A stretch of DNA of 64,000 nucleotides. It comes from Candidatus Omnitrophota bacterium (GTDB taxonomy: Bacteria; Omnitrophota; Gorgyraeia; Zapsychrales; Fredricksoniimonadaceae). Below are positions 1-64,000 of this stretch, piece by piece. The DNA lies in the NCBI GenBank assembly GCA_015233675.1, contig JADFXH010000004.1:8492-72491 (forward strand), read 5' to 3'. The translations under genes were made by a program, and so were the position numbers. Below the pieces are notes generated by a model. The model searched no databases. It was given only the letters and a program-made list of their open reading frames with translations, and had not been told where the DNA came from. Numbering within the stretch: the stretch's first letter is position 1; each line of letters begins with the position of its first letter.

Positions 1-719
1 ATACCTGAACAACTGCCCGTCCCCTGCAATACCCCAAACCATGTATAAAAATCCTTTTCTTCCTGCTCACGCGGCCGCTCGCCGGTAAGGATACGACACC
101 CTGACAACGCCCTATACCATTTAGGCCCCCATTGAGGGCCGTACGCGCCAACGTAGTCCTTTATATAGTTCTCGCATGATTCCGCAGATCCCCTTAAAGC
201 CAAAAGGGATGCTCCTCCTTCAACCAAATGCTCTTCCTTAGCATTTAAATCCGAAAGTTGGGTCAAGACTGCTTGCCTTGTTAAATGGCTGGGAGATGCT
301 ATTAACGAACAAAACGCTAAGTTTATATGCTCTTGGACTTCTTTTGAGTATTTATCGGCAACCCCCTCAAAACAATCCAGCGGTTTTTTGCTTTTATCTT
401 TCCCGTCACATGCTCCTGCCGCACAAACCCAAGATTTAATCCGCTTCGCATGCCCTAAACAACCCTGATCATCAGCGCACAATGACAAATTGCCAGTCCA
501 GACAACTTCATATTCCTTAAGAGCCAAATGATTAATGAGAATTTTTCTTGACTCCGTCGCTTCGTTAACTACGGCCCCATTTGGATCTGACGCGGGCGTC
601 ATTATCTGTTGTTGTGAATTATTAGCATCCTGCTGGGCTATGGCCATGCTGCCAATGGTGCTGGCAAAGAACAGCCAAACAAAAGCCCTGATGACTGTTA
701 GACAAAATCGAAGGCTCAT
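1..719 (-). CDS. Secreted Cys-rich hypothetical protein. The 3' end runs off the window; it is absent from the ORF track because no stop lies in the window.
   Basis: Own translation of the minus strand. ATG at 719-717 with GGAAGGAG 4 nt upstream. N-terminus MSLRFCLTVIRAFVWLFFASTIGSMAIAQQ looks like a signal peptide. The frame stays open to position 1. Several Cys pairs (CADDQGC, CAAGAC). No family recognised. Confidence 0.55.
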   Translation of the reverse strand, partial: MSLRFCLTVIRAFVWLFFASTIGSMAIAQQDANNSQQQIMTPASDPNGAVVNEATESRKILINHLALKEYEVVWTGNLSLCADDQGCLGHAKRIKSWVCAAGACDGKDKSKKPLDCFEGVADKYSKEVQEHINLAFCSLIASPSHLTRQAVLTQLSDLNAKEEHLVEGGASLLALRGSAESCENYIKDYVGAYGPQWGPKWYRALSGCRILTGERPREQEEKDFYTWFGVLQGTGSCSG

Positions 720-759
720 AATACTCCTTCCCCCTCCCACAAGGGAAATTCCTATATTA

Positions 760-1029
760 TTAATATGACGTGTGCGTCGTGACATTTGTGTGCTGCACAC
801 AATTGGCAGTACCGGAGTTGGCGACCGCATTAGTATGCGTTGCTGTATTTTGACCGGAAGAAATATCAGTCAACGCGCCTGCTATCCCCAATGCGGCAAC
901 GGTTGACAAGCCGACCTTTAAAATGGTCTCCTTGCTGACAAAACCATCCTCATCTTTCATCAACTCGCCCAGAGATTTGGAGAGCGGAACTGTTCTATTA
1001 ACGATCTTATTTTTTATTTTCTTTTTCAT
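760..1029 (-). CDS. Small (89 aa) protein with a prepilin-like G|FVSKE motif or degenerate Tat-like signal and a His/Thr/Asn-rich C-terminus
   Basis: ORF 760..1068. The internal ATG at 1029 has AAGGAG 6 nt upstream, so I prefer that start. Sequence ...MKDEDG FVSKE TILKVGLSTVAALGIAGAL... then THTN/QHTN/THTS repeats. Last gene of the pilus-motor operon. Confidence 0.55.
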   Translation of the reverse strand: MKKKIKNKIVNRTVPLSKSLGELMKDEDGFVSKETILKVGLSTVAALGIAGALTDISSGQNTATHTNAVANSGTANCVQHTNVTTHTSY

Positions 1030-1155
1030 TAGGAGCTCCTTGTGGCCGGCGATGAGAAATTTCCGCACTGATATGTCAAGATCTGCTACAAGCGCAAATT
1101 TCCCTTTTTTGCAGACCTTGGGAATCTTTTTTGGACTTAACCCTTACTACTTAAA

Positions 1156-1184
1156 AGTTTACACTATTACTAAATTATTGGCAA
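1156..1184 (-). promoter_or_regulatory. Putative sigma70-type promoter for the small pilin-like gene
   Basis: Minus strand reads TTGCCA-N17-TAAACT (-35 at 1184..1179, -10 at 1161..1156), about 125 nt upstream of the ATG at 1029. Confidence 0.3.
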
Positions 1185-1204
1185 TAATTTTCAAGAATCC
1201 ACAT

Positions 1205-2191
1205 TCAAGGCATCTGCTTGATCATCAAGTCCAGACGGGATTTACGTTTGTCCAAATCAACCATTTGCGAACGTAATGCATCTAAATCAGCCCTAAGTCC
1301 TGTTCCCTGATGGTTTAAATCATCAAGGCTGCTCTGTAGTTTATCCCCTTCAATATGCTGGCCGACCGTCAGCCGGGAGCTCTGGACCTTCTTGGTCATT
1401 TGTTCCATCAAAACTTTGAGCTGAGAATAATTTTGTTCTGAGAATTTTAACTCTGATTCCAACTGACGCAGTTGGGCATCGTCCCATTGATCGGCATCTG
1501 CTGAAGGCTTTTCGGATGGGTAACGGGCTATCTCAATTTCCAGGCCCTTGATCTGTTCTTTTAAAAGCTGTTGGTGGGCCAAAGCGCCGGCCGCCGGCAG
1601 CAAAGGTGTGTTTTTATGAAATTCCAGGATAGATTTATGCAGGGCCTCTTGCCTCTGCTGGCTGTCATAAATCATTTTCATCAACATTAATTTTTCTTTT
1701 TGGCGATGGGTCCCGGCTTGGGATTCCGGGGATTGGACATCGGACAGCGGCAAATTTTGCATGCCTTTTAGCTGCAAAAGCAGTTTTTGTTCTTGCTGGT
1801 ATCTCGCCTCCAAAGATTGTTGGATCAATTTGATGCTGTCTTCAATTTTTTGACTACGATTGTCCCAATAAAGGTTCTTTTCTTCTAAATTTGCGATCTG
1901 CCGGGCACGCCCGGGGTTTTGATCCTTCAACCTGTTTAATTCCTTATTAAAAAGGTCCCCTTGGGCCTCCAGACGCCCCAACTGCATCTGTAACTGCAAA
2001 ACCTGCTGTTTCATAGCATTGTTACGCACAACTAATCGATCATTATCTACGCTCAGTTTTCCTACACTCTGTTTTAAATTAGACAATACGGACTGCAAAG
2101 AAGAGGTTGCTGTCTGGACATTATCCTCTTGCGCCCGGCCGCAACAAGAAAAAAATACCATCCCTAAAATAACAGCAAAAAATAAACGCAT
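1205..2191 (-). CDS. Coiled-coil protein with lipoprotein-like signal peptide
   Basis: N-terminus MRLFFAVILGMVFFSCCG (hydrophobic signal followed by Cys). The rest is Q/L/E/K-rich heptad-like sequence. GAAGGA RBS upstream. Immediately downstream of pilC. Confidence 0.7.
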   Translation of the reverse strand: MRLFFAVILGMVFFSCCGRAQEDNVQTATSSLQSVLSNLKQSVGKLSVDNDRLVVRNNAMKQQVLQLQMQLGRLEAQGDLFNKELNRLKDQNPGRARQIANLEEKNLYWDNRSQKIEDSIKLIQQSLEARYQQEQKLLLQLKGMQNLPLSDVQSPESQAGTHRQKEKLMLMKMIYDSQQRQEALHKSILEFHKNTPLLPAAGALAHQQLLKEQIKGLEIEIARYPSEKPSADADQWDDAQLRQLESELKFSEQNYSQLKVLMEQMTKKVQSSRLTVGQHIEGDKLQSSLDDLNHQGTGLRADLDALRSQMVDLDKRKSRLDLMIKQMP

Positions 2192-2205
2192 ATATTTTCA
2201 TCCTT

Positions 2206-3423
2206 CTATTTTATAGCTGATGTCATACTTAAAATAGGCATGAACAAAGCAACGACAATAAATCCTACCACTATCCCTAAAAATCCGATGATCAAAGGCT
2301 CTATCAGCTTAGTCAGGCCTTCGACTGCCGTATCCACCTGTTCATCATAGAATTCAGCCACTTTGGATAACATTTTTTCTAATTGCCCGGACTTCTCACC
2401 GACAGAGATCATACGGGTAACCATCAGCGGGAAAATAGAGCTTTTAGACAACGGCTCGGCAATGCTATTGCCCTCCTTGACGCTGACCTTGATTTCGTCG
2501 ACTAAAATTTCAATAACCCTGTTACCGCAGGTCTTGCCAACAATATCCAAAGATTCCAAAATAGGCACACCGCTTTGACTTAAAGTGGCGAAGGTCCGGC
2601 AAAAACGGCTGACCGAAACCTTGCAAATCAAATCTCCGAATACCGGCATCTTTAAAAGCATGGTATCCACTTGAATATGGCCGGCGGGAGTCTTTTTATA
2701 CTTGTTAAAAAGAAATACGGCAACAAAACCACCAGCGATCAAGAACGGAAGATCGTGCTGGAGTAAATTACTGAAATCGATCAACATCTGAGTCATGACC
2801 GGCAATTTTTGTCCCAGGGACGCATAAATCTGGGAAAAGGTAGGAACCACCTTGACGAGCAACCCCACGGTGATCAACATCGCCATGCTCACAACTACCG
2901 CCGGATAGATCATTGCTCCCTTTACTTTTTGACGGAGCCGTTCGCTTTTTTCCAAATAGATAGCCACCCGCTCAAGGATTGTGGTGAGAATTCCGCCGCT
3001 TTCCCCAACCCGGATCATATTCACATATAACTGATCAAAAATTTTAGGATGCTTGGCAAAAGAACCGGAAAGGCTGCCGCCTGTCTGTATGTCTTCACGA
3101 ATAGTAACAAGTGCCGCTTTAAAAGTCGGATTAGCGGTTTGTTCGCTCAACGCTTCCAAAGATTGCAAAATGGGTATCCCCGCATCCACCATGGTGGCAA
3201 ACTGGCGGGTAAAAATAACCAGGTCTTCCGGCTTAATTCTTTTCCCGCCTCGAGGCTTAGAGACGTTTTTTTTAAAAGCAGATTCCTTTTCTTCCGCAAC
3301 GCTTAAGATCATCAAATTGCGTTTACGCAACTCGGCTACGATCGCTGATTCATTTTCTGCAGAAATCCGCCCGACGACGTTTTTCCCCTCCTGGTCACGG
3401 GCAGTGTATTTATACGTAGGCAT
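2206..3423 (-). CDS. pilC: Type IV pilus / T2SS platform protein (GspF/PilC family)
   Basis: 405 aa with two T2SSF-type repeats (…GESGGILTTILERVA… and …GEKSGQLEKMLSKVAEFY…) and three hydrophobic segments. Adjacent to GspE-type ATPases. Confidence 0.9.
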   Translation of the reverse strand: MPTYKYTARDQEGKNVVGRISAENESAIVAELRKRNLMILSVAEEKESAFKKNVSKPRGGKRIKPEDLVIFTRQFATMVDAGIPILQSLEALSEQTANPTFKAALVTIREDIQTGGSLSGSFAKHPKIFDQLYVNMIRVGESGGILTTILERVAIYLEKSERLRQKVKGAMIYPAVVVSMAMLITVGLLVKVVPTFSQIYASLGQKLPVMTQMLIDFSNLLQHDLPFLIAGGFVAVFLFNKYKKTPAGHIQVDTMLLKMPVFGDLICKVSVSRFCRTFATLSQSGVPILESLDIVGKTCGNRVIEILVDEIKVSVKEGNSIAEPLSKSSIFPLMVTRMISVGEKSGQLEKMLSKVAEFYDEQVDTAVEGLTKLIEPLIIGFLGIVVGFIVVALFMPILSMTSAIK

Positions 3424-3502
3424 AATTTATATTCCTGTTATAGATTCCCGCTTTCGCGGGAATGACAAACAATTGTGAATGTTCGGCTTAAGGATCAAAA
3501 TG

Positions 3503-3931
3503 CTAATAATTGCGCGCAATGGCTTCTTCGATTTCGGCTTTAGTAGAAATAAAAGTAGCAATACGGCATTTAGTCAACATTTCCAAATAATTTTTCTTGT
3601 CATCAGACAAAGGATTAACCATAACAACACTTAAAACTTCGCCAATGCAATCTAAGGCAATCACTCTTTCTTTTTGAGCTACCTCTTTAGGAATTAAACG
3701 AACAATCTGCGGGTCAATGGCATATTTATTGACAGCGATATATGGCAGACCGCACTGCACAACTAGCGCCACCACAACGTCCCGTTCATCAAGGAGGCCC
3801 AAATTTACAAGAATTTCACCAATAAATCCTCCATTGCCCTTCTGTATCTGCAGGGCAGATTCTAATTGCTGACGAGTGATCCTTTTACGTTGAATCAAAA
3901 TTTCTCCCAACAACGTTTTATAAGCGTCCAT
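3503..3931 (-). CDS. Standalone GspE-N / MshEN-type domain protein
   Basis: 142 aa. Contains LLGEILIQRKRITRQQLESALQIQ-KGNGG-FIGEILVNLGLLDERDVVVALVVQ, i.e. two 24-residue MshEN-like motifs with a 5-residue spacer. No ATPase domain. Confidence 0.8.
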   Translation of the reverse strand: MDAYKTLLGEILIQRKRITRQQLESALQIQKGNGGFIGEILVNLGLLDERDVVVALVVQCGLPYIAVNKYAIDPQIVRLIPKEVAQKERVIALDCIGEVLSVVMVNPLSDDKKNYLEMLTKCRIATFISTKAEIEEAIARNY

Positions 3932-3951
3932 ACAGCCCCCACCTATTTATA

Positions 3952-5676
3952 TTACTCATCTTCAGATGCCACGCGAAAAACTTCTGTCAAAGTCGTTTCG
4001 CCCGCACACATTTTATCAACAACATCATCAAAAAGCAATTTCATCCCCTGATTTCCCTGGGCATAACGAGTTATATCCATGGATGTTTTTTTCTTTAAAA
4101 GCATCTCACGAATGTTATCATCGATTTGCAAGACTTCTGTAACCCCTACACGGCCTTTATAGCCGGTACCACGACAATGTTCACAGCCCTTGCCTTCATA
4201 TAAAACAGTATCAGATTTAATTCGATGCTGAATCTTTTTCAAAATTTCCGGAGTTAAATCCACCGGCTTTTTACAAGAATCACAAATACGGCGGCACAAC
4301 CGTTGGGCGCAGACTAAAACTAAACTGGAGGCCACTAAAAAAGGCTCTAAGCCCATATCTACCAAACGAGTCACGGCACCAGCCGCGCTGTTAGTATGCA
4401 AAGTCGAAAGGACCAGCTGTCCCGTGAGAGATGCTTTGATCGCAATGTCTGCCGTCTCAGCATCCCGAATTTCACCCACCATCACCACATCCGGTGACTG
4501 ACGCAAAACTGCGCGCAGCCCGGTGGCAAAATCGAGCCCTATGTCCGGCCTGACTTCAATTTGAGTCAGGCCATCCACTAAATATTCTACCGGCTCTTCA
4601 ATGGTAATTATATTTCTATCCGATGTATTTAATTTGCTGATCAGTGAGTACAGAGTCGTCGATTTCCCGCTGCCGGTAGGTCCGGTCACAAGGATCATCC
4701 CATATGGCTTATAAATAGACTCTTCTAAGACACTCCTGGCATTTTTTGAGAACCCTAATTTAGACAGCCCCACTGAAAGATTATTTTTATCCAGCACGCG
4801 CATGACTATTTTCTGGCCAAAGGTTGTGGGCAGCAAAGATACACGAAAATCCACTTCCTGCTGTCCCACCTTCATTTTAAAGCGACCGTCCTGGGGGGTT
4901 TGGGTATTGGTGATATCCAGATTCGCCATGAGCTTAACCCGCACTCCCACCGCATTTTTACTTTCCTTGGGGATAGTTAATATGTCCTGCAATATACCGT
5001 CAATACGAAAACGGACACGCATCCCCTGTTCCAGAGGTTCTATGTGAATGTCTGATGCCCTTTGATGCAGAGCTTCCTTGATGACCAGATTAACGATGCG
5101 AATGACCGGCGCTTCATCATCGACTGATATCCCCCCTTGTTCTTGCAAAACGTCTTGTTTGCTGTCCTTTTTCTGCAGTATTTCGAAATCCTTGGATTCA
5201 GTGCTCTGGGCCTCTTCAGCCATTCTCGCAGAGGATGATTCATACAGCCGGCCAATACTGTGCAATATCTGACTTTCAGAAGCGATCACGATCTCAATTT
5301 CCTTGCCTGTCACATTACGCAAGTCATCCAGAGCAAATACATTTAACGGGTCAGCGATTGCCACTGTCAGCGTTGTCCCCAGCAACGAAAGAGGCATCGC
5401 CAGATACTGACGCGCAGTCTTCTCCGTTAGAATATCTTTAAGACGGCCATCGAAGCGGTATTTAGTCAGGTCAATGGAAGGTATATGAAGTTCCCTCATC
5501 AAGAGAGCAATCAAATCCTGTTCAGGGATAATCCCCTGTTTAACCAATGCTTTGACTAAACTGATATTTTTATCCTGCTGGGCTTCTATCAACGCATCAA
5601 CATCTGCCGGATTGATATTAGGCAGTTCTTTGAGAGTTCTTAAAATCCGTTCTTGAGTCGTGTCCATGAGCTCCAT
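3952..5676 (-). CDS. pilB: GspE/PilB-family secretion ATPase (copy 1)
   Basis: Walker A GPTGSGKST, Walker B/Asp box DVVMVGEIRD, His box GQLVLSTLHTN, tetracysteine CDSC…CEHC. N-terminal GspE-N domain present. Confidence 0.9.
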   Translation of the reverse strand: MELMDTTQERILRTLKELPNINPADVDALIEAQQDKNISLVKALVKQGIIPEQDLIALLMRELHIPSIDLTKYRFDGRLKDILTEKTARQYLAMPLSLLGTTLTVAIADPLNVFALDDLRNVTGKEIEIVIASESQILHSIGRLYESSSARMAEEAQSTESKDFEILQKKDSKQDVLQEQGGISVDDEAPVIRIVNLVIKEALHQRASDIHIEPLEQGMRVRFRIDGILQDILTIPKESKNAVGVRVKLMANLDITNTQTPQDGRFKMKVGQQEVDFRVSLLPTTFGQKIVMRVLDKNNLSVGLSKLGFSKNARSVLEESIYKPYGMILVTGPTGSGKSTTLYSLISKLNTSDRNIITIEEPVEYLVDGLTQIEVRPDIGLDFATGLRAVLRQSPDVVMVGEIRDAETADIAIKASLTGQLVLSTLHTNSAAGAVTRLVDMGLEPFLVASSLVLVCAQRLCRRICDSCKKPVDLTPEILKKIQHRIKSDTVLYEGKGCEHCRGTGYKGRVGVTEVLQIDDNIREMLLKKKTSMDITRYAQGNQGMKLLFDDVVDKMCAGETTLTEVFRVASEDE

Positions 5677-5743
5677 CCTACAACACTCTTTTCGTTTCTT
5701 TCGTCATTGGTTCAGAATAGCCCCCAACGAAGTCTAATAAGCA

Positions 5744-7465
5744 TTAGTCGGGTGCCGTCAATCGGATTACTTCTTCTAAAGTCGTCAACCCCAAAGAGGC
5801 CTTGATGACAGCGTCTTCCCGCATCGTTTTCATGCCTTGAGCGCGCGCCTCATTTTTAATTTCAGCCTCTGAACTCGAAATTAAAATCAACTCTTTAACT
5901 TTATTGGTCAGCATTAACGTTTCGGTGATCCCCACCCTTCCCTTATAACCCGTATTCAAACATTTATCGCACCCTTTGGGCCTGTAAAACTGCCCATTAT
6001 GATTCGGCAACAATTCTTTAAGATGAAATTCTTTAACGATCTCATTTCCAGCCGTGTAAGGCTCACGGCAATTCTGACATACCCGGCGTACCAGACGCTG
6101 GGCAACAATAGCGATCACCGAAGATGTGATCAAAAACGGTTCAATGCCCATATTGATCATACGGGTGATGGACCCTGGCCCCGTCGTAGTATGCAGGGAA
6201 GAAACCACCAGATGGCCGGTCAAAGCTGCCTTGACCGCGATATCCAGGGTTTCCGAATCCCGGATCTCACCGATGAGGATCACATCAGGGTCTTGACGCA
6301 AAATGGAACGCAAAGCCGCCGGAAAAGATAAACCGAATTCAGTGCGGATATTAACCTGATTAAACCCTTTCATTTGAAATTCCACAGGGTCTTCCACGGT
6401 CACAATATTTCTTCCGGGGGAATCAATATATTTAAGGATCGCATACAAGGTCGTGGTCTTACCGCTGCCGGTAGGCCCGCAGGCCAAAATCATGCCGTGA
6501 GGCTTATGACAGCACTCTTTTAATCTCTCCAGGGAGTCACTTTCAAAGCCCAGCTTATCAATATCCGCCATGTCCTGATTCTTATCCAAAACGCGTAAAA
6601 CAATTTTTTCACCCATAGCGGTAGGCAGCACATTAACCCGGAAATCCACCTCTTTCTTCCCTTTACTGGTCACAATTCGAAACCTCCCGTCTTGTGGAAG
6701 ACGGTGTTCGGCAATATCCAGGTTTGAAATGACTTTAATGCAAGAAATCAAAGGGAAATGCAGGCTCTTGGACATGCGGTCGATTTCCCTGATAAACCCG
6801 TCAACTCGATATCGAATACGCAGGCAATTTTCCATGGGCTCAATAAAAACATCACTGGCCTTTGCCTCTACCGCCTGATGGATAATCTTATTTGTCAACG
6901 TGATGATCGGAGCTTCCGCGCTGATATTTTCAACGGCTCTCTTATCAGGATGAGAATGATCTTTGATTAATTCAAGGCCCTGCGCCTCCTCTTTAATGTC
7001 CTGAAAAATTTCCTCAAGATCCGAAGAGTTATTATCCGCATAACTTCGCTCAAGAGCAGCACGCATCTCTTTAGGCCTGGCCAAAACAACGCTCACCGAC
7101 ATGGAAGTCATGGCCTTGACGTTATCAATGGTCAACATATCCATAGGATCAACCATGGCAATGGTCAACTGATCGTTGAGCCTGGAAATGGGAATCAATA
7201 ATGATTTCTTAGCTGTTTCCTTAGGGATCAATTTTAAAAGAGAGGGGTCGATCCTAAATAAATTCAAGTTGATCAAGGGTAATTGCAATGCTTCACTTAA
7301 GACGACGCTTAACTCATCCTCGGCGATTAATTTAAGCCTGAGAAGTATACGGCTTAATTCCCCTCCGGATCTTTCTTGTTCTTCAATGGCTCTATTGAGA
7401 TCTTCGGGGGCTACGATATGGTCACGCAAAAGAATTTCTTTGAGAGTATCTTGTGTGGGCAACAT
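5744..7465 (-). CDS. pilB: GspE/PilB-family secretion ATPase (copy 2)
   Basis: Walker A GPTGSGKTT, DVILIGEIRD, GHLVVSSLHTT, CQNC…CDKC. N-terminal GspE-N domain present. Confidence 0.9.
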   Translation of the reverse strand: MLPTQDTLKEILLRDHIVAPEDLNRAIEEQERSGGELSRILLRLKLIAEDELSVVLSEALQLPLINLNLFRIDPSLLKLIPKETAKKSLLIPISRLNDQLTIAMVDPMDMLTIDNVKAMTSMSVSVVLARPKEMRAALERSYADNNSSDLEEIFQDIKEEAQGLELIKDHSHPDKRAVENISAEAPIITLTNKIIHQAVEAKASDVFIEPMENCLRIRYRVDGFIREIDRMSKSLHFPLISCIKVISNLDIAEHRLPQDGRFRIVTSKGKKEVDFRVNVLPTAMGEKIVLRVLDKNQDMADIDKLGFESDSLERLKECCHKPHGMILACGPTGSGKTTTLYAILKYIDSPGRNIVTVEDPVEFQMKGFNQVNIRTEFGLSFPAALRSILRQDPDVILIGEIRDSETLDIAVKAALTGHLVVSSLHTTTGPGSITRMINMGIEPFLITSSVIAIVAQRLVRRVCQNCREPYTAGNEIVKEFHLKELLPNHNGQFYRPKGCDKCLNTGYKGRVGITETLMLTNKVKELILISSSEAEIKNEARAQGMKTMREDAVIKASLGLTTLEEVIRLTAPD

Positions 7466-7983
7466 CAGCGCGTTTCGTAATAACGATTGATGGCACTATT
7501 AATTTCCGTCGCAGTACTGACAAATGCCTGGACTGAACAGCTGGTAGACTTCTCAACATCTTCCAAAGCCTGGACATTTAAAGGGTTGGACATGGCTAAG
7601 GTCAGACTACGTCCGATTTTATCAATAGGAACCAGGCAGTAAAGCTTACATAAATTCAGAGGAACGGCCGCTACGACTTCGGGAGCAATTTCATAATTAG
7701 CCAATGGCAGATAGGGAAACCCGTATTGGCAAGTCAAGGCCTGCACCACATCCTCCTCGGTTCCCAATTTCATCTGAACTAACGCCTCACCAAACAGAAT
7801 GCCTTTTTCTTTTTGGTAAACCAAAATCGTTTCCATTTGAGCACGTGAAATAACACCGCGTTCAAGTAAAATTTCACCCAATTGCTTATTAACTGTTTTA
7901 TGAAACTGTCTCATGCCTTTACTATACCGATTACATAATAAATTGTCCAGCCCTGCGTTAAATCTTTGCTTTAAGCCTTCCAT
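7465..7983 (-). CDS. Standalone GspE-N / MshEN-type domain protein
   Basis: 172 aa. QLGEILLERGVISRAQMETILVYQ-KEKGI-LFGEALVQMKLGTEEDVVQALTCQ matches the tandem MshEN motif. Its stop overlaps the downstream ATPase start by 1 nt. Confidence 0.8.
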   Translation of the reverse strand: MEGLKQRFNAGLDNLLCNRYSKGMRQFHKTVNKQLGEILLERGVISRAQMETILVYQKEKGILFGEALVQMKLGTEEDVVQALTCQYGFPYLPLANYEIAPEVVAAVPLNLCKLYCLVPIDKIGRSLTLAMSNPLNVQALEDVEKSTSCSVQAFVSTATEINSAINRYYETR

Positions 7984-8042
7984 CTCACTGGAAATTACCC
8001 CTTACGCTCAGTCGAATGGGACAGGCAAATCTTATCTAACCA

Positions 8043-9155
8043 TTAAAAAATAGTCCGTTTTTTACTCAAATTCAATAAAAAACCTATCAATATGGCAAAA
8101 ACCATAAAAGAAGTTCGGCCATAACTGATTAACGGCAAGGTAATTCCCACCACCGGTAAAAGCCCCATGACCATGCCGATATTGATCACCACCTGCATGG
8201 CTAAAATACTGACGATGCCAACGGCAACCAGCTGCCCGAAAGGATCTTTGTTGTACCGGGCGATCTCAAAACCACAATAAATGATGACACCGTAACAATA
8301 GACTAAAATAATCCCCCCCAAAAGCCCCCACTCCTCGCCAATGACGGAAAAAATAAAATCCGTGTGTCTCTCCGGTAAGAAATTTAATTGATTCTGTGTT
8401 CCGGCAAGCCAGCCTTTTCCTAAAAGTTCACCGGAGCCAACGGCAATCTTTGATTGTGTAATGGTATAACCCGCGCCCAAAGGGTCACGGCCGGGATCAA
8501 GAAAAACTAACAACCGGTCTTTTTGATATGACTTTAAAATATGCCAAGCCAATGGCATCAGCAAAGCCATCAACCCCAGCAATCCCCAAAAATACCTGAG
8601 CGCTACCCCGCTGGCATAAAGCATGACCAAAAAAATGCCCATCACTAAAATAGCGGTCCCTAAATCCGGCTGTTTAAAAATAAGGGCCATTGAAATACCT
8701 ATCAATATCAACGGCCAAATCAAATCACCCCAAAACTCACGTAAAGAACTGGAAAAATCAAAAGACAGCTTCGGCCTGCGCTGAGAAAAATAACGGCCTA
8801 AAAAAAAGATGATAGCAAGCTTGCTAAACTCAGAAGGCTGAAAGCTAAAACCGGCGACTGAGAACCAACGAGTGGCCCCCAGAGCTTGACGCCCCATCAC
8901 CAATACCAGAATCAGGAAAACCACACTGACGCCGTAAACAATATACGCCACATCAAAAAATTTACGATAATCCCCTTGTGCCAATAAAAACATCAGTAAA
9001 ATCCCCAACACAGCACAAAAAAGCTGATCGTAAAATACAGAAACCCCCACCACATTATTATTAAAGGAAGCACTATAAAGAGCAAGAAGTCCTATTATTA
9101 TTATTAAAATGGTGTGGATCCAAATGATCCTGGGAATATGCCGCGCGGAAATCAT
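8043..9155 (-). CDS. rodA: SEDS-family peptidoglycan polymerase (RodA/FtsW)
   Basis: 370 aa polytopic membrane protein with SEDS blocks RWFSVAGFSFQPSEFSKL and PERHTDFIFSVIGEEWG. Confidence 0.8.
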   Translation of the reverse strand: MISARHIPRIIWIHTILIIIIGLLALYSASFNNNVVGVSVFYDQLFCAVLGILLMFLLAQGDYRKFFDVAYIVYGVSVVFLILVLVMGRQALGATRWFSVAGFSFQPSEFSKLAIIFFLGRYFSQRRPKLSFDFSSSLREFWGDLIWPLILIGISMALIFKQPDLGTAILVMGIFLVMLYASGVALRYFWGLLGLMALLMPLAWHILKSYQKDRLLVFLDPGRDPLGAGYTITQSKIAVGSGELLGKGWLAGTQNQLNFLPERHTDFIFSVIGEEWGLLGGIILVYCYGVIIYCGFEIARYNKDPFGQLVAVGIVSILAMQVVINIGMVMGLLPVVGITLPLISYGRTSFMVFAILIGFLLNLSKKRTIF

Positions 9156-9318
9156 AAATGAACACCTTATCGCTATTTCTCTCGTCCTGTAACTTTTTTA
9201 AGCTCTATTAAAAATCAGGGAGGCACAGGGCATCCTAATTAGATAGTTCTACAAATTCCGTTGATTAATAATCAAAATATGTTATCATATTCATCAACTT
9301 AACGCCCCGGCAGCTTTT

Positions 9319-10788
9319 TTATTTTTCTGCGAATACATCAGCGGTGAAAACGTAAAGGGAGATGTTGGGGTCTTTCCAGGCGTCCCTCGGCAGGCCTGCT
9401 TTTTGACTGCAAAGCTCGGATAAAAATTCTTCCTTGCTCCAACCGGTTTCATCCGCGACCTGCGGAAGAAAAACTCCTTGATGAATTCCATCACTAACAA
9501 TCACACCATGCTTGCTTAATTTAATCTCTGAGGAATCTTTAACGCGGCGGGGTTTTGATAAAACAGATATTTCAAGATTGATATCTTTTAATTCCGCTGC
9601 TGTCAGGGGGGGGAAACGCGGGTCCTGGGAAGCCGCGGCCACAGCCATGTTGCGTACGGTTTCATACAAGGGCTCTCTACCTATTATATTGCCAATACAG
9701 CCCCGCAAGGCCCCATGCTTACTGATAGTCACAAAGGCCCCTTCGATTTCATTAAGCCTCACATCCTTAAGGGCGATATCCGCTGCCTTACCGGTTCTAA
9801 CAAAAGTTTCAATGCTGTTGCGGGCAATTTTCAAAAGCTCTTTTTTTTCCCCGGGACTTAACGCCTTTACCCCCTCTTCCTGGGTTTTACTTGTGCCTAA
9901 AAGATCGGAATAGAAAATTACCGACGAGTATCCTACCACACGGGATTTGTCACCGGATGTATCTCCGGAATTCGCATGCTTCAACACTTCCACGTGTTTG
10001 ATCCCACGTAATTGGGCATAGATCAAAGCGGTGGTCACAGGCGCAAATCCGCACATTTCCATTTTGCGGCTCATGCATCCTTCAAAGAATTTCTTGGGAT
10101 CAATCTCTTTGATCGCTTGCAGAGCATCAGCATCCATGCGATTAGCCACATCATAGGTATAATAATGCGACATATCTGAAGATATCAAAATCAAAACATC
10201 ATCGCGCTGGCCTATAAGCTTATCCAAAGCCGCCGCCAAGTCCCGGCAGACTTGAGGATCCGGCTCCCCCATCAGGATAGGAACAATACTCACATGATCA
10301 AAAGTCTTTTGTAAAAATGGCAACTCTACTTCAAGCGCATGCTCACGTTCAAAAACCTGGGGCAAATATTGAAATTTGGGATTCTCTTTCAAAAGGGCTA
10401 TGGCAAAATCGTTGTCAACGCCAACAACGCCCAGCGGCGTTTTAAAGCCTCCCTTGGGCCAAATTGAAATGCCCTCAAAAGGGAAAAAATGACTGGGGGC
10501 GATAATCACCACTGTTTTATAATGATTACGCAGAATGGCTTTGAAGGTAAAAGCCGCCACCGGCCCTGAGTACGGATACCCCGCATGCGGAGAAATGGCT
10601 ATTTCTACTTTCCGGTCAGCCGGCACTTCTCCGGCAGACTTTTTAAAATAGTCAATTGAATCAGAAAGCTCTTTTGGATTGGCACTATAAAAACTACCAG
10701 CCACATTAGGTTCTTTGACCATATCCTCCCCCCAGGATTGAGCGGGAAAAACCACAAGCACCATCAAAAAAAAGGCGATTCTTCTCAT
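9319..10788 (-). CDS. Memo-like (AmmeMemoRadiSam protein B) fused to AMMECR1 (protein A), with an N-terminal signal peptide
   Basis: Signal MRRIAFFLMVLVVFPAQSWG. Memo motifs SPHAGYPYSG, HALEVELPFL, SSDMSHYY. AMMECR1 motif GALRGCIGNI in the C-terminal third. Confidence 0.85.
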   Translation of the reverse strand: MRRIAFFLMVLVVFPAQSWGEDMVKEPNVAGSFYSANPKELSDSIDYFKKSAGEVPADRKVEIAISPHAGYPYSGPVAAFTFKAILRNHYKTVVIIAPSHFFPFEGISIWPKGGFKTPLGVVGVDNDFAIALLKENPKFQYLPQVFEREHALEVELPFLQKTFDHVSIVPILMGEPDPQVCRDLAAALDKLIGQRDDVLILISSDMSHYYTYDVANRMDADALQAIKEIDPKKFFEGCMSRKMEMCGFAPVTTALIYAQLRGIKHVEVLKHANSGDTSGDKSRVVGYSSVIFYSDLLGTSKTQEEGVKALSPGEKKELLKIARNSIETFVRTGKAADIALKDVRLNEIEGAFVTISKHGALRGCIGNIIGREPLYETVRNMAVAAASQDPRFPPLTAAELKDINLEISVLSKPRRVKDSSEIKLSKHGVIVSDGIHQGVFLPQVADETGWSKEEFLSELCSQKAGLPRDAWKDPNISLYVFTADVFAEK

Positions 10789-11222
10789 ACCTTGTCAAAA
10801 TATGAATCCAGACTGAATTTTTTGGTGTAGAAAAACTTGCGAAGCAATACAAACGTCAACAATAAATTTAAACTGTCCAAGATGATAACCGTCTGGGGTT
10901 TTAAATGAATCCACTCACCAAAACAACCGCAACTCTCCAGCGGCAACCCTCTAAGCAAAGCCTGCCCTACCACAATCACAAAAATGCCGAATAAAATTCC
11001 CGCCCCTTTTAAACCCCAATCTGTCCACAAGCCTAAAATAACAAAAACCCCGACAATCAATTCTATGGATGGAAAAACCCGGGCGGTTAGTGCTTCGGCC
11101 CACGAAGGAAAAATCTGATAAGATTGTATCACGTACAAAAAATTCTGATAAGGAGAAAATAATTTCCCCAAACCGGAAATCAAAAAAATACTACCAATAA
11201 AAATACGCAATACACACCACAT
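10785..11222 (-). CDS. MauE/DoxX-family membrane protein
   Basis: Four hydrophobic helices, FLISGLGKLFSP and ESCGCFG motifs. I prefer the ATG at 11222 (MWCVLRIF…), 1 nt after the dsbA-like stop, over the ORF-track start at 11276. Confidence 0.7.
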   Translation of the reverse strand: MWCVLRIFIGSIFLISGLGKLFSPYQNFLYVIQSYQIFPSWAEALTARVFPSIELIVGVFVILGLWTDWGLKGAGILFGIFVIVVGQALLRGLPLESCGCFGEWIHLKPQTVIILDSLNLLLTFVLLRKFFYTKKFSLDSYFDKV

Positions 11223-11223
11223 A

Positions 11224-11838
11224 CTATTTACCGGTTGGGAAGTATGTGCTAATCTCATCCTGCAAAGATTTCGCACCTACCACCATTTTATTATTGATAA
11301 AATATGTCGGTGTAGAAATGATCCCTAACGACTGGCCCAGGGACTTCTCGTTATTGATCACTTGGCGAGCATCAACTGAGGCCAGACAGGCGTTTAACTG
11401 CTTTGGATCTATCCCCGCCTGTAGCGCCATAGACTGAAAAATAGGTTCCGGACTGATCAACTGTGCCCACTGACTCTGTTGAGGCATCATCAAATCATCC
11501 AAAGCCCAAAATTTCCCCTGACGAGCGGCGCATTCGCTGTAAAGCGCGCTTACCATGGCATGACGATGCATTTTTGTCAAAGGGAAATACCTCACCTGCA
11601 GGTAAATATCGTTAGGATGTTTGTCAAAAAATGTTTTTAAAAATTTTACACCATAGGCGCAAGCCGGGCATTGAAAATCAATATATTCAACAATCTTGAC
11701 ACGGGCCTGAGAGTTACCTTTGGCCCTGGCCGTTTGTAAATTAATCCCATCTTTCTTTGGCACCAAAAATAATTTAGCTCCCGCTATAAATACGATTAAA
11801 ACTAAAACAATCACTAAGGTTGCCCGTAGTTTATTCAT
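11224..11838 (-). CDS. DsbA-family thiol:disulfide oxidoreductase (membrane-anchored/secreted)
   Basis: N-terminal hydrophobic anchor, thioredoxin-fold active site DFQCPACAYG, C-terminal STPTYFIN block. Confidence 0.85.
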   Translation of the reverse strand: MNKLRATLVIVLVLIVFIAGAKLFLVPKKDGINLQTARAKGNSQARVKIVEYIDFQCPACAYGVKFLKTFFDKHPNDIYLQVRYFPLTKMHRHAMVSALYSECAARQGKFWALDDLMMPQQSQWAQLISPEPIFQSMALQAGIDPKQLNACLASVDARQVINNEKSLGQSLGIISTPTYFINNKMVVGAKSLQDEISTYFPTGK

Positions 11839-11839
11839 A

Positions 11840-13384
11840 TTAAATACCCCTGTCTGTTTTTTTCATAATATGAGATATCTTTTGGCTTAACTTTGACGTC
11901 AAAGCATTGGCTCTTAGCCGCCATTGCCAGTTATTGACCTTGGTAGCTGGCGTATTCATACGGCCTTCTTCCCTTAGGCCCAAAAAATCAGGCATGGGGA
12001 TAATGATGGTTTCGGCTTTTGAGCGCATCAGAACTTCAATCATCGTCCAATGCAAATTTCGAGACGTAAATTTCGTTTGCAAAACCCGGGCTATGTTGGC
12101 CTTTTCATGCGGATTAGCCTCTTTTTGGTACCATCCTTGAATGGTATTGTTATCATGTGTTCCGCTATAGGCGACACAGGAAACAGGATAATTAACAGGC
12201 ACATGCGGATTGGAATTAATGTCTCCGTTAAAAGCAAACAACAATACCCGCATACCCGGAAAACCAAATTTTTTCATTAATTCAACGACATCCGGCGTGA
12301 TTTCTCCCAAATCCTCAGCAATAATAGGAAGTGTTTTAAAACGTTTAGCCAGCGCCTTAAAAAAAGATTCTCCCGGCCCTTTGACCCAACGCCCGAAAAC
12401 TGCCAACTTTTCGTACGCAGGAATTTGCCAAAAACCGGCGAACCCGCGGAAATGATCAATACGCAGATAATCAAACATTTTTAAATCATGCGCGATGCGC
12501 TCAGTCCACCAGTTATACTTGACCTTTTTTAAATGTGCCCAGTTGTATACCGGATTTCCCCAACGTTGACCGGTTCTTGAAAAATAATCCGGGGGGCATC
12601 CGCTGATAAATTTCAACTGCCCTTTTCTATCGACTTTAAAGAATGACGGGTGACACCAGACATCCACACTGTCATAATTAACATAAATGGGGATGTCCCC
12701 GATGATAGCAACATTTTTACTATTGGCATAACCTTTAAGCTTATGCCACTGACGGAAAAATAAATACTGAATGAACTTAATCCGCTCTATATCCGAAGAA
12801 TTCTTGCGGGCAAATGTCCTGAGGGCTTGAGGTTTGCGGTTTTTCAAAACTCTGGGCCATTCATTCCAGCCTAGGCCGCCATAGGCAGATTTTATAACCA
12901 TGAATAAAGCAAAATCTTCAAGCCAATAGTGCTGGGTTTTAACAAATTGGTCAAAATCCTCCCGTAACGACATTTCCTTACAGGGGCACACCGCTTGGGA
13001 CACAAGCCTGACGGGACTCTTTTGAAAACGCCGATAAGCGGCATTAAATATCTTCTCTTTAAAAAGCCTCACCCTGGCATAATCCACTTTCCCCTCATCT
13101 AAAACCACCGGGATATTAACATCGCAAGGCCGCAGGAAGCCTTCAATCACCATCATCTCAGGGCTTATCAGCAGCGGGTTCCCCCCAAAAGCTGAAGAGC
13201 AACTGTACGGCGAATTGCCATTAATCCCATCGGTGGGATTGATCGGTAAAATCTGCCAGTACTTTTGTCCGCAAGCAGCCGCAAAGTCAACAAAAGCATA
13301 GGCAAAAGAACCCATATCCCCTATACCGTACTTAGAAGGTAACGAAGTGACATGCAACAAAATACCGCTATTACGTTTATACAT
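11840..13384 (-). CDS. malQ: 4-alpha-glucanotransferase (GH77)
   Basis: GILLHVTSLPSKYGIGDMG N-terminus, LRIDHFRGF, IIAEDLG, and the YSGTHDN block typical of MalQ. Confidence 0.9.
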   Translation of the reverse strand: MYKRNSGILLHVTSLPSKYGIGDMGSFAYAFVDFAAACGQKYWQILPINPTDGINGNSPYSCSSAFGGNPLLISPEMMVIEGFLRPCDVNIPVVLDEGKVDYARVRLFKEKIFNAAYRRFQKSPVRLVSQAVCPCKEMSLREDFDQFVKTQHYWLEDFALFMVIKSAYGGLGWNEWPRVLKNRKPQALRTFARKNSSDIERIKFIQYLFFRQWHKLKGYANSKNVAIIGDIPIYVNYDSVDVWCHPSFFKVDRKGQLKFISGCPPDYFSRTGQRWGNPVYNWAHLKKVKYNWWTERIAHDLKMFDYLRIDHFRGFAGFWQIPAYEKLAVFGRWVKGPGESFFKALAKRFKTLPIIAEDLGEITPDVVELMKKFGFPGMRVLLFAFNGDINSNPHVPVNYPVSCVAYSGTHDNNTIQGWYQKEANPHEKANIARVLQTKFTSRNLHWTMIEVLMRSKAETIIIPMPDFLGLREEGRMNTPATKVNNWQWRLRANALTSKLSQKISHIMKKTDRGI

Positions 13385-13422
13385 AAAAATAAAATGGCCT
13401 TACGACCTGCCTGCTAAAAAGT

Positions 13423-15846
13423 TTAAGTAATATTAACATGAAGGATTTCACCTAACTGTTTAAAATGTTTCACCCAGAGGCCCGCCAACTCATCAGTCCC
13501 TGCCTGAGAAATGATGCCCGGATATGTTTTCCGGCCCATGGCAAAATAAATATTTTGCGTCTTCCATAGATCCAAATCCAGACTCAATTGTCCCAAAACC
13601 CCCAAAATAGCAATAATTTTCTCCATGCTTTGAATATTATCCGGATGCTCTGACAAATGGTTCATCAGACTGCTGATCCTCTGACTCGCCAAAAAAGTAA
13701 AATTGGCCTGGTCACGCTTGAAAGACCATCGTTTCATCTCTTCTACCAATTGTTTAAAGCGGTTAATGTCCACCTCTTCGGCTTCAAGAACATCACTGAT
13801 GTCCCGATTAAGGACAAATTCTACAATGGTCATCAGCATACGCGGTAAAGGCAAACTGATCTCATTTTTAATCTGCATCAAGGGATAATGGTGATCGTAA
13901 ATCTGACGGAAACTCGTTTCAATATCTTCCATCGTCGATCCTAAGACCTGATTAAGGATTTTTCGCTGTTCTTCTTTAAACAGATGCCAAAGCGAATAAT
14001 TGTGATGCTTAAAATAATCTTTGATGAACCCGATCACACTGGGAATATCGCTCTCTAAAAAAGCATTCGTCATAAAAGAGCGCATTTTAGAGAACTCATC
14101 CGCATTTAAATAATCAACCCCTCCGATAAAATTATGGTCGCCTAAATGCAATACCGCAAAACATATATACGCCTGTTCCCATGTATCTTTAGAACGCACC
14201 TTTGCGCGTCCTACGGCAAGCCTCAGGCGTCCCGCTTCTTTAAGATCATACTGTTCGCTTTTGACGGTATAACTATACATATTAGTTTGAGGCGCGTATT
14301 GCTCAAATAAAGACGTCATCGCAAAATGAGCCCCCACACGCAAAAGATCCACAACCGAAGGCTTGACCATGGTGCGGTAAATTTGAGCTCCGTCCTTTAA
14401 TTCTGGGACATTGCTGACCACCCCGGACAAACGGGAGATGAACCCCTCTTCCAAGCCTACACTGGAGACGTCCTGAGCCAGCTGGATGGCTCGTGCCGCA
14501 TATTTAAGAGTCTGCACTGTCTCAATACCTGAAACCTCGTTAAAGAACCAACCGCAGGACGTATACATCAACATGGCATTTGTCTGCATTTCCAACAGTT
14601 TGAGAATTTTAATTTTCTCTTCTTCCCTGAGATCCCGACCGGTGACGTTTTGTAAAAACCTTTCTATATTCTCTTCACTGCGATCCAAAATGATTTCGGC
14701 ATATCTATCACGGACTCCCCAAGGGTCATTGGTAAAAGCAGCCATTTGATTCTCATACAAAGGCCCCAGCTGATCTCGCAGCCAATCCAATGACTGGCGC
14801 AAGGGAGCGCGCCACTTTTGATTCCATCCCGATTGGCCGCCGGTTGCACAGCCGCAATCCGAACGCCAGCGCTCAATTCCATGATTACAGCTCCATGACG
14901 AATTCTCTACAATTTCCACTTCTTGAGTCGGAGGGAATTTTTGCAAAAATTCCCCATAAATGGTCAACTGGGCCAAATGATTACTGCCAATATAATGCAG
15001 GCAATATGCCAGGGCCATATCGCCAAATTTATGGTGATGGCCATAGGTTTCTCCGTCAGTCGCAATATTAACAATTTGGGCGCCGGGATTACCAACGCTA
15101 AATTCATTCGTCAACCGCCTGGCAAACTGCTCGCCATTATTAAGCAAACCCTCAAATGCAACCCCGAGGGCAATCGGCCCATCATAAAAGAAAATACAAA
15201 TTTGCCTCCCTGAGGGCAGATAACAACGGTAAGGCACACGAGGATCAACCTTGGCTACAGAAACATCACGCCACAGCATTTCTTGGTCGCTATTCTTAAC
15301 TCGTCTGGCTTGGTGGGGAGCTAAAATGGTAAACTTAATTCCCTGTTCTGCCATCAAATCTAATGATTCCAGATCAACCGCAGTTTCAGCCAGCCACATA
15401 CCCTCAGGTTTCCGCTTAAATCTCGACTCAAAATCTTTAATTCCCCAAATGATCTGTGTGCGCTTGTCTTTCGAATTGGCCAGCGGCATGATCATGTGAT
15501 TATAAACCTGAGCGATCGCGCTGCCATGACCGGAAAATTGCTGTTGGCTTAATCGGTCAGCCTCCAAAATAGCCGCATAAATTTCAGGATCTTTATCCTG
15601 CATCCACGACAAAAGGGTAGGCCCGAAATTAAAACTGATCTTGGAATAATTGTTAACAATATCAACGATGCGGCGATTGTTGTCTAATATACGCGCGGCC
15701 ACATTACGGGCATAGCATTCTGCTGTGACCTTTTCATTCCAATCGTGATAAGGATAAGCGGAATCCTGCACTTCAACTTTATCCAGCCATGGATTTTCCC
15801 GCGGAGGCTGATAAAAATGGCCGTGTATACAAATAAATTTATTCAA
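13423..15846 (-). CDS. GH57-family glycoside hydrolase with a long C-terminal domain (DUF3536-type architecture)
   Basis: GH57 blocks IHGHFYQPPRENPW, GMWLAETAV (nucleophile Glu), ATDGETYGHHH. 807 aa. Confidence 0.85.
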   Translation of the reverse strand: MNKFICIHGHFYQPPRENPWLDKVEVQDSAYPYHDWNEKVTAECYARNVAARILDNNRRIVDIVNNYSKISFNFGPTLLSWMQDKDPEIYAAILEADRLSQQQFSGHGSAIAQVYNHMIMPLANSKDKRTQIIWGIKDFESRFKRKPEGMWLAETAVDLESLDLMAEQGIKFTILAPHQARRVKNSDQEMLWRDVSVAKVDPRVPYRCYLPSGRQICIFFYDGPIALGVAFEGLLNNGEQFARRLTNEFSVGNPGAQIVNIATDGETYGHHHKFGDMALAYCLHYIGSNHLAQLTIYGEFLQKFPPTQEVEIVENSSWSCNHGIERWRSDCGCATGGQSGWNQKWRAPLRQSLDWLRDQLGPLYENQMAAFTNDPWGVRDRYAEIILDRSEENIERFLQNVTGRDLREEEKIKILKLLEMQTNAMLMYTSCGWFFNEVSGIETVQTLKYAARAIQLAQDVSSVGLEEGFISRLSGVVSNVPELKDGAQIYRTMVKPSVVDLLRVGAHFAMTSLFEQYAPQTNMYSYTVKSEQYDLKEAGRLRLAVGRAKVRSKDTWEQAYICFAVLHLGDHNFIGGVDYLNADEFSKMRSFMTNAFLESDIPSVIGFIKDYFKHHNYSLWHLFKEEQRKILNQVLGSTMEDIETSFRQIYDHHYPLMQIKNEISLPLPRMLMTIVEFVLNRDISDVLEAEEVDINRFKQLVEEMKRWSFKRDQANFTFLASQRISSLMNHLSEHPDNIQSMEKIIAILGVLGQLSLDLDLWKTQNIYFAMGRKTYPGIISQAGTDELAGLWVKHFKQLGEILHVNIT

Positions 15847-15899
15847 ATTAAATTTTCCTTTTTATTCCTGCTTCCTGGATCAAAGGAGAGACAGACGCC

Positions 15900-16199
15900 T
15901 TACTTACGAGTCTTAGGCTTACCGTTACCAGACCCGCTATTGGCAGAAGAAGCCTGCTCATTGATCTTGTAGACAATTGAGTTAAAAGCGTGCAATTCAC
16001 CTTCGACCAGAGAAACAAAAGTACGGCGATTTTTTACGGTATACGCGATTTTATCTTCGCGAGCCAGCCAACCCAAAGCCTGTAAAACAATTTCATCTTT
16101 CTCTTTGAGAGACTGCACCAACCGGCTGACATTGGTTTGTCCATTTTGCCCCAAATATCGCCATGTTTTTCCAGCTACTTCAATGATTTTGTCTTTCAT
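15900..16199 (-). CDS. Small winged-helix protein (DUF2582-like)
   Basis: 99 aa. The pattern AGKTWRYLGQNG…VSRLVQSL…LQALGWLAREDKI resembles the winged-HTH DUF2582 family. Basic tail. Confidence 0.55.
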   Translation of the reverse strand: MKDKIIEVAGKTWRYLGQNGQTNVSRLVQSLKEKDEIVLQALGWLAREDKIAYTVKNRRTFVSLVEGELHAFNSIVYKINEQASSANSGSGNGKPKTRK

Positions 16200-16457
16200 A
16201 GCACCCCTCCCAGTCTTCTTTAAAGTAGTATTCTAATCTCAAGAGCAACCATCGTCAACACCGGACTTTACTAACACTTTGAACTTAGTTGATAACGCCT
16301 GTTCGGCATCAATTTATTTTTCTATGTTCACGACATTGTATTCCCTTCGCAGGCAATGCGTCATTTTTTAGCGTTAAAAAAATGACCCCAGGAGCAAAAA
16401 GAATAAATTTAGCCCTTATAATGCCTGCGCACACTGGAAATGTTCATCAGGAAGAAC

Positions 16458-17414
16458 TCAGGGCTGTTGAGCTAGACGAGTGGCTCCTAGTATGACGGCA
16501 TCATCGCCGAGCTTGGAAGGTAAAACACGGCAGGTGTTGAATTTCTTAAAAAAAGGATCCGCACTGACTTCTTTGGCAATAACAGGTAAAATAAAATTAC
16601 CGCAAGCCTTGATGACCCCACCGCCAAAAATAATAGCCTGCGGATTAAATATATGATTCAAAGAAACAGCTGTTTTGCCCAGGACCACCGCTGCTTTAGT
16701 CATGACTGATTTGACCACCGCGTCATTTTTAGCCAACGCTTCCTTTAAAATCCGGCTTTTGATCATGTTTAAATTTCCGTCATTAAGCTCTGTGACAATT
16801 GTCTTCCTGCCGGATTTAACAGCTAAACGGATATCGCGTTCAATGGCCCAACGGCTGGTCAACGCCTCAAGGCACCCACGATTGCCGCAATGACACATCG
16901 GGCCATCCAAATCCATGATCACATGGCCTAACTCCGTAGCTGCCCCCTGAGATCCTAATAATAATTTACCATCAATAATAACTGCCCCACCGACACCGGT
17001 TCCGGGAAAAATACCCACAACATGCGAAAGGCCTTTGGCCGCTCCCAGCCAAAGCTCACCTAATAGCCCTGCATTAACATCATTGGCGATGACCACCCGC
17101 ATGCGGTATTTCCGCTTTAAAGAAGCAACAAGAGGAAAACCGGTAAGAGCGATATTAGGCGCAGCCAAGATACGGTGATTGAGCGTATCCACAATACCAG
17201 GAACGCCCGCCCCGATACCCTTGATGGACGCGCGGCTAATGCTGTCCGTGCGGATCAATTCATCGATAGCATCGGACACGCAATTATAAATATCACGGGA
17301 CTTGACTTTTTTAGGGGTAGATATCTTAATGCGCGTCAAGATATTGCCCGACGCTGAAACTAAAGCCGCCGCGATCTTGGTGCCGCCTATATCAATCCCA
17401 ATATAGTAGTTCAT
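16458..17414 (-). CDS. ROK-family sugar kinase (glucokinase-like)
   Basis: GIDIGGTKI ATP-binding N-terminus and the ROK zinc motif CHCGNRGCLE. Its start overlaps the ppk1 stop (ATGA). Confidence 0.85.
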   Translation of the reverse strand: MNYYIGIDIGGTKIAAALVSASGNILTRIKISTPKKVKSRDIYNCVSDAIDELIRTDSISRASIKGIGAGVPGIVDTLNHRILAAPNIALTGFPLVASLKRKYRMRVVIANDVNAGLLGELWLGAAKGLSHVVGIFPGTGVGGAVIIDGKLLLGSQGAATELGHVIMDLDGPMCHCGNRGCLEALTSRWAIERDIRLAVKSGRKTIVTELNDGNLNMIKSRILKEALAKNDAVVKSVMTKAAVVLGKTAVSLNHIFNPQAIIFGGGVIKACGNFILPVIAKEVSADPFFKKFNTCRVLPSKLGDDAVILGATRLAQQP

Positions 17415-19429
17415 CGTGTGTAGTGATTGATAAAATATTCCTGAACGTCAAAAGCCACGCCTTCTTTTCTAATACGCCCGTAGCTGTGGTCACTTCTTAA
17501 AACCCTTGCCTTACGGGTGTCTTTTAAATAACTGTCCAGCATAAATTGCAGGTGACTTTTGATCTCAGGCTTGGTAATCTCAAACAAGAGTTCAATACGA
17601 CGGTCAAAATTTCTTGTCATCCAGTCCGCCGATGACAAAAATACACGGCCATTACCATTGTTATTAAAATAAAAGACCCTGGAATGCTCCAGAAAACGGT
17701 CCACAATGCTGCGCACTTCGATATTCTCACTTAATCCCTCGACCCCCGGCACAAGCGAACAAATGCCCCTTACGATCATCTTGATTTTAACACCTGCCTG
17801 AGAGGCCTCGTATAATTTTTCAATAATTTGAGTATCTTCCAAGGCGTTCATTTTAGCAATAATCAAACCGTTCTTGTATAACTGTTGGGCTTCAATTTCC
17901 TTGTCGATCAGATCAACGAAATATTTACGCAGATCATGCGGAGAGGAAATGACCCTCTTCCATGGGCTGGGAAGAGAATAACCGGTAATGACGTTAAACA
18001 CATCCGCGATGTCGCGGGCAAAATCGTCATTAGCCGTAAAAAACCCGATATCCGTATAAACATTGGCTGTTTTTTCATTATAATTCCCCGTTGCTAAATG
18101 CACATAACGGCGGATACGTCCTTCTTCCTTACGCACGATCAATGTCATCTTGGAATGGATCTTAAGCCCCGCGATCCCGTAAATCACATGACAGCCCGCC
18201 TGCTCTAGTTCACGCGACCATTGAATATTCTTTTCTTCTTCAAACCGAGCCTTGATCTCAACGACCACGGTCACCTGTTTACGGTTTTTAGCCGCCTCCA
18301 TCAAAGCCTTGATAATGGCTGAATCTTCATTAGTACGGTAAAGCGTCATCTTAATGGCCAGAACATCCGGGTCACGCGCCGCCACGGCAATGAGCTCACA
18401 GGTCGGCACAAAAGATTGAAAAGGCACATGGATAATAAAATCTTCCTCTTTGATCTTTTCAAAAATATTGTCATAAGCAAATTTTACCGGGGTAAAACTA
18501 GCATAACGCAGCTGCGGCTTTTCGATCGAGGCAGCCAGATCATAAAGGAAGGTCAGGTCCAAATCAGAAGCAATAAACGCAACCTCTTCTTTAGGGAAAT
18601 CGATACCATTACATAAAACTTCCAGAAGTTCGGGGGTGGTATCCTTTTCCATCTGTAAATACACGGACTTGGCGTTCGAACGTTTTTTTAATTCTTTTTC
18701 CAAAGCTTTGAGCAGATCGGGAGCGAAGCCTTCGTCAACTTCCAGCTCACTATCACGTAAAACCCTAAAAAGCGAAGCATCCTTAATCTTATAACCTTTA
18801 AAAAACTGTGTTAAATTGTCTTTGATCAGATGATCGGTCAGCACATACACCGATTCCTCTCCTTCCGCCGGTACTTTCAACAAACGGGGTACGGATTTCG
18901 GGATGGGAATAATCGCCAGATGATTCTTCTCAGAACGGATAATGTTGGCCGCAAAGGCAATGGTACGCGAAGGCAGTACCGGAAAAGGATGCCCGCCGTC
19001 CACGGCCATGGGAGTAATGATAGGATACAGAGTGGTATCAAAAAACCGCTGCACGTATTTTTTTTGTTCCGGGCTTAAGTTCTCCGGCTTTTTAATAAAG
19101 ATCTTCTCACCTTCCAAAGAGTCCCTGACAGAACCCTGATATACTTCATAAAATCTTTTCACCAGATCATCTGTACGCGTTTTGATTTCCGCAGAAAGTT
19201 CTTGGGGATAAAACCCGAACTGATCGCGCTTATTATAACCAGAAGCCATAAGTTTTTTGGCTCCTGACATCCTTACCATAAAGAATTCGTCGAGATTACT
19301 GGTAAAAATTGCTAAGAATTTGATGCGTTCCAAAAGCGGATTGCGTTCATCAGCGGCCTCTTCCAAAACCCGGCGGTTGAATTCCAGCCAGCTTAAATCC
19401 CTGTGAATAAATTTTTCTTTAATTTCCAT
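17411..19429 (-). CDS. ppk: Polyphosphate kinase 1
   Basis: RDLSWLEFNRRVLEEA N-terminus, two PLD-like halves (…KIHSKMTLIVR…). 672 aa. Confidence 0.95.
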   Translation of the reverse strand: MEIKEKFIHRDLSWLEFNRRVLEEAADERNPLLERIKFLAIFTSNLDEFFMVRMSGAKKLMASGYNKRDQFGFYPQELSAEIKTRTDDLVKRFYEVYQGSVRDSLEGEKIFIKKPENLSPEQKKYVQRFFDTTLYPIITPMAVDGGHPFPVLPSRTIAFAANIIRSEKNHLAIIPIPKSVPRLLKVPAEGEESVYVLTDHLIKDNLTQFFKGYKIKDASLFRVLRDSELEVDEGFAPDLLKALEKELKKRSNAKSVYLQMEKDTTPELLEVLCNGIDFPKEEVAFIASDLDLTFLYDLAASIEKPQLRYASFTPVKFAYDNIFEKIKEEDFIIHVPFQSFVPTCELIAVAARDPDVLAIKMTLYRTNEDSAIIKALMEAAKNRKQVTVVVEIKARFEEEKNIQWSRELEQAGCHVIYGIAGLKIHSKMTLIVRKEEGRIRRYVHLATGNYNEKTANVYTDIGFFTANDDFARDIADVFNVITGYSLPSPWKRVISSPHDLRKYFVDLIDKEIEAQQLYKNGLIIAKMNALEDTQIIEKLYEASQAGVKIKMIVRGICSLVPGVEGLSENIEVRSIVDRFLEHSRVFYFNNNGNGRVFLSSADWMTRNFDRRIELLFEITKPEIKSHLQFMLDSYLKDTRKARVLRSDHSYGRIRKEGVAFDVQEYFINHYTR

Positions 19430-19433
19430 GATC

Positions 19434-20969
19434 TTAATCCTGCGTTTTTACAGTCAGCGTCAATTTGTTACCCGTAATTTCTTCAAACAACTCTTTCTTT
19501 TCCAGGAAATTTCCTTTTTCCAACAAAAAATTCTCATGTGTATAGGCCACGATCGTCGCATCACCTGCCGCATTAAACTTAACTTCCAGTTTTTTAATTT
19601 TCTGTTTATGTGAACGGTCCAAAGAATTGGCAATACGCAAAAGAGCGCTTAATTTCTGCACTAAAATCTGCTCCGGTGACGCCAGAGAATTATATAACAG
19701 ATGCGATTTTAAAGGCGCCGAGCGCCTGTGATAACGGGCGATACAGGCAATGATATTGATCTCATGCTCAGTCAGCCTGAATAGATTTAAGGAACTAATG
19801 ACGTATTCGCTGTGCTTGTGATGCGAGCGGTTATTGACAAACGTCCCTATATCATGCAAATAAGAAGCCAAAAGAAGATACAAACGGTCTTTTTCTTCCA
19901 GGCCCAAGATGCCCTTGAAAGCGCCAAAAAGCTGATCTGTCAAAGAAGCCACGTGTTTAAGATGGTTTAAATCCATGCCGTATTTACGGCAAATAAAATG
20001 CGCCACTGACACCAACTGGCTTAACTTATTGTCACCTTCCTCCATGTCGAATTTAAAAAGTAAATGCGCCAGAATTGCCTCAGACAAAGAAGCCTCGAGA
20101 ATGTAGACATATTCATTTTTATTAAGTTTAAACATGGTGTTAAGAATAATGGCATACCCTGTAATGGTGGAGGCAATATCCCCAGGGACATTGTAGGTGC
20201 TGGCAATCTCTTCGACGTTCATCTGCTTTAGGCGCGCAAGTAATTCCTGGGCTTCACTGGCTTTAAATTTAAAAAAGTCTGAGTCACGACGCTTATTAGG
20301 CAGCACATTCTGGATAAAAACAGAATAGTTCTCATCAATGAGAATAATATCGTCAATACTCAAATTAATATTATTTTTCTTAAGGAAAAATATTTCATTC
20401 TCGATGTACTCTTCGGTGGCTTCGTGCACCTCCTGCATTGACCCATCCAGATTCTGCATAAATTGTGAAAGACGCAGCGTTCCAATAGGAAAACCGATAT
20501 TCATAAGGGTAAGCCCTTTTTCCATGACCGAGATATCCAAAGAGCCGGCGCCTAACTCCGCGATCAACAAGTTTTTCTTGTCCACCGGATAGGTTTCCTT
20601 TAACTTATGGCTGAGGAAATAATCAATATAGTAAACAACATCTCCCGTGTTTAGAACATCAATCTTAAACCCTGTCTTACGCAGAACCGTATCAAGGAAA
20701 ATATCGCGGTTACGCGCTTCGCGCACAGCGGTGGTGGCAATGACCATGACATTTTCGACATCGTATTCTTTGAGAGATTCTTTGTATTTCTGTAATACCG
20801 CGGCGGTTTGATTGATGATAGTCTGAGGGATACGGCCCTTAAGGAATACGTGCTTGCCTAAAGGGATACTGTTTTTAAGCGACTCGATGATCTTGACATT
20901 TTCCCCGTGACTTTCAGCGATCAAGAGCTTAATAGTAGAAGAACCAATATCTATAACGGCAACTCGCAT
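19434..20969 (-). CDS. ppx: Exopolyphosphatase, Ppx/GppA family, with a C-terminal HD domain
   Basis: VAVIDIGSSTIKLLI actin-like fold start, LGAGSLDIS, HD-domain block LLASYLHDIG…HHKHS. Confidence 0.9.
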   Translation of the reverse strand: MRVAVIDIGSSTIKLLIAESHGENVKIIESLKNSIPLGKHVFLKGRIPQTIINQTAAVLQKYKESLKEYDVENVMVIATTAVREARNRDIFLDTVLRKTGFKIDVLNTGDVVYYIDYFLSHKLKETYPVDKKNLLIAELGAGSLDISVMEKGLTLMNIGFPIGTLRLSQFMQNLDGSMQEVHEATEEYIENEIFFLKKNNINLSIDDIILIDENYSVFIQNVLPNKRRDSDFFKFKASEAQELLARLKQMNVEEIASTYNVPGDIASTITGYAIILNTMFKLNKNEYVYILEASLSEAILAHLLFKFDMEEGDNKLSQLVSVAHFICRKYGMDLNHLKHVASLTDQLFGAFKGILGLEEKDRLYLLLASYLHDIGTFVNNRSHHKHSEYVISSLNLFRLTEHEINIIACIARYHRRSAPLKSHLLYNSLASPEQILVQKLSALLRIANSLDRSHKQKIKKLEVKFNAAGDATIVAYTHENFLLEKGNFLEKKELFEEITGNKLTLTVKTQD

Positions 20970-21089
20970 AATATCCCCTATAAATGTAATAGCCTGAAAA
21001 TATTATAATATGATAAAAATTACGTTAATTTTACAAGAGTATAGCACATTCTGTATAAAAGAAAATATTTAATGTCGCCCGGACTTACG

Positions 21090-21773
21090 TTATTTGTGCT
21101 TTTCTAGCCTGTCGAGCATGCGAAGTAGTCCGTCAAGGATAGTCAAAGGGTGCGGCGGACAGCCTGGGATAAAAAGATCAACAGGGATAATGGTGTCAAG
21201 CCCCCTGGAGGCTTGCGGGCTATCACAAAATATCCCTCCTGAGATTGCACAACCCCCTATCGCAATGACCAGCTTAGGATCAGGAGTAGCCTCATAGGTT
21301 TTAAGCAGCGCCTCGTGCATGTTCTTTGTAATAGGGCCGGTCACAACAATACCGTCAGCATGCCTGGGAGACGCCACAAACTGGATACCAAATCGGGAAA
21401 GATCAAAAACCGGAGTATTTAAAACATTTAGATCTAATTCGCAGGCGTTGCATCCTCCGGCTGAGACCTGCCTTAGCTTAAGCGAACGGCCAAAAATTTT
21501 CAACATACGGTCATTCAAAGCGCGGGCTAATACCATATCTCGCTTATGAAATAAAATCAAATCTTCACGTTTAGACACAGCCATTCGGTAATCATTCGAA
21601 TACACAACATCGCTATCAGGATTAAAAGATATTTCCCCAAGATCAACACTGCCGCTTGGATCCGCAACCACAGGACGCCCGCGATAACGCAAAGGCAAAG
21701 CCGGTGCGGGGGTCTTGGGAAAAAGCAAGGTCCTGCAGCCTTGTTTAAAACGAGTTTTAAGAATTTTTAACAT
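21090..21773 (-). CDS. NuoB/HycG-like small subunit of a group-4-hydrogenase-related (Ehr-like) complex
   Basis: Four Cys for the proximal [4Fe-4S] cluster are retained (GGCNACELD, GGCAISGG, PGCPPHP). The ATG at 21773 is preceded by GAGGGG, so I prefer it over 21797. Confidence 0.85.
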   Translation of the reverse strand: MLKILKTRFKQGCRTLLFPKTPAPALPLRYRGRPVVADPSGSVDLGEISFNPDSDVVYSNDYRMAVSKREDLILFHKRDMVLARALNDRMLKIFGRSLKLRQVSAGGCNACELDLNVLNTPVFDLSRFGIQFVASPRHADGIVVTGPITKNMHEALLKTYEATPDPKLVIAIGGCAISGGIFCDSPQASRGLDTIIPVDLFIPGCPPHPLTILDGLLRMLDRLEKHK

Positions 21774-21829
21774 AATGTTATCCCCTCTCTGATACAAAAT
21801 AAATATTGCGGCGGGCGCTAAGAATCTAT

Positions 21830-23341
21830 CTATAGATCATGCCCGCTATAAGACAAATTGAAACTCTTGTTACACAAGGGAAAATCAGAAATCTCCTGGC
21901 CCCGCATGGACAAAGCTAGCCCAAACCAGTTATGGAATGATGGGTCTTTGATCTTATAACGGGCAAATCCGCCCTGAGCGTCGCTTATACCCACATGCAT
22001 GATTTCCCCTCGCCATCCTTCGACCAAGGCCACGGCAAGTGTATCCGGTTTCATGGGACCAGGGGCTGCGAAAATATCTCCTGCCGGCAATGAAGGTAAA
22101 ACTCTAAGCAAGAATTCCAAAGACCTTAAGACCTCCTGGTTTCTAACCAAGGCTCTGGCATACACATCTCCGGTTGCCCCTAGAGAAATAGGCACATGTT
22201 GAAACTGCCACATCCCTGAAGCATAATTTATCCTGACATCACATTCCAGCTGACTGGCACGTCCAACCGGCCCCACGAGCCCTATCTCTTTGGCGTCTTT
22301 TAAGGCAATCACCCCTACCCCTTCAAAACGCGCTAACACCGACGGTCTGGCAAACAAAAGATCGCTTACGTCTTTAAATTCTTCCCTGTACTTTTTAAGC
22401 TTAAAACAAAAATCATCTGCCATTTTGGCATCGATATCAAACAGGACTCCCCCTGGCCTGCAGAGTCCTTTGCCAAAACGATTCCCTGTCAAAGCTAAAA
22501 GCAAATTCAAATAATCCCCTCGCATACGTCCAAAATAACCGCTCGTGGGTAAAAATCCCGCATCCATGCCTAGCGCTCCTAAATCCCCCACATGATTGGC
22601 TAATCTCTCCAGCTCTAAGGCAACAGCCCGAATCGCCTGGGCACGGGCAGAGATGCTGCATCCTGTTAAAGATTCCACCACTTCACAAAAAGCCGTAGAA
22701 TGGCCGATAGATGTATCTCCGGCAATTGATTCACTTAAAAGCATATTTCGCCTCAGGTCCCTGCCTGCCATGAGCCCTTCAATGCCCCGATGCTGATACC
22801 CTAACTGGATCTCCAAATGCATGACTGCTTCCCCATGGCATTGAAAACGAAAATGACCGGGTTCAATAATTCCAGCATGAACCGGCCCTACGCCAACTTC
22901 ATGGACTTCTTCACCATCAACCGCGTAAAAAGGATATTCCCCCGGGATCGTCTTATTTGCAATATTTTTCCAAATGTCAGACGCTGCCCTATAATTGGAA
23001 TGATACCTTAAAGGCTTAAGCCATGGGTGCCCCAGAGGCCGTATAGCCCACTGCTCTGCAATTTCCCGCTCAAATAAGTGCGCTTGTGGCAAATCTTTTG
23101 TTAAAGATTCGTACTGCGGGGATTCCGGAGAAATAATTGTCGATAAAATTTCAAGTTCGGCATCCTCATCCATACCCATAATGGCCAAAATCCTTATTTT
23201 TCCGTTTGCTTCTAAATTCCCGAATAAATTCACCAAACGGGCTGCTGCATGACAAGATTCAAGAATACGGTTCCGGAACTCTTGCACAGCTAAAACTTTT
23301 ATATTTGATAAAGCTATTTGCCCACCATTAAACAGTTCCAT
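21830..23341 (-). CDS. NuoC-NuoD/HycE-like large subunit lacking the [NiFe] cysteine ligands (Ehr-like)
   Basis: NuoC-like N-terminus (LFEREIAEQWAIRPLGHPWLKPLR). Conserved GPVHAGIIEPGHFRF and LGYQHRGIE. L1 position reads SESIAGDTSIGHSTAF and the C-terminus reads SFNLSYSGHDL (no CxxC). The ATG at 23341 has GGGAGGA 10 nt upstream. Confidence 0.85.
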   Translation of the reverse strand: MELFNGGQIALSNIKVLAVQEFRNRILESCHAAARLVNLFGNLEANGKIRILAIMGMDEDAELEILSTIISPESPQYESLTKDLPQAHLFEREIAEQWAIRPLGHPWLKPLRYHSNYRAASDIWKNIANKTIPGEYPFYAVDGEEVHEVGVGPVHAGIIEPGHFRFQCHGEAVMHLEIQLGYQHRGIEGLMAGRDLRRNMLLSESIAGDTSIGHSTAFCEVVESLTGCSISARAQAIRAVALELERLANHVGDLGALGMDAGFLPTSGYFGRMRGDYLNLLLALTGNRFGKGLCRPGGVLFDIDAKMADDFCFKLKKYREEFKDVSDLLFARPSVLARFEGVGVIALKDAKEIGLVGPVGRASQLECDVRINYASGMWQFQHVPISLGATGDVYARALVRNQEVLRSLEFLLRVLPSLPAGDIFAAPGPMKPDTLAVALVEGWRGEIMHVGISDAQGGFARYKIKDPSFHNWFGLALSMRGQEISDFPLCNKSFNLSYSGHDL

Positions 23342-23348
23342 AAATTTT

Positions 23349-24851
23349 TTATCCTCCCAAGAGTCCCGCGGCCTTATGTAAGTCATTATCAAGGAACGGC
23401 GGGATATAAAAACCAAGAATAAGAACTATGACGATTAAAATCAAGATTGGCATGATCATACTTAAACTTTCCCTTGTCTTCATTCTAAGCCCTAAGGGCG
23501 AAGGATCTTTATTCACATTAAGATCCTTCGCGCAGTTTACCCCCGAATGTTTTAATCGGGGGCTCATGATGACAGAAGAGACAGATTGTCCCTGAATCAT
23601 TTTTAAAATTATGTCTGCAATCCCTATAAAAATAAGGGCCAAAAACAAACAGTAAAAAAACGCGACTAAGTAATGATGTCCTATCAAGGCTGCGTACAGA
23701 ATCAATAATTCACTGATAAAAGTTCCGAAGGGAGGCATTGCGCTTACAGCCAAAAAAGCGGCTAAAAGAAAAATACCTGTAATCGGGAACTCACGAAGCA
23801 CCCCCCTGACATCATTGACTTTTTTGCTTTTATATTGCTTGTATAAATTGCCCGTCACCAAGAAAGCAAAACCCTTGGTAAAAGCGTTATTAATCACATG
23901 AAGGAGGCTGCCATAAATACCTATTGGCCCAAGGCCAATACCAATAGCTAAAATTCCCATATGCTCCACACTGGAGTAGGCAAACATCCTCTTATAATCT
24001 TCCTGACCCAAGATAAACACATAAGCCACGCCCAGAGAGATAATCCCTAAGAGTATGAGCATGGATGAAAAAAATGGAGTTTGGCCCGCGGCAAAACACA
24101 CCTGTCCGACTCTTAAAATACTTAAAAAAGCACAGTTTAATAAACATCCGGAAAGCAGCGCGGAAATTGGCGACGGCGCTTGTGAATGGGCGTCAGGCAG
24201 CCAAGTATGCATGGGAGCAAGCCCCATCTTAGTCCCGCATCCAATAAGCAAGAAAATTACGCTTATTTTAAGCCAAGGCACAGAAAGCTCCTTGGCATGG
24301 TTTAAAAGTTTATCAATAAAAAGGCTTTGAACATTATCGAAGCCCGCAACAGCAAGAAAATATGTCCCCAAAAGAGCCAAAGCTATCCCAATTAAACAAA
24401 TCATTAAAAATTTCCAGGTAGCTTCAATGCTTTGCCTGGTTTTTACAAAATTGATCAACGGCACACTGGATAAAGTCGTGGCTTCGATGCCGATTAATAA
24501 AAGCCCAAAATGCCGGCTGATAGTGACCAAAGTCATAAAAGAAAGGAAAAACAATAAGAATCCGATAAAAATACGATGGGAAACATCTGACTCATTTTTA
24601 AAATAACCCATCAAATAAAATGAGACCATTAAAAAAAGCACACTAACAACTGAAAGGACAAGAAGCCCTAAAGCATCCAGGCCTAAAAATCCATTTAAAA
24701 CAAAAGCCGGTTGAAACTTCCAGAAGCTAAACACGCAAGCCGTATGCAAAAATGCTGTAAAAAAGAGCATCCTGTTGCGGGATTTTTGTTCTGCAAGGAT
24801 GAAAACTGATCCCCCAACAATCAAAGGGAATAAAACCAAAAAAATCAACAT
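23349..24851 (-). CDS. Antiporter-like subunit (NuoN/HyfF-like), set 1
   Basis: 500 aa polytopic, Mrp/NuoLMN-family blocks (…[26 protein letters not shown]…, …YSSVEHMG…). Confidence 0.85.
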   Translation of the reverse strand: [500 protein letters not shown]

Positions 24852-24854
24852 AGA

Positions 24855-25499
24855 TCAATCCTTCAACGTGGTCAGCTGGGTCGTGTCCGTATTATTAAAT
24901 TCTACACTGATATGATTCACCACGATCCCCATGACCAGGGCGGCGATAAAAAGGTCCAAAAGAATGCCCATCTCAACTAACAGAGGCATTTTCTTCAACA
25001 ATAAAATAGCAAAAAGGAAAATACCATTTTCCAAAACTAAATATCCAATAACTTGGCTAATGGCTTTGTTACGGCCGACTAAAAGCAAGAATCCCATAAT
25101 AATTAAAGAAAATGAAGATGGGATCACCATGTCTGATCCTATCTTTACCGGAAAAATAAGTTTAGAAGCAAGCAAAAAGGCTCCTGCAATAGCAAAACCG
25201 CTTAATAATAAAGTCGTCCCTGTCCCTATTAGAGGGCTCACTTCACTGCGGACAGATACGTGCCTGATCGCCCAAAAAAGAAAATAAGGCATAATAAGGC
25301 CTCGAAGCACCATCGCAGCTAAACAGACAAAAATGATATAAAGCTCCATTTCTTTAGCATACAAAAAAAACGGCACACAGCCTAAAAACAAAGACTGCAG
25401 GCCGAAGATATGTATCATCGTTCCCAGACGGGTACTTGCCACAATAAAAAGGCCGAGAATTACAATTAAAATTAAGATAGCATCTAACCAAACATTCAT
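24855..25499 (-). CDS. HyfE/NuoK-like small membrane subunit, set 1
   Basis: 214 aa, about 7 hydrophobic helices, YLVLENGIFLFA block typical of HyfE-type subunits. TAATG overlap with the upstream gene. Confidence 0.8.
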   Translation of the reverse strand: MNVWLDAILILIVILGLFIVASTRLGTMIHIFGLQSLFLGCVPFFLYAKEMELYIIFVCLAAMVLRGLIMPYFLFWAIRHVSVRSEVSPLIGTGTTLLLSGFAIAGAFLLASKLIFPVKIGSDMVIPSSFSLIIMGFLLLVGRNKAISQVIGYLVLENGIFLFAILLLKKMPLLVEMGILLDLFIAALVMGIVVNHISVEFNNTDTTQLTTLKD

Positions 25500-26419
25500 T
25501 AATGCCCCCGAACTAAAATAACGATAAATCCAAAAACGGAAAATATAAACGCGGAAAATAATAAAAAAGAGACCTTGTTCAAACGTAAACGGGCCATTGT
25601 TGATTCAACGATACCGATCAAAACGGCAAAAGCAATGATTTCAAGAATAAAAAAGGCTGTGTCTATTAAAGAATCCCCAGTCCTAAACGTAATAATAATG
25701 GAAACAAGCATCGTGCCAAAAATAAAAAGTTTTACAGCCTTGCCATAAAGAATGTAGGCCAAATCGACCCCGCTATGGTCCAAGACCATGACTTCATGGA
25801 TCATGGTAAGTTCTAAATGGGTCTCAGGATCGTCAACGGGAATACGGGAATTCTCAACCAGAAGGATCAAAAAAAAGCTGACAACCACTAAAATTAAAAC
25901 CGGCCCAACCAAAAGCCAGGAAGAGGACAATCCACCCAGAAATATTTCAGATAAAGAAAGGTTTCTGGATAATAACGCCAAAATTGTCAAATTGAGGAAC
26001 ATGGTGATCTCTGACAAACACCCAAAAGTTGCTTCTCTGCTGGCCCCCATCCCTTCAAAACTTGATCCTGTATCTAAAGCGGCCAGAATAATAACGAAGC
26101 GGGCCAAAGCGAACAAATAAACAAAAAGAATCATGTCTCCCCAGAATTGGACCGGCGGCTTCATAGCCGCAATAGGCATCAGGATACCAGCGGATAAAAT
26201 GGCAGCTAAAGAAACCATGGGCGCCGCCCTAAATATCCAATTAGTAGTAACACTATAAACAGATGCCTTACGCATTAATTTATAAAGATCATAATACGGC
26301 TGGAGTAAAGGCGGGCCAATGCGGCCGGCAAAAAAAGCCTTAGTTTTTCCTATAAATCCCAAAAGCAAAGGAGGAAAAAAAATAAGAATAGTTAAATGTA
26401 ATAATAAAAGAATAGTCAT
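25499..26419 (-). CDS. NuoH/HycD-like membrane subunit, set 1
   Basis: 306 aa. Blocks KAFFAGRIGPPLLQPYYDL, AALDTGSSFEGMGASREA, HLELTMIHEVMVLDHSG as in HycD/HyfC. Confidence 0.85.
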   Translation of the reverse strand: MTILLLLHLTILIFFPPLLLGFIGKTKAFFAGRIGPPLLQPYYDLYKLMRKASVYSVTTNWIFRAAPMVSLAAILSAGILMPIAAMKPPVQFWGDMILFVYLFALARFVIILAALDTGSSFEGMGASREATFGCLSEITMFLNLTILALLSRNLSLSEIFLGGLSSSWLLVGPVLILVVVSFFLILLVENSRIPVDDPETHLELTMIHEVMVLDHSGVDLAYILYGKAVKLFIFGTMLVSIIITFRTGDSLIDTAFFILEIIAFAVLIGIVESTMARLRLNKVSFLLFSAFIFSVFGFIVILVRGH

Positions 26420-26501
26420 ATTTATATCACTTGCATTCTATTCGGCCTTTGTTTCTCTTCTCAGGCCAAATCTGCTTGGGCCTATGAGTGAAAGGATAAC
26501 C

Positions 26502-26647
26502 GTTGTTATTAGCGACACGGAAATTTTTTGCCGTCTGCTACGGTTTACAGCTTGGCTGCTATCGCGATAAATCATTCGCGGCATCCAAGCTGTAAATCCT
26601 TGCAGACTTTTGCCAAAAAATTTCTGAATGTGTCGCAAACAACAACG
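26502..26647. repeat. Palindromic intercistronic element, family A, copy 1 (inverted relative to copies 2 and 3)
   Basis: Arms gttgttattagcgacacggaaattttttgccgtctgctacgg … ccttgcagacttttgccaaaaaatttctgaatgtgtcgcaaacaacaac. Its reverse complement aligns along its length with 28958..29138. Confidence 0.75.
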
Positions 26648-26675
26648 TTTATCCTTCTATACATTTTGATAATGT

Positions 26676-26904
26676 GGCAGCAAGGATAAATTTGTTTTTG
26701 TGAGCGACTTGTCATTTTTAGTCAAAAGTTTTTTATTTTTTCGGGAATCCCGAGGCTTTACGCCGAGGGATGTCTGAACTTGTTTGAGCCTGAAGCTTCC
26801 TAAAGAAGCTGAAGGCGAGTTGTTCAGACACCGAAAAAACAAAGAACTTTTGACGTTAAAAGAATGACCCAGGAGCGAACAAAAATAAATTTATCCTTGC
26901 TGCC
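26676..26904. repeat. Long nested palindromic element, family B
   Basis: Left arm ggcagcaaggataaatttgtttttgtgagcg… Right arm reverse-complements to ggcagcaaggataaatttatttttgttcgctcc… Inner inverted repeat gtctgaacttgtttgagcctgaagcttc / gaagctgaaggcgagttgttcagac. Partial relatives near 16362..16416 and 51455..51497. Confidence 0.65.
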
Positions 26905-26931
26905 TTCGTCACGAATGATTTCAAACCCCCT

Positions 26932-28929
26932 TCAATGCAACTTCCACGCCAATAAAACGAAAAGAAAAAAAAGAATATACAGTATATAGATTTGCGTGTG
27001 CCCGCTTTGGATCCATTTAAATCTTCTGGAAAATCTTTTAATAATAAAAAAAATCGGCCGGAACAATAAATATTCTGAAACGTCTTTTACAGAAGAACTT
27101 AAACGGGCCTGAACAGGGAAATAGCCTTTTGGCCTGACAGTCTCAATCTTAAAATATAAAATTGTCCTGAAAATTTTTAAGATCGGTTTGGCAAATGAAG
27201 AGGAGGTGTACTGCATACGGGCTGTAACGTTTGCATATCCACACACCCAGGTTTCTGTCAATTTCATTGGATAGCCCAATATAAGAAATTTACGTAAAAG
27301 AGACAGCCCTACAAAAATTAAACCGCCAAACGATATAACCTTTGTAACCATCAAAAGAGGACCAATGATGGCTTCTATTAAAACATCAGGGATAAGCATG
27401 CCTGTGGCTGCCTGAGTCCCTTGAAACGCGTAATAAACCATGTTAGCCGGGAAAAGTCCAACCCAAAGGCAAATGACTGCCAGCAAAATCATAGGGCCAC
27501 GCATTATTAGATCTCCCTCCTGATAATGATGTTCCTCTGAAGATCTGTTATTACCTAAAAAAATAACACCAAAAGCTTTAGCAAAACAAAGCGCGGCTAA
27601 ACCACCAATAAGGCTTAATGCGACTATGGCCATACTTGAAAAAATAATACCAAAAATATCAAAATGAAAAACCCCTTCCAACAATGATCGAAAAACTAAC
27701 CACTCACTGATAAACCCATTAAAAAGCGGGAGCCCGCAAATAGACAAAGAGCCAATTAAAAAAAGATGTCCTGACCATGGAAGCCGCTTAAAGAGCCCCC
27801 CCATGTGTTCCATATCGCCCGTATGAGTTGAATGGATCACAGAACCGGCACTTAAAAACAAAAGTCCTTTAAATATCGCATGATTAAAAGTATGTAAAAG
27901 TGCCGCCGCATATCCCAGTAAAGCCACTGTGTCCTGATGATACGCATGCCCTATCATTCCTATGCCCAAGCCCAATGCAATAATGCCGATATTTTCAATG
28001 CTGTGATACGCTAACAATTTCTTGATCTCATGTTGGCCCAAAGCATATAACACCCCTCCAACTCCCGAGACAGCCGCCATTATTAAAAGCAGTACTCCGC
28101 ACCACAGGGGAAAATCTTTAACAATGGCCATGGCACGCATCAAGCCATAAATTCCGACTTTAATAACCACCCCTGAAAGTAAAGCAGAAATATAACTAGG
28201 CGCCGCTGGATGAGCATAGGGCAGCCAAATATGAAAAGGCATGAATCCGGCTTTAATGCCGAAACCTATAAACGCCAGCATAAAAAGTAAAGAAGCTAAA
28301 CCCAAAGGAAATGGGGTTGCCCTCATCTGATCAAAATTCATAGACCCGGCTTTGACTCCCATGATCAAAAACATTAAAACCAAACAGAAAACTCCCACAT
28401 GGGTTGCTATCAAATAAATATAACCTGCCTTGCGCACCTGTTCGCTTTCATTGTAAAAGGTGATAAGAAAATAAGAGACTACGGTCATTAGTTCCCACGC
28501 CGCAAGGAATAAAACCGCATTTTTAGCGACTAGAACAAGGATGATGACAATCATGAGCAAATGATAAAGGGCCAAATGCACGCCCACGTTCCTTTGGCCG
28601 GTATATTCACGTAAATAGCCATACGCATAAATGCCGGCGGAAAGCGATACAATGAAAAACAATAAAAGGAAAAACGCGCTTAAAAAATCTATGCCTATAT
28701 AAAATTCAAACAACGGAAGGTGTCCAGACAACCGAAAATCTAGGCCTGTCAACGGCAAGAAAAGCTCCTTTTGGCATAAAACACTTAAGACTGACCAAAG
28801 GCCAAATCCACAAGCCGCAACCAATGACCACAAAAACAGGTAAGCAGAGGTTTTCCTGGAACGACAAAATAAGAATATCAATAAACTTGATATTGTCAGG
28901 ATAGAAAGACTGATTAATAATAGATTCAT
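26932..28929 (-). CDS. HyfB/HycC/NuoL-like antiporter-like subunit, set 1
   Basis: 665 aa. Blocks WELMTVVSYFLI, FHIWLPYAHPAAPSYISALLSG, and the HyfB-type C-terminus TWVCGY…MQYTSSSFAKP. Confidence 0.85.
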   Translation of the reverse strand: MNLLLISLSILTISSLLIFLFCRSRKTSAYLFLWSLVAACGFGLWSVLSVLCQKELFLPLTGLDFRLSGHLPLFEFYIGIDFLSAFFLLLFFIVSLSAGIYAYGYLREYTGQRNVGVHLALYHLLMIVIILVLVAKNAVLFLAAWELMTVVSYFLITFYNESEQVRKAGYIYLIATHVGVFCLVLMFLIMGVKAGSMNFDQMRATPFPLGLASLLFMLAFIGFGIKAGFMPFHIWLPYAHPAAPSYISALLSGVVIKVGIYGLMRAMAIVKDFPLWCGVLLLIMAAVSGVGGVLYALGQHEIKKLLAYHSIENIGIIALGLGIGMIGHAYHQDTVALLGYAAALLHTFNHAIFKGLLFLSAGSVIHSTHTGDMEHMGGLFKRLPWSGHLFLIGSLSICGLPLFNGFISEWLVFRSLLEGVFHFDIFGIIFSSMAIVALSLIGGLAALCFAKAFGVIFLGNNRSSEEHHYQEGDLIMRGPMILLAVICLWVGLFPANMVYYAFQGTQAATGMLIPDVLIEAIIGPLLMVTKVISFGGLIFVGLSLLRKFLILGYPMKLTETWVCGYANVTARMQYTSSSFAKPILKIFRTILYFKIETVRPKGYFPVQARLSSSVKDVSEYLLFRPIFFIIKRFSRRFKWIQSGHTQIYILYILFFLFVLLAWKLH

Positions 28930-28957
28930 TGTTGAGTCTCTTTCAAGCGGCCTATCT

Positions 28958-29138
28958 CTAGCACGGATGAATAACTATTTTGTATTTGGCACGTTCAGGA
29001 ATTTTTTGCCAAAAGTCTGCAAGGTTTTACAGCGCGGATGCCGCGGATGCTTTATCGCGATAGCATCCAAGCTGCAAACCGTAGCAGACGGCAAAAATAT
29101 TCCGTGCCAAATACAAAATAGTTATTCATCCGTGCTAG
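28958..29138. repeat. Palindromic intercistronic element, family A, copy 2 (archetype)
   Basis: Perfect 36-nt terminal inverted repeats ctagcacggatgaataactattttgtatttggcacg (28958..28993) and cgtgccaaatacaaaatagttattcatccgtgctag (29103..29138). The interior is further self-complementary. Lies between the stop at 29151 and the start at 28929. Confidence 0.85.
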
Positions 29139-29150
29139 CATCATGCATAG

Positions 29151-30563
29151 CTAGACAGACACTATCAAGGCAGCCGCATTGTGGAGCAATTTCTCCAAAG
29201 GAGACGGCATCCATAATCCGATACTGATCAATAGTATACCAGCCATTGCAATGGCTACGTTCATGTATATATTCTCTTTCTTGGCAAGGAGAGGCTCTTT
29301 AGGCTGGCCATGAATTACATTAAGAATAATTTTTCCAATACCAATAAACATTAAGCCCAGACAAACAACACCAACCGCGGCCATTAAATAATGCTTGGAA
29401 ATGATGGCCGCGTTAAGGATCAAAAGCTCGCTATGAAAAGTCGCAAAAGGAAACATGCCTGTCCCCGCTAATAGGGCCGCAATTAAAAAAACACCTGTCA
29501 GCGGATATATATGAATGACTCCCCTAATTTCATCAGCGCTCGCGGAGCCGTATTTCTGAGCTAAAGAACCCGCTGTTAAAAACATAACAACCTTGGCCAA
29601 TGCATTATTGATCATATGAAACAAAGCTCCGAACAAACCGACTGTCCCCAATCCAAGCCCCAATACCAAAAGTCCCATATGTTCAATAGAAGAATAGGCA
29701 AATGCTCTTTTAATGTTCCTCTCTCCTAAAATAAACATAGCAGGGACAATCAGTGATAAAACGCCGGATAGGATCAGGATGGAAGAAAAAAAATCAGTTA
29801 GCCCTGTTTTATTACAAATTTGAGCGATTCGAAGCAAAGCTAAAAAAGAACATTGGGTCAATGCCCCTGCCATCAACACCGCCACCATTCCTGGGGCCTG
29901 TCCGTACGCTTCCGGTTTCCAACTATGTGTTGGGGCCAAGCCCATTTTACAACCGTAACCCACAATAAAAAAGATTATACTAAGCTTCAACCAATTTACC
30001 GATAGTAAAGGCGCTCCTTTTAAAAGGGCCGGCAATAAAAGAGTATGCACATCATGGGCCGCAATGGCCAAAAAGAATGTGCCCATCAAAGCTAAAGCTA
30101 TGCCTACGGAACAAATCAACAAATACCGCCAAGTAGCCTGTAAACTTTGCTGACTACGATGGAAACTTATAAGAGGCGCGCTAAAAAGCGTGGTCGCTTC
30201 TATGGCTACCCACAAAAGACCAAAATGATAACTCACCGCAACAAGTGTCATCATTGAGAGCAAAAGGAATAAGCAAGTTACAAAGACACGGTTGCGTCCA
30301 AGCTCATGTTTAAAATAACCTATCATAAAAATAGACACTGACAAAAAAAGAAAACTGATAATCGAAAGCAATATAAGCCCCAAAGAATCAAGCACTAAAA
30401 AACCATGGTATTCCGAAGGGGGGAACTCTTTCCAAAATGAAGCAACAAACAGGCTGTGGGCTAAAGAAACGGCCCCAAAAAGCTTGAGCCTAAAGTATTT
30501 ACTTACCGGTAAAAGAACTCCCAGCGCACATAAAAACGGCATTAAAATCAAAATCGTCAACAT
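29151..30563 (-). CDS. Antiporter-like subunit (NuoN/HyfF-like), set 2
   Basis: 470 aa. Collinear with 23349..24851 (e.g. GLAPTHSWKPEAYGQAPGMVAVLMAG vs [26 protein letters not shown]). Confidence 0.85.
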   Translation of the reverse strand: MLTILILMPFLCALGVLLPVSKYFRLKLFGAVSLAHSLFVASFWKEFPPSEYHGFLVLDSLGLILLSIISFLFLSVSIFMIGYFKHELGRNRVFVTCLFLLLSMMTLVAVSYHFGLLWVAIEATTLFSAPLISFHRSQQSLQATWRYLLICSVGIALALMGTFFLAIAAHDVHTLLLPALLKGAPLLSVNWLKLSIIFFIVGYGCKMGLAPTHSWKPEAYGQAPGMVAVLMAGALTQCSFLALLRIAQICNKTGLTDFFSSILILSGVLSLIVPAMFILGERNIKRAFAYSSIEHMGLLVLGLGLGTVGLFGALFHMINNALAKVVMFLTAGSLAQKYGSASADEIRGVIHIYPLTGVFLIAALLAGTGMFPFATFHSELLILNAAIISKHYLMAAVGVVCLGLMFIGIGKIILNVIHGQPKEPLLAKKENIYMNVAIAMAGILLISIGLWMPSPLEKLLHNAAALIVSV

Positions 30564-31216
30564 TAAAACGTTTCCCCCATATTCGATTGCACAACGGACG
30601 CTGTGTTCTTCTCAAATTCTTCATTGATATGGTTGACCACGATGGCCATGATAAACACAGCAACAAAAATATCCAAAAGGATGCCCATTTCTATAAGGAC
30701 TGGCATGACATCAAACAATGATATAGCGAAAAGAAAAATGCCGTTTTCAAGGATCAAATAACCCAAAACCTGGGTCACGGCACGAGTACGTGTTACCATG
30801 ATCATAAATCCTAAAAGGACCGTTGAAAGAGAACATGGCAGGACCAAGTCAGAGGCGGGCTGACCCGGAATTTTCAAAGATAAAGAAACCCAAAATGCCC
30901 CGGCTATGACTATGGCCCCAAAAATAATGGATGCCCCAAATCCGATGATAGGCTTGATTTCTGAACGCATGGACACATGCCGGATAGCCCAAAATAAAAT
31001 ATATGGCACTAACGCGGCCTTTAAGATCATGGTGACAAGACCAATCATGATATCCCTGCTTGAAATACTAGAGGCATGCAGAAAAAACGGCAATAGCCCT
31101 AAGACAAAAGACTGAAGGGCAAAAACGCCAATCATCGCGGCTACGCGGTGATTGGACAAAATAATAAGCGATAAGAATACAATAACAATACAGATCACAT
31201 CAACCCAACTTGTCAT
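30563..31216 (-). CDS. HyfE/NuoK-like small membrane subunit, set 2
   Basis: Paralog of 24855..25499 (YLILENGIFLFA). I prefer the ATG at 31216 (MTSWVDVICIV…) because the ORF-track start at 31273 overlaps the upstream gene. Confidence 0.8.
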   Translation of the reverse strand: MTSWVDVICIVIVFLSLIILSNHRVAAMIGVFALQSFVLGLLPFFLHASSISSRDIMIGLVTMILKAALVPYILFWAIRHVSMRSEIKPIIGFGASIIFGAIVIAGAFWVSLSLKIPGQPASDLVLPCSLSTVLLGFMIMVTRTRAVTQVLGYLILENGIFLFAISLFDVMPVLIEMGILLDIFVAVFIMAIVVNHINEEFEKNTASVVQSNMGETF

Positions 31217-31220
31217 ACCT

Positions 31221-32144
31221 CTACATCCTCCACATCTTGACGACAAATCCAAAAAAAGCCAAAGCAAAAGCAATCAACAATAAATTATTAACCCTGTTAA
31301 GCCTGAGGCGCGCCATAGTCGATTCTATAATGCCCACCGTGACGGACAAAACCAGCATCCCGCCTAAAAAAATCAGCATATCCCAAGCCGTATTCCCCGA
31401 TTGGACTGGAACAATAATAGGGACCATGATGCTGGCAAAAACAAAAAATTTTATAGCCGCTGCGTAAAGCATATAGCCCAAATCTACCCCGCTGTGGTCT
31501 AAAATCATCACTTCATGGATCATGGTCAATTCCAAATGAGTATCAGGATCATCAATGGGAATGCGGGCGTTTTCTGTCAGAATAACAATAAAAAAACTGC
31601 CTACCACCAAAAGCAAAACTGGCCCCATCAGTGTCCAAGACAAAGGGAAATTAGCCCCTATCATCGCAGATAAAGAAATGCTGTGGCTAACAAACGAAAG
31701 CGTAATGAAATTCATAAATAGCGCCAGTTCAGAAAGGCAGGAAAAAAAAGCCTCACGGCTGGCTCCCATTCCTTCAAAACTAGATCCGGTATCAAGAGCC
31801 GCAGAGATCATAAAAAACCGGGCAAACCCCAAGATATAGGCTGCCAGGAGTATATCACCGGAAAATTTTACAGGAGCTTTAAATGTCCCAAGGGGAACAA
31901 GCGCCGATAAAACCAAAACAGCGGCAAGATTAATGATAGGTGCGGCACAAAAAATCCATGTGGTTGTCCTGCTATAGACAGAATTCTTTTGAAACAGCCG
32001 CTGCAAGTCAAAATACGGCTGAAAAAAAGACGGCCCTTTCTTGCCTGCAAAAAATGCCTTTACTTTTGAAATAATGCCTAAAAATAAAGGTGACAGGGTT
32101 AGGACAATTAGCCAGTGGGATAAAATTAAGAATATAATGTTCAT
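31221..32144 (-). CDS. NuoH/HycD-like membrane subunit, set 2
   Basis: Paralog of 25499..26419 (AALDTGSSFEGMGASREA and HLELTMIHEVMILDHSG are both conserved). The ATG at 32144 forms an ATGA overlap with the upstream stop. The ORF-track start at 32156 is a TTG. Confidence 0.85.
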   Translation of the reverse strand: MNIIFLILSHWLIVLTLSPLFLGIISKVKAFFAGKKGPSFFQPYFDLQRLFQKNSVYSRTTTWIFCAAPIINLAAVLVLSALVPLGTFKAPVKFSGDILLAAYILGFARFFMISAALDTGSSFEGMGASREAFFSCLSELALFMNFITLSFVSHSISLSAMIGANFPLSWTLMGPVLLLVVGSFFIVILTENARIPIDDPDTHLELTMIHEVMILDHSGVDLGYMLYAAAIKFFVFASIMVPIIVPVQSGNTAWDMLIFLGGMLVLSVTVGIIESTMARLRLNRVNNLLLIAFALAFFGFVVKMWRM

Positions 32145-33961
32145 TTCAATTTCCAAACCAGCAAAAATATCAAATACAAGAAAATGTACATCAAGTATAT
32201 TTGGGTATAACGAATACGGTTCATGTCCAGCTTCTTTGAAAAACTTGTCAATCGAGCAAACAAAGGCTTAAATAAGAATTCTTCGGATGCATCATGGACC
32301 GATGACGACATGGATGTTTTAGCTGGAAATTTCCCTTTAACATCCCCCCCTTCACGTCGAAAAAATAGAATTCCTTTTACAAAATCAACAATAAGAAGGG
32401 CAAAGGAAGATGAGGTGTATTGAATCTTAGGCGTCATCTGAAAAAAACCGCAGCCCCAGGTTTCACGAACAGGCTGGGCGTGGCCTTGCAAAAGTTTGCG
32501 ACGTATACCTACAAGGGCCAAAACCAAGGCAAAAAAAAGAAAAACACCGCTAATGACAAGAGATAAGGGGTAAAAAATAGTTCCCATAGGAAGACTTGCA
32601 AGGTCCGTATGTGATAAATAGGCTCCGCCTTGAAAAGCTGCATTGGCCATTATTTGAGGAAAAAGGCCGATCCACAAGCATAACCCTCCCAGGACCAGCA
32701 TGGGAATAATCATTAATAAAGAAATTTTGCCCGTGGATGGCGGTTCTTGCAGATGGCGAGGTTCGCCTAAAAACACGGTGCCATATACCTTGGTAAAACA
32801 AGCCAAGGCTAACGCTCCCATGAGAGCCAATGAAATAATTCCCACAGCACAAGTAAAAGCCCCCTGCAAAGGCAAATGAAAAAGCCCTTGAAAAAGGCCA
32901 AAATAAATAATGAACTCACTGATAAATCCATTAAATAACGGCAGTCCACAAATAGCCAAAGCCCCAACAAGAAATAAAATGCTGACCAACGGCATAGTAC
33001 GGGCGAGTCCTCCCATCAGGTCCATATCACTTGTATGCGTTCTTTGAATAACACATCCCGCACCCATAAACAAAAGCCCTTTAAATATAGCATGGTTTAA
33101 AACGTGCAAAAGTGCGCCGCCAAATCCAAGTACGGATAAAAATGGCATGTGATGGCTCTGCCCCAATAGCCCAACGCCTAAACCCAGCGAAATAATCCCG
33201 ATATTCTCAATGCTATGATAAGCCAACAGCTTTTTAAGTTCATGCTGACCTAAAGCGTACAAAACTCCCATCAGCCCACACACGACACCAATGATTAAAA
33301 TCAAATATCCGCACCAATCCGGTAATACCCCGATTATCCATAACACCCGACAGATGCCGTAAATGCCCATTTTGATAGCCACCCCCGATAAAATAGCAGA
33401 AATATGTGTCGGAGCTGCGGGATGCGCGTGAGGCAGCCAAATATGGACCGGAACAAACCCTGCTTTGATCCCAAAACCAATAATGGCCAAAAGAAGTATA
33501 CTACCCGCAAAAGCAACAGGAAAACTCGAATGACTGATAATCTCAAAGTTCATGGACCCGGCATTATGCGCCATTAAAAAGAACATTAAAATAAGAAGAA
33601 AAGTCCCGCAATGGGACATGATCAAATAAAGGAAGCCAGCACGACGCACAGAGGATTTTTCATCATTAAAAACAATTAAAAAATAGGTAGAAATGGACAT
33701 CATTTCCCAAGCACCTAAGAAAAGAATCACATTATTGGCCAAGACGATCAAAACAAGAGCGGTTGACAAAAGGAAATAAAAAAAGATATGGAGCCCCATT
33801 GACTTGGTGGTCCTATACTGACGCATGTACCCTACAGCGTAAACGCCGGCACATAAAACCAGGATGGTGACTGCGGTAAGAAAGATAAGACTCAAAGAAT
33901 CAAGTTTAAGAGCAAACTCCCCAAAAGGGACATGCCATGGCCATTGAAATGATTCTAGCAT
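32141..33961 (-). CDS. HyfB/HycC/NuoL-like antiporter-like subunit, set 2
   Basis: Paralog of 26932..28929 (WEMMSISTYFLI, VHIWLPHAHPAAPTHISAILSG, TWGCGF…IQYTSSSFALL). I prefer the ATG at 33961 (MLESFQWPWH…), which avoids overlap with the ptsN-like gene. Confidence 0.85.
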   Translation of the reverse strand: MLESFQWPWHVPFGEFALKLDSLSLIFLTAVTILVLCAGVYAVGYMRQYRTTKSMGLHIFFYFLLSTALVLIVLANNVILFLGAWEMMSISTYFLIVFNDEKSSVRRAGFLYLIMSHCGTFLLILMFFLMAHNAGSMNFEIISHSSFPVAFAGSILLLAIIGFGIKAGFVPVHIWLPHAHPAAPTHISAILSGVAIKMGIYGICRVLWIIGVLPDWCGYLILIIGVVCGLMGVLYALGQHELKKLLAYHSIENIGIISLGLGVGLLGQSHHMPFLSVLGFGGALLHVLNHAIFKGLLFMGAGCVIQRTHTSDMDLMGGLARTMPLVSILFLVGALAICGLPLFNGFISEFIIYFGLFQGLFHLPLQGAFTCAVGIISLALMGALALACFTKVYGTVFLGEPRHLQEPPSTGKISLLMIIPMLVLGGLCLWIGLFPQIMANAAFQGGAYLSHTDLASLPMGTIFYPLSLVISGVFLFFALVLALVGIRRKLLQGHAQPVRETWGCGFFQMTPKIQYTSSSFALLIVDFVKGILFFRREGGDVKGKFPAKTSMSSSVHDASEEFLFKPLFARLTSFSKKLDMNRIRYTQIYLMYIFLYLIFLLVWKLK

Positions 33962-33980
33962 ATTAAAAAATCTGCCTTCT

Positions 33981-34664
33981 TTATAAAGCTCTTGCCGTTC
34001 TTGATTCCGCGACTTGAAATGCCGCCAGAATCTCTTCACTTTGCCCTCGGCGCTTTAAAGCCGATATAACTTCTTCGTCCTGCAGGCAAAATGCCAAGCG
34101 TGATAATAAAGACAAGTGCCATTTAAACGATGACGACAAAATGACAAATAAAGTATGCACCCCTTCACCATCGAGTGCAGAAAAATCAACAACCTTTTCA
34201 AGAAAGAAAATTCCAACGATAGGCTCCATTCCAGCCAGCACCACCGGATGTTTAACATGCGGAATAGCAATACCATTGCCAATACCGGTTGTTCCTGCCT
34301 GCTCACGGGACAATAGCATCTCTTTTAAAGAGGCTCTCTGAATATGACCGGGCAAGGGTAATAGATCTAGGACCTTCCCAAGAACTTCTTCCCGTAAAGA
34401 CCCATTGATCCCAAAATATACGCCTCCACGCATAAGTGCCGGGGTGATGATATCCCTGCCTTGACGGGTCTTTTCACAAAGCTTCAATGCACCCGTGGTA
34501 AGACGTATCCGGTTTTTTAAGGCCCACTCTAAAACTTCAACCGAATTAAAATAATACTGGTCATTAGCCTTAATGGCTGGCATACCCTTCTTATTAAGCC
34601 ATTGATAAAGCGTCTCCTCCTCAATTTCAAATGCCTTTTCTATATCACGAAAAGTCAGCTGCAT
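33981..34664 (-). CDS. HTH domain fused to a PTS EIIA(Ntr)/PtsN-type domain
   Basis: N-terminus LTFRDIEKAFEIEEETLYQWLNKKGMPAIK (excisionase/MerR-like HTH). EIIA-2 active-site block GIGNGIAIPHVKH. GAGAGGGA RBS. Confidence 0.8.
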   Translation of the reverse strand: MQLTFRDIEKAFEIEEETLYQWLNKKGMPAIKANDQYYFNSVEVLEWALKNRIRLTTGALKLCEKTRQGRDIITPALMRGGVYFGINGSLREEVLGKVLDLLPLPGHIQRASLKEMLLSREQAGTTGIGNGIAIPHVKHPVVLAGMEPIVGIFFLEKVVDFSALDGEGVHTLFVILSSSFKWHLSLLSRLAFCLQDEEVISALKRRGQSEEILAAFQVAESRTARAL

Positions 34665-34677
34665 GGCGTCCCTCTCA

Positions 34678-36342
34678 TTATGGCTTGCTTTCTTTCAATA
34701 ATTCCTGTGCACGCAGAATTGTTTCTTTCATGCTTGAAAAAACATTTTCTTCGCCTATTAATTCATAAAGATTTGATTTAACCATTTCATTTAACGGCTG
34801 CACATGAAGTCCTGTAATAATCAGGGCGATTTGATCCTTTTTGCATTTATTATAAAAGCTTCTCAATGCGTACATCCCTGTGGAATCAATGACAGGGACA
34901 TCCCTAAATCGCAAGATCCTCACCTTCGGTTTTTCATTGATCTGACGACCAACTTCATCAAACCGGTTGGCTGCTCCAAAAAATAAAGGGCCATTGACTT
35001 CATAAATTTCTACGTGAGCGGGCAGCACAAATCCTGACAATTGACGGTCTTCGCCTTTTTCATCTTCCTCATATTCTTTGGCGATGACCTTAATATGAGT
35101 AGCATCCGCCATGCGTTTCATGAAAACAAACGAGGCCAACACCACCCCCCATTCAATGGCCGCATTCAAATCAACAAAAATGGTCAATAAAAAAGTGGAT
35201 AAAAGAACCATTTTTCCGCCTCGAGACCATTTCAGAAGTTCACAGAAAGACCTCCACTCACTCATATGGTAGGCAACCACTACTAGTATACCCGCTAAAC
35301 AGGCTAATGGAACATATTTGATCCAAATTCCCAAGAACATCATGATCAATAGGACTGTGATGGCATGCATTATTCCTGCAATCGGTGTGCGCCCGCCATT
35401 TTTGATATTAGTTACGGTCCGGGCGATCGCACCTGTAGCCGGCATGCCGCCAAAAAGAGCTGAACCGATATTCGCTATGCCTTGGCCCACAAGTTCTGTA
35501 TTGGAGCGATGTTTCGCGCCAATCATACCATCAGAAACAATAGCTGATAAAAGAGATTCCACGGCGCCTAAAATGGCTATAGTGATCGCAGGCTGGAACA
35601 ACTCACTGATGATTGAAAAACTGATATGAGGGAATACCGGTACCGGTAAGACATGCGGCAATTCTCCAAAACGGCTCCCAATCGTTTCTACTGGCAAATG
35701 AAAATAAGCCACCAGAGACGATACTGAAATCAAAGCTATCAATGCGCCCGGAACACGCTTGGAAATTCTCGGAAACAGGATAATAATCAAGACGGTTAAG
35801 AGTCCTACAATTAACGCGTCATAGTTAACTGTCCCCATATGTTCCATAAAAATCCGCCACTTTTCCACAAATTCCGCCGGCACTTTCTCAATCTTTAGAC
35901 CTAGGAAGTCTTTAACTTGGGAAGAAAAAATGATGACAGCAATACCGCTGGTAAATCCCACTATAACAGAATGCGGTATAAACTTGACCGCGGTCCCAAC
36001 TTTGGCAACTCCCATAATTATAAGAAGGATACCTGCCATTAGGGTGGCAATAATAAGACCATCTACCCCGTGCTTTTGCACAATGCCGTAAACAATGACA
36101 ACAAAAGCCCCGGTGGGGCCGCCAATCTGCACCCGGCTGCCTCCCAGCATTGAAACGAGAAAGCCGGCGATGATAGCGGTAAAAAGACCTTTATCCGGAG
36201 ACACCCCAGACGCAATCGCAAAAGCAATTGCAAGAGGAATAGCCACAATTCCTACAATAAAACCGGAAACACAATCGGTCACGAATTGCTGCTTCGAATA
36301 ATCCTTAAGACAAGTTAACAATTTTGGCGAAAACATAAGCAT
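34678..36342 (-). CDS. SulP-family anion transporter with C-terminal STAS domain
   Basis: 554 aa. SulP blocks GGSRVQIGGPTGAF and NTELVGQGIANIGSALFGGMPATGAIARTV. STAS block ILRFRDVPVIDSTGMYAL. Confidence 0.9.
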   Translation of the reverse strand: MLMFSPKLLTCLKDYSKQQFVTDCVSGFIVGIVAIPLAIAFAIASGVSPDKGLFTAIIAGFLVSMLGGSRVQIGGPTGAFVVIVYGIVQKHGVDGLIIATLMAGILLIIMGVAKVGTAVKFIPHSVIVGFTSGIAVIIFSSQVKDFLGLKIEKVPAEFVEKWRIFMEHMGTVNYDALIVGLLTVLIIILFPRISKRVPGALIALISVSSLVAYFHLPVETIGSRFGELPHVLPVPVFPHISFSIISELFQPAITIAILGAVESLLSAIVSDGMIGAKHRSNTELVGQGIANIGSALFGGMPATGAIARTVTNIKNGGRTPIAGIMHAITVLLIMMFLGIWIKYVPLACLAGILVVVAYHMSEWRSFCELLKWSRGGKMVLLSTFLLTIFVDLNAAIEWGVVLASFVFMKRMADATHIKVIAKEYEEDEKGEDRQLSGFVLPAHVEIYEVNGPLFFGAANRFDEVGRQINEKPKVRILRFRDVPVIDSTGMYALRSFYNKCKKDQIALIITGLHVQPLNEMVKSNLYELIGEENVFSSMKETILRAQELLKESKP

Positions 36343-36576
36343 ACTTTCTGTATTGAAAAATCCCTGCCATTTTTTAATAAAGAGGACTATTCATCCATGC
36401 TATGAATAAAAATAATGGCTTTTAAAATTTTGGCAGAATTTTTAGTGAGGTAAACAGCGTAATGATACCTCCCCTCTTTTAAAAGAGGGGTGAGGGGGAA
36501 TTCCTGAGAAATGCCCAAACTATTAAAATCAAATCACCCTGCTTTGACTGTTTCTTTAAAAAAATTCTTTCCTTGG

Positions 36577-38022
36577 TTAATCTATTATTTCAACATCGGT
36601 ATCTTTTAAAATAAGTTTACGAGCGACCCCCGTTTGATATGCCGCCTGTTCCACGGCCTTGGTCACAGCTTCGACGACACGTTTATCAAAAATACTGGGA
36701 ATAATATATTCACTGCTCAATTGGTTCTCTAGAACAAGATTTGCAATCGCATCGGCGGCAGCTATTTTCATTTCTTCATTGATCACTTTAGCCCGCACAT
36801 TCAACGCTCCCCGAAAAATACCCGGAAATGCCAAAGCATTATTGATCTGGTTCGGAAAATCTGAACGGCCTGTGGCAAAAATCCGGCACACCTTAAAAGC
36901 TTCATGAGGGTCAACTTCGGGATCCGGATTGGCCATGGCAAAAACGATGCGATCCTCTTTCATCCTGTTAAGATCTTTACCTGTCAAAATATTGCCTGCC
37001 GAAACACCAATAAAAACATCTACCGTGCACAAAGCTTCCCTCAAGGTTAAAGAAGGGACATCGAGAGTGGCACATGAAAACAAATCTTTTCGGGCTTGGC
37101 CCAAATTGGTCTCGTCAACAATCAAAACAACCCCTTTTCGATTACACCCATACAGATTCCGCACTCCTGCGGACAACAAAATCCTGCAACAGGCAGCCCC
37201 AGCTGCGCCTAGCCCATTGACGACAACACGGACGCCTTCCATATCTTTCTTAACAATTTTTAAGGCGTTTTTTAAAGCGGCAAGTATAACGACAGCTGTC
37301 CCATGCTGGTCATCATGCATGACAGGAATGGACAGTATCTTTTTAAGCTTCTCTTCAATTTCAAAACAACGAGGGGCGCTGATATCTTCCAAATTTATGC
37401 CGCCAAAAGCCGGAGAAATATTCTGCACTGTTTTTACGATCTCATCGACATCCTGGGTAGCCAAACAAATGGGCCAAGCATCTATATTGGCAAATTCTTT
37501 AAAAATCATGGCCTTACCCTCCATGACAGGCAAGGCGGCTTCCGGCCCCAGGTTCCCCAGTCCTAAAACAGCGGACCCATCAGTAACAATGGCAACACTA
37601 TTACTTTTAATTGTCAGTTTATAAACTTTATCCGGGGTTTCAGCTATGGCTTGAGCCACTTTTGCAACCCCTGGGGTATATGCCATTGAGAGCTGATTAC
37701 GCGTTTGTATCGGTGTTTTATTTTGGACCTGTATTTTCCCGCCCAAATGAAGCAACAATATTTTGTCAGACACCGCAATGGTCTTGACATTCTCCAGTTT
37801 TTCCAGCCCCTTGAGAATCTTGTCAGCATCCTTTTGGTTTGACACATAAAAGGTGACATCACGGATAATCGTATAGGGAGTAACTTCCACAATATCAACG
37901 GCGCCTAAATCCGCTTTTACAGAGGCAATCAGGGTTGCTACCGACGCAAAAACACCGGGTTTATTTACAAGCTCTAAACGAAGAGTAAACCTGTTATTAG
38001 ATAAAAAATCAGCCTTGGCCAT
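36577..38022 (-). CDS. NAD(P)-dependent malic enzyme with N-terminal ACT domain
   Basis: Blocks AYTPGVA, TDGSAVLGLGNLG, GGINLEDISAP, VVNGLGAAGAAC. The ATG at 38022 is preceded by AAGGGGGA. The ORF-track start at 38040 is a TTG. Confidence 0.9.
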   Translation of the reverse strand: MAKADFLSNNRFTLRLELVNKPGVFASVATLIASVKADLGAVDIVEVTPYTIIRDVTFYVSNQKDADKILKGLEKLENVKTIAVSDKILLLHLGGKIQVQNKTPIQTRNQLSMAYTPGVAKVAQAIAETPDKVYKLTIKSNSVAIVTDGSAVLGLGNLGPEAALPVMEGKAMIFKEFANIDAWPICLATQDVDEIVKTVQNISPAFGGINLEDISAPRCFEIEEKLKKILSIPVMHDDQHGTAVVILAALKNALKIVKKDMEGVRVVVNGLGAAGAACCRILLSAGVRNLYGCNRKGVVLIVDETNLGQARKDLFSCATLDVPSLTLREALCTVDVFIGVSAGNILTGKDLNRMKEDRIVFAMANPDPEVDPHEAFKVCRIFATGRSDFPNQINNALAFPGIFRGALNVRAKVINEEMKIAAADAIANLVLENQLSSEYIIPSIFDKRVVEAVTKAVEQAAYQTGVARKLILKDTDVEIID

Positions 38023-38112
38023 CCATCTATCCCCCTTCAACTACAAAGAAACACAAATTTAATATATTTCACTCAATAGGATTAACGAATTCCGCCACAC
38101 CGGAGAGATTAG

Positions 38113-38135
38113 CAAAAGGCATGAGATCCATGCCC
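38113..38135 (-). terminator. Possible intrinsic terminator after glgB
   Basis: Minus strand reads GGCATG-gatct-CATGCC followed by TTTTG, about 95 nt downstream of the glgB stop. The stem is short. Confidence 0.35.
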
Positions 38136-38228
38136 GAAAGGATTTTCCTCTTTTAACCTGAATTATATCCTATATATATGTGAATATTTGAATATAAGGA
38201 TAATATCAGAAAGAAAATGTAATGTCAA

Positions 38229-40193
38229 TTATGGAAGCGTTAAATTTTCCTCAGGAGATATGTCCTTTTTTAAAAGCAAGATCCCCAAAGGCGGAATTGT
38301 TAACGGCAACGAATATGGCTTGCCATGACAGGCTTTAGGCTCTGCCTCCAGGCCTCCTCCATTGCCCTGATTACTACCCCCGTATACACCCGCATCGGAA
38401 TTTAGAATTTCTTTCCAATAGCCCTCTGTAGGAACGCCGATTGAATACCCTTTCCACGTCGAAGGAGTAAAATTACATACAGCCAGCACAACACTCTGCC
38501 CATCCGCTGATTTGCGTAAAAAACTAATAATGCTGTTTTGATAATCTCCGAAATCAATGAATTCAAAGCCCTCCGGGACAAAATCCCTTTCAAATAAGGC
38601 CCGTTCGTTACGGTAGCAATAATTTAAATCCTTGACCCATTTTTGAATGCCCTGATGCGGAGCATATTGCAAAAGATGCCACTCAATACTGTGTTCGTGT
38701 TTCCATTCGGCCCATTGGGCAAGTTCCGCTCCCATAAAATGAAGTTTTTTCCCAGGATGGGCAAACATATACCCCAACAACAAGCGCAAATTAGCTAATT
38801 TCTGCCATTTGTCTCCGGGCATTTTTCCTGCTAAAGCACCTTTTCCATGCACAACTTCATCATGGGACAAAGATAATAAAAAATTCTCTGAATAAGCATA
38901 TAAAAATGAAAACGTCAGATCATTATGATGATATTTACGGTAAATCGGGTCTTTGGACATGTACACAAGAGTGTCATGCATCCAGCCCATGTTCCATTTC
39001 ATGCCAAACCCAAGCCCGCCAACAAAAGTCGGACGGGACACACCTCCCCATGCGGTTGATTCTTCGGCAATCATCTGGGTATCAGGGAAATTGGCATAAA
39101 TAGTTTCATTAAGCTTTCGAATAAAGAAAATGGCTTCTATGTTCTCCCGTCCGCCATACTGATTGGGGATCCAAGCATCTCCTCGGGAATAGTCCAAATA
39201 AAGCATGGAAGCGACAGCATCCACGCGCAGGCCGTCCGCATGAAACTTGTCCATCCAAAACATAGCTGAAGAAATTAAAAACTCCCTCACCTCATTGCGC
39301 CCATAATTAAAAATGGAACTCTTCCAATCAGGATGATACCCTTTTCTTGAATCCGCATGTTCAAATAGATGCGTACCGTCAAAATATACCAGTCCATGTT
39401 CATCGGTAGGGAAATGCGACGGCACCCAATCAAGGATAACACCTATACCGTGCTGATGAAGACAATCCACTAAATACATAAAATCTTGAGGAGTGCCAAA
39501 ACGGCTGGTGGGAGAAAAATAACCTAAAGTCTGATACCCCCAAGAGCCGTAAAACGGATACTCCATCACCGGCAAGAATTCGACATGGGTATAGCCCATA
39601 TACTCCAAATACTCAGGAAGCTCAACAGCCAGTTCCCTATAGGTCAAAGGACGATGGCCTTCTTCCACAACCCTTTTCCATGAACCTATATGCATTTCAT
39701 AAATGGATATTGGCGCATTGAGACTATTGTTTTGATGACGGTCCTTCATCCATTGAGTATCGCGCCACTCATAATCAAGCTGCCAAACAATAGACCCGAA
39801 ATGCGGAGCAACTTCATTATAAAAAGCGAAAGGATCCTGCTTCTCCACCTTATAATGACCATTACCGGAAGTAATGAAATATTTATATACTTCGCCTTTA
39901 TTCAAATCCGGAATAAAACCTTCCCAAATACCTGAAGAATTCCAGCGAAGACTTAAAGGGTGAGATTCTCTCTGCCAATTATTAAAATTACCTATAACCG
40001 AAACTTTTTTAGCGTTGGGCGCCCAAACAGCAAAATGCACACCTGAGCGTCCATCAACGACTGTCAGATGGGCCCCTAGCTTCTCATAAAGTTTAAAATG
40101 GTTGCCCTCTTTAAAAAGATGGGTATCGTGATCTGTAATAAAAGGATCCGGTTTTATAATTGCCAGCTCATTCATAAGTGGTCCTGTTTCCAT
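38229..40193 (-). CDS. glgB: 1,4-alpha-glucan branching enzyme (GH13)
   Basis: GH13 regions DWVPSHF, GLRVDAVASMLY, IAEESTAW, LSHDEVVHGK. An alternative ATG at 40175 forms an ATGA overlap with the upstream stop. Confidence 0.92.
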   Translation of the reverse strand: METGPLMNELAIIKPDPFITDHDTHLFKEGNHFKLYEKLGAHLTVVDGRSGVHFAVWAPNAKKVSVIGNFNNWQRESHPLSLRWNSSGIWEGFIPDLNKGEVYKYFITSGNGHYKVEKQDPFAFYNEVAPHFGSIVWQLDYEWRDTQWMKDRHQNNSLNAPISIYEMHIGSWKRVVEEGHRPLTYRELAVELPEYLEYMGYTHVEFLPVMEYPFYGSWGYQTLGYFSPTSRFGTPQDFMYLVDCLHQHGIGVILDWVPSHFPTDEHGLVYFDGTHLFEHADSRKGYHPDWKSSIFNYGRNEVREFLISSAMFWMDKFHADGLRVDAVASMLYLDYSRGDAWIPNQYGGRENIEAIFFIRKLNETIYANFPDTQMIAEESTAWGGVSRPTFVGGLGFGMKWNMGWMHDTLVYMSKDPIYRKYHHNDLTFSFLYAYSENFLLSLSHDEVVHGKGALAGKMPGDKWQKLANLRLLLGYMFAHPGKKLHFMGAELAQWAEWKHEHSIEWHLLQYAPHQGIQKWVKDLNYCYRNERALFERDFVPEGFEFIDFGDYQNSIISFLRKSADGQSVVLAVCNFTPSTWKGYSIGVPTEGYWKEILNSDAGVYGGSNQGNGGGLEAEPKACHGKPYSLPLTIPPLGILLLKKDISPEENLTLP

Positions 40194-41875
40194 TTCTCAG
40201 CGTATTGCTTGAGCCAATTTTCCCGGGCCCATTCATAGCCAACATCACGCCCGGCTTTCTCGCTCTCACACCATTTATGTTTTTCAATTTCCTGAATAAC
40301 TTCCGGAATGCTGAGTAAGTCCTTTATCGAACAACTGTGAGTGTCCGGCTTGGGGGCTTTGCCCTCAGGTTGTTTTGAAACACTTTGAGGAGATTGAAAA
40401 ACCCGCGCCGTATTGACGGAGCCTTGAAGCGGTGCGGACGTCTTTCCCTTTTCAATGACTTCCATACCTCTGCGGCAAAGCTCCCTGGCGTAATCCGTCC
40501 ACACGCCCTGACCCCAGTAACGAAAACAGCTTGTTTGAGACAAAAGAAGATACAGCATGGCTTCCTTATACGAGCGTGAAGTCAGGTCTGTATTTTTTTG
40601 ATCAAATTTCTCATGAAAAGCCGCGCTCAATTGGTTAATGGGATCCATAACATGCTCGTATCCTTTAACCCAATTACGGTCGCTGGTCCATGAACCTTTA
40701 TCAAGGTTAAATGAATTATCCTGCTTTTGAAGCTCTTGTATTGCCCTGTTCACGGATTGCGGTTCGAATTTCTTAACCTTTTCCCAAATGCGATGCTGAG
40801 AGATCGGCTGTACCGGCGTGAAATCAGCAGAATTGATACCCATCTCTTCTAAAAATTCCAGATATTCTGAACCATTCAAAGCAACCGTACCTTCCGTGGA
40901 AATGCTTTGAATAGATTGAGTGTACATGGGGGGAAACTCATTCATCATCACACCGCCATTTTCACCGTCACCGATCTGACAAACAAACGGAGGGATCAGC
41001 TTCCCGCAATACTCCCGTCTGGACAGCCCGCGCGCCTCTGATAAAGGCTGCATTTGGGCAACAAGCTTTGTATCAGACCCCTGGGTTTTAATAAGGACAG
41101 TGATCTCTTGAGTTTGCCCCAGGGAATTTCTTGCGACAAGCTTATGAGGGAAATGAGGATTATTTATGCTGCGGCCGTTAAGATTTTCAATGGTATGTTC
41201 CTGCACCATAAGCCACTCATAACCGCATTCCTTTAACGCTTTGACATATTCGAAGCAGACATCCGGATGGATAGGTAAATGCATCTCAGGCGCGGAAAAT
41301 CCTTTAATGCGCTCCTCTGCCTCTTTTCCAAAAATGGAAGCAAAATGATGACGGAATGCCGATATATGAAGCTTAATATCCGGCACTGGTGTGGACGTAA
41401 CCACAGAATGCGACCACATTGTCCCAAGCCATTCGACGTAGGGATAATAAAACTTATCACAGGTGATTTTCTTTAAATTTTCAAGCGCTTCTCCCCCATT
41501 GATCTGGCGCATCCCCCAAAGAAGATTACCGGAATAATCCAACATGATACGGGGACTTTTCCCTTCTCTAACCAAGTCGGGTATAATCCGGGACAATCGT
41601 TGGTAACAATCAAAAAATACTCCAGCATTGTGATTATCGCCTATTCCCTGATTTTCAAACATGTTCTGCAGGTTTGAAACCAGATTAGCATGGCGCAGAT
41701 CCCCGCCTCCGGCCGGAATTGTCGGCTGATGCATGTGAAGCGCGATACCAAAAGAGGACCTTACTTTTTTAAAATCGACATTTGAACAAACCCTGTACAG
41801 ATTTCTTTTCTTTATACCGTAAGATTCATTCGCATCGGGATAAATATTGGGCAAATTATCGATAATATCACTCAT
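40172..41875 (-). CDS. GH57-like glycoside hydrolase with a C-terminal KWCESEKAG module
   Basis: GH57-type blocks IALHMHQPT, GFSAPEMHLP (Glu), QIGDGENGG (Asp). The last ~55 aa (…IQEIEKHKWCESEKAGRDVGYEWARENW…) resemble the standalone ORF 47563..47808. Confidence 0.7.
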   Translation of the reverse strand: MSDIIDNLPNIYPDANESYGIKKRNLYRVCSNVDFKKVRSSFGIALHMHQPTIPAGGGDLRHANLVSNLQNMFENQGIGDNHNAGVFFDCYQRLSRIIPDLVREGKSPRIMLDYSGNLLWGMRQINGGEALENLKKITCDKFYYPYVEWLGTMWSHSVVTSTPVPDIKLHISAFRHHFASIFGKEAEERIKGFSAPEMHLPIHPDVCFEYVKALKECGYEWLMVQEHTIENLNGRSINNPHFPHKLVARNSLGQTQEITVLIKTQGSDTKLVAQMQPLSEARGLSRREYCGKLIPPFVCQIGDGENGGVMMNEFPPMYTQSIQSISTEGTVALNGSEYLEFLEEMGINSADFTPVQPISQHRIWEKVKKFEPQSVNRAIQELQKQDNSFNLDKGSWTSDRNWVKGYEHVMDPINQLSAAFHEKFDQKNTDLTSRSYKEAMLYLLLSQTSCFRYWGQGVWTDYARELCRRGMEVIEKGKTSAPLQGSVNTARVFQSPQSVSKQPEGKAPKPDTHSCSIKDLLSIPEVIQEIEKHKWCESEKAGRDVGYEWARENWLKQYAEKWKQDHL

Positions 41876-41878
41876 GAT

Positions 41879-43615
41879 CTACCTCCCTGCTGGAAGTTTC
41901 CCCAGAAGTTTTCGAGACTTCGCACGCGGTAAGGCTAGAGGAAAACGTACGGCATCCCCTTTAAGCATGCGTTGAATCGAATTTTGTTTTTCTAAATAAT
42001 ATTTAACACAATTCATGCTCCAAAACACATTATCTCTATCTTCAATTTCTTTAAGCCAGGTTTCGTCTATAGAGTCCTTTTCTAAACTATTTAATAATTT
42101 ATAAAACCGGTTTAAATGCACCTTCAATCTCTTTTCTGCATAAGCAACCATCGTACCCGCTTTCATGATAAATGGCCAGTCGCTGGATTCGGCTAAAAGA
42201 AGTTCGCGCGCGGCCTGGTTAAGGGCCCTGTAACGCAAAGCGGATTTATATATATTGTTCCTGAAATCACCTTTGATCAAATCGGAATTCCTTAGCGCCA
42301 AATCTTTCATAAGCCGTCCGGCTTCATGAAGATAAGGATAAACCCAACTGTTTGAGCCCTCGAGCCAAAACTCACTGAATCCCTTATATCCCCAGCTTGA
42401 TTGGCTGGGCATGGCCACTTGATTGGTTGAATACTCTTTCAAATACTCAGAAGGAGTGATCATTTCGATGGTGTTTTGGTCATAAAAAATCTTTCTGGCT
42501 AAAAAATCGATCCATTGAGGACCTTCAAACCACCAATGGCCGAATAATTCCGCATCATAAGGCGCGACAATAACCGGTTTACGGCCCATCTGATGGAAAA
42601 AATGTTCAATTTGTTTCTGGCGGTTAAAAAGGAAATTCCCTGCATGCACCGCGGCCTTCTCTTTGGCCCGTTGCGGCTGATAAGGCTCTTTATATTGTGT
42701 ATTACCGCTAATGCGCCAATACTTGATTCCCGTATTAATGCGGATGCCATCGGGATGGATATAAGGTTTGATGTATTCAAAATCCAGCGTAAATCCGATA
42801 TCACGGTAATATTCACGATAGTCCGGATCGCCGGGATAACCTTCCTGCGAACTCCATACCTGTTTAGAAGATTCCCAGTCCCGTCCGAAAGCAGCGACCC
42901 CGCTGGGACAATAAACAGGAGCATAAACACCAAATTGCGGCTGTGGATCGGCATTCATGATCCCATGGGAATCACAAAAGAAATATTTAATCCCTGCTTC
43001 TTTGAGCAGACGATCCAGGCCAGGATAAAAGCCGCATTCAGGAAGCCATATCCCTTTGGGGGTCATGCCAAAATGATTACGGTATTGGTCTATTCCAATT
43101 TCAATCTGTGCCCTGACGGAAGTTTCGTTGATATTTAAATTCGGCAGAAAACCGTGTGTCGCGCAACAAGTAATGATCTCCAGGAACCCCGCTTCCTGAA
43201 ATTTCTTAAACGCGTTAATTAGATTTTTCTGATAATGATTAATAAAGACGTCACGGGCATCCACAAACCGGTTGTAATACATCAGGGCCAGGCCGTGATA
43301 CTGCGGATCGTGTGACGTGCGGTCCAATTCTTTTTCTGCCAGTTCAATAAGCTTGTTAATATGACGCACGTAGCGGTCCTGCAACAGAGGGTCGACCATC
43401 ATGGCGGCCAGTGTCGGGCTGATCGACATGGTCACGCGAAAATCAACATCATCGCCTACCAACGATTCAAAAACCCGGATCAAAGGTATGTAGGTCTCGG
43501 TAATGGCTTCAAACAGCCAGTTCTCCTCGAGAAAATAATTTTCTTCCGGATGGCGGACAAATGGCAAATGAGCGTGAAGGACAAGAGCAAGATACCCTTT
43601 TGGCTTTTTATCCAT
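41879..43615 (-). CDS. GH57-type alpha-glucan branching enzyme-like protein
   Basis: LVLHAHLPFVRHPE, GIWLPECGF, APYDAELFGHWWFEG, plus a helical C-terminal domain, as in GH57 branching enzymes. Confidence 0.85.
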   Translation of the reverse strand: MDKKPKGYLALVLHAHLPFVRHPEENYFLEENWLFEAITETYIPLIRVFESLVGDDVDFRVTMSISPTLAAMMVDPLLQDRYVRHINKLIELAEKELDRTSHDPQYHGLALMYYNRFVDARDVFINHYQKNLINAFKKFQEAGFLEIITCCATHGFLPNLNINETSVRAQIEIGIDQYRNHFGMTPKGIWLPECGFYPGLDRLLKEAGIKYFFCDSHGIMNADPQPQFGVYAPVYCPSGVAAFGRDWESSKQVWSSQEGYPGDPDYREYYRDIGFTLDFEYIKPYIHPDGIRINTGIKYWRISGNTQYKEPYQPQRAKEKAAVHAGNFLFNRQKQIEHFFHQMGRKPVIVAPYDAELFGHWWFEGPQWIDFLARKIFYDQNTIEMITPSEYLKEYSTNQVAMPSQSSWGYKGFSEFWLEGSNSWVYPYLHEAGRLMKDLALRNSDLIKGDFRNNIYKSALRYRALNQAARELLLAESSDWPFIMKAGTMVAYAEKRLKVHLNRFYKLLNSLEKDSIDETWLKEIEDRDNVFWSMNCVKYYLEKQNSIQRMLKGDAVRFPLALPRAKSRKLLGKLPAGR

Positions 43616-44690
43616 CGAACTCCTTTAACAGCTTTGGAAAATCAATTGTTTTTTCACGTTCAACGCGCGTATAGATATGACGCTCTTCAACACCGTCTGA
43701 AGATTGGGCGATAAATTTAAGAGAGATTTCACCGTCAGGAAGAGAGTAGCGTAAAGAGAATGTCCCGTCAGGGTTTAATTGGATCCCCTTTTGACCAAGC
43801 CAGACAGCCGCATCGGGCTCGGTTCTGCCATGAACAATCAACTCCGTCCAAATTTCAAAGAAGAACTTTCTCTTGTTTAATCTTCCTTCACTCGATTGCG
43901 CCTGAGAGCTAAATAGGTTTTCACTGGCACCTTTTTTCTCTAATCCCGGCTGGGAAGAACCCGGATGAGTGCGTGTTATCAAATCAGAAATAGTAATTAG
44001 AGGACGGACTTTTTGCCAAGACCCTCCTCTAAATCGTCCTTTTAGGATGTCTTCAAGTGAAGGGGCATTGCCCATACCCCTGAGCCTCCTTTTGCCTCTT
44101 CTTGAAACTCTGGAAAAAAGCTTCATATAATAAGCCCGAATGTCTTGGGCCGTTAAATAGTGGATCCTTGCCTTTTTAGTTTTCTTGGCCAAGTGCGATT
44201 TTTTTCCTGATAACTGCTGCTTGATAGCGATGTTTTCTTTTAGATAGGGCAGGGATTCACTGTGGGCTTTAATATCCTGCCAAATTAAATCATCCCTCTT
44301 CGAGGAAGATTTAGGAGGCGTGCGCACGATGTTAGACCGCGTCAGAGGGATAAAATGATCTTCACCGCAACTAACACCTAGCTCGGCACAGTAATCCGCG
44401 TTGTCTTGCCATACATGAATATACCAGTCTTTGGTTGAAAAACCCACATCCAGATCCCAGGTATGATTCGCATTTGAACCGTTAAAATCTATAAGAGTAA
44501 TATCATAAACGCGAAGAACAAGCCGGGAGTCCCCGCTTTCGAACTTAAGCTGATTACGGGCCCTGTCAATATCTTCCCCGGTGTAATCCCAATAAGCGTA
44601 AATAAAATTAGGGTCCCTGGGGATAAGAACACAATGGGTACGGGGCTCTAAGACGGGAAGATCTGTTGAGTCAAAACTAGATTGTGGCAT
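43608..44690 (-). CDS. DUF4912-type protein
   Basis: N-terminal LIPRDPNFIYAYWDYT block typical of DUF4912. Basic, low-complexity middle region. 8-nt overlap with the downstream GH57 gene. Confidence 0.7.
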   Translation of the reverse strand: MPQSSFDSTDLPVLEPRTHCVLIPRDPNFIYAYWDYTGEDIDRARNQLKFESGDSRLVLRVYDITLIDFNGSNANHTWDLDVGFSTKDWYIHVWQDNADYCAELGVSCGEDHFIPLTRSNIVRTPPKSSSKRDDLIWQDIKAHSESLPYLKENIAIKQQLSGKKSHLAKKTKKARIHYLTAQDIRAYYMKLFSRVSRRGKRRLRGMGNAPSLEDILKGRFRGGSWQKVRPLITISDLITRTHPGSSQPGLEKKGASENLFSSQAQSSEGRLNKRKFFFEIWTELIVHGRTEPDAAVWLGQKGIQLNPDGTFSLRYSLPDGEISLKFIAQSSDGVEERHIYTRVEREKTIDFPKLLKEFDG

Positions 44691-44701
44691 ACCAGTACCC
44701 T

Positions 44702-45859
44702 TTAACTATAAATGGTAAGAGTTTCGTCAGCAATAACATCCCATGAAAAAGCTGTCTCAACAGTTATTCGGCCATTATTCCCCATCCATCTGGCGTGATC
44801 AAAATCCCCAAAAACTTCCGTGATCCCCCAAGCGATGGACTGGGAATTGTCCTGAATTTTCAACCCGTTGACATCATGCCAAATAATTTCATTAGGCCCG
44901 CCATTGATCGTGGCAATTACAGGTTTTCCTGCACACCAAGCCTCCAGAATAACGATGCCAAAAGGCTCATTACGGCTGGGAACACATACGCAGTCAGTGG
45001 CCTTAAGAAGGTCTCTGACAGCCAAAGGGTTTTTCTTGCCTAAAAAACGTGTCGCGTGAGATACTCCCATGTTGCAGGCCTGTTGTTCAACTTCATGGCG
45101 CATTTCCCCATCACCCGCAAAAACAAACTTGGCATTAGGATAATCGTTTAAAATATAAGGGATAGCACCAACGAGCAAATCCGGCCCCTTTTGGTAAACC
45201 ATGCGGCCAACAATAAGCACCATGGGATCCATGGGGCCAATCCCGTACTGACATCTGACATCCCCGGGGTCAACCCAGCTATCAAAATCTGAATAAGAGA
45301 CACCGTTATAAATAACATCCGTTTTAGACTCAGGGATGCCATAAATCCACATAGCTTCGTTTTTCAAAGCATTAGATACGGTTATGACATGGTCACTGCA
45401 ATAGGTTCCTAACCACTCCAAGTGACGGATACGCTGGGAGTTGCCTTCAAAGAAATTATTTCCACAGCGGCCATATTCCGTTGAATGAATGGTAAAAATG
45501 GTGTTGTGGCGCCTTACTTTATTGATCCATTCCAGGGCCTGGGCAGTCAGCCAGTCGTGCCCGTGGACCACATCAAATGGGCCGATATAATTCTCTGTCG
45601 CAAGGAAATTGTCCACAAAAGAACGACACATATTTGCGACTTCTTCTATAAAGTCAGAATTGCCAACATATGAGCAACGATGATAATGAACGCCATGGAC
45701 ACACTCATAATGCAGGTGATCATGATACGCCATACGCGTAAAGACATGCACTTCATGGCCTTTGCGCTCCAAGGCACAGGCCAGCTCAGTGATATGAACA
45801 CCTATCCCTCCCACAAACACTGAATGGACCGCTTCCCAGGAAAATAATGCAATTCTCAT
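44702..45859 (-). CDS. Glycogen-synthase-like GT-B glycosyltransferase (GT4/GT5)
   Basis: MRIALFSWEAVHSVFVGGIGVHITELA N-terminus, E-x7-E region NEPFGIVILEAWCAG. First gene of the glucan operon. Confidence 0.75.
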   Translation of the reverse strand: MRIALFSWEAVHSVFVGGIGVHITELACALERKGHEVHVFTRMAYHDHLHYECVHGVHYHRCSYVGNSDFIEEVANMCRSFVDNFLATENYIGPFDVVHGHDWLTAQALEWINKVRRHNTIFTIHSTEYGRCGNNFFEGNSQRIRHLEWLGTYCSDHVITVSNALKNEAMWIYGIPESKTDVIYNGVSYSDFDSWVDPGDVRCQYGIGPMDPMVLIVGRMVYQKGPDLLVGAIPYILNDYPNAKFVFAGDGEMRHEVEQQACNMGVSHATRFLGKKNPLAVRDLLKATDCVCVPSRNEPFGIVILEAWCAGKPVIATINGGPNEIIWHDVNGLKIQDNSQSIAWGITEVFGDFDHARWMGNNGRITVETAFSWDVIADETLTIYS

Positions 45860-45902
45860 CTCTAACCCTTTGTTAATAAAAGAGTAATATAAAGGAGATT
45901 TG

Positions 45903-45930
45903 ATTATAGCAAAACTTTTTAATATTACAA
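45903..45930 (-). promoter_or_regulatory. Putative sigma70-type promoter of the glucan operon
   Basis: Minus strand reads TTGTAA-N16-TATAAT (-35 at 45930..45925, -10 at 45908..45903), about 45 nt upstream of the ATG at 45859. Confidence 0.4.
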
Positions 45931-45966
45931 TTTATTTTCAACAGCCAAGGTAAGTTTCTCGTGTAT

Positions 45967-46051
45967 CGTCATGCTGAGCGCAGCGAAGCATCTTAAAGTC
46001 AATTATATTCGAACTTTATGATCCTTCGCCCCTAAGTAGCTCAGGATGACG
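45967..46051. repeat. Long imperfect palindrome (gtcatSctgagc type) downstream of arsR
   Basis: cgtcatgctgagcgcagcgaagcatcttaaagt … actttatgatccttcgcccctaagtagctcaggatgacg. The arms pair over about 35-40 nt with bulges. Confidence 0.6.
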
Positions 46052-46084
46052 GTGTTCTTACCGGACAATTCAAGGGTAAAACTG

Positions 46085-46414
46085 TCAATCTTTCCCTAGT
46101 GTAACCAGCATTTTTTCGGAAGCTTTAAATTTTTTGCGGAGCATCACTGCGATGGGACGTAAAACAAAGTAAATATCATGATCTGCTATATTGTAATATA
46201 CTGTCGTCTTTTCTTGCCGTGAGGATAAAACTCCTGCATTACGCAAAGCAAGAAGATGGCGGGAAATGCTTGACTGTCCGATCTTAAATTTGTCTACAAG
46301 GCATCCTACACTCTTTTCTCCGTGTTTAAGCTCTTCAATCAGTTTTAAACGTACAGGATGTCCCAAAACCTTCAGAAAATCTGCTTTAATCTTATAAATT
46401 ATATCTTGTGACAT
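46085..46414 (-). CDS. ArsR/SmtB-family transcriptional regulator
   Basis: 109 aa. LKVLGHPVRLKLIEELKHGEKSVGCLV winged-HTH pattern. Confidence 0.85.
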   Translation of the reverse strand: MSQDIIYKIKADFLKVLGHPVRLKLIEELKHGEKSVGCLVDKFKIGQSSISRHLLALRNAGVLSSRQEKTTVYYNIADHDIYFVLRPIAVMLRKKFKASEKMLVTLGKD

Positions 46415-46458
46415 AGGAAAATATTATTATCTTTGTGCAGACATGGGAGCCTTTTAAA

Positions 46459-46968
46459 TTAGCCAATGCCTCCCACCTTCTTGTTTTTCATTATCATGTA
46501 CTGAACCAGAGCTTCATTAGATTGACGCAATCTTCTGGCCGTCTCTCTCGCAATATTAAGGATCAATATACCAAACACTTCCGGGTCTGTTTCAAAGATG
46601 CTTAATAAACTGCCGGGCTCCAATACAATTAATTCTGTTGGTTTTACAGCCAATGCGCTTGATGAATGAGATTGGATCCCAATAACCGAGGTCTCCCCAA
46701 AACAATCTCCCTGCCTAAAAGAAATTAATTCTAAAAATACATCTTCATTATCAATCACCATCTTAACTTCGCCTTGCTTGATAATATAAATGTAGCTTGA
46801 AGCATCCCCTCTTTTATATATAAATTCACCTTCACCATACTTGACGGTCTTTAGTAATTTAAATACTTCCTGAAGTTGACTGTTGTTTAAACTGCCAAAT
46901 ACAGAAATTTTATTTAAAAGGGCGCTGACTTCGTCGATAGCGATTAGCGGATAATATACTTTTTCCAT
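46459..46968 (-). CDS. Cyclic-nucleotide-binding domain protein (no DNA-binding domain)
   Basis: cNMP-binding beta-roll (…GEFIYKRGDASSYIYIIKQGEVKM…FGETSVIG…). I prefer the ATG at 46968 (MEKVYY…) because the ORF-track start overlaps slyD. Confidence 0.8.
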   Translation of the reverse strand: MEKVYYPLIAIDEVSALLNKISVFGSLNNSQLQEVFKLLKTVKYGEGEFIYKRGDASSYIYIIKQGEVKMVIDNEDVFLELISFRQGDCFGETSVIGIQSHSSSALAVKPTELIVLEPGSLLSIFETDPEVFGILILNIARETARRLRQSNEALVQYMIMKNKKVGGIG

Positions 46969-46972
46969 TAAC

Positions 46973-47464
46973 TTAACAACTGCCCTCCCCGCCGCATTCA
47001 TGGCCGTGGCCCGTACCATGCACATGGCCATGGGCCAACTCTTCTGCAGTGGCCGGTCTTTTATTGACGATCTCAACCGTAAAGGTCAAGTCTTCTCCGG
47101 CCAATGGATGATTACCGTCTAAGGTTATCTCATCACCATTAATGGCAGTAATGGTGACCGCCGAAAAACTGCCTCCTTGCCCCACTTCAAACATATCACC
47201 GATTTTAATTTCTGGAGCAGGCAGTTTGGAACGATTGACTTTATAAACCAACCGCTCATCATAAATCCCATAAGCCTCTTTGGCCTCAACGGTTACTGTT
47301 TTTTTCTGGAGAGGCTGCATTTCTGACAAAATAGATTCCAATCCCGAAATGATCTGGCCCCTGTCAGTAATAAATATCAAGGGCTTGCCCTTGGTGGAAG
47401 CATCAATGACTCTGCCATCTTTGGCAGTTAATACATAATCAAAAGAAATCACCTGATTGCTCAT
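46973..47464 (-). CDS. slyD: SlyD-type FKBP peptidyl-prolyl isomerase with a His/Cys-rich tail
   Basis: FKBP plus IF-domain layout (VISFDYVLTAKDG…GNHPLAGEDLTFTVEIV) and metal-binding tail HGHVHGTGHGHECGGEGSC. Confidence 0.85.
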   Translation of the reverse strand: MSNQVISFDYVLTAKDGRVIDASTKGKPLIFITDRGQIISGLESILSEMQPLQKKTVTVEAKEAYGIYDERLVYKVNRSKLPAPEIKIGDMFEVGQGGSFSAVTITAINGDEITLDGNHPLAGEDLTFTVEIVNKRPATAEELAHGHVHGTGHGHECGGEGSC

Positions 47465-47490
47465 AAATGTTCCTTATATGGGAGGTTAAA

Positions 47491-47548
47491 ATAAGAATGA
47501 CGGACACTTTTAAAAAAAACTTGCGTGTAAAAGCGTCCGTCATCTTAT
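47491..47548 (-). terminator. Hairpin between the small KWCESEKAG ORF and slyD (possible terminator/attenuator)
   Basis: Arms ataagaatgacggacactttta / taaaagcgtccgtcatcttat (about 20 bp, one bulge, one mismatch). On the minus strand only a short TTT follows. Confidence 0.4.
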
Positions 47549-47562
47549 TCCATCGCCTTTAT

Positions 47563-47808
47563 TTATCGTAATGTTTTTATTTCCTTATTTAAAATACTGT
47601 AAATCGGCTGCGATTTGAGCCATAGAACGGCTAATTTTTTGGTATGTTGGTTGAGATATTGCTTAGAGCAGGTATTAATCCACTCCCTGGAAGCTCTCTC
47701 AAACCCAATGTCACACCCTGCTTTCTCGCTTTCACACCATTTATACCTGTTGATCTCATTTACGATATCTTTATCTTTAAGTAATTCCGCGCTATTTATA
47801 GATGGCAT
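47563..47808 (-). CDS. Small protein carrying the KWCESEKAG module
   Basis: 81 aa. LLKDKDIVNEINRYKWCESEKAGCDIGFERASREWI aligns with the C-terminus of 40172..41875. Confidence 0.6.
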   Translation of the reverse strand: MPSINSAELLKDKDIVNEINRYKWCESEKAGCDIGFERASREWINTCSKQYLNQHTKKLAVLWLKSQPIYSILNKEIKTLR

Positions 47809-47958
47809 TTCGTCCTCCTTTTTTTATTTTTTTTATTCTATCATTACGCAAAATAGGAGTAAATAAGAATATTATCAAAATCATGAAATCACACTATAAA
47901 TCGACACAAATGTTTAAGAATTCTTGCATGATACCAAAGGATGCTTTAATATTAAGCC

Positions 47959-48858
47959 ATGATTACCCAAAATTCCGGTCACCAAAGCCGCTTTGACCGC
48001 GGTATCAGCAGTATGCTCATTGGACTATGTTCAAATGTCTTTTTAGCGGCGATTAAAATCACCGCTGGAATCTTAGGAAATTCTTATGCTTTAATAGCAG
48101 ATGGTATTGAGTCTACAATGGATATTTTTTCATCCGTGGTGGTTTTAGGCGGCATCAAAATCAGTTCCCTTCCCGCGGATGAAACCCATCCTTACGGTCA
48201 CGGCAAAGCGGAGTCTCTTGCCGCCATGATCGCATCAACGGCGCTTTTGTTGGCGGGTATAGGCATTGCCATCAAAAGCATCATTGAAATTCCGCACCCT
48301 CGCCATGCTCCTGCGGCTTTTACCCTGATCATTTTAGTCTTAGTCATCGCCATCAAAGAAACTTTATTCCGGTATCTATTTTCCGTCGGAAACTCAGTCA
48401 ACAGCCTTTCGATAAAAACAGCGGCATGGGACCAACGTTCGGATGTCTTTACTTCCTTGGCTGCCTTTATCGGAATATCTATCGCTATCATAGGTGGCAG
48501 GGGTTATGAACACGCGGATGACTGGGCGGCGCTGGCAGCCAGCGGGATCATTCTTTTTAACGGTATTAATTTGCTTCGGCACGCCATCAAGGAAATTATG
48601 GACGCAGCTGTCAACCCCGAAACAGAAGAAGCCATCCGCAGCATCGCCCAACGGGTCCCAGGAGTTGTTGCTATTGAAAAATGCCGGGTGCGCAAAAGCG
48701 GGCTCAATTTATTCGTAGATATTCATGTGGAAGTTAACGGCGGCATGCAAGTCCACGAAGCCCACCGTATCGGCCATGAAGTCAAAGACGCCCTCATCTT
48801 ATCTTCTTTAGGCATAGCTGATGTGCTGGTGCACATTGAGCCTGCGAAAGTTCTCTAA
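47959..48858 (+). CDS. Cation diffusion facilitator (CDF) metal efflux transporter
   Basis: ALIADGIESTMDIFSS (TM2 metal site), HPYGHGKAESLAA, cytoplasmic C-terminal domain. The only substantial plus-strand gene before 61.8 kb. Confidence 0.9.
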   Translation: MITQNSGHQSRFDRGISSMLIGLCSNVFLAAIKITAGILGNSYALIADGIESTMDIFSSVVVLGGIKISSLPADETHPYGHGKAESLAAMIASTALLLAGIGIAIKSIIEIPHPRHAPAAFTLIILVLVIAIKETLFRYLFSVGNSVNSLSIKTAAWDQRSDVFTSLAAFIGISIAIIGGRGYEHADDWAALAASGIILFNGINLLRHAIKEIMDAAVNPETEEAIRSIAQRVPGVVAIEKCRVRKSGLNLFVDIHVEVNGGMQVHEAHRIGHEVKDALILSSLGIADVLVHIEPAKVL

Positions 48859-48864
48859 ATCACA

Positions 48865-49050
48865 CTATTTTTGCACAGGAGCGCTCAAGGGACAAAAATT
48901 GTGATTTGAATGACAGCAAGATTTTGCAAACCACATGCCAGAGGCAAAAATAAATGCGCCAATCAAAAGACCAGCCATAAATTTGATCCATGAACAACAG
49001 TTGTGCCCTTTAGTTGAACAGCACCCTTCTTCTTTCTTTTCTTCGGTCAT
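48865..49050 (-). CDS. Small Cys-rich single-pass membrane protein
   Basis: ATG at 49050 with AAAGGAAAA upstream. MTEEKKEEGCCSTKGHNCCSW-[TM IKFMAGLLIGAFIFASGMWFA]-KSCCHSNHNFC. Convergent with, and 6 nt from, the CDF gene. Confidence 0.5.
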   Translation of the reverse strand: MTEEKKEEGCCSTKGHNCCSWIKFMAGLLIGAFIFASGMWFAKSCCHSNHNFCPLSAPVQK

Positions 49051-49179
49051 AATGTTTTCCTTTCTATCAAGAGCCAAGCATGGCACCCTCATCACCCTTT
49101 GTCTAAATAGCTATACGCTTCCATACGTCAAGTCAAGAACGTGGAGATGACTTCCAAGATTATACCACCTTCGTATTAG

Positions 49180-50283
49180 TTACGTCATCCTTTTGGAAAA
49201 ACGCCGTATGCTAAAGACAATGACCAAAACAGCCATAAGCAGCAAGGGCCAGACCTGATCGATCAGATCAAAAAAGCCCATGCCTTTAAGAATAATACCC
49301 CTGACAATTTTTAAGAAATAGGTCATAGGAATAAAATAACCTATGTCTCTAACCCAAACGGGCATGCCTTCCCGGGGAAAAATAAAACCCGAAAGTAAAA
49401 TCGAAGGCATGGCGAAAAACATGACGATTTGCCCTGCCTGCTGCTGATTGTCCGCTATCGTTGACGCCCACAACCCTATGCCTAAGCATACAACCAAATA
49501 AACCAGAGTCAAAAAAAACAGCGTCATCACACTGCCATGGATTGGCACCATGAATAGAAAATGCATGATCGTGATAATACTTGAGGCAATGAGCACGCCA
49601 AGGGCTATATAAGGAAGTATTTTCCCTATGATCAATTCATACGACTTGATAGGGGTCACTAAAAGCTGTTCGATATTGCCTCTTTCTTTTTCGCGTACAA
49701 TGGCTGTAGCTGTAATCATAGGAACTAAAAATTGCAAAAGCAAACCAACCAACCCGGGAAGCATAAAATACGAGCTTTTAAGGTCGGGATTATACCAAAG
49801 CCGCGGACGAAAATCGATGGGCAACAGCTGGACGGGAACCAATTTTTCATTTTGCATAAAAGCGTTGATAATCGCCTGGCTGGAATTAAGCGCCACATTT
49901 GCAGGAGTTGAATCCGTGCCATCAATTATAAGCTGGACCTGCACGCCTTTTTTCTTTAATAAATTCGCGGTAAAATCAGGAGGTATAATCAAGGCTGACT
50001 GGGCCAGACCACGGTCTAAAGCCGAATACACCTGTCCAAGGGAAGCGGCCTGGGTCTTGACGGTAAAATAGTCGCTTTGAGTAAAAGCATTGATCAAACG
50101 GCGGCTTAAATAAGTGCGGTCCTGGTCATACACATAGGTTGGCAGATGTTTGACGTCAGTGTTGATGCCGTAACCATAGATCATCAACTGCATCAATGGC
50201 ATAACAATAAGCAGCGTCAATGTGCGTCGATCGCGCAAAATATGAATAAATTCTTTAAAAGCAACAGCTCTAATGTTTCGCAT
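49180..50283 (-). CDS. ABC-2-type transporter permease
   Basis: One N-terminal TM helix, a large periplasmic loop, then 5 C-terminal TM helices. I prefer the ATG at 50283 (MRNIRAVAFKEF…). Confidence 0.85.
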   Translation of the reverse strand: MRNIRAVAFKEFIHILRDRRTLTLLIVMPLMQLMIYGYGINTDVKHLPTYVYDQDRTYLSRRLINAFTQSDYFTVKTQAASLGQVYSALDRGLAQSALIIPPDFTANLLKKKGVQVQLIIDGTDSTPANVALNSSQAIINAFMQNEKLVPVQLLPIDFRPRLWYNPDLKSSYFMLPGLVGLLLQFLVPMITATAIVREKERGNIEQLLVTPIKSYELIIGKILPYIALGVLIASSIITIMHFLFMVPIHGSVMTLFFLTLVYLVVCLGIGLWASTIADNQQQAGQIVMFFAMPSILLSGFIFPREGMPVWVRDIGYFIPMTYFLKIVRGIILKGMGFFDLIDQVWPLLLMAVLVIVFSIRRFSKRMT

Positions 50284-51208
50284 CCGGCCTTTCCGAATCC
50301 AAATCAGAAAACACATCTTCCAAAGAGGCGCCAATGGGTCTGATAGAGATGATTTCCACCCCTTCCCTGGCCGCGGCATCAACCACACGGGCTGAAACCG
50401 CCTTCTGGTCGTTCACGTTTAGATTTAATGTAGTACCATACACCGTAATGCCGCGCACCCCTTCCAATGTTAAAAAAAGGCGGGAAGCCTTCATCAAAGG
50501 CTGACAAGCCACTTCCAGGATCTTGGCGCTCAACTGATGCCTCAAATCTGCAGGCCGGCCAATCCTTAAAATCTTTCCGTCGCTAATAAAGGCAATGGTG
50601 TTGCAGCGCTCAGCCTCTTCCATATAATGGGTGGTTACAAAAAGCGATGTGCCCTGCTCGGCCAGGCTGTACAAAAGCTCCCATATGGACCTTCGGGCCA
50701 GAGGATCCAGCCCGGCGGTAGGCTCATCGAGAAAAATAATTTTAGGTTTATGCAAAATAGCATTGGCAATGGCTAATTTTTGTTTCATGCCCCCGGAGAG
50801 ATCACCGGAAAGGCGCTGACAAAAGCGGTACAGACCGGTCATTGTCAAAACTTCTTCAATACGACGCGATAAAGACTCCCGCTTAAGACCGTAAATCTGC
50901 CCGTAAAAAGACAGGTTTTCAATAACGGTTAAATCCGAATAAAGGCTGAAACGCTGGGAAACATAACTGATGACAGTTTTGATCTGCTCCGGCTGGGTCT
51001 GCACGTCGAAGCCGCCCACCTTCCCATTGCCGCTCGTCGGCTCTAAAATACCGCAGAGCATGCGGATGGTAGTACTTTTCCCGGCGCCGTTAGCCCCCAG
51101 AAACCCAAAAATAGACCCATAAGGGATTTCAAAAGAAACCTCATCGACAGCAGTGAATTTGCCAAACCTTCTGGTCAACTTGTCCGCGCTAATGGCAATG
51201 TCCGGCAT
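50270..51208 (-). CDS. ABC transporter ATP-binding protein
   Basis: Walker A GANGAGKST, signature LSGGMKQK, Walker B IIFLDEPTAGLD. The ATG at 51208 has AAGAGG upstream. The ORF-track N-terminal extension runs into repeat copy A3. Confidence 0.9.
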   Translation of the reverse strand: MPDIAISADKLTRRFGKFTAVDEVSFEIPYGSIFGFLGANGAGKSTTIRMLCGILEPTSGNGKVGGFDVQTQPEQIKTVISYVSQRFSLYSDLTVIENLSFYGQIYGLKRESLSRRIEEVLTMTGLYRFCQRLSGDLSGGMKQKLAIANAILHKPKIIFLDEPTAGLDPLARRSIWELLYSLAEQGTSLFVTTHYMEEAERCNTIAFISDGKILRIGRPADLRHQLSAKILEVACQPLMKASRLFLTLEGVRGITVYGTTLNLNVNDQKAVSARVVDAAAREGVEIISIRPIGASLEDVFSDLDSERPDAKH

Positions 51209-51259
51209 ATTAAACCTCTTGTTAATCCCCCTGCCCGCCAAAAGGATAATCACTATTAT

Positions 51260-51450
51260 GCGCGATGAGACAGGAGGAAGAAATTTATTTTTATTCGGTA
51301 CGTTCAGGAATTTTTTGCCAAAAGTCTGCAAGGAGTTATGGCTATAATGTTCCAAATGAAGAGAAACTTTAGAACATTATAGCCATAAACCGAAGCAGAC
51401 GGCAAAAATATTCCGTGCCGAATACATAATACCTGTTCATCCATCACGCA
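51260..51450. repeat. Palindromic intercistronic element, family A, copy 3 (boundaries approximate)
   Basis: ggtacgttcaggaattttttgccaaaagtctgcaagg and cgaagcagacggcaaaaatattccgtgccgaatac are nearly identical to copy 2. The inner hairpin differs (gttatggctataatgttc … gaacattatagccataac). Confidence 0.8.
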
Positions 51451-51498
51451 ACAAATTGCGCCAGAAGCAGAAAGAACGAATTTATCCCTGCTGCCTCA

Positions 51499-52170
51499 CT
51501 AGTTAAACTTCACATCCGCGGCTACACCGGCGTGCAGATGATCATCTGCGTCATCGACGGCAATTTTAACGGCGAATGTTTGGGTAACGCGCTCTTCGGG
51601 AGTCTGCACATTACGCGGGGTAAATTCGGCCTTATCCGCGATAAAAGTCACATGGCCTTTATACGTTCTATCGCTTCCATCCACCGTAATGCTGGCCGTC
51701 TGATTGATGCTCAACTGATGCATCAGGTCTTCAGAAACAAAAATTTTGACCCACTGGTCAAACGGGTCTCCGACAACCACGACCCCGCCTCCGGCCGGAA
51801 TGATTTCACCCGTCTGTGCGCTTTTAACCAAAACAACCCCGTATAAAGGAGAAATCACCTGCTGGTCTTCCATGGCTAATTTGGCATTTTCCAAAGACTG
51901 CTGATTAGCCCCGCCATTCTGATATAAAACACCGACGCGTTCATAATCTTTTTTATTTTGTTCAAAACGATCAAACGTCGCCAATAGCTGGCCTTTCTGG
52001 ACCTTGTCCCCTTCTTTAACATTAAGCGTTGTCAGCCGTCCCGCTGCCTTAACCCCCAGTACATGCTCAGTCATCTCCATGGTCCCTGAAAAAATCATGT
52101 GCTTAAAATCATTTTTCCCAGAACACCCGCTAATTAAGGCAACTGCCAATAATACTATTAAAATTCGCAC
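51499..52170 (-). CDS. HlyD/membrane-fusion-family periplasmic adaptor (lipoprotein)
   Basis: Lipobox LISGCSG, barrel-sandwich hybrid pattern (…VKEGDKVQKGQLLATFD…). Between tolC-like and ABC genes. Confidence 0.8.
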   Translation of the reverse strand: MRILIVLLAVALISGCSGKNDFKHMIFSGTMEMTEHVLGVKAAGRLTTLNVKEGDKVQKGQLLATFDRFEQNKKDYERVGVLYQNGGANQQSLENAKLAMEDQQVISPLYGVVLVKSAQTGEIIPAGGGVVVVGDPFDQWVKIFVSEDLMHQLSINQTASITVDGSDRTYKGHVTFIADKAEFTPRNVQTPEERVTQTFAVKIAVDDADDHLHAGVAADVKFN

Positions 52171-52172
52171 AA

Positions 52173-53498
52173 TTATTTTCCTCTCCGGCTAACCAACATC
52201 CTTAAACGGCCCTGAGCATGAAGTAAATCAATATGGCTCATTACCCAAAGGGCTTGGGCCTCATTGTATTGATCTTCAGCTATTGCTAAATCTGCTTTTT
52301 CCCGCATCACTTCTAACACCGTGCCGCTGCCAGTCTTCTGGGCCTGAAAAGCAATGAGCAAAGACCTTTGAGCTGTCTGCCGATTTTGAATTTTCGCTTC
52401 TATTAGATAATCAGCCTCCGCAATAGCCGCGATAGCCTTGGCTGTGTTAACCTGTTCCTGCTGACTGGCATCTAAAAAATTTTCCTGAGCTTCTTTAATC
52501 TTTTGCTTGACTTCTTTGACATTGGATTGTTGTGATCCGCCTTCCCAAAGGGGCACAGTTGCCTGCAAACCAGCAAAATACGTATTACTGCCATGCCCCG
52601 GGGATCCGCCGGAACGCCCGTAATCAGCAGTGCCTGAAACCTTTGGTAAGAAATCTGCATAAGCGATTTTTTGATCAGCCTTACGGGCTTCCAGCAAAGC
52701 AGACGCCATGGCCATATCGGCATTAGTCGTGTTATTAAAATTAATAACAGCATTGCTTCCCAACGCTTTCAATAAATCTTTATCATCAAGAAATAATAAA
52801 GGCATATTGACAGGCAGTTGCAAGGCAGCGGACAAATCCAGGCGGGCATCTTCAGCCTGAAGTTTAGCCTGCTGATATAAAAATTTAGTTTGTTCCAGCT
52901 GTGAATTTAATTTATTTGTATCCAATAACGTCCCCGTGCCCTGCGCCAGGGCATCTTCACTTAATTCATAAGCCTTTTGATCTTTTTCCAATAGAGTTTG
53001 CAAAAGACGGAAGGTTTGCTGCTTACGTTGAGCATCAACAAATAAAGTTGCCACCAATGCCAAAATATCTTCACGAGTTTTCTCTAGCTGGGCCTCGGAA
53101 AGAGACTCCCCCTTTTTAGCTGCTTGAAATCTTTCAAAAGCTGAAGGGTCAAAAAGCGCTATGGTTACACGAAGACGGGCATCAAAAGTATTATAAGGTC
53201 CGATATGAGTCCCTAGGCCCGGAAACTGGATGCCTTCGGCGCGCAAATCAACCGTCTGTCGCCCTCCGCTGACAACACCATCGAAGTGTGGCAGTAAATC
53301 TGATTGCGCTTGAGATATACGGGTTATAGCCTGCTCAAGCCTGGCACTTGCCATCATCACCTGAAGATTAACGGTATCTACTTTGTTCAGGGCTTCTGCC
53401 AGAGTTAAACGTAAAGGCGCTTTTTGCTCCTGAGCTAAGCTCACCAAGGGCAAACCCAAGCAAAACCCTATCAAAATAAAAAATCTTGTCAAATGCAT
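52173..53498 (-). CDS. TolC-family outer-membrane efflux protein
   Basis: Signal MHLTRFFILIGFCLGLPLVSLAQE from the ATG at 53498. Two OEP-type coiled repeats. Confidence 0.85.
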   Translation of the reverse strand: MHLTRFFILIGFCLGLPLVSLAQEQKAPLRLTLAEALNKVDTVNLQVMMASARLEQAITRISQAQSDLLPHFDGVVSGGRQTVDLRAEGIQFPGLGTHIGPYNTFDARLRVTIALFDPSAFERFQAAKKGESLSEAQLEKTREDILALVATLFVDAQRKQQTFRLLQTLLEKDQKAYELSEDALAQGTGTLLDTNKLNSQLEQTKFLYQQAKLQAEDARLDLSAALQLPVNMPLLFLDDKDLLKALGSNAVINFNNTTNADMAMASALLEARKADQKIAYADFLPKVSGTADYGRSGGSPGHGSNTYFAGLQATVPLWEGGSQQSNVKEVKQKIKEAQENFLDASQQEQVNTAKAIAAIAEADYLIEAKIQNRQTAQRSLLIAFQAQKTGSGTVLEVMREKADLAIAEDQYNEAQALWVMSHIDLLHAQGRLRMLVSRRGK

Positions 53499-53643
53499 AG
53501 ATCCCCTATTAGACCACCTTATTCTAATGCCTGAGCGGTCCAAATGGAATGAGAAATTAGAATACGTATTCACTGAATATTTACGCGGGGTTTCCCTCTG
53601 CTGCCGGTACTAAGCCGTAAAATAATAATTCAATGCCCCTGTT

Positions 53644-55659
53644 TTAAAACTTCACTTTGATACCCGCCTCTGCATTGCGTCCGGGGGCGGGCCAATAATA
53701 ATTGCCATAAGGGCCTTCAGTAACTCCATAGATATAATATTTAGCACTAAATATGTTCTGTAAAGTGAACCATAATTCAATGTTCTTAATACCGTATTTA
53801 ATGTTCCAATCAACGGTATCATATCGCTTTAATTTAGATTGAGTATTAGCTTGATCAGCATCCAGGAATTCTTTGCCGACAAAATGCGTTGTAAACGACA
53901 TGCTTAGACGGTCTAAAGGCCTAAAGGAGATACCTGCATTAGCTAGATGGTCCGGCACATAAGGAAGCACATTGCCTGAATATTTTCCCTTAACAAACTC
54001 AGATTGCTGGAAGGTAATGTTCGCAAATGGTTCAATTTTCTTATTAAACAAATCAACAGAAGCAGCTGCTTCTTCACTATAATGCCGAGTCCTGCCATCA
54101 TAGTTAACATTCGCCGGGTAAGGTAACGCATTGGGATCATAAAAGATCTCATTTTTATACTGGACCTCTGTAAAAGTAGCACCTAAATGAATACCTTTAA
54201 AACTTTGGTCTTTAACACCTAATTGATATTGATTACCAACTTGGTACGTGACTCCAGCGTTCACTTGGGCTGGATATTCCAACCCGGAGACATAGTAAGG
54301 GCTTTGGAAGTATTCATCTATATTCGGCAGACGATAGGAATGAGAATAATCTACAAACACTTTTGAATCAGGATTGTATTTATATCCCAAGCCCCCGTCA
54401 TATCCTTCCGTTGTATCGCAACGTCCCAATTTAGCAGTTGCCTGTTGGGTTTGGTCAAAAACGTAATCTGCCCATGCCCCCCTGACACCGGCATTAAGCA
54501 GCCATTTCTGGTCAAGGGTTAGTTCATCCAACAAATAAACGTTTTGTGATGCCTCGGTTATATAATAAACATCCTCAGGATTAGCATAACTTCTCCGGTC
54601 TTCATGATTGTAAATATAATCATACCCTGAAGTTAATTTGCTATCCAAACGGTCTGTTAAAGGAGTTGATACGATGAGCTTCGGTTGGAATTCATAAGAT
54701 TCTGTTTCATAGTTTAACGATTCATCATCATAACCCGGCCAAATAGAATCGGTCACTCTCTTTCTAGCTGAAGCAAACAAGGAAAAATCGAAATGGCTTG
54801 TCCCCGCGTCAAATTTCATATACGGGGTCACATCAAAATGTGAGTCTGAGGCAGTATTAATGGCAGGGCCAGACACTTGATCTAAACCAGTGGGGCCAAC
54901 TAAATTAATATCATCAATGGTCAATCCCCCGGGAGTCCGATAACGGTCCAAGTGATACCCTTGCGAAAAATCAACACCAAAAATATCAGTAGGATTATAA
55001 TTTAAATGTGTATTGTACTCATTGGCCCAATAATTATCAAAGGTGCGATAATTATCGTTTTGTTGACGGTCATAATTAAATTGATACGTCAATTGGGGAA
55101 GCCCGCCGCTTAAAGCTATCCCGTCTTTATTTCCTTTATAACTATCTACCTCACTGGTTAATGTCACTGATGGCTTGGTGTTTTCCGTACCTTTTTTGGT
55201 GACAATATTAATGACCCCGCCGCTGGCATTGTCCCCGTAAAGCACCGTACCAGCCCCTTGAATGACCTCAATATGATCGACAGAATTTAAATCAATCAGC
55301 GACAAATCCGGCCCGGATAAATCAGGCTCATTCAAACGACGGCCATCAACCATCACCAATACGTTGGATGTGCTCGTAACCCCAAAACCACCAATATCCG
55401 TATATGATGGATCATGAATGTTACCAGCGATAGTTCCATGGACCCCTGGTATGGCACTCAACAACTCCGGCAAACTTTTAGCCGGTGAAATGGTAATATC
55501 CCCAGATGAAATGATGCTTACATTTTTGTTCATATCGCTCACAACATCATTGCTGCGGGAAGCTTCTACGACTATTTTGCCCAAATCAACCGCCTCCTGG
55601 GCAAGCCCTCTGCTCAAAAATAATGCTAAGAAGATGATCATTAGACTGAAAAACTTCAT
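53644..55659 (-). CDS. TonB-dependent outer-membrane receptor (BtuB-like by context)
   Basis: Signal peptide, plug domain (…IEVIQGAGTVLYGDNASGGVINIVTK…), C-terminal beta-barrel ending AGIKVKF. Downstream of the btuFCD-like genes. Confidence 0.85.
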   Translation of the reverse strand: MKFFSLMIIFLALFLSRGLAQEAVDLGKIVVEASRSNDVVSDMNKNVSIISSGDITISPAKSLPELLSAIPGVHGTIAGNIHDPSYTDIGGFGVTSTSNVLVMVDGRRLNEPDLSGPDLSLIDLNSVDHIEVIQGAGTVLYGDNASGGVINIVTKKGTENTKPSVTLTSEVDSYKGNKDGIALSGGLPQLTYQFNYDRQQNDNYRTFDNYWANEYNTHLNYNPTDIFGVDFSQGYHLDRYRTPGGLTIDDINLVGPTGLDQVSGPAINTASDSHFDVTPYMKFDAGTSHFDFSLFASARKRVTDSIWPGYDDESLNYETESYEFQPKLIVSTPLTDRLDSKLTSGYDYIYNHEDRRSYANPEDVYYITEASQNVYLLDELTLDQKWLLNAGVRGAWADYVFDQTQQATAKLGRCDTTEGYDGGLGYKYNPDSKVFVDYSHSYRLPNIDEYFQSPYYVSGLEYPAQVNAGVTYQVGNQYQLGVKDQSFKGIHLGATFTEVQYKNEIFYDPNALPYPANVNYDGRTRHYSEEAAASVDLFNKKIEPFANITFQQSEFVKGKYSGNVLPYVPDHLANAGISFRPLDRLSMSFTTHFVGKEFLDADQANTQSKLKRYDTVDWNIKYGIKNIELWFTLQNIFSAKYYIYGVTEGPYGNYYWPAPGRNAEAGIKVKF

Positions 55660-55877
55660 GTTTTCTCCTGATAGTCGTCAAGGTTCTGCCCACATTAAAC
55701 TTTTATCACTATCTACGGGGCCTGGCTCGGAGTTGATGTTCAGGGGCTCCTAATTCGAGGGCCGCCCTATCAGCATCCAGAACAGAGATTTCCCTTAATA
55801 GCCCCAGTGAGCAGTCACCGTCCGCCCCTGAACATCAACTCCGAGCCACCCGTTCATTCTTGACATATCTTTTGTCA
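55660..55877 (-). promoter_or_regulatory. Structured 5' leader of the TonB-dependent receptor; possible atypical cobalamin riboswitch
   Basis: 218-nt gap. A perfect 24-bp stem (55724..55747 with 55824..55847) encloses 76 nt containing AAGGGAAAUCUCUGUUCUGGAUGCUGAUAGGGCGG, which resembles the core of the E. coli btuB leader. No clear B12 box. Confidence 0.35.
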
Positions 55878-56678
55878 CTACCCTCGTTTATTTTTTATTA
55901 ATTCTTCCCCAGGGACGATCAAAACGTGCGGTTTGGCTGAAATAGGATTTTGATTTACCACCACGACTGTCTGATACACTTTTTCGATGACCCGGTAGTC
56001 AATCACTTCCCAAGGGGTCCCGGTTTTATAAACAGTCCCCTGACTGATTAAAGTCAGACGGTCACAGTATTCGCTGGCCAGGTTCAAATCATGCAAGACC
56101 ATGACGACCGTGAGATTCAGTTCCCGTACCAGTTTCTTAAGCAAATCCATTATTGCCACCTGATGGGTGATATCCAAATGGGCTGTCGGCTCATCTAATA
56201 AAACCAATTTAGGTTCCTGAGTGAAGGCGCGGGCAATCTGGACTAATTGCCTCTCTCCGCCGCTTAAATGCTGGATTGGTTTGTCCTTCAGCCGTAAAAC
56301 ATCCGTTAACTCCATGCATTGATACGCCACTTCACGGTCATGCCTTGATTCTATAAACTGCATACGCCCAAAATACGGAATCCTGCCTAACAGGACAAAT
56401 TCCTCCACAGTCAATTGCGCCAAAGGAAACAGTTGAGAAACCACCGCCACCCCACGTGAAAAATCCTGGAGCGAGATACTCCCAAACTCCTTTTTATCCA
56501 AAAAAATTTTACCACTCATAGGCTGGATGACCCTGGACAAAGCCCTTAGAAGTGTGGTCTTGCCTGAACCATTAGGCCCGATGACACCAAAAAATTCGCC
56601 ACTCTTGACTTCAACACTGACAGAAGAAACAACAGCTTTTTTATCATACCCGCATGTCAGGGCCTCGATCTCAAGCAT
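55878..56678 (-). CDS. btuD: ABC ATPase of an iron-siderophore/cobalamin-type importer
   Basis: Walker A GPNGSGKTT, LSGGERQ, LVLLDEPTAHLD. Follows a FecCD permease. Confidence 0.8.
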   Translation of the reverse strand: MLEIEALTCGYDKKAVVSSVSVEVKSGEFFGVIGPNGSGKTTLLRALSRVIQPMSGKIFLDKKEFGSISLQDFSRGVAVVSQLFPLAQLTVEEFVLLGRIPYFGRMQFIESRHDREVAYQCMELTDVLRLKDKPIQHLSGGERQLVQIARAFTQEPKLVLLDEPTAHLDITHQVAIMDLLKKLVRELNLTVVMVLHDLNLASEYCDRLTLISQGTVYKTGTPWEVIDYRVIEKVYQTVVVVNQNPISAKPHVLIVPGEELIKNKRG

Positions 56679-57673
56679 TAGGAAATATCCTCTTTGGCCA
56701 AGGCATATACAAAAATACTGCCTCCAACGATTCCTGTGACCACCCCCACAGGCAGTTCTACGGGCGCTATAATAATCCGCGCAACCGTGTCACAAACGAT
56801 CAAAAAAATAGCACCAGCCAAAAAAGACGAAACAAGAAGTATCCGATGATCATGCCCTACGACCCTTCTCATAAAATGCGGGACCACTAATCCCACAAAA
56901 CCGATCATACCTGCCGCGGAAACACAAAAACCCGTCAGGAGAGAAGAGGCCAAAAAAAGGATGCGTTTGGTCGACTCGACCGGTATGCCTAAGTGATGGG
57001 CTTCTTCTTCTCCCAACGCGAATGCATTGAGATGATGGCAAAATAAATAGGACACCGCCAGCAAACCTAAAGAAGCCGCTAACATAATTTGAATAAGCGT
57101 CCCATCCGACTCTGCCAGGGATCCCATGATCCAAAACACAATCCCATGCAAGCTGTCCATGCTTGATAACGACATCAAAAGCATGACCAAGGATGATGAT
57201 ATAAAACTGATCATGATCCCGATTAAAAGTAAGCGTTGAAGATTGATCCTGACTTTTTTAAGGCTTAAAAGATAAAGGATGCCGATGACCATCGACGCTC
57301 CCAGGGAGCCGAACAATGGAAATGTAAAACGACTTATCGCTGCCAGCCCCAAAACAATGCTTATGGATACCCCTAAGGCTGCCCCTCCTGAAATCCCCAA
57401 CGTGTAGGGCTCAACTAAAGAGTTGCGAAACATCCCCTGTAAAAGCACGCCGGCCAGGCTCAAAGATCCTCCGACGGCAAAAGCCAAAATGATCCGGGGC
57501 AGACGGATATCAAATATAATACTGTATTCCGTGCTGCCGGGGCCATGAAGAAAAACAGAGACCATCTTACCCGCCGGGATCCCTGCCACTCCCAATGTTA
57601 AGGAAAAAATAACTATGATCACCAAAAACGTGATCAAAGTTAAAACCCAAAATATGATGTATTTTAAACTCAT
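56678..57673 (-). CDS. btuC: FecCD-family permease (BtuC-like)
   Basis: 331 aa, about 10 TM helices, FecCD blocks (…DIRLPRIILAFAVGGSLSLAGVLLQGMFRN…EPYTLGISGGA…). Confidence 0.85.
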   Translation of the reverse strand: MSLKYIIFWVLTLITFLVIIVIFSLTLGVAGIPAGKMVSVFLHGPGSTEYSIIFDIRLPRIILAFAVGGSLSLAGVLLQGMFRNSLVEPYTLGISGGAALGVSISIVLGLAAISRFTFPLFGSLGASMVIGILYLLSLKKVRINLQRLLLIGIMISFISSSLVMLLMSLSSMDSLHGIVFWIMGSLAESDGTLIQIMLAASLGLLAVSYLFCHHLNAFALGEEEAHHLGIPVESTKRILFLASSLLTGFCVSAAGMIGFVGLVVPHFMRRVVGHDHRILLVSSFLAGAIFLIVCDTVARIIIAPVELPVGVVTGIVGGSIFVYALAKEDIS

Positions 57674-58509
57674 AAAAGCATTTCAGGATGAAGGTCACGA
57701 ATAATTGTCTTTAAAGTCTCGACAAAAGTAATCGGCGTAGGGCTGCACAAAAGATACTGGTCAATGATAAAGATCTTATGAATTTTGACTGCGTTTAAAG
57801 ACACCCATTTCTCCCAGTTTTTTTTCTCATGCTCTCCCTCAAAACCCATACTGGAAATTAATAACACATCCGGGTTGCTCACTAACACCTGTTCCTTAGA
57901 GTACTGCAAGTACCCTTGTTCCGTCACAACATTGGTGCCACCCGCAAGTTCAATAAAATCATTCGCAAAAGAATCCTTTCCGATGGTAACCAATGGGTTT
58001 ACCCCTACTTGGATGAACACCTTGACCCTTGGGGCCATACGCAATCTGGCCTTTAAGGCATCAACTTTCTTTTGAGCTTCAACAATGATGGTGCGGGCCT
58101 TATTTTCCTTGCCCAAGATTTTCCCCAGTTTCAAAAATGAATCGCAAATTTCTTCAAAATTCCTGGCATTCGGAACACTGATCACCCGGATCCCTAAGCT
58201 GCGCAATTTCTCTTGGGCCCTGGGATCGGTCAATTCAGTAGCCAGGACCACATCAGGTTTTAAAGCCACGATCTTCTCTAAATTAACTTCCTGGACATTC
58301 CCCACCTTCTCCTTCTTTTTTGCTGCCGGTGGCCTTTGACAGAAGCTCGTGCATCCAACCAATTTATTCTCACTCGAAAGCAAATACATCTCCTCGGTAA
58401 TGACCGGCCCCAGAGAAATGATCCTTTGGATAGGCTGATTTTGGGCCCCGGCCGCAGAGGCGAAAAGAATAACAATAGCAATAAGAATGAATAAACTGTG
58501 TATCTTCAT
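57670..58509 (-). CDS. btuF: Periplasmic substrate-binding protein (BtuF-like, cluster A-2)
   Basis: Signal peptide, RIISLGPVITEEMY and KPDVVLA blocks typical of cobalamin/siderophore binding proteins. 4-nt overlaps on both sides. Confidence 0.75.
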   Translation of the reverse strand: MKIHSLFILIAIVILFASAAGAQNQPIQRIISLGPVITEEMYLLSSENKLVGCTSFCQRPPAAKKKEKVGNVQEVNLEKIVALKPDVVLATELTDPRAQEKLRSLGIRVISVPNARNFEEICDSFLKLGKILGKENKARTIIVEAQKKVDALKARLRMAPRVKVFIQVGVNPLVTIGKDSFANDFIELAGGTNVVTEQGYLQYSKEQVLVSNPDVLLISSMGFEGEHEKKNWEKWVSLNAVKIHKIFIIDQYLLCSPTPITFVETLKTIIRDLHPEMLL

Positions 58510-59300
58510 TTCAATAAAATCAAACCATAAAAAAGAATACTTAGTTCCGCGATTTCACTGACAGCCCCTACTGTATCGCCTGTCATGCCGTCAATTTTCT
58601 TCTCTAAAAATTTTATAAGCAGGGCCACTGGAAAAAGAGCAGCCAAGAAAACAAAAATCCCTTTTAGGCCGAATAAAATAAAAATAAAAAGCAGACTGGA
58701 CGCGGCACCCATAGCCGTATCTTTAACATTTGCGTACTTAAAGAAAAGTTTAGCTTTCCCGTCACTGCGTGCATACATACAGTGAGAACAAACCATGGCC
58801 TGGACCCAACGGCTAAACACAGGGACTAAAATGAACATTTTCCATAACAACTCCTTGGGAAAACTTGCAATAAATGCAAACTTAAGGATGAGTGCCATAC
58901 ACACCCCAACAGCTCCAAAAGTGCCGATGCGGCTGTCTTTCATGATCTCAAGAATTTGCTCTTTTGATTTTCCGCTAAAAAACCCGTCACAAGTATCGGC
59001 TAAACCATCCAGGTGCAATGCCCCCGTCATCACAATATAAACAGCCAGCACGCTGGCTACCATGGCCAAATGCGGCAAGGGTTCCATCACGAATGTCAGG
59101 GGCGCTAAAATCAGGCCAATGCACGCACCGGCCAGAGGAAAAAAGGCGCAAACTGACTTAAAGTCTTCTTCTTTAAACCGGACATTTGTCCGGATAGGCA
59201 GGATTGTTAAGAATTGAAGGGCCAATAATAATTTCTTCACAGTTTCAGCCCTAACTTTCTTTTTGACTGACTTGGGCAGATTCAAAAGTGGCCATTTCAT
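58506..59300 (-). CDS. cobS: Adenosylcobinamide-GDP ribazoletransferase (cobalamin synthase)
   Basis: LQFLTILP start block, polytopic, HLDGLADTCDG motif. A GTG at 59240 would remove the 50-nt overlap with cobT. Confidence 0.88.
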   Translation of the reverse strand: MKWPLLNLPKSVKKKVRAETVKKLLLALQFLTILPIRTNVRFKEEDFKSVCAFFPLAGACIGLILAPLTFVMEPLPHLAMVASVLAVYIVMTGALHLDGLADTCDGFFSGKSKEQILEIMKDSRIGTFGAVGVCMALILKFAFIASFPKELLWKMFILVPVFSRWVQAMVCSHCMYARSDGKAKLFFKYANVKDTAMGAASSLLFIFILFGLKGIFVFLAALFPVALLIKFLEKKIDGMTGDTVGAVSEIAELSILFYGLILLK

Positions 59301-60309
59301 TTAAAATTTTGACACCAGCCTCGATCACGCCTATCGCTAATGCAGCTCCCGTGCCTTCTCCTAATCTCAAATCCAAATTTAAGATTGGCTTGAGTCCCAG
59401 ATAAGCACAAACAACTTTATGGCCTTGTTCCACAGAGGCGTGCCCGGCGATCATATAGTCTTTGACTTTAGGTTCAATGGTATAAGCAATGAGGGCCGCG
59501 GCTGAGGAGATAAAACCATCAACGACAATCGGCAATCGTCTTGAGGCCGCCGCAAGAATAACTCCTGCCAATCCCCCAATCTCATATCCGCCGACCTTCA
59601 TTAACACATCAATGCCGTCCTTAGCGTTGGGTTTATTAATTTCTATCGCTTTTTTGATAACAGCCACTTTACGTTCCCAAGCTCCATCATCAATACCTGT
59701 GCCACGGCCGGTAACAGCTTCGGGAGATTGGCCGGTGATGAGTGAAACAATGGCACTGGAAGGTGTAGTGTTGCCGATCCCCATTTCCCCTGTTGCTGCG
59801 ATGCTGATGCCTCTTTTAAATTCTTCTTCGAAGATGGTGATCCCGTTTTCAACGGATCTAACGGCTTCTTCCCTGGTCATGGCCGGGCCTTTAGCCATGT
59901 TCTTTGTGCCATAATTAATTTTGCGTGATAATAATTGCGGATGGGGCTTTAAATCAACCGCCACCCCCAAATCCGCGACCACGACCCTTGCCCCCACATG
60001 TTTGGCCAAAACGTTGATCCCCGCCCCGCCTTGAAGAAAATTATAAACCATCTGCGGCGTCACTTCTTGGGGAAAAGCACTGATCCCTTCCTGTGTCACG
60101 CCGTGGTCCCCTGCCATGACAAAAATCACTTTATGCGGCAAGCTTGGGTTTTTAACACGCGTGATCTCAACAATTTGCTTGGCAAGTTCTTCTAGCCTGC
60201 CTAAACTGCCTTGCGGTTTGGTCAAAAAATCAAGCCGTTTTTGTGTGTCCGCACCTAAAGAAAAATCTATTTTTTCTATTTTTGCGATAGTTTCATTGAA
60301 TAGTTTCAT
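59251..60309 (-). CDS. cobT: Nicotinate-nucleotide--dimethylbenzimidazole phosphoribosyltransferase
   Basis: LTKPQGSLGRLEE, GEMGIGNTT, LRLGEGTGAALA blocks. Confidence 0.92.
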   Translation of the reverse strand: MKLFNETIAKIEKIDFSLGADTQKRLDFLTKPQGSLGRLEELAKQIVEITRVKNPSLPHKVIFVMAGDHGVTQEGISAFPQEVTPQMVYNFLQGGAGINVLAKHVGARVVVADLGVAVDLKPHPQLLSRKINYGTKNMAKGPAMTREEAVRSVENGITIFEEEFKRGISIAATGEMGIGNTTPSSAIVSLITGQSPEAVTGRGTGIDDGAWERKVAVIKKAIEINKPNAKDGIDVLMKVGGYEIGGLAGVILAAASRRLPIVVDGFISSAAALIAYTIEPKVKDYMIAGHASVEQGHKVVCAYLGLKPILNLDLRLGEGTGAALAIGVIEAGVKILNEMATFESAQVSQKES

Positions 60310-60842
60310 TGGTCAGTCCTCTTTCCCTTAAGTTTCGTTGGTATTCCCAATTGCATAAGGATAACTTCATCGGCAACTTGGGCCATGATTTGATTTAATC
60401 TGCCAAGAAGGTCCCTGAATCTTCTCCCCATTGCCGTTGGCGGCACCACACCGCAACCAACCTCGTTAGATACGACGATGACCAGCCCCTGGGCCTCCGT
60501 GATGGCCCGGGTAAATTTTTCAAATTCAGCTTCCAGAGATTCATCCTGAGGATGAAATTCCATCAGATTGGCCACCCACATCCCCAAACAATCAACCAGG
60601 ATGGTTGTGGTTGGGCTTGAGAATTTCTCTAACACATCACCTATTTTTTGTCCTTCGGTGATCACTTCCCATGAAGCAGGACGGGAGCCTTGGTGGCGTT
60701 TGATTCTCTCTTTCATCTCATCGTCATAAAATGTGCAGGTGGCTAGAAAAATGACTTTTTGTCCACCGCTCTTGGCCAAATTCACGGCGTGACTGCTTTT
60801 GCCGCTGCGTGCGCCACCAACGATAAAAACCATTTTTTTCAT
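60306..60842 (-). CDS. cobU: Adenosylcobinamide kinase / adenosylcobinamide-phosphate guanylyltransferase
   Basis: P-loop GGARSGKS, 178 aa. ATGA overlap with cobT. Confidence 0.9.
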   Translation of the reverse strand: MKKMVFIVGGARSGKSSHAVNLAKSGGQKVIFLATCTFYDDEMKERIKRHQGSRPASWEVITEGQKIGDVLEKFSSPTTTILVDCLGMWVANLMEFHPQDESLEAEFEKFTRAITEAQGLVIVVSNEVGCGVVPPTAMGRRFRDLLGRLNQIMAQVADEVILMQLGIPTKLKGKRTDQ

Positions 60843-60854
60843 AAACTCGCCTTT

Positions 60855-61460
60855 CTATCCATTCAAATACGCCGTTTCATTCATAACTGTCACAACCGGA
60901 TCTTGGCCCCAAGGGTATTCAATCACATTGAGTGCGGCATTGTCCTGCTGGATCGACCAAAAATCTTTAACCCCGCGCTTCAAAGCATCACAGAGGATGA
61001 CCCTGATGGGGCCCCCGTGTGACACCACAGCGATCGATTGCCCTCTATGATGCGATAACAAAGAAGACAGCCCATCCATGACCCGATGACAAAAATCTAT
61101 AAAAGCTTCCCCATTGGGGATCTTTACGTCCCATGGGGCATGGATCCATGCCTCATAAATTTGGGAATAATTCTTCATGGCCTCTTCGTACTTTAATCCC
61201 TCGAGAACCCCAAAATCCATCTCGCGAAAACAATTTTGCTTGACAATTTTTTCATTTTCAAAAGCGATCGCAGCTGTTTCAAAAGCTCTTTGCAGATCAC
61301 TCGAATAGACGGCATCAAAATGCGCACCTTGAAAATAGCGGGCTATTTTCAAGGCCTGCTTGCGACCTTCATCATTCAGGTCAACATCTAATGAACCGCA
61401 ATACTTTCTTTCAAGGCTAAAATCAGTTTGCCCGTGGCGAAGTAGAAAAATTTTAGTCAT
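60855..61460 (-). CDS. cobC: Histidine-phosphatase family protein (alpha-ribazole phosphatase by context)
   Basis: LLRHGQTDFS catalytic-His motif, SDLQRA, VVSHGGPIR. First gene behind the riboswitch. Confidence 0.8.
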   Translation of the reverse strand: MTKIFLLRHGQTDFSLERKYCGSLDVDLNDEGRKQALKIARYFQGAHFDAVYSSDLQRAFETAAIAFENEKIVKQNCFREMDFGVLEGLKYEEAMKNYSQIYEAWIHAPWDVKIPNGEAFIDFCHRVMDGLSSLLSHHRGQSIAVVSHGGPIRVILCDALKRGVKDFWSIQQDNAALNVIEYPWGQDPVVTVMNETAYLNG

Positions 61461-61503
61461 AAAATAAAAAAATCCTTAGGCTTTCTAAAAAAGCTTAAGG
61501 ATT
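61461..61503 (-). terminator. Riboswitch expression platform: an intrinsic terminator hairpin that also contains the cobC Shine-Dalgarno sequence
   Basis: Minus strand reads AATCCTTAAGC-loop-GCCTAAGGATT followed by TTTTTTTATTTT and then the ATG. The AAGGA in the 3' stem arm is the only SD-like sequence. Confidence 0.7.
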
Positions 61504-61544
61504 TACCCGAACTTGTCCTTACTCTCATTAGGATACTGTCTCAC

Positions 61545-61700
61545 GCAGTATTCGACTACACCCAATAGGCTGGTGTTCTGACTTCCGAAGGTTTAACTTC
61601 AACCCCCGGCTACAGCGGCGGGACCGTTCCTGATTGTTAGCCCAAGAGCCATGTCACAGGATTTCCCAATTAAGTTCCCCAACAGGAACGCCTATCTCGA
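61545..61700 (-). promoter_or_regulatory. Cobalamin riboswitch aptamer
   Basis: Minus strand contains AAUUGGGAAAUCC, GGUCCCGCCGCUGUAG (the CCCGC-ACUGUA core) and a B12 box GAAGUCAGAACACCAGCC (61585..61568). Upstream of the cobalamin salvage/uptake genes. Confidence 0.8.
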
Positions 61701-61710
61701 ATTTTATTAT

Positions 61711-61739
61711 ACAATATATGAATCTAATAATCTTGTCAA
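61711..61739 (-). promoter_or_regulatory. Putative promoter of the riboswitch-controlled operon
   Basis: Minus strand reads TTGACA-N17-TATTGT (-35 at 61739..61734, -10 at 61716..61711), immediately upstream of the aptamer. A divergent TTGACT-N16-TATGAA on the plus strand (61753..61780) could serve the PEGA gene. Confidence 0.4.
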
Positions 61740-61797
61740 TATAGCTGCTCTATTGACTTCAAATAATTATTTGTTATGAATTTTCCCTATTGCTTGC

Positions 61798-62973
61798 TTG
61801 GGCAACCTGAGCTATGATTTGGTCATGCTTTGGCTCAGGAAGATTATTTTCTATATTTTTTCCCTTTTATACCTGATCTTTTGCCCCTTGATCGTCCTTA
61901 GAATGCTGGGGTTTGACATCAACCCGCTGACGCTTCGCCTAGTCAAAACCGGTCTAATCTATGTTTCCACCAATCCGCCGGGAGCCACCGTTTATATTGA
62001 CGGTCGAATGGCCTCTCAAAAGACCCCGACAGCATTGAGGGACCTTCATCCGGGAGAACATTTTATCCGTATTGAACTTAACGGTTATAACGATTGGGAG
62101 AGGAGTATCCCTGTCATAGGCAAAAAAGCCACTGTACTAGCCAATGCCCTGCTCATTCCCGAAGAATGGCCTATTAAAACAATTTCTAAAGGCCCTTATC
62201 AAAATATCTTCATTGCCGCAGATAATATTTTGATCACAACCAACCCCATACTCAAAAACATCGATACCTTTCATACCGCTTTTGGTGTTGAGAAAAATTT
62301 CTACGAAAAAAAACCTTTGTTCTCTGCAAACTCCATTTATGCCTATGGGAAGTTGGTACGCCTTTATAACGCCCCCCAAAGCCCTTTTATTCTTCTGGAA
62401 GCGGACATCAAGACCAAGCATAAGTTCTTATGGATCAACTTGAAAGATAATCCGCCTGTCATTGAAGACATCAGCGATCTTTTTTTTGAAATCCCAAACC
62501 TCATCACTTGGGATAACACTGATAATACAAATATTTTCGCCTTTAACCCGAAAAATATTTACCGTATTAACATCAAGGACAAGGCTATTTTCCACCAGAA
62601 TGCCAACTTCCTGCCTAAAAGGCTAAATTTACATTACATTGAAAATCAACAGGAACAATTTCTCATTAATGATAAGAATGACTTGCTCATCCGTAAGGGA
62701 AGTTGGATACAAATCTACCCTAAAGAGAATTTTGGCGACCCTCAAATGTATAAAATAGCCAAATCCAATCCGGCGACCAATATGTATTTCGAAGAAAAAA
62801 CCGGAGAACTTTTTTATATAGATAACGAAGCCAGAAACCTATGCGCAGCCCAAATATTGCCATATCATCCTATATTAAATATCCCTATTCCCGAAACACT
62901 GAGGAATGAAATTGAAACAAAAGGCCCCACAACCTTGCAGTCAAATGGAAATACCGGGTCAAACAAAGTATGA
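61798..62973 (+). CDS. PEGA-domain membrane-anchored protein
   Basis: N-terminal TM helix (IIFYIFSLLYLIFCPLIVL), PEGA domain PPGATVYIDGRMASQKTPTALRDLHPGEHFIRIELNGYNDWE. The start is uncertain (TTG at 61798 or ATG at 61825). Confidence 0.75.
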   Translation: MGNLSYDLVMLWLRKIIFYIFSLLYLIFCPLIVLRMLGFDINPLTLRLVKTGLIYVSTNPPGATVYIDGRMASQKTPTALRDLHPGEHFIRIELNGYNDWERSIPVIGKKATVLANALLIPEEWPIKTISKGPYQNIFIAADNILITTNPILKNIDTFHTAFGVEKNFYEKKPLFSANSIYAYGKLVRLYNAPQSPFILLEADIKTKHKFLWINLKDNPPVIEDISDLFFEIPNLITWDNTDNTNIFAFNPKNIYRINIKDKAIFHQNANFLPKRLNLHYIENQQEQFLINDKNDLLIRKGSWIQIYPKENFGDPQMYKIAKSNPATNMYFEEKTGELFYIDNEARNLCAAQILPYHPILNIPIPETLRNEIETKGPTTLQSNGNTGSNKV

Positions 62974-64000
62974 TATTTTATTATTCTAAAGAGAACTTGA
63001 AGCCACGACAAGCTAAGCTGCAAAGATTACTGGAAGTACTCCCCGGGGCTTGCAGCTGGAGCATTTTGCTTGGCCTCATATTCCTTTCAATCTTCTTCCC
63101 CTTTAGTGCGGCTATCCTCATCGTCGCTTTTTATCTGTCATGGATCATGAGGCTTTTGTATTCCACCATTTTTCTGGTACTTTCTACCCTTCAGCTGAAC
63201 ATTGAGGGCAATACTGATTGGATGCGGCGCATTCGAGGCATTGATAATTTAGCCGGCTATTTAAAAGAAATTTCTTCTATAAAATTCGGACTGCATTGGC
63301 GTCAGCGCATTTCACACAAAATTCATCTGCATCAATTGAACGAACTAAAAAAATGTAAAATTTTACCGCCGGCATCCAAAGATATCTACCATTTAGTCAT
63401 TTTCCCGGTCATCAAAGAAGGCCGTGATATCCTGGAGCCTGCTATTGACGCCATCAGCCGCCAAAATCTTAATCTCAAACAAATAGTCGTTATTTTTGCT
63501 TTGGAAGAACGCGCCCTGCCGCCTGTCCAAAACGCCGTACGCGAATTGGAAAAATTTTACAAAAATGTATTTTTCGAATGCATGACCGTCCTGCATCCGG
63601 CTGTTGTCCCCGGAGAGGCCCGTGTTAAAGGAGCCAATGCCACCTGCGCGGCCAAACAGGCCGCGAATTTCTTCCAAGAACATCAAATACCTTTTGAGAA
63701 TGTGATCATTTCCTGTTTTGATGCGGACACCGTTGTCAGCCCCAATTATTTTGCCTGCTTGACATATCACTTTATGGTCTACCCGGGGCGTCAGCATGCC
63801 AGTTTCCAGCCTATTCCGGTTTACCACAATAATATATGGATTGTTCCCGGCTTTGCCCGTGTCGTTGAAACAGGTTCCTCATTTTATCAATTAATCGAAT
63901 CCACTAATCCCGAAAAATTAGTCACTTTCTCGAGCCACAGCATGAGCTTCAAGGCGCTGGTTGATGTGAATTACTGGCCTGTGGACATGATATCCGATGA
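62970..64000 (+). CDS. Membrane-bound family-2 glycosyltransferase (partial; runs off the window end and is not in the ORF track)
   Basis: Own translation. The ATG at 62970 overlaps the PEGA stop (ATGA). MIFYYSKENLKPRQ…, two TM helices, then a GT-A region HLVIFPVIKEG…ISCFDADTVVSPNYF. The frame is open to 64000. Confidence 0.7.
   Translation, partial: MIFYYSKENLKPRQAKLQRLLEVLPGACSWSILLGLIFLSIFFPFSAAILIVAFYLSWIMRLLYSTIFLVLSTLQLNIEGNTDWMRRIRGIDNLAGYLKEISSIKFGLHWRQRISHKIHLHQLNELKKCKILPPASKDIYHLVIFPVIKEGRDILEPAIDAISRQNLNLKQIVVIFALEERALPPVQNAVRELEKFYKNVFFECMTVLHPAVVPGEARVKGANATCAAKQAANFFQEHQIPFENVIISCFDADTVVSPNYFACLTYHFMVYPGRQHASFQPIPVYHNNIWIVPGFARVVETGSSFYQLIESTNPEKLVTFSSHSMSFKALVDVNYWPVDMISD

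What the first reader, a model, noticed from the sequence alone, without database searches (positions are those of the whole stretch)
28958..29138. 181-nt palindromic element with perfect 36-nt terminal inverted repeats between two cistrons
The element fills almost the entire gap between the stop of the set-2 HyfF-like gene (29151) and the start of the set-1 HyfB-like gene (28929). Its outer 36 nt on each side are perfectly complementary, and the interior is also self-complementary in nested fashion, so the transcript could fold into one very long hairpin. Homologous copies occur at 26502..26647 and about 51260..51450, so it belongs to a dispersed family. It carries no ORF of its own; the ORF-track peptides such as FGTFRNFLPKVCK are read-through artefacts. 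It resembles REP/BIME/ERIC-type or MITE-type elements, but I do not recognise the sequence.
Basis: seen in the sequence. Interest (0 to 1): 0.6.

Follow-up and report, generated by a model that had tools for sequence, protein, structure and literature searches.

The report
Nested palindromic repeat family of Omnitrophota
The 181-base hairpin is a recently inserted copy of an apparently undescribed family of small, gene-less palindromic repeats lying between genes in at least 49 species-representative genomes, all deposited as Candidatus Omnitrophota or as uncultured Planctomycetales/Planctomycetia MAGs; it is a new family of a known kind of bacterial repeat, not a new kind of system.

Summary
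Window 28958-29138 has perfect 36-nt terminal inverted repeats and folds into one long hairpin (z = -13.6). It fills most of the 221-nt gap between two Hyf-like cistrons.

A covariance model finds exactly three copies in the window. Their 22-nt core occurs in more than 113 loci from 49 species-representative genomes, labelled Candidatus Omnitrophota or, by some submitters, uncultured Planctomycetales/Planctomycetia. No match was found in Rfam, phages, plasmids, viral contigs or the searchable literature.

The family is modular and has polarity: variable outer arms, a conserved shell with fixed internal loops, and a 50-60-nt apical core in about 12 classes. The shell plus core is 125-134 nt. 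Shell stems change by compensatory substitutions. Arms and cores reassort.

The copies are insertions. The junction holding element A reads TAA-NN-ATG in five of six close relatives (ATGA overlap in the sixth). Four other filled/empty site comparisons were found. Copies are intergenic, show no systematic target duplication, and have no adjacent transposase.

Best reading: a non-autonomous REPIN/ERIC/Correia-like repeat, probably recognised through its folded shell and transcribed as a long hairpin within operon mRNAs. The mobilising enzyme and any RNA-level effect remain inferred. This is a new member of a known kind, of moderate interest.

The parts
28958..29138 (-). Element A, the reported 181-nt nested palindrome. 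Family polarity (motif strand) is on the - strand, the same strand as the operon.
   Evidence: Its site is empty in six relatives.
29103..29138 (-). 5' outer arm of A (type I arm: GCTAGCAC-GGATGAATAACTATTTTGTATTTGGCACG).
   Evidence: Perfect 36-nt inverted repeat. The same arm type occurs in L004, L008, L036, L075, L085, L088, L094 and in window copy C.
29076..29103 (-). 5' half of the conserved shell, read on the - strand: GGAATA-TTTTTGCC-GTCTGC-TACGG-TTT. It contains the 22-nt family core.
   Evidence: The core was invariant by ascertainment; covarying variants appear.
29030..29075 (-). Apical variable core, class 1 (GCAGCTTGGATGCTATCGCGATAAAGCATCCGCGGCATCCGCGCTGT).
   Evidence: Core clustering. 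The same class occurs in window copy B, L022, L085 and L094.
28998..29029 (-). 3' half of the conserved shell, read on the - strand: AAAACC-TTG-CAGAC-TTTT-GGCAAAAAA-TTCC. The GT that completes the family's GTAAA string is counted here as the last two bases of the core (29030-29031).
28958..28993 (-). 3' outer arm of A.
26491..26656 (+). Copy B. The inner unit 26511-26635 scores 112.5 bits. Polarity is on the + strand, antisense to the operon. It has core class 1 but different (type II-like) outer arms.
   Evidence: Its site is empty in L114, L115 and L117.
51270..51450 (-). Copy C. The inner unit 51296-51422 scores 115.8 bits. It has type I arms (the 3' arm is decayed) and core class 2. It sits between a HlyD-family gene and an ABC ATPase gene of an efflux operon.
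29151..30563 (-). Upstream cistron, HyfF-like (Proton_antipo_M), set 2.
26932..28929 (-). Downstream cistron, HyfB-like (Proton_antipo_M plus N-terminal domain), set 1.
28930..28957 (-). 28-nt spacer between the element and the HyfB ATG (AGATAGGCCGCTTGAAAGAGACTCAACA). It is part of the ~219 nt that relatives lack.
29139..29150 (-). 12-nt spacer between the HyfF stop codon and the element, also absent from relatives.

Best explanation
Element A is a young copy of a non-autonomous, dispersed, nested-palindromic repeat family restricted, as far as sampled, to genomes labelled Candidatus Omnitrophota or, for some MAGs, uncultured Planctomycetales/Planctomycetia.

Shown: the family is multi-copy, intergenic and insertion-polymorphic. 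It consists of variable outer arms around a 125-134-nt inner unit. That unit has two conserved inverted half-sites (the shell) flanking a variable spacer (the core).

Shown: the shell has polarity and fixed internal-loop sequences. Its stems are maintained by compensatory changes. Arms and cores reassort between copies.

Inferred: copies are made by a trans-acting enzyme that recognises the folded shell in single-stranded nucleic acid. This would be a REPIN/RAYT- or IS200/IS605-like logic rather than recognition of terminal repeats by a DDE transposase. Modules would reassort by recombination or gene conversion through the conserved shell.

Inferred: because A lies inside an operon with its motif strand on the sense strand, it is transcribed as a ~-110 kcal/mol hairpin with a 36-bp perfect duplex. 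That hairpin separates two formerly translationally coupled cistrons. By analogy with Correia and ERIC elements, it is expected to be an RNase III/E target or a stability determinant. This would be a side effect of the insertion, not its reason for existing.
For: Multi-copy and widespread:
- The window holds 3 copies in 64 kb.
- 89 of 99 testable copies fold as one long hairpin enclosing the core. Inspection of the remainder shows most also fold that way, but truncated copies such as L035, L059 and L067 do not.
- Copies are intergenic. Flanks are ++ in 37 cases, -- in 12, divergent in 11 and convergent in 4; 8 of 89 copies lie under a longer called ORF that I take to be spurious.

Insertion polymorphism:
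- A's junction reads TAA-NN-ATG in five of six relatives at 79-87% aa identity and ATGA in the sixth. None of 35 orthologous loci has a model hit.
- B's site is empty in L114, L115 and L117.
- L021, L013 and L080 are filled where the window, the window again, and L071 are empty.

Selected fold with polarity:
- The model scores 106-116 bits on one strand against 21-30 on the other.
- Copies not found through the exact motif show double substitutions: GTCTGC/GCAGAC to GTGCAC/GTGCAC, GTGCGC/GCGCAC or GTCTGT/ACAGAC, and TTTTTGCC/GGCAAAAA to TTTTTACG/CGTAAAAA, TTTTTTCG/CGAAAAAA or TTTTGGCC/GGCCAAAA. The loop CT-N-CGG stays fixed.
- Inner-unit length is 125-134 nt across ~12 core classes.

Constraint or homogenisation:
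- Orthologous copies in L025 and L062 differ at 3 of ~158 nt. Flanking coding DNA is 89-91% identical and the adjacent spacer is unalignable.

Reassortment:
- A has arms I with core 1, C has arms I with core 2, and B has arms II with core 1.
- L022 and L099 carry different cores at the same orthologous site.
- L113 has a core-less shell.

Not a DDE-type MITE:
- There is no systematic TSD: 4.0 against 3.93 nt in controls.
- Termini are the least conserved part.

REPIN-like layout and habits:
- REPINs are conserved inverted halves plus a variable spacer, extragenic, absent from plasmids and vertically persistent (bioRxiv 10.1101/2021.07.10.451892).
- This family has no match in plasmids, phages or viral contigs.

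RNA-level precedent:
- RNase III cuts Correia-containing transcripts, and ERIC exposes an RNase E site (PMC10969869).
Against: - No mobilising enzyme was found. There was no Y1/HUH hit in the 1.06 Mb of DNA held, using probes recalled from memory. No protein family recurs next to copies. Nothing transposase-like lies between paired copies.
- The one IS seen nearby (rve DDE type, in L088 and L094) has unrelated termini.
- One insertion (L080) is flanked by an 11-nt direct repeat, TTAATGGATAA, which is unexpected for a single-strand HUH mechanism.
- REPINs are ~100 bp without long extra outer arms, and each REP carries its own ~14-bp palindrome. Here only the 5' half has one (CCGT-CTGCT-NCGG).
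- G.U pairs are equally frequent on both strands, 276 against 257. This gives no sign of RNA-specific selection, and no proof of DNA-level selection either.
- The orientation bias (37:12) could reflect transcription or replication. GC skew is fully confounded with coding strand.
- No expression data were available.
Confidence: 0.62

Rival explanations
1. It is a classical MITE: a deletion derivative of a DDE-transposase insertion sequence. It would be mobilised in trans through its terminal inverted repeats and create target-site duplications.
For: - It has perfect 36-nt terminal inverted repeats, small size, no ORF, multiple copies and intergenic sites.
- One filled/empty pair (L080 against L071) shows an 11-nt direct duplication of the target.
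- DDE (rve) insertion sequences exist in a related genome.
Against: - The termini are the most variable part of the family, while an internal shell is conserved across 49 genomes.
- Copies in one genome carry different arms.
- There is no systematic TSD.
- The only IS seen has unrelated termini.
- The family has strand polarity. Symmetric recognition of terminal repeats does not predict this.
Confidence: 0.15
2. It is a domesticated cis-acting structured RNA (or a small RNA gene) whose conserved shell is a binding platform for a conserved Omnitrophota protein. It would control processing, stability or translational coupling of operon mRNAs. Dispersal would be historical and the present function would lie in the RNA.
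For: - It shows the signature of a selected fold: covarying stems, invariant internal loops, constant length and polarity.
- The motif strand is on the sense strand 3:1 between co-directional genes.
- Orthologous copies are more conserved than the coding flanks.
- Insertions sit exactly at stop/start junctions, so the hairpin base brings the stop and start codons together.
Against: - About a quarter to a third of copies, including window copy B, are antisense to the surrounding genes.
- G.U and A.C oppositions are equally common.
- Sites are presence/absence polymorphic between close relatives, so no locus requires the element.
- No promoter or terminator is associated with it.
- It matches no Rfam family.
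Confidence: 0.15
3. It is an intrinsic (possibly bidirectional) transcription terminator or attenuator between the two Hyf-like gene sets.
For: It is a very stable GC-containing hairpin placed directly after a stop codon.
Against: - On both strands the T-run precedes the GC stem and the A-run follows it (TTTTTGCC...GGCAAAAAA), the reverse of a terminator.
- No terminator-like site lies on the gene strand at any of the three copies.
- Convergent gene pairs are the rarest context, 4 of 64.
- Relatives run the same operon with no spacer at all.
Confidence: 0.03
4. The conserved GCCGTCTGC string (9 of its 10 bases match the Neisseria uptake sequence GCCGTCTGAA, recalled from memory) marks a DNA uptake sequence. 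On this view the elements are inverted uptake-sequence pairs.
For: Only the resemblance of the string itself.
Against: - The 9-mer occurs 3 times in the 64-kb window, all inside the three elements.
- In 0.8 Mb of loci, 115 of 124 occurrences lie inside the full 22-mer core, and four of the other nine are in variant copies of the family.
- Uptake sequences are short, very abundant and also lie within genes.
Confidence: 0.01
5. It is an assembly artefact: a chimeric fold-back created during assembly or amplification.
For: Perfect long palindromes can arise as artefacts.
Against: Homologous elements with the same architecture occur in more than 100 independent contigs from 49 assemblies. These include a complete genome, a single-cell genome and long-read MAGs. 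Orthologous copies are conserved between genomes.
Confidence: 0.01

Closest known systems
REPINs (REP doublets forming hairpins) with their RAYT transposases
   Same: - Two conserved half-sites in inverted orientation flank a poorly conserved spacer, and the whole forms a hairpin.
- Copies are almost exclusively extragenic.
- Many copies occur per genome.
- None was found on plasmids or phages.
- Orthologous copies persist through speciation.
- No TSD was detected.
- The inner unit of 125-134 nt is close to the REPIN size of ~100 bp.
(definition from bioRxiv 10.1101/2021.07.10.451892.)
   Different: - No RAYT or Y1 gene was found.
- Only the 5' half-site contains its own short palindrome.
- Long additional outer arms (up to 36 bp, perfect) and further outer layers surround the unit.
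- Spacers fall into discrete classes that reassort.
[quoted passage not shown]
ERIC (enterobacterial repetitive intergenic consensus, 127 bp)
   Same: - It is an imperfect palindrome.
- It lies in transcribed intergenic regions of operons.
- It is conserved across a broad taxon rather than a single species.
- Sites are presence/absence polymorphic.
- Effects on mRNA depend on orientation (PMC10969869).
   Different: - The sequence is unrelated.
- ERIC is confined to Enterobacteriaceae and Vibrionaceae.
- ERIC lacks the arms/shell/core reassortment seen here.
Correia elements (CREE/NEMIS) of Neisseria
   Same: - They are ~100-200-bp palindromic repeats with long terminal inverted repeats.
- They insert next to or between genes.
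- They are co-transcribed, and the hairpin is cut by RNase III (PMC10969869).
- They come in modular subtypes.
   Different: - Correia elements are genus-specific.
- Their conservation lies in the terminal repeats.
- They carry TA duplications, IHF sites and promoters (partly from my own knowledge).
- None of these was seen here.
BIMEs of E. coli and BOX elements of pneumococcus (mosaic repeats)
   Same: They are mosaic or modular combinations of palindromic units in intergenic DNA. A second palindromic family is repeatedly found adjacent to this one.
   Different: Those units are arranged side by side, whereas here the modules are nested concentrically in one hairpin. The sequences and host taxa differ (my own knowledge of BIME and BOX).
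IS200/IS605-derived palindrome-associated elements (PATEs)
   Same: - Recognition of imperfect hairpins with fixed unpaired bases would explain strand polarity, the lack of TSDs and the orientation bias.
- The core is bracketed by TTAC/GTAA, the IS608 target tetranucleotide (my own knowledge; a lead, not a test).
   Different: - No TnpA was found.
- PATEs carry two different subterminal hairpins rather than one element-wide palindrome.

Membership tests
Classical prokaryotic MITE (DDE-derived) | Terminal inverted repeats | tested here: met
   A has a 36-nt perfect inverted repeat. Other copies have imperfect arms of 20-45 nt.
Classical prokaryotic MITE (DDE-derived) | Small size, no coding capacity, multiple copies | tested here: met
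   Elements are 120-290 nt and contain no conserved ORF. There are 3 copies in the window and more than 113 loci in total.
Classical prokaryotic MITE (DDE-derived) | Direct target-site duplication flanking each copy | tested here: not met
   The mean longest flanking direct repeat is 4.0 nt, against 3.93 +/- 0.10 in shuffled pairings of 85 copies. A single case (L080) has an 11-nt duplication. A very short TSD (2-3 bp) cannot be excluded.
Classical prokaryotic MITE (DDE-derived) | A parent IS with the same terminal repeats | tested here: inconclusive
   None was found in the 1.06 Mb held. The only IS seen (L088/L094, rve type) has unrelated termini. Whole genomes could not be searched.
REPIN/RAYT system | [quoted passage not shown] | tested here: met
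   The shell halves are conserved. The core falls into ~12 unrelated classes.
REPIN/RAYT system | Each REP is itself a short (~14 bp) palindrome | tested here: inconclusive
   The 5' half contains CCGT-CTGCT-NCGG. The 3' half has the equivalent interrupted: CCTYGCAGAC-WTTT-GG (read).
REPIN/RAYT system | Almost exclusively extragenic | tested here: met
   Eight of 89 copies lie under a longer called ORF that I take to be spurious.
REPIN/RAYT system | A cognate single-copy RAYT (HUH/Y1) gene flanked by the repeats | not testable with these tools
   No Y1 hit in the held DNA, using probes recalled from memory, and none between paired copies.
REPIN/RAYT system | Vertical persistence; absence from plasmids and other horizontally moving vectors | tested here: met
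   Orthologous copies are retained in L025/L062 and L022/L099. There is no match in plasmids, phages or viral contigs.
Any Rfam RNA family | Score at or above the family's gathering threshold | tested here: not met
   The only hit in the window is a cobalamin riboswitch elsewhere. In permissive mode the element gives only microRNA-precursor noise, 27 bits against a gathering score of 90.
Intrinsic terminator | GC-rich stem followed by a 3' U-tract on the transcribed strand | tested here: not met
   The T-run is 5' and the A-run 3' of the stem on both strands. The scans find nothing on the gene strand.
DNA uptake sequence (DUS/USS) | A short motif, highly over-represented genome-wide, including inside genes | tested here: not met
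   GCCGTCTGC occurs 3 times in the window, only inside the elements. In the loci, 115 of 124 occurrences lie inside the full core.
ERIC / Correia | Sequence homology to the family consensus; host taxon | not tested
The host taxon differs (Omnitrophota). The resemblance is in mode of action only.

The most novel reading that the evidence does not exclude
The shell is not merely a transposition signal. It would be a conserved structured module, in RNA or single-stranded DNA, read by a dedicated and still unknown Omnitrophota protein.

On this reading the family is either (i) the first REPIN/RAYT-type persistent 'replicator' system reported for Omnitrophota, with cassette-like exchange of apical cores, or (ii) a domesticated operon-internal RNA device. 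The device's hairpin would hold the upstream stop codon and the downstream start codon together. This would preserve or tune translational coupling and processing in the very compact genomes of these ultra-small bacteria.
Probability: 0.2. Interest if true: 0.75.

Novelty: new member of a known kind. Interest (0 to 1): 0.48.

Why it matters
Omnitrophota are uncultivated, mostly ultra-small bacteria, and nothing appears to have been reported about their repeated DNA. The two Omnitrophota genome papers I checked do not mention such repeats.

A repeat family whose shell is retained across at least 49 species-representative genomes offers several things:
- A ready-made marker for the phylum, for example for binning, strain typing and detecting mislabelled MAGs. 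Several hits are deposited as 'Planctomycetales'.
- A natural system for studying long-term persistence of non-autonomous elements beyond the proteobacterial examples I know of.
- A caution for gene callers. ORFs such as 28967-29227 and 50270-51355 run into the elements.

For this locus, the element splits two formerly coupled cistrons of a duplicated Hyf-like membrane hydrogenase cluster with a very stable hairpin. That is likely to alter the relative expression of the two sets.

Tried and rejected
- **Rfam.** Gathering and permissive searches gave no family, only microRNA-precursor noise.
- **tRNA/tmRNA.** None in the window.
- **Viral contigs, phage and plasmid collections.** No match.
- **Literature.** Searches for Omnitrophota with palindromic, MITE, REP or repeat terms found nothing relevant.
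- **Uptake-sequence idea.** Rejected on the distribution of the 9-mer.
- **Terminator idea.** Rejected.
- **Replication versus transcription bias by GC skew.** Uninformative. Skew follows the coding strand in 94 of 95 strongly biased loci.
- **Strand-specific folding energy.** The complement of the motif strand is more stable in 70 of 85 copies. The effect is only ~3 kcal/mol, comes from the asymmetric shell loops rather than the cores, and is negligible for the window copies. G.U counts are equal on both strands. This does not decide between RNA and DNA.
- **Partner enzyme.** All-against-all clustering of 1046 neighbouring ORFs gave only ordinary paralogue families. I did not run those against Pfam. 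ORFs between paired copies are PdxA/SurA-like, pilin-like or unknown. tblastn with recalled IS200, IS608 and RAYT sequences gave nothing.
- **The 1.3-kb repeat next to the elements in L088 and L094.** It is an rve-type IS with unrelated termini.
- **Exact look-up of the HyfF-like protein.** Not on record, so the window's own genome could not be retrieved.
- **Alignment-wide covariation on A1.** Uninformative for the shell, because the left half was fixed by the search pattern. The informative covariation came from model hits lacking the exact motif.
Full report
**1. The observation**

The sequence at 28958-29138 is as described. The outer 36 nt on each side are perfectly complementary, with 109 nt between them. 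The 36-mer occurs nowhere else in the window, and none is expected by chance. On the gene strand the region folds into one uninterrupted long hairpin of -115.9 kcal/mol. Shuffled sequences give -54.2 +/- 4.5, so z = -13.6.

The element sits in the 221-nt gap between a 470-aa and a 665-aa Proton_antipo_M protein. These are the HyfF-like and HyfB-like genes of two tandem Hyf-like sets, all on the - strand. With filters off, a covariance model finds exactly three copies in the 64 kb: 51296-51422(-), 26511-26635(+) and 28987-29111(-), at 106-116 bits.

**2. A large family**

All three copies share the 22-mer TTTTTGCCGTCTGCTNCGGTTT. The loci come from 49 different assemblies. All are labelled Candidatus Omnitrophota or, for some third-party MAGs, 'uncultured Planctomycetales/Planctomycetia'. 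One of the latter (L062) is ~91% identical in flanking DNA to the complete genome of Ca. Velamenicoccus archaeovorus.

Many assemblies contribute several contigs. The samples include groundwater, deep mines, lakes, a marine biofilm and a single-cell genome. Nothing comparable was found elsewhere:
- Rfam.
- 2.9 million viral contigs.
- Phage and plasmid collections.
- Two recent Omnitrophota genome papers and keyword searches.

**3. Anatomy**

Read on the motif strand, the copies show a concentric design:
- Variable outer arm.
- (C)ACGGAAT or GCTGAAAT.
- TTTTTGCC, GTCTGC, T-N-CGG, TTTAC.
- Variable core.
- GTAAA, x-CC-T-Y-G, CAGAC.
- WTTT, or a 10-25-nt insert.
- G(G/C)CAAAAAA, TTCC or TTTC.
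- A 3-5-nt 3'-side bulge (TGAAT, TAATT and similar).
- The complementary outer arm.

In 89 of 99 testable copies, the minimum-energy fold pairs the core with a partner enclosing it in one hairpin. The median traced length is ~175 nt. Most of the remainder also form one long hairpin on inspection. Truncated or interrupted copies such as L035, L059 and L067 do not.

The inner unit (shell plus core) is strikingly constant at 125-134 nt in 48 non-identical copies. The cores, however, fall into about a dozen unrelated classes.

The element is not a symmetric palindrome. The model scores 106-116 bits on one strand and only 21-30 on the other. The asymmetric bulges and the internal loop U-N-C / U-Y are conserved. 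N and Y covary: T with C 43 times, A with T 31, G with T 18, and T with T twice.

Copies that lack the exact probe motif show that the shell helices are maintained by double substitutions, while the loop string CT-N-CGG is retained:
- GTGCAC/GTGCAC, GTGCGC/GCGCAC, GTCTGT/ACAGAC and GTTGGC/GTCAAC replace GTCTGC/GCAGAC.
- TTTTTACG/CGTAAAAA, TTTTTTCG/CGAAAAAA and TTTTGGCC/GGCCAAAA replace TTTTTGCC/GGCAAAAA.

This is the pattern of a fold that is selected, or continually restored, in a single strand.

**4. Modules reassort**

Within the window, A and C share the same outer-arm type but have unrelated cores. A and B share the core class but have unrelated arms. BLAST similarity between A and B accordingly ends at the 117-nt inner unit.

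L022 and L099 are syntenic at ~70-75% identity and carry an element at the same site. Its arms and shell are conserved (77-90%), but the core belongs to a different class (51% identity, meaning unrelated).

L113 contains a shell with no core at all, GTCTGC|GCAGAC. L067 has a copy truncated directly after TTTAC.

The simplest explanation is recombination or gene conversion between copies through the 25-35-nt conserved shell on either side. This is an inference. Site-specific insertion of cores into the shell centre is not excluded.

**5. The copies are insertions**

A metagenome scan with the HyfF-like protein gave 35 orthologous loci, and none has a model hit. In the six closest relatives (79-87% aa identity), the HyfF-like stop and the HyfB-like start read TAA-NN-ATG in five and overlap as ATGA in the sixth. 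The window has 221 nt there.

Element A, together with 12 and 28 nt of extra spacer, is therefore a lineage-specific insertion into a tight, presumably translationally coupled junction. The SD-like GGAG found at the end of HyfF in relatives is gone in the window.

Other site comparisons:
- Copy B's junction (HyfB/HyfC of set 1) is empty in L114, L115 and L117. In L120 it holds an unrelated 147-nt insert.
- Three filled/empty pairs run the other way. L021 has an element between ppx and ppk, where the window has TAA-GATC-ATG. L013 has a ~290-nt multi-layer palindrome where the window has TAG-T-ATG. L080 has a ~350-nt insert where L071 has the overlap TAATG.

Across 85 copies there is no systematic target-site duplication. 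L080 alone is flanked by an 11-nt direct repeat that restores both the stop and the start codon.

Copies lie between co-directional genes (49), divergent genes (11) or convergent genes (4), and almost never inside genes. The neighbours are ordinary housekeeping genes.

**6. Constraint**

Orthologous copies in Ca. Velamenicoccus archaeovorus (L025) and a relative (L062) differ at 3 of ~158 hairpin positions. The coding flanks are 89-91% identical, and the neighbouring spacer cannot be aligned.

Element A is 88.8% identical over 170 nt to copies at unrelated loci (L085, L094) of a genome whose syntenic genes are ~84% identical to the window. Copy C is 92.9% identical to L088 of the same genome.

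The family is therefore held together either by purifying selection or by ongoing homogenisation and turnover.

**7. What it does: committed view and its limits**

Shown: it is a dispersed, non-coding, insertion-polymorphic palindromic repeat with a conserved, polar, structurally maintained inner module.

Inferred, mobilisation: the conserved part is internal, the termini vary, there is no TSD, and there is polarity plus a 3:1 orientation bias (37:12; 69:36 by coding fraction). From this I infer mobilisation by an enzyme that reads the folded shell in a single strand, as RAYTs do for REPINs or TnpA does for IS200/IS605 ends. REPINs are defined as two conserved inverted REPs around a variable spacer, ~100 bp, extragenic, vertically inherited and absent from plasmids. 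The inner unit matches that layout.

This step is weak because no such enzyme was found. Whole genomes could not be screened.

Inferred, RNA level: A's motif strand is the sense strand of the operon, so the mRNA should contain a hairpin with a 36-bp perfect duplex. By analogy with Correia (RNase III) and ERIC (RNase E) elements, it would be a processing or stability determinant. It also uncouples the two cistrons.

It is not a terminator. The T-run is on the wrong side of the stem, and nothing terminator-like is found on the gene strand. It is not an uptake-signal carrier.

**8. Unresolved**

- I could not separate a transcription-linked from a replication-linked orientation bias, because GC skew follows the coding strand.
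- G.U and A.C oppositions are equally frequent, so there is no positive evidence for RNA-specific selection.
- The non-Watson-Crick N/Y covariation is unexplained.
- So is the pyrimidine-rich, direct-repeat-like flank (CTCGCT...CTCGCY) in the largest core class.
- In L021, the inverted copy of the native gene end forms the base of the hairpin. This is also unexplained.

**9. Verdict**

The element belongs to an apparently undescribed repeat family restricted, as far as sampled, to Omnitrophota. Its closest analogues are REPINs, ERIC and Correia elements. Membership in any of these is not established: the defining RAYT was not found, and there is no TSD or parent IS as expected of a classical MITE.

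I rate it a new member of a known kind, of moderate interest. The more novel possibility, a dedicated shell-reading machinery or a domesticated operon-internal RNA device, remains open at about 20%.

Noticed in passing
window 26676-26904; also 16366-16414 and 51478-51495; L075 5215-5427: A second, unrelated 229-nt palindromic element (terminal repeat GGCAGCAAGGATAAATTTGTTTTTGT) lies directly beside copy B. It has an 80% homologue next to a family copy in L075. Fragments lie at 16366-16414 and next to copy C. Related strings follow family copies in L015, L049 and L112. Together these suggest a recurrent mosaic of two repeat families.
   Followed up: partly
window 55723-55848: A third palindrome, 126 nt long with perfect 25-nt terminal inverted repeats, lies between a TonB-dependent receptor gene and an ABC ATPase gene. 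Its only match is a weak one (70%) to L088 1506-1632.
   Followed up: partly
window 21078-38286 versus L021 5233-5297: A 17.2-kb block is absent from the otherwise syntenic (~84% identical) genome of L021. The block holds NuoB/NuoCD-like genes, both Hyf-like sets with elements A and B, PTS-EIIA/HTH, a SulP transporter and malic enzyme. It is either an indel or an island.
   Followed up: no
window 61551-61710 (-): A cobalamin riboswitch (RF00174, 62 bits) lies downstream of the - strand ORF 63393-63827 and upstream of the - strand ORF 60855-61460.
   Followed up: no
L120 6389-6536: At the same HyfB/HyfC junction that holds copy B in the window, L120 has a different, non-palindromic 147-nt insert (GTCATTACGAGGAGCG...AAGCGACGAAGCAATC). 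L114, L115 and L117 are empty there. This tight operon junction has been hit independently by different small elements.
   Followed up: partly
L094 6161-7482 and L088 2595-3917: A 1.3-kb insertion sequence, 99.5% identical between two loci of one MAG, encodes a 394-aa rve-type DDE transposase. It has ~50-bp terminal repeats containing TGTAAAC motifs. It sits next to family copies, but its ends are unrelated to them.
   Followed up: partly
L031, L074, L080, L084, L093, L105, L113 (3' shell half): A ~20-nt GC-rich mini-palindrome (CCCTGCCTACCGGCAGGCAGG) is inserted at the same position, just 5' of T-Y-GCAGAC, in several copies from different genomes. It forms a further nested layer.
   Followed up: no
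window 29151-29170 versus L114-L123 (end of the HyfF-like gene): Relatives end HyfF with GGAGCTGTTTAA, an SD-like GGAG a few bases before the HyfB ATG. The window has ATAGTGTCTGTCTAG instead. The coupling signal has decayed where the element separates the cistrons.
   Followed up: no
L021 6927-7116 versus window 19427-19436: The 3' end of the hairpin (TCAATCTT) is the inverted complement of the native last codons plus stop of the upstream ppx gene (AAGATTGA; AGGATTAA in the window). It looks as if the palindrome had been extended into flanking host sequence.
   Followed up: no
L046 2545-5451: Tandem type IV pilin-like paralogues (146-147 aa) are interleaved with family copies in the same orientation, with a third copy downstream.
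   Followed up: no
window 50270-51355 (-) and 28967-29227 (+): These mechanical ORFs extend into elements C and A. The TTG start of the ABC ATPase ORF at 51355 lies inside copy C and is probably over-extended. This is an annotation hazard caused by the repeats.
   Followed up: no

What the first reader, a model, noticed from the sequence alone, without database searches (positions are those of the whole stretch)
29151..33961. Orphan membrane-arm paralog set directly upstream of the complete Ehr-like set
Four genes (HyfB-like, NuoH/HycD-like, HyfE-like, HyfF-like) repeat the order of the membrane genes of the downstream set exactly, but no large or small subunit follows them. The paralogs are clearly diverged: by eye, roughly half the positions are identical in aligned stretches, and blocks such as AALDTGSSFEGMGASREA and HLELTMIHEVM are conserved. 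This is therefore not an assembly duplication or a recent copy. A NuoH-like subunit normally forms the docking site and quinone-tunnel interface for the NuoD/NuoB pair, so a second NuoH-like protein without its own peripheral partners is unexpected. Three possibilities follow. One L/S pair could serve two alternative membrane arms. A super-sized arm with four antiporter-like subunits could form. Or set 2 could act as a redox-independent, Mrp-like ion translocator.
Basis: partly seen in the sequence, partly recalled or inferred. Interest (0 to 1): 0.78.

Follow-up and report, generated by a model that had tools for sequence, protein, structure and literature searches.

The report
Two membrane arms, one redox head
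An uncultured Omnitrophota bacterium carries one operon with two deeply diverged, intact copies of the whole four-gene membrane arm of a complex-I-like "Ehr" enzyme but only one catalytic head, and relatives show these arms are gained, lost, moved and re-paired like cassettes.

Summary
On the minus strand, 29151-33961 encodes HyfB-, NuoH/HycD-, HyfE- and HyfF-like proteins (set 2). They are 45-55% identical to the next four genes (set 1, 23349-28929), which are followed by the only NuoCD-like (L) and NuoB-like (S) genes in the window.

The "orphan" label points at the wrong set. In about eight distinct related Omnitrophota loci, set 2 is followed directly by this same L/S lineage. Set 1 is the roaming module. 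It lies before L-S in the window and the L083/L161 lineage, and after L-S in L004 and L174. It replaces set 2 in L016, L081 and L170, and it trails a different L/S lineage in L171/L172.

NJ trees place all Omnitrophota membrane sets in one clade, so the duplication is old and occurred within the phylum. L/S forms only two lineages, and neither is specific to set 1.

Both sets are under purifying selection (dN/dS 0.05-0.17). Both keep the ion-channel residues and the conserved NuoH-like loop motifs.

Best model: one L/S head shared by two exchangeable, complete membrane arms. A combined super-complex or a head-free antiporter is not excluded. I found no description of this layout in the literature I could search. 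I class it as a new variant of a known kind.

The parts
33981..34664 (-). PTS-EIIA(Ntr)-like protein with an N-terminal HTH. It is the conserved first gene of the locus and a putative regulator.
   Evidence: NCBIfam gives PtsN/FruA-IIA-type matches below cutoff. Relatives carry PF00359 plus a weak HTH_17 hit. The gene lies directly upstream of the membrane genes in all Omnitrophota loci and in many other phyla.
32141..33961 (-). A2: HyfB/HycC-like antiporter-like subunit of set 2. The ORF is open back to a GTG at 34039; the likely start is the ATG at 33961.
   Evidence: Pfam Proton_antipo_M 8e-55 plus Proton_antipo_N. Best solved relative is E. coli HycC 7z0s_C, 5e-67. It is 48% identical to A1. 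TM5 Glu, TM7 Lys, TM8 Lys, TM11 His/Lys and TM12 Glu are conserved.
31221..32156 (-). B2: NuoH/HycD-like docking subunit of set 2.
   Evidence: PF00146 6e-30. Best solved relative is HycD 7z0s_D, 4e-28, then MbhM 6cfw_M. It is 55% identical to B1. More than 120 orthologue clusters at 58-100% identity were found; every one that carries a source name is labelled Omnitrophica/Omnitrophota.
30563..31216 (-). C2: HyfE-like small membrane subunit of set 2 (217 aa from the ATG at 31216).
   Evidence: NCBIfam NF008556, hydrogenase 4 membrane subunit, 6e-26, below cutoff. It is 49% identical to C1.
29151..30563 (-). D2: HyfF-like antiporter-like subunit of set 2. It keeps the Ehr-wide WKP[DE]AYG motif.
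   Evidence: Pfam Proton_antipo_M 2e-36. NCBIfam best match is HyfF. Best solved relative is MbhH 6cfw_H.
28958..29138 (.). MITE-like palindromic element inserted at the D2|A1 junction. It has perfect 36-nt terminal inverted repeats.
   Evidence: RNA fold is -115.9 kcal/mol, z = -12.8. The junction is only 2-57 nt in relatives L161/L083.
26932..28929 (-). A1: HyfB-like antiporter-like subunit of set 1.
   Evidence: Pfam. Orthologues are 65-78% identical in L004, L081, L083, L170-L172 and L174. Channel residues are conserved.
26500..26904 (.). Two further nested palindromic elements fill the 513-nt A1|B1 gap. One shares 90% identity over 113 nt with the D2|A1 element.
   Evidence: RNA fold is -214 kcal/mol, z = -14.6. 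In relatives A1 and B1 are 2-8 nt apart.
25499..26419 (-). B1: NuoH/HycD-like docking subunit of set 1.
   Evidence: PF00146 4e-33. A deep orthologue family of 57-100% identity; most members carry no source name, and those that do are mostly Omnitrophota. Of 106 columns conserved within both sets, 95 are identical between B1 and B2.
24855..25499 (-). C1: HyfE-like small membrane subunit of set 1.
   Evidence: NCBIfam NF008556 6e-25. Weak Pfam Oxidored_q2 hit.
23349..24851 (-). D1: HyfF-like antiporter-like subunit of set 1. It carries a derived [12 protein letters not shown] motif.
   Evidence: Pfam 3e-46. Motif and 17 set-1-derived substitutions are.
21830..23341 (-). L: NuoC-NuoD/HycE-like large subunit without NiFe ligands. 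It is the only copy in the window. The ORF is open to 23416; the likely start is the ATG at 23341.
   Evidence: Pfam. Alignment to HycE shows CGIC replaced by AGDT and DPCYSC replaced by NLSYSG. It belongs to the LS2 lineage, which otherwise follows set 2.
21090..21797 (-). S: NuoB/HycG/MbhJ-like small subunit with all four [4Fe-4S] cysteines. It is the only copy in the window.
   Evidence: Pfam Oxidored_q6 8e-31. Alignment to MbhJ and HycG shows CNxC...C...CPP retained.

Best explanation
The locus is a ten-gene Ehr-type operon. Ehr is a group-4-hydrogenase-related, complex-I-like enzyme. Here one redox head serves two complete, anciently diverged membrane arms. The head is S, which has an N2-like [4Fe-4S] cluster, plus L, a NuoCD-like subunit with no Ni-Fe site.

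Each arm consists of a NuoH-like docking subunit (B), a HyfE-like connector (C) and two antiporter-like ion channels (D and A). Set 2 is the arm that has co-evolved with this L/S lineage. Set 1 is a four-gene cassette derived from another Omnitrophota Ehr lineage. It has lost its own head and now rides with foreign heads.

I infer that the cell assembles two isoforms, A2B2C2D2-LS and A1B1C1D1-LS. They share the same catalytic chemistry but differ in their ion-translocating arm. The clearest difference at a functional site is the D-subunit TM7-TM8 motif.

Shown: gene content, paralogy, intactness, selection, phylogeny and the presence/absence polymorphism. Inferred: that both arms dock the same head in the same cell, and that the isoforms differ functionally.
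For: 1. Each arm occurs alone with the same L/S lineage at the same locus in close relatives.
- EIIA-set2-L-S-Ppx-Ppk-ROK in L163.
- EIIA-set1-L-S-Ppx-Ppk-ROK in L081 and L170.
- Both sets in the window, L083 and L161.
- Ppx is 91-93% identical across these loci.

2. The L+S tree has a 100%-supported crown clade holding all three states. It does not group by arrangement.

3. Membrane-module tree: set 1 100%, set 2 100%, set 3 97%, set 1 + set 3 + L003 97%, all Omnitrophota 100%. L/S has only two lineages, LS2 and LS3, each 100%. Set 1 therefore has no head of its own.

4. Set 1 changes position and partner.
- Before L-S in the window and L161.
- After L-S in L004 and in L174 (78-87% identical to the window).
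- After a foreign L3-S3 in L171/L172.

5. Both sets are under purifying selection. dN/dS is 0.08-0.17 for the window vs L161, and dN is comparable to L/S. The trailing set 1 in L171 vs L172 gives 0.08-0.10.

6. Conserved residues.
- B1 and B2 are identical at 95 of 106 within-set-conserved columns. These include KxKAFFAG..GP..QPY.DL, DTGSSFEGMGASRE, P.DDP.THLELTMIHEV and ES.MARLR.
- All four antiporter-like subunits keep TM5 Glu, TM7 Lys, TM11 His/Lys and TM12 Glu.

7. S keeps its four cluster cysteines, so the head is redox-competent.
Against: - In relatives without the palindromic insertions, the ten genes are packed 2-57 nt apart in one operon. The two arms are therefore probably co-expressed rather than alternately regulated. 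That equally fits a single assembly containing both arms, or a pool of head-less arms.
- No protein-level or expression data exist.
- I could not check whether 'single-set' genomes carry the other set elsewhere.
- The trees are NJ on corrected p-distances, not ML.
- The substrate of any Ehr is unknown, so any 'functional difference between isoforms' is speculative.
Confidence: 0.5

Rival explanations
1. One enlarged assembly. Both arms join in a single complex made from one operon, for example laterally or back-to-back as a heterodimer. It would have four antiporter-like channels and two NuoH-like subunits, with the L/S head on only one of them.
For: The ten genes are tightly packed, overlapping and apparently co-transcribed in L161/L083, with D2|A1 only 2-57 nt apart. 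Extra antiporter-like subunits are common in the wider family: A-A-B-C-D-L-S occurs in many Planctomycetota, Verrucomicrobiota and Myxococcota loci. From my own knowledge, dimeric Mrp and MBS particles have been seen by cryo-EM.
Against: Each arm suffices alone in close relatives. A second NuoH-like subunit has no known role inside a linear arm. B1 and B2 both keep every conserved NuoH-like loop motif, which would be unnecessary for a buried, head-less copy. Set 1's position relative to L-S varies.
Confidence: 0.18
2. The arm without a head works alone. One four-gene set acts as a redox-independent, Mrp-like cation/proton antiporter.
For: Trailing set 1 copies lie after S with no head of their own in L004, L171/L172 and L174. 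The A and D subunits are Mrp-A/D homologues with intact channel residues.
Against: As far as I know, no Mrp-type antiporter contains a NuoH homologue. Trailing set 1 B subunits retain the same conserved NuoH-like loop motifs as head-bound ones. Set 1 is the sole arm next to L/S in L016, L081 and L170, so it is head-competent. It is never found away from an L/S pair in the 20 or so loci examined.
Confidence: 0.12
3. Redundant, transitional state. The two-arm operon is an intermediate in arm replacement (gain of a cassette, then loss of the old arm), and the two arms do not differ functionally.
For: Closely related lineages show every state: both sets, set 2 only, set 1 only. This pattern is what ongoing turnover would produce.
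Against: Two-arm loci persist with both sets intact and with low dN/dS in at least four separately diverged lineages and three different gene orders: window and L161, L174, L004, L171/L172. Between the window and L004, set 1 dN (0.18-0.25), set 2 dN (0.21-0.26) and L/S dN (0.17-0.22) are equal. This implies long co-residence. Set-specific fixed differences lie at a channel motif in D.
Confidence: 0.2

Closest known systems
Ehr (energy-converting hydrogenase-related) complexes, the ehrA-D/L/S type. They are described for Geobacter and many uncultured phyla (my own knowledge: Coppi 2005, Marreiros et al. 2013; discussed in PMC6349859).
   Same: The six-gene unit and order are the same: HyfB-like, HycD-like, HyfE-like, HyfF-like, large subunit, small subunit. 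The large subunit lacks the NiFe cysteines, and the small subunit keeps its [4Fe-4S] ligands. Geobacter and other phyla show the same unit.
   Different: Here the whole four-gene membrane unit is present twice with one L/S pair. Across relatives the second unit changes position and L/S partner. I found no description of this in the literature searches.
E. coli formate hydrogenlyase (Hyc, PDB 7Z0S) and hydrogenase-4 (Hyf).
   Same: These are the closest solved or named relatives of every subunit: HycC, HycD, HycE and HycG, and HyfB/E/F by NCBIfam.
   Different: There is no Ni-Fe site. There are no HycB/HycF-type ferredoxin subunits and no formate dehydrogenase partner in the operon. All NCBIfam scores for the membrane subunits and L are far below the equivalog cutoffs. 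Hyf multiplies only antiporter-like subunits, never the NuoH-like one.
Cyanobacterial NDH-1 isoforms (NDH-1L, L', MS, MS').
   Same: From my own knowledge: one conserved core is combined with alternative paralogous antiporter-like subunits (NdhD1-4, NdhF1/3/4). This gives isoenzymes with different functions. It is the best functional analogy for a shared head with alternative arms.
   Different: In NDH-1 only the distal NdhD/NdhF pair is exchanged, NdhA (NuoH) is single, and the paralogues are scattered and differentially regulated. Here the complete arm, including the NuoH-like docking subunit, is duplicated and sits in the same operon.
Complex I variants with extra antiporter-like subunits (the '2M' complex I with a second NuoM; Mbh/Mbs with Mrp modules).
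   Same: Modular growth of the membrane arm by adding Mrp-type subunits (my own knowledge). The A-A-B-C-D-L-S loci are of this kind.
   Different: Those add single antiporter-like subunits to one arm. They do not duplicate NuoH-like and NuoK-like subunits.

Membership tests
Ehr (hydrogenase-related group-4-like complex) | The large subunit is homologous to group 4 [NiFe]-hydrogenase/NuoD but lacks the two CxxC Ni-Fe-binding motifs. | tested here: met
   L aligns to HycE (2e-43) and MbhL. The N-terminal C-G-I-C is A-G-D-T and the C-terminal DPCYSC is NLSYSG. The same holds in five orthologues.
Ehr (hydrogenase-related group-4-like complex) | The small subunit is NuoB/HycG-like and retains four Cys ligands of the proximal [4Fe-4S] cluster. 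| tested here: met
   Alignment to MbhJ and HycG shows GGCNACE, GGCAISGG and PGCPP conserved.
Ehr (hydrogenase-related group-4-like complex) | Gene order HyfB-like, HycD-like, HyfE-like, HyfF-like, L, S, with no NuoE/F/G and no HycB/F-type subunits in the operon. | tested here: met
   The same order occurs in about 150 loci from many phyla. The deviation here is that the first four genes occur twice.
[NiFe]-hydrogenase group 4 (Hyf/Hyc/Ech/Mbh) | Ni-Fe active-site cysteines in the large subunit. | tested here: not met
   All four ligand positions are non-Cys.
Respiratory complex I (Nuo, 11-14 subunits) | NuoA, J, K, I and the NADH module NuoE/F/G are present, and subunits score as equivalogs. 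| tested here: not met
   Only B-, CD-, H- and L/M/N-like genes are present in the operon. NCBIfam NuoH and NuoD scores are far below cutoff, for example NuoH 41.8 vs 305 bits. S passes only the generic NuoB subfamily model NF005012 (129.7 vs 116 bits), not the NuoB equivalog models.
Mrp-type cation/proton antiporter | MrpA-G subunit set without NuoH-, NuoD- or NuoB-like partners. | tested here: not met
   Each set contains a NuoH-like B subunit and lacks MrpB/E/F/G. The sets are always next to an L/S pair in the roughly 20 Omnitrophota loci read.
Shared-head / alternative-arm isoenzyme system (NDH-1-like logic) | The same head physically assembles with either arm in one cell. | not testable with these tools
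   Only indirect support exists. Each arm is the sole partner of the same L/S lineage in close relatives. No multimer modelling or proteomics was available.

The most novel reading that the evidence does not exclude
A complete complex-I-type membrane arm behaves as an exchangeable cassette in nature. The cassette comprises the NuoH-like docking subunit, the connector and two ion channels. In these Omnitrophota, one redox head is served by two arms that diverged to about 50% identity. The accessory arm (set 1) has been re-paired with at least two different head lineages (LS2 and LS3). This would give co-produced isoenzymes with different ion coupling from a single operon.
Probability: 0.4. Interest if true: 0.72.

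Novelty: new variant of a known kind. Interest (0 to 1): 0.58.

Why it matters
The accepted story of complex I evolution is modular: a soluble hydrogenase-like head joined to an Mrp-like membrane module. Direct natural examples of heads and whole arms being re-paired are scarce.

This locus family gives such an example. Related genomes carry arm 2 only, arm 1 only or both, in three gene orders. The same arm also sits behind two different head lineages.

If the head really docks on either NuoH-like subunit, the system would be a natural experiment on three questions:
- what the docking interface needs;
- how much of the coupling mechanism resides in the arm;
- how ion specificity or stoichiometry can be tuned without changing the chemistry.

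There is also a practical point. A published Omnitrophota survey scored 'complex I' by PF00346 alone (PMC10066038). That marker would count these Ehr-type L subunits.

Tried and rejected
- Assembly artefact or recent duplication: rejected. Identity is 45-55% at the protein level and 64-70% in DNA patches, and the same order is seen in independent 145-466 kb contigs.
- Acquisition of one set from another phylum: rejected. Set 1 + set 2 + set 3 form a clade with 100% bootstrap against 19-88 outgroup sets.
- Decay of one set: rejected. There are no frameshifts, and dN/dS is 0.05-0.17.
- A second L/S in the window: none found.
- Sigma-70 promoter and intrinsic-terminator scan of 20900-36600: counts were no higher than in shuffles, so it says nothing about internal promoters.
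Contexts therefore came mainly from exact-protein look-ups (12 of 12 used).
- My regular-expression check of the B loops was too strict and missed some variants. The column-wise comparison is the better evidence.
- Five full-text literature searches and two Omnitrophota papers gave no description of a double membrane set. Marreiros et al. 2013 and Coppi 2005 were not read, so prior mention there cannot be excluded.
- Structure prediction was not used. Only monomers can be modelled, which would not discriminate between the models.


Full report
**1. What is in the window**

All genes of interest are on the minus strand. Reading 5' to 3':
- A malic enzyme, a SulP/STAS transporter (34678-36342) and an EIIA(Ntr)-like protein with an HTH (33981-34664).
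- Set 2: A2 (32141-33961, ORF open to 34039), B2 (31221-32156), C2 (30563-31216), D2 (29151-30563).
- A 221-nt gap.
- Set 1: A1 (26932-28929), then a 513-nt gap, then B1 (25499-26419), C1 (24855-25499), D1 (23349-24851).
- L (21830-23416) and S (21090-21797).
- Ppx, Ppk and a ROK kinase.

Family assignments:
- A and D are Proton_antipo_M proteins, closest to HyfB and HyfF.
- B is PF00146 (NuoH/HycD).
- C matches the hydrogenase-4 HyfE model.
- L is Complex1_49kDa with a weak 30kDa part.
- S is Oxidored_q6.
- All NCBIfam scores for the membrane subunits and L are far below the equivalog cutoffs. S passes only the generic NuoB subfamily model (129.7 vs 116 bits).

The closest solved structures are E. 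coli FHL (7Z0S chains C, D, E, G) and P. furiosus MBH (6CFW). L has lost all four Ni-Fe cysteines. S keeps the four [4Fe-4S] cysteines.

**2. Check of the observation**

The paralogue pairs are 48% (A), 55% (B), 49% (C) and 45% (D) identical, with E-values from 1e-66 to 0. DNA similarity is patchy at 64-70%. No other L or S homologue exists in the 64 kb window.

**3. Organism and relatives**

B2 and B1 each have an exact match in an NCBI 'Candidatus Omnitrophica' MAG (216 kb contig). Each also has a deep orthologue family, 58-100% and 57-100% identical respectively. Most members carry no source name. The named B2 relatives are all labelled Omnitrophica/Omnitrophota, and the named B1 relatives mostly are.

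I collected 175 loci with up to 10 kb of flank:
- one genome-collection scan;
- one metagenome scan centred on L;
- twelve exact-protein look-ups.

**4. Synteny**

Outside Omnitrophota the rule is a single B-C-D-L-S unit preceded by one or two HyfB-like A genes. The tandem layout is therefore not the family norm.

Inside Omnitrophota, the same locus shows these states. The locus is (malic enzyme)-(SulP)-EIIA ... L-S-(Ppx-Ppk-ROK).

| State | Loci |
|---|---|
| set2-set1-L-S | window; L083 = L161/L162 |
| set2-L-S-set1 | L004; L174/L175 (78-87% identical to the window) |
| set2-L-S | L163/L164, L166, L165, L001 (= L167), L002, L168, L169, L084 |
| set1-L-S | L081, L016, L170 (L082 partial) |
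| set3-L3-S3 (more divergent) | L173; L003 partial |
| set3-L3-S3-set1 | L171, L172 |

In L163, L081, L170, L083 and the window, the flanking Ppx is 91-93% identical. The 'both', 'set 2 only' and 'set 1 only' states therefore occur in close relatives at the same chromosomal place.

**5. Phylogeny**

The concatenated A+B+C+D NJ trees (about 1,500 columns) give these bootstrap values:

| Clade | Bootstrap |
|---|---|
| set 2 | 100% |
| set 1 | 100% |
| set 3 | 97% |
| set 1 + set 3 + L003 | 97% |
| all Omnitrophota sets vs other phyla | 100% |

The duplication is therefore old but occurred within the phylum.

The L+S tree has only two Omnitrophota lineages. LS2 (100%) accompanies set 2 everywhere, and LS3 (100%) accompanies set 3. 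The heads next to set-1-only loci (L081, L016, L170) nest inside the 100%-supported LS2 crown clade. There they are mixed with heads of set-2-only loci (L163, L166) and two-set loci, and they do not group by arrangement.

Set 1 thus has no head lineage of its own. It is found with LS2 before or after L-S, with LS2 alone, or behind LS3. By descent, the window's L/S is the partner of set 2, and set 1 is the roaming accessory module.

**6. Are both sets functional?**

- Window vs L161: dN/dS is 0.08-0.17 for set 2, 0.09-0.15 for set 1 and 0.07 for L and S. dS is about 1, so the ratios are approximate.
- Window vs L004: dN of set 1 (0.18-0.25), set 2 (0.21-0.26) and L/S (0.17-0.22) are alike. This indicates long co-residence.
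- The trailing set 1 of L171 vs L172 has dN/dS of 0.08-0.10, the same as the neighbouring set 3 and L3/S3.
- All four antiporter-like subunits keep TM5 Glu, TM7 Lys, TM11 His/Lys and TM12 Glu. A1 and A2 also keep the TM8 Lys.
- B1 and B2 are identical at 95 of the 106 columns conserved within both sets. These include the strongly conserved loop motifs KxKAFFAG..GP..QPY.DL, DTGSSFEGMGASRE, P.DDP.THLELTMIHEV and ES.MARLR. That these loops face NuoD/NuoB is my inference from complex I and FHL structures. It was not tested here.
- The clearest set-specific change at a functional site is in D. Set 2 and the wider Ehr family have H(S/T)WKP(D/E)AYG(E/Q)A, which from memory resembles NuoN/ND2. Set 1 has [14 protein letters not shown], which resembles NuoM/ND4.

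**7. Mechanism**

The evidence best fits one head shared by two exchangeable, complete arms. Each arm is the sole partner of the LS2 lineage in some close relative, so each can presumably dock it. Both are kept intact where they co-occur.

The main caveat is operon structure. In L161/L083 the ten genes are 2-57 nt apart, so the arms are probably co-expressed. That fits two co-produced isoforms. It also fits a single larger assembly or a pool of head-free arms.
- A head-free Mrp-like role is disfavoured because both B subunits keep the conserved NuoH-like loop motifs, and because set 1 is head-competent in L081, L016 and L170.
- A purely transitional, redundant state is disfavoured by the persistence of intact two-arm loci in at least four lineages and three gene orders.

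None of these rivals is excluded without protein-level data.

**8. Window-specific feature**

The 221-nt and 513-nt gaps are filled by MITE-like nested palindromes:
- They have perfect 36-nt terminal inverted repeats.
- One element in each gap shares 90% identity over 113 nt.
- Predicted RNA hairpins are -116 and -214 kcal/mol, with z-scores of -12.8 and -14.6.
- A third related copy lies at 51300-51431 in another intergenic gap.

Relatives lack these elements at the same junctions. They may partition the transcript into set 2 | A1 | B1-S. This was not tested, and the promoter/terminator scan was uninformative.

**9. Comparison with what is known, and novelty**

Ehr complexes are known, but their function is unresolved (PMC6349859). 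Extra antiporter-like subunits are known in Hyf and '2M' complex I. Alternative NdhD/NdhF pairs are known in cyanobacterial NDH-1. Those comparisons come from my own knowledge.

I found no description of a duplicated complete arm, including the NuoH-like subunit, sharing one head. I also found no description of such an arm moving between head lineages. The two foundational Ehr papers were not among the papers read, so the negative is not absolute. I class the finding as a new variant of a known kind.

Noticed in passing
window 28958-29138, 26500-26904, 51300-51431: MITE-like nested palindromic elements sit in intergenic gaps, with perfect 36-nt terminal inverted repeats and a shared core at 90% identity. 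Two gaps inside the Ehr operon are created by them, and relatives lack them there. The predicted RNA hairpins are extremely stable (z = -12.8 and -14.6).
   Followed up: partly
window 33981-36342; L001-L003, L161-L173 upstream regions: A PTS-EIIA(Ntr)-like protein with an HTH lies immediately upstream of the first membrane gene in every Omnitrophota locus that reaches that far. tblastn also finds it in many other phyla. A SulP/STAS anion transporter often precedes it. This suggests that the Ehr operon is regulated by, or works together with, these two genes.
   Followed up: partly
window 29151-30563 (D2) vs 23349-24851 (D1): The D subunits differ at the TM7-TM8 motif. D2 and Ehr generally have WKP(D/E)AYG, whereas the set 1 D has [12 protein letters not shown]. 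This is the clearest set-specific change at a probable ion-path site.
   Followed up: partly
L014, L021, L024, L025, L034, L035, L038, L043, L057, L063, L066, L069, L085, L086, L106, L108, L116, L128 and others: Many Planctomycetota, Verrucomicrobiota and Myxococcota Ehr loci carry two tandem HyfB-like A genes (A-A-B-C-D-L-S). This is a different way of enlarging the arm.
   Followed up: no
L010 16437-20878; L007, L009, L065 upstream parts: Geobacteraceae loci have a second, much more divergent A-B-C-D set (30-38% identity) after L-S, or a second D-L-S before the Ehr unit. The locus ended before I could see whether that second set has its own L/S.
   Followed up: no
window 23349-24851 (D1, C-terminal part): The window's D1 is 500 aa, against 472-491 aa in orthologues. 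The extra residues appear to be a hydrophilic stretch near the C-terminus (around ...SPRLKHSGVNCAKDLNVNKDPSPLGLRMKTRE...).
   Followed up: no
literature (PMC10066038): A large Omnitrophota genome survey scored 'respiratory complex I' by PF00346. The Ehr-type L subunit here matches PF00346 strongly, so some 'complex I' calls in that phylum may be Ehr-type complexes.
   Followed up: no
window 13423-20969: Downstream of the operon lie Ppx, Ppk, a ROK-family kinase and a GH57 enzyme. Ppx-Ppk-ROK follows the operon in most close relatives that extend that far (L081, L083, L163, L170-L172). The link between polyphosphate/glycogen genes and the Ehr locus is unexplained.
   Followed up: no
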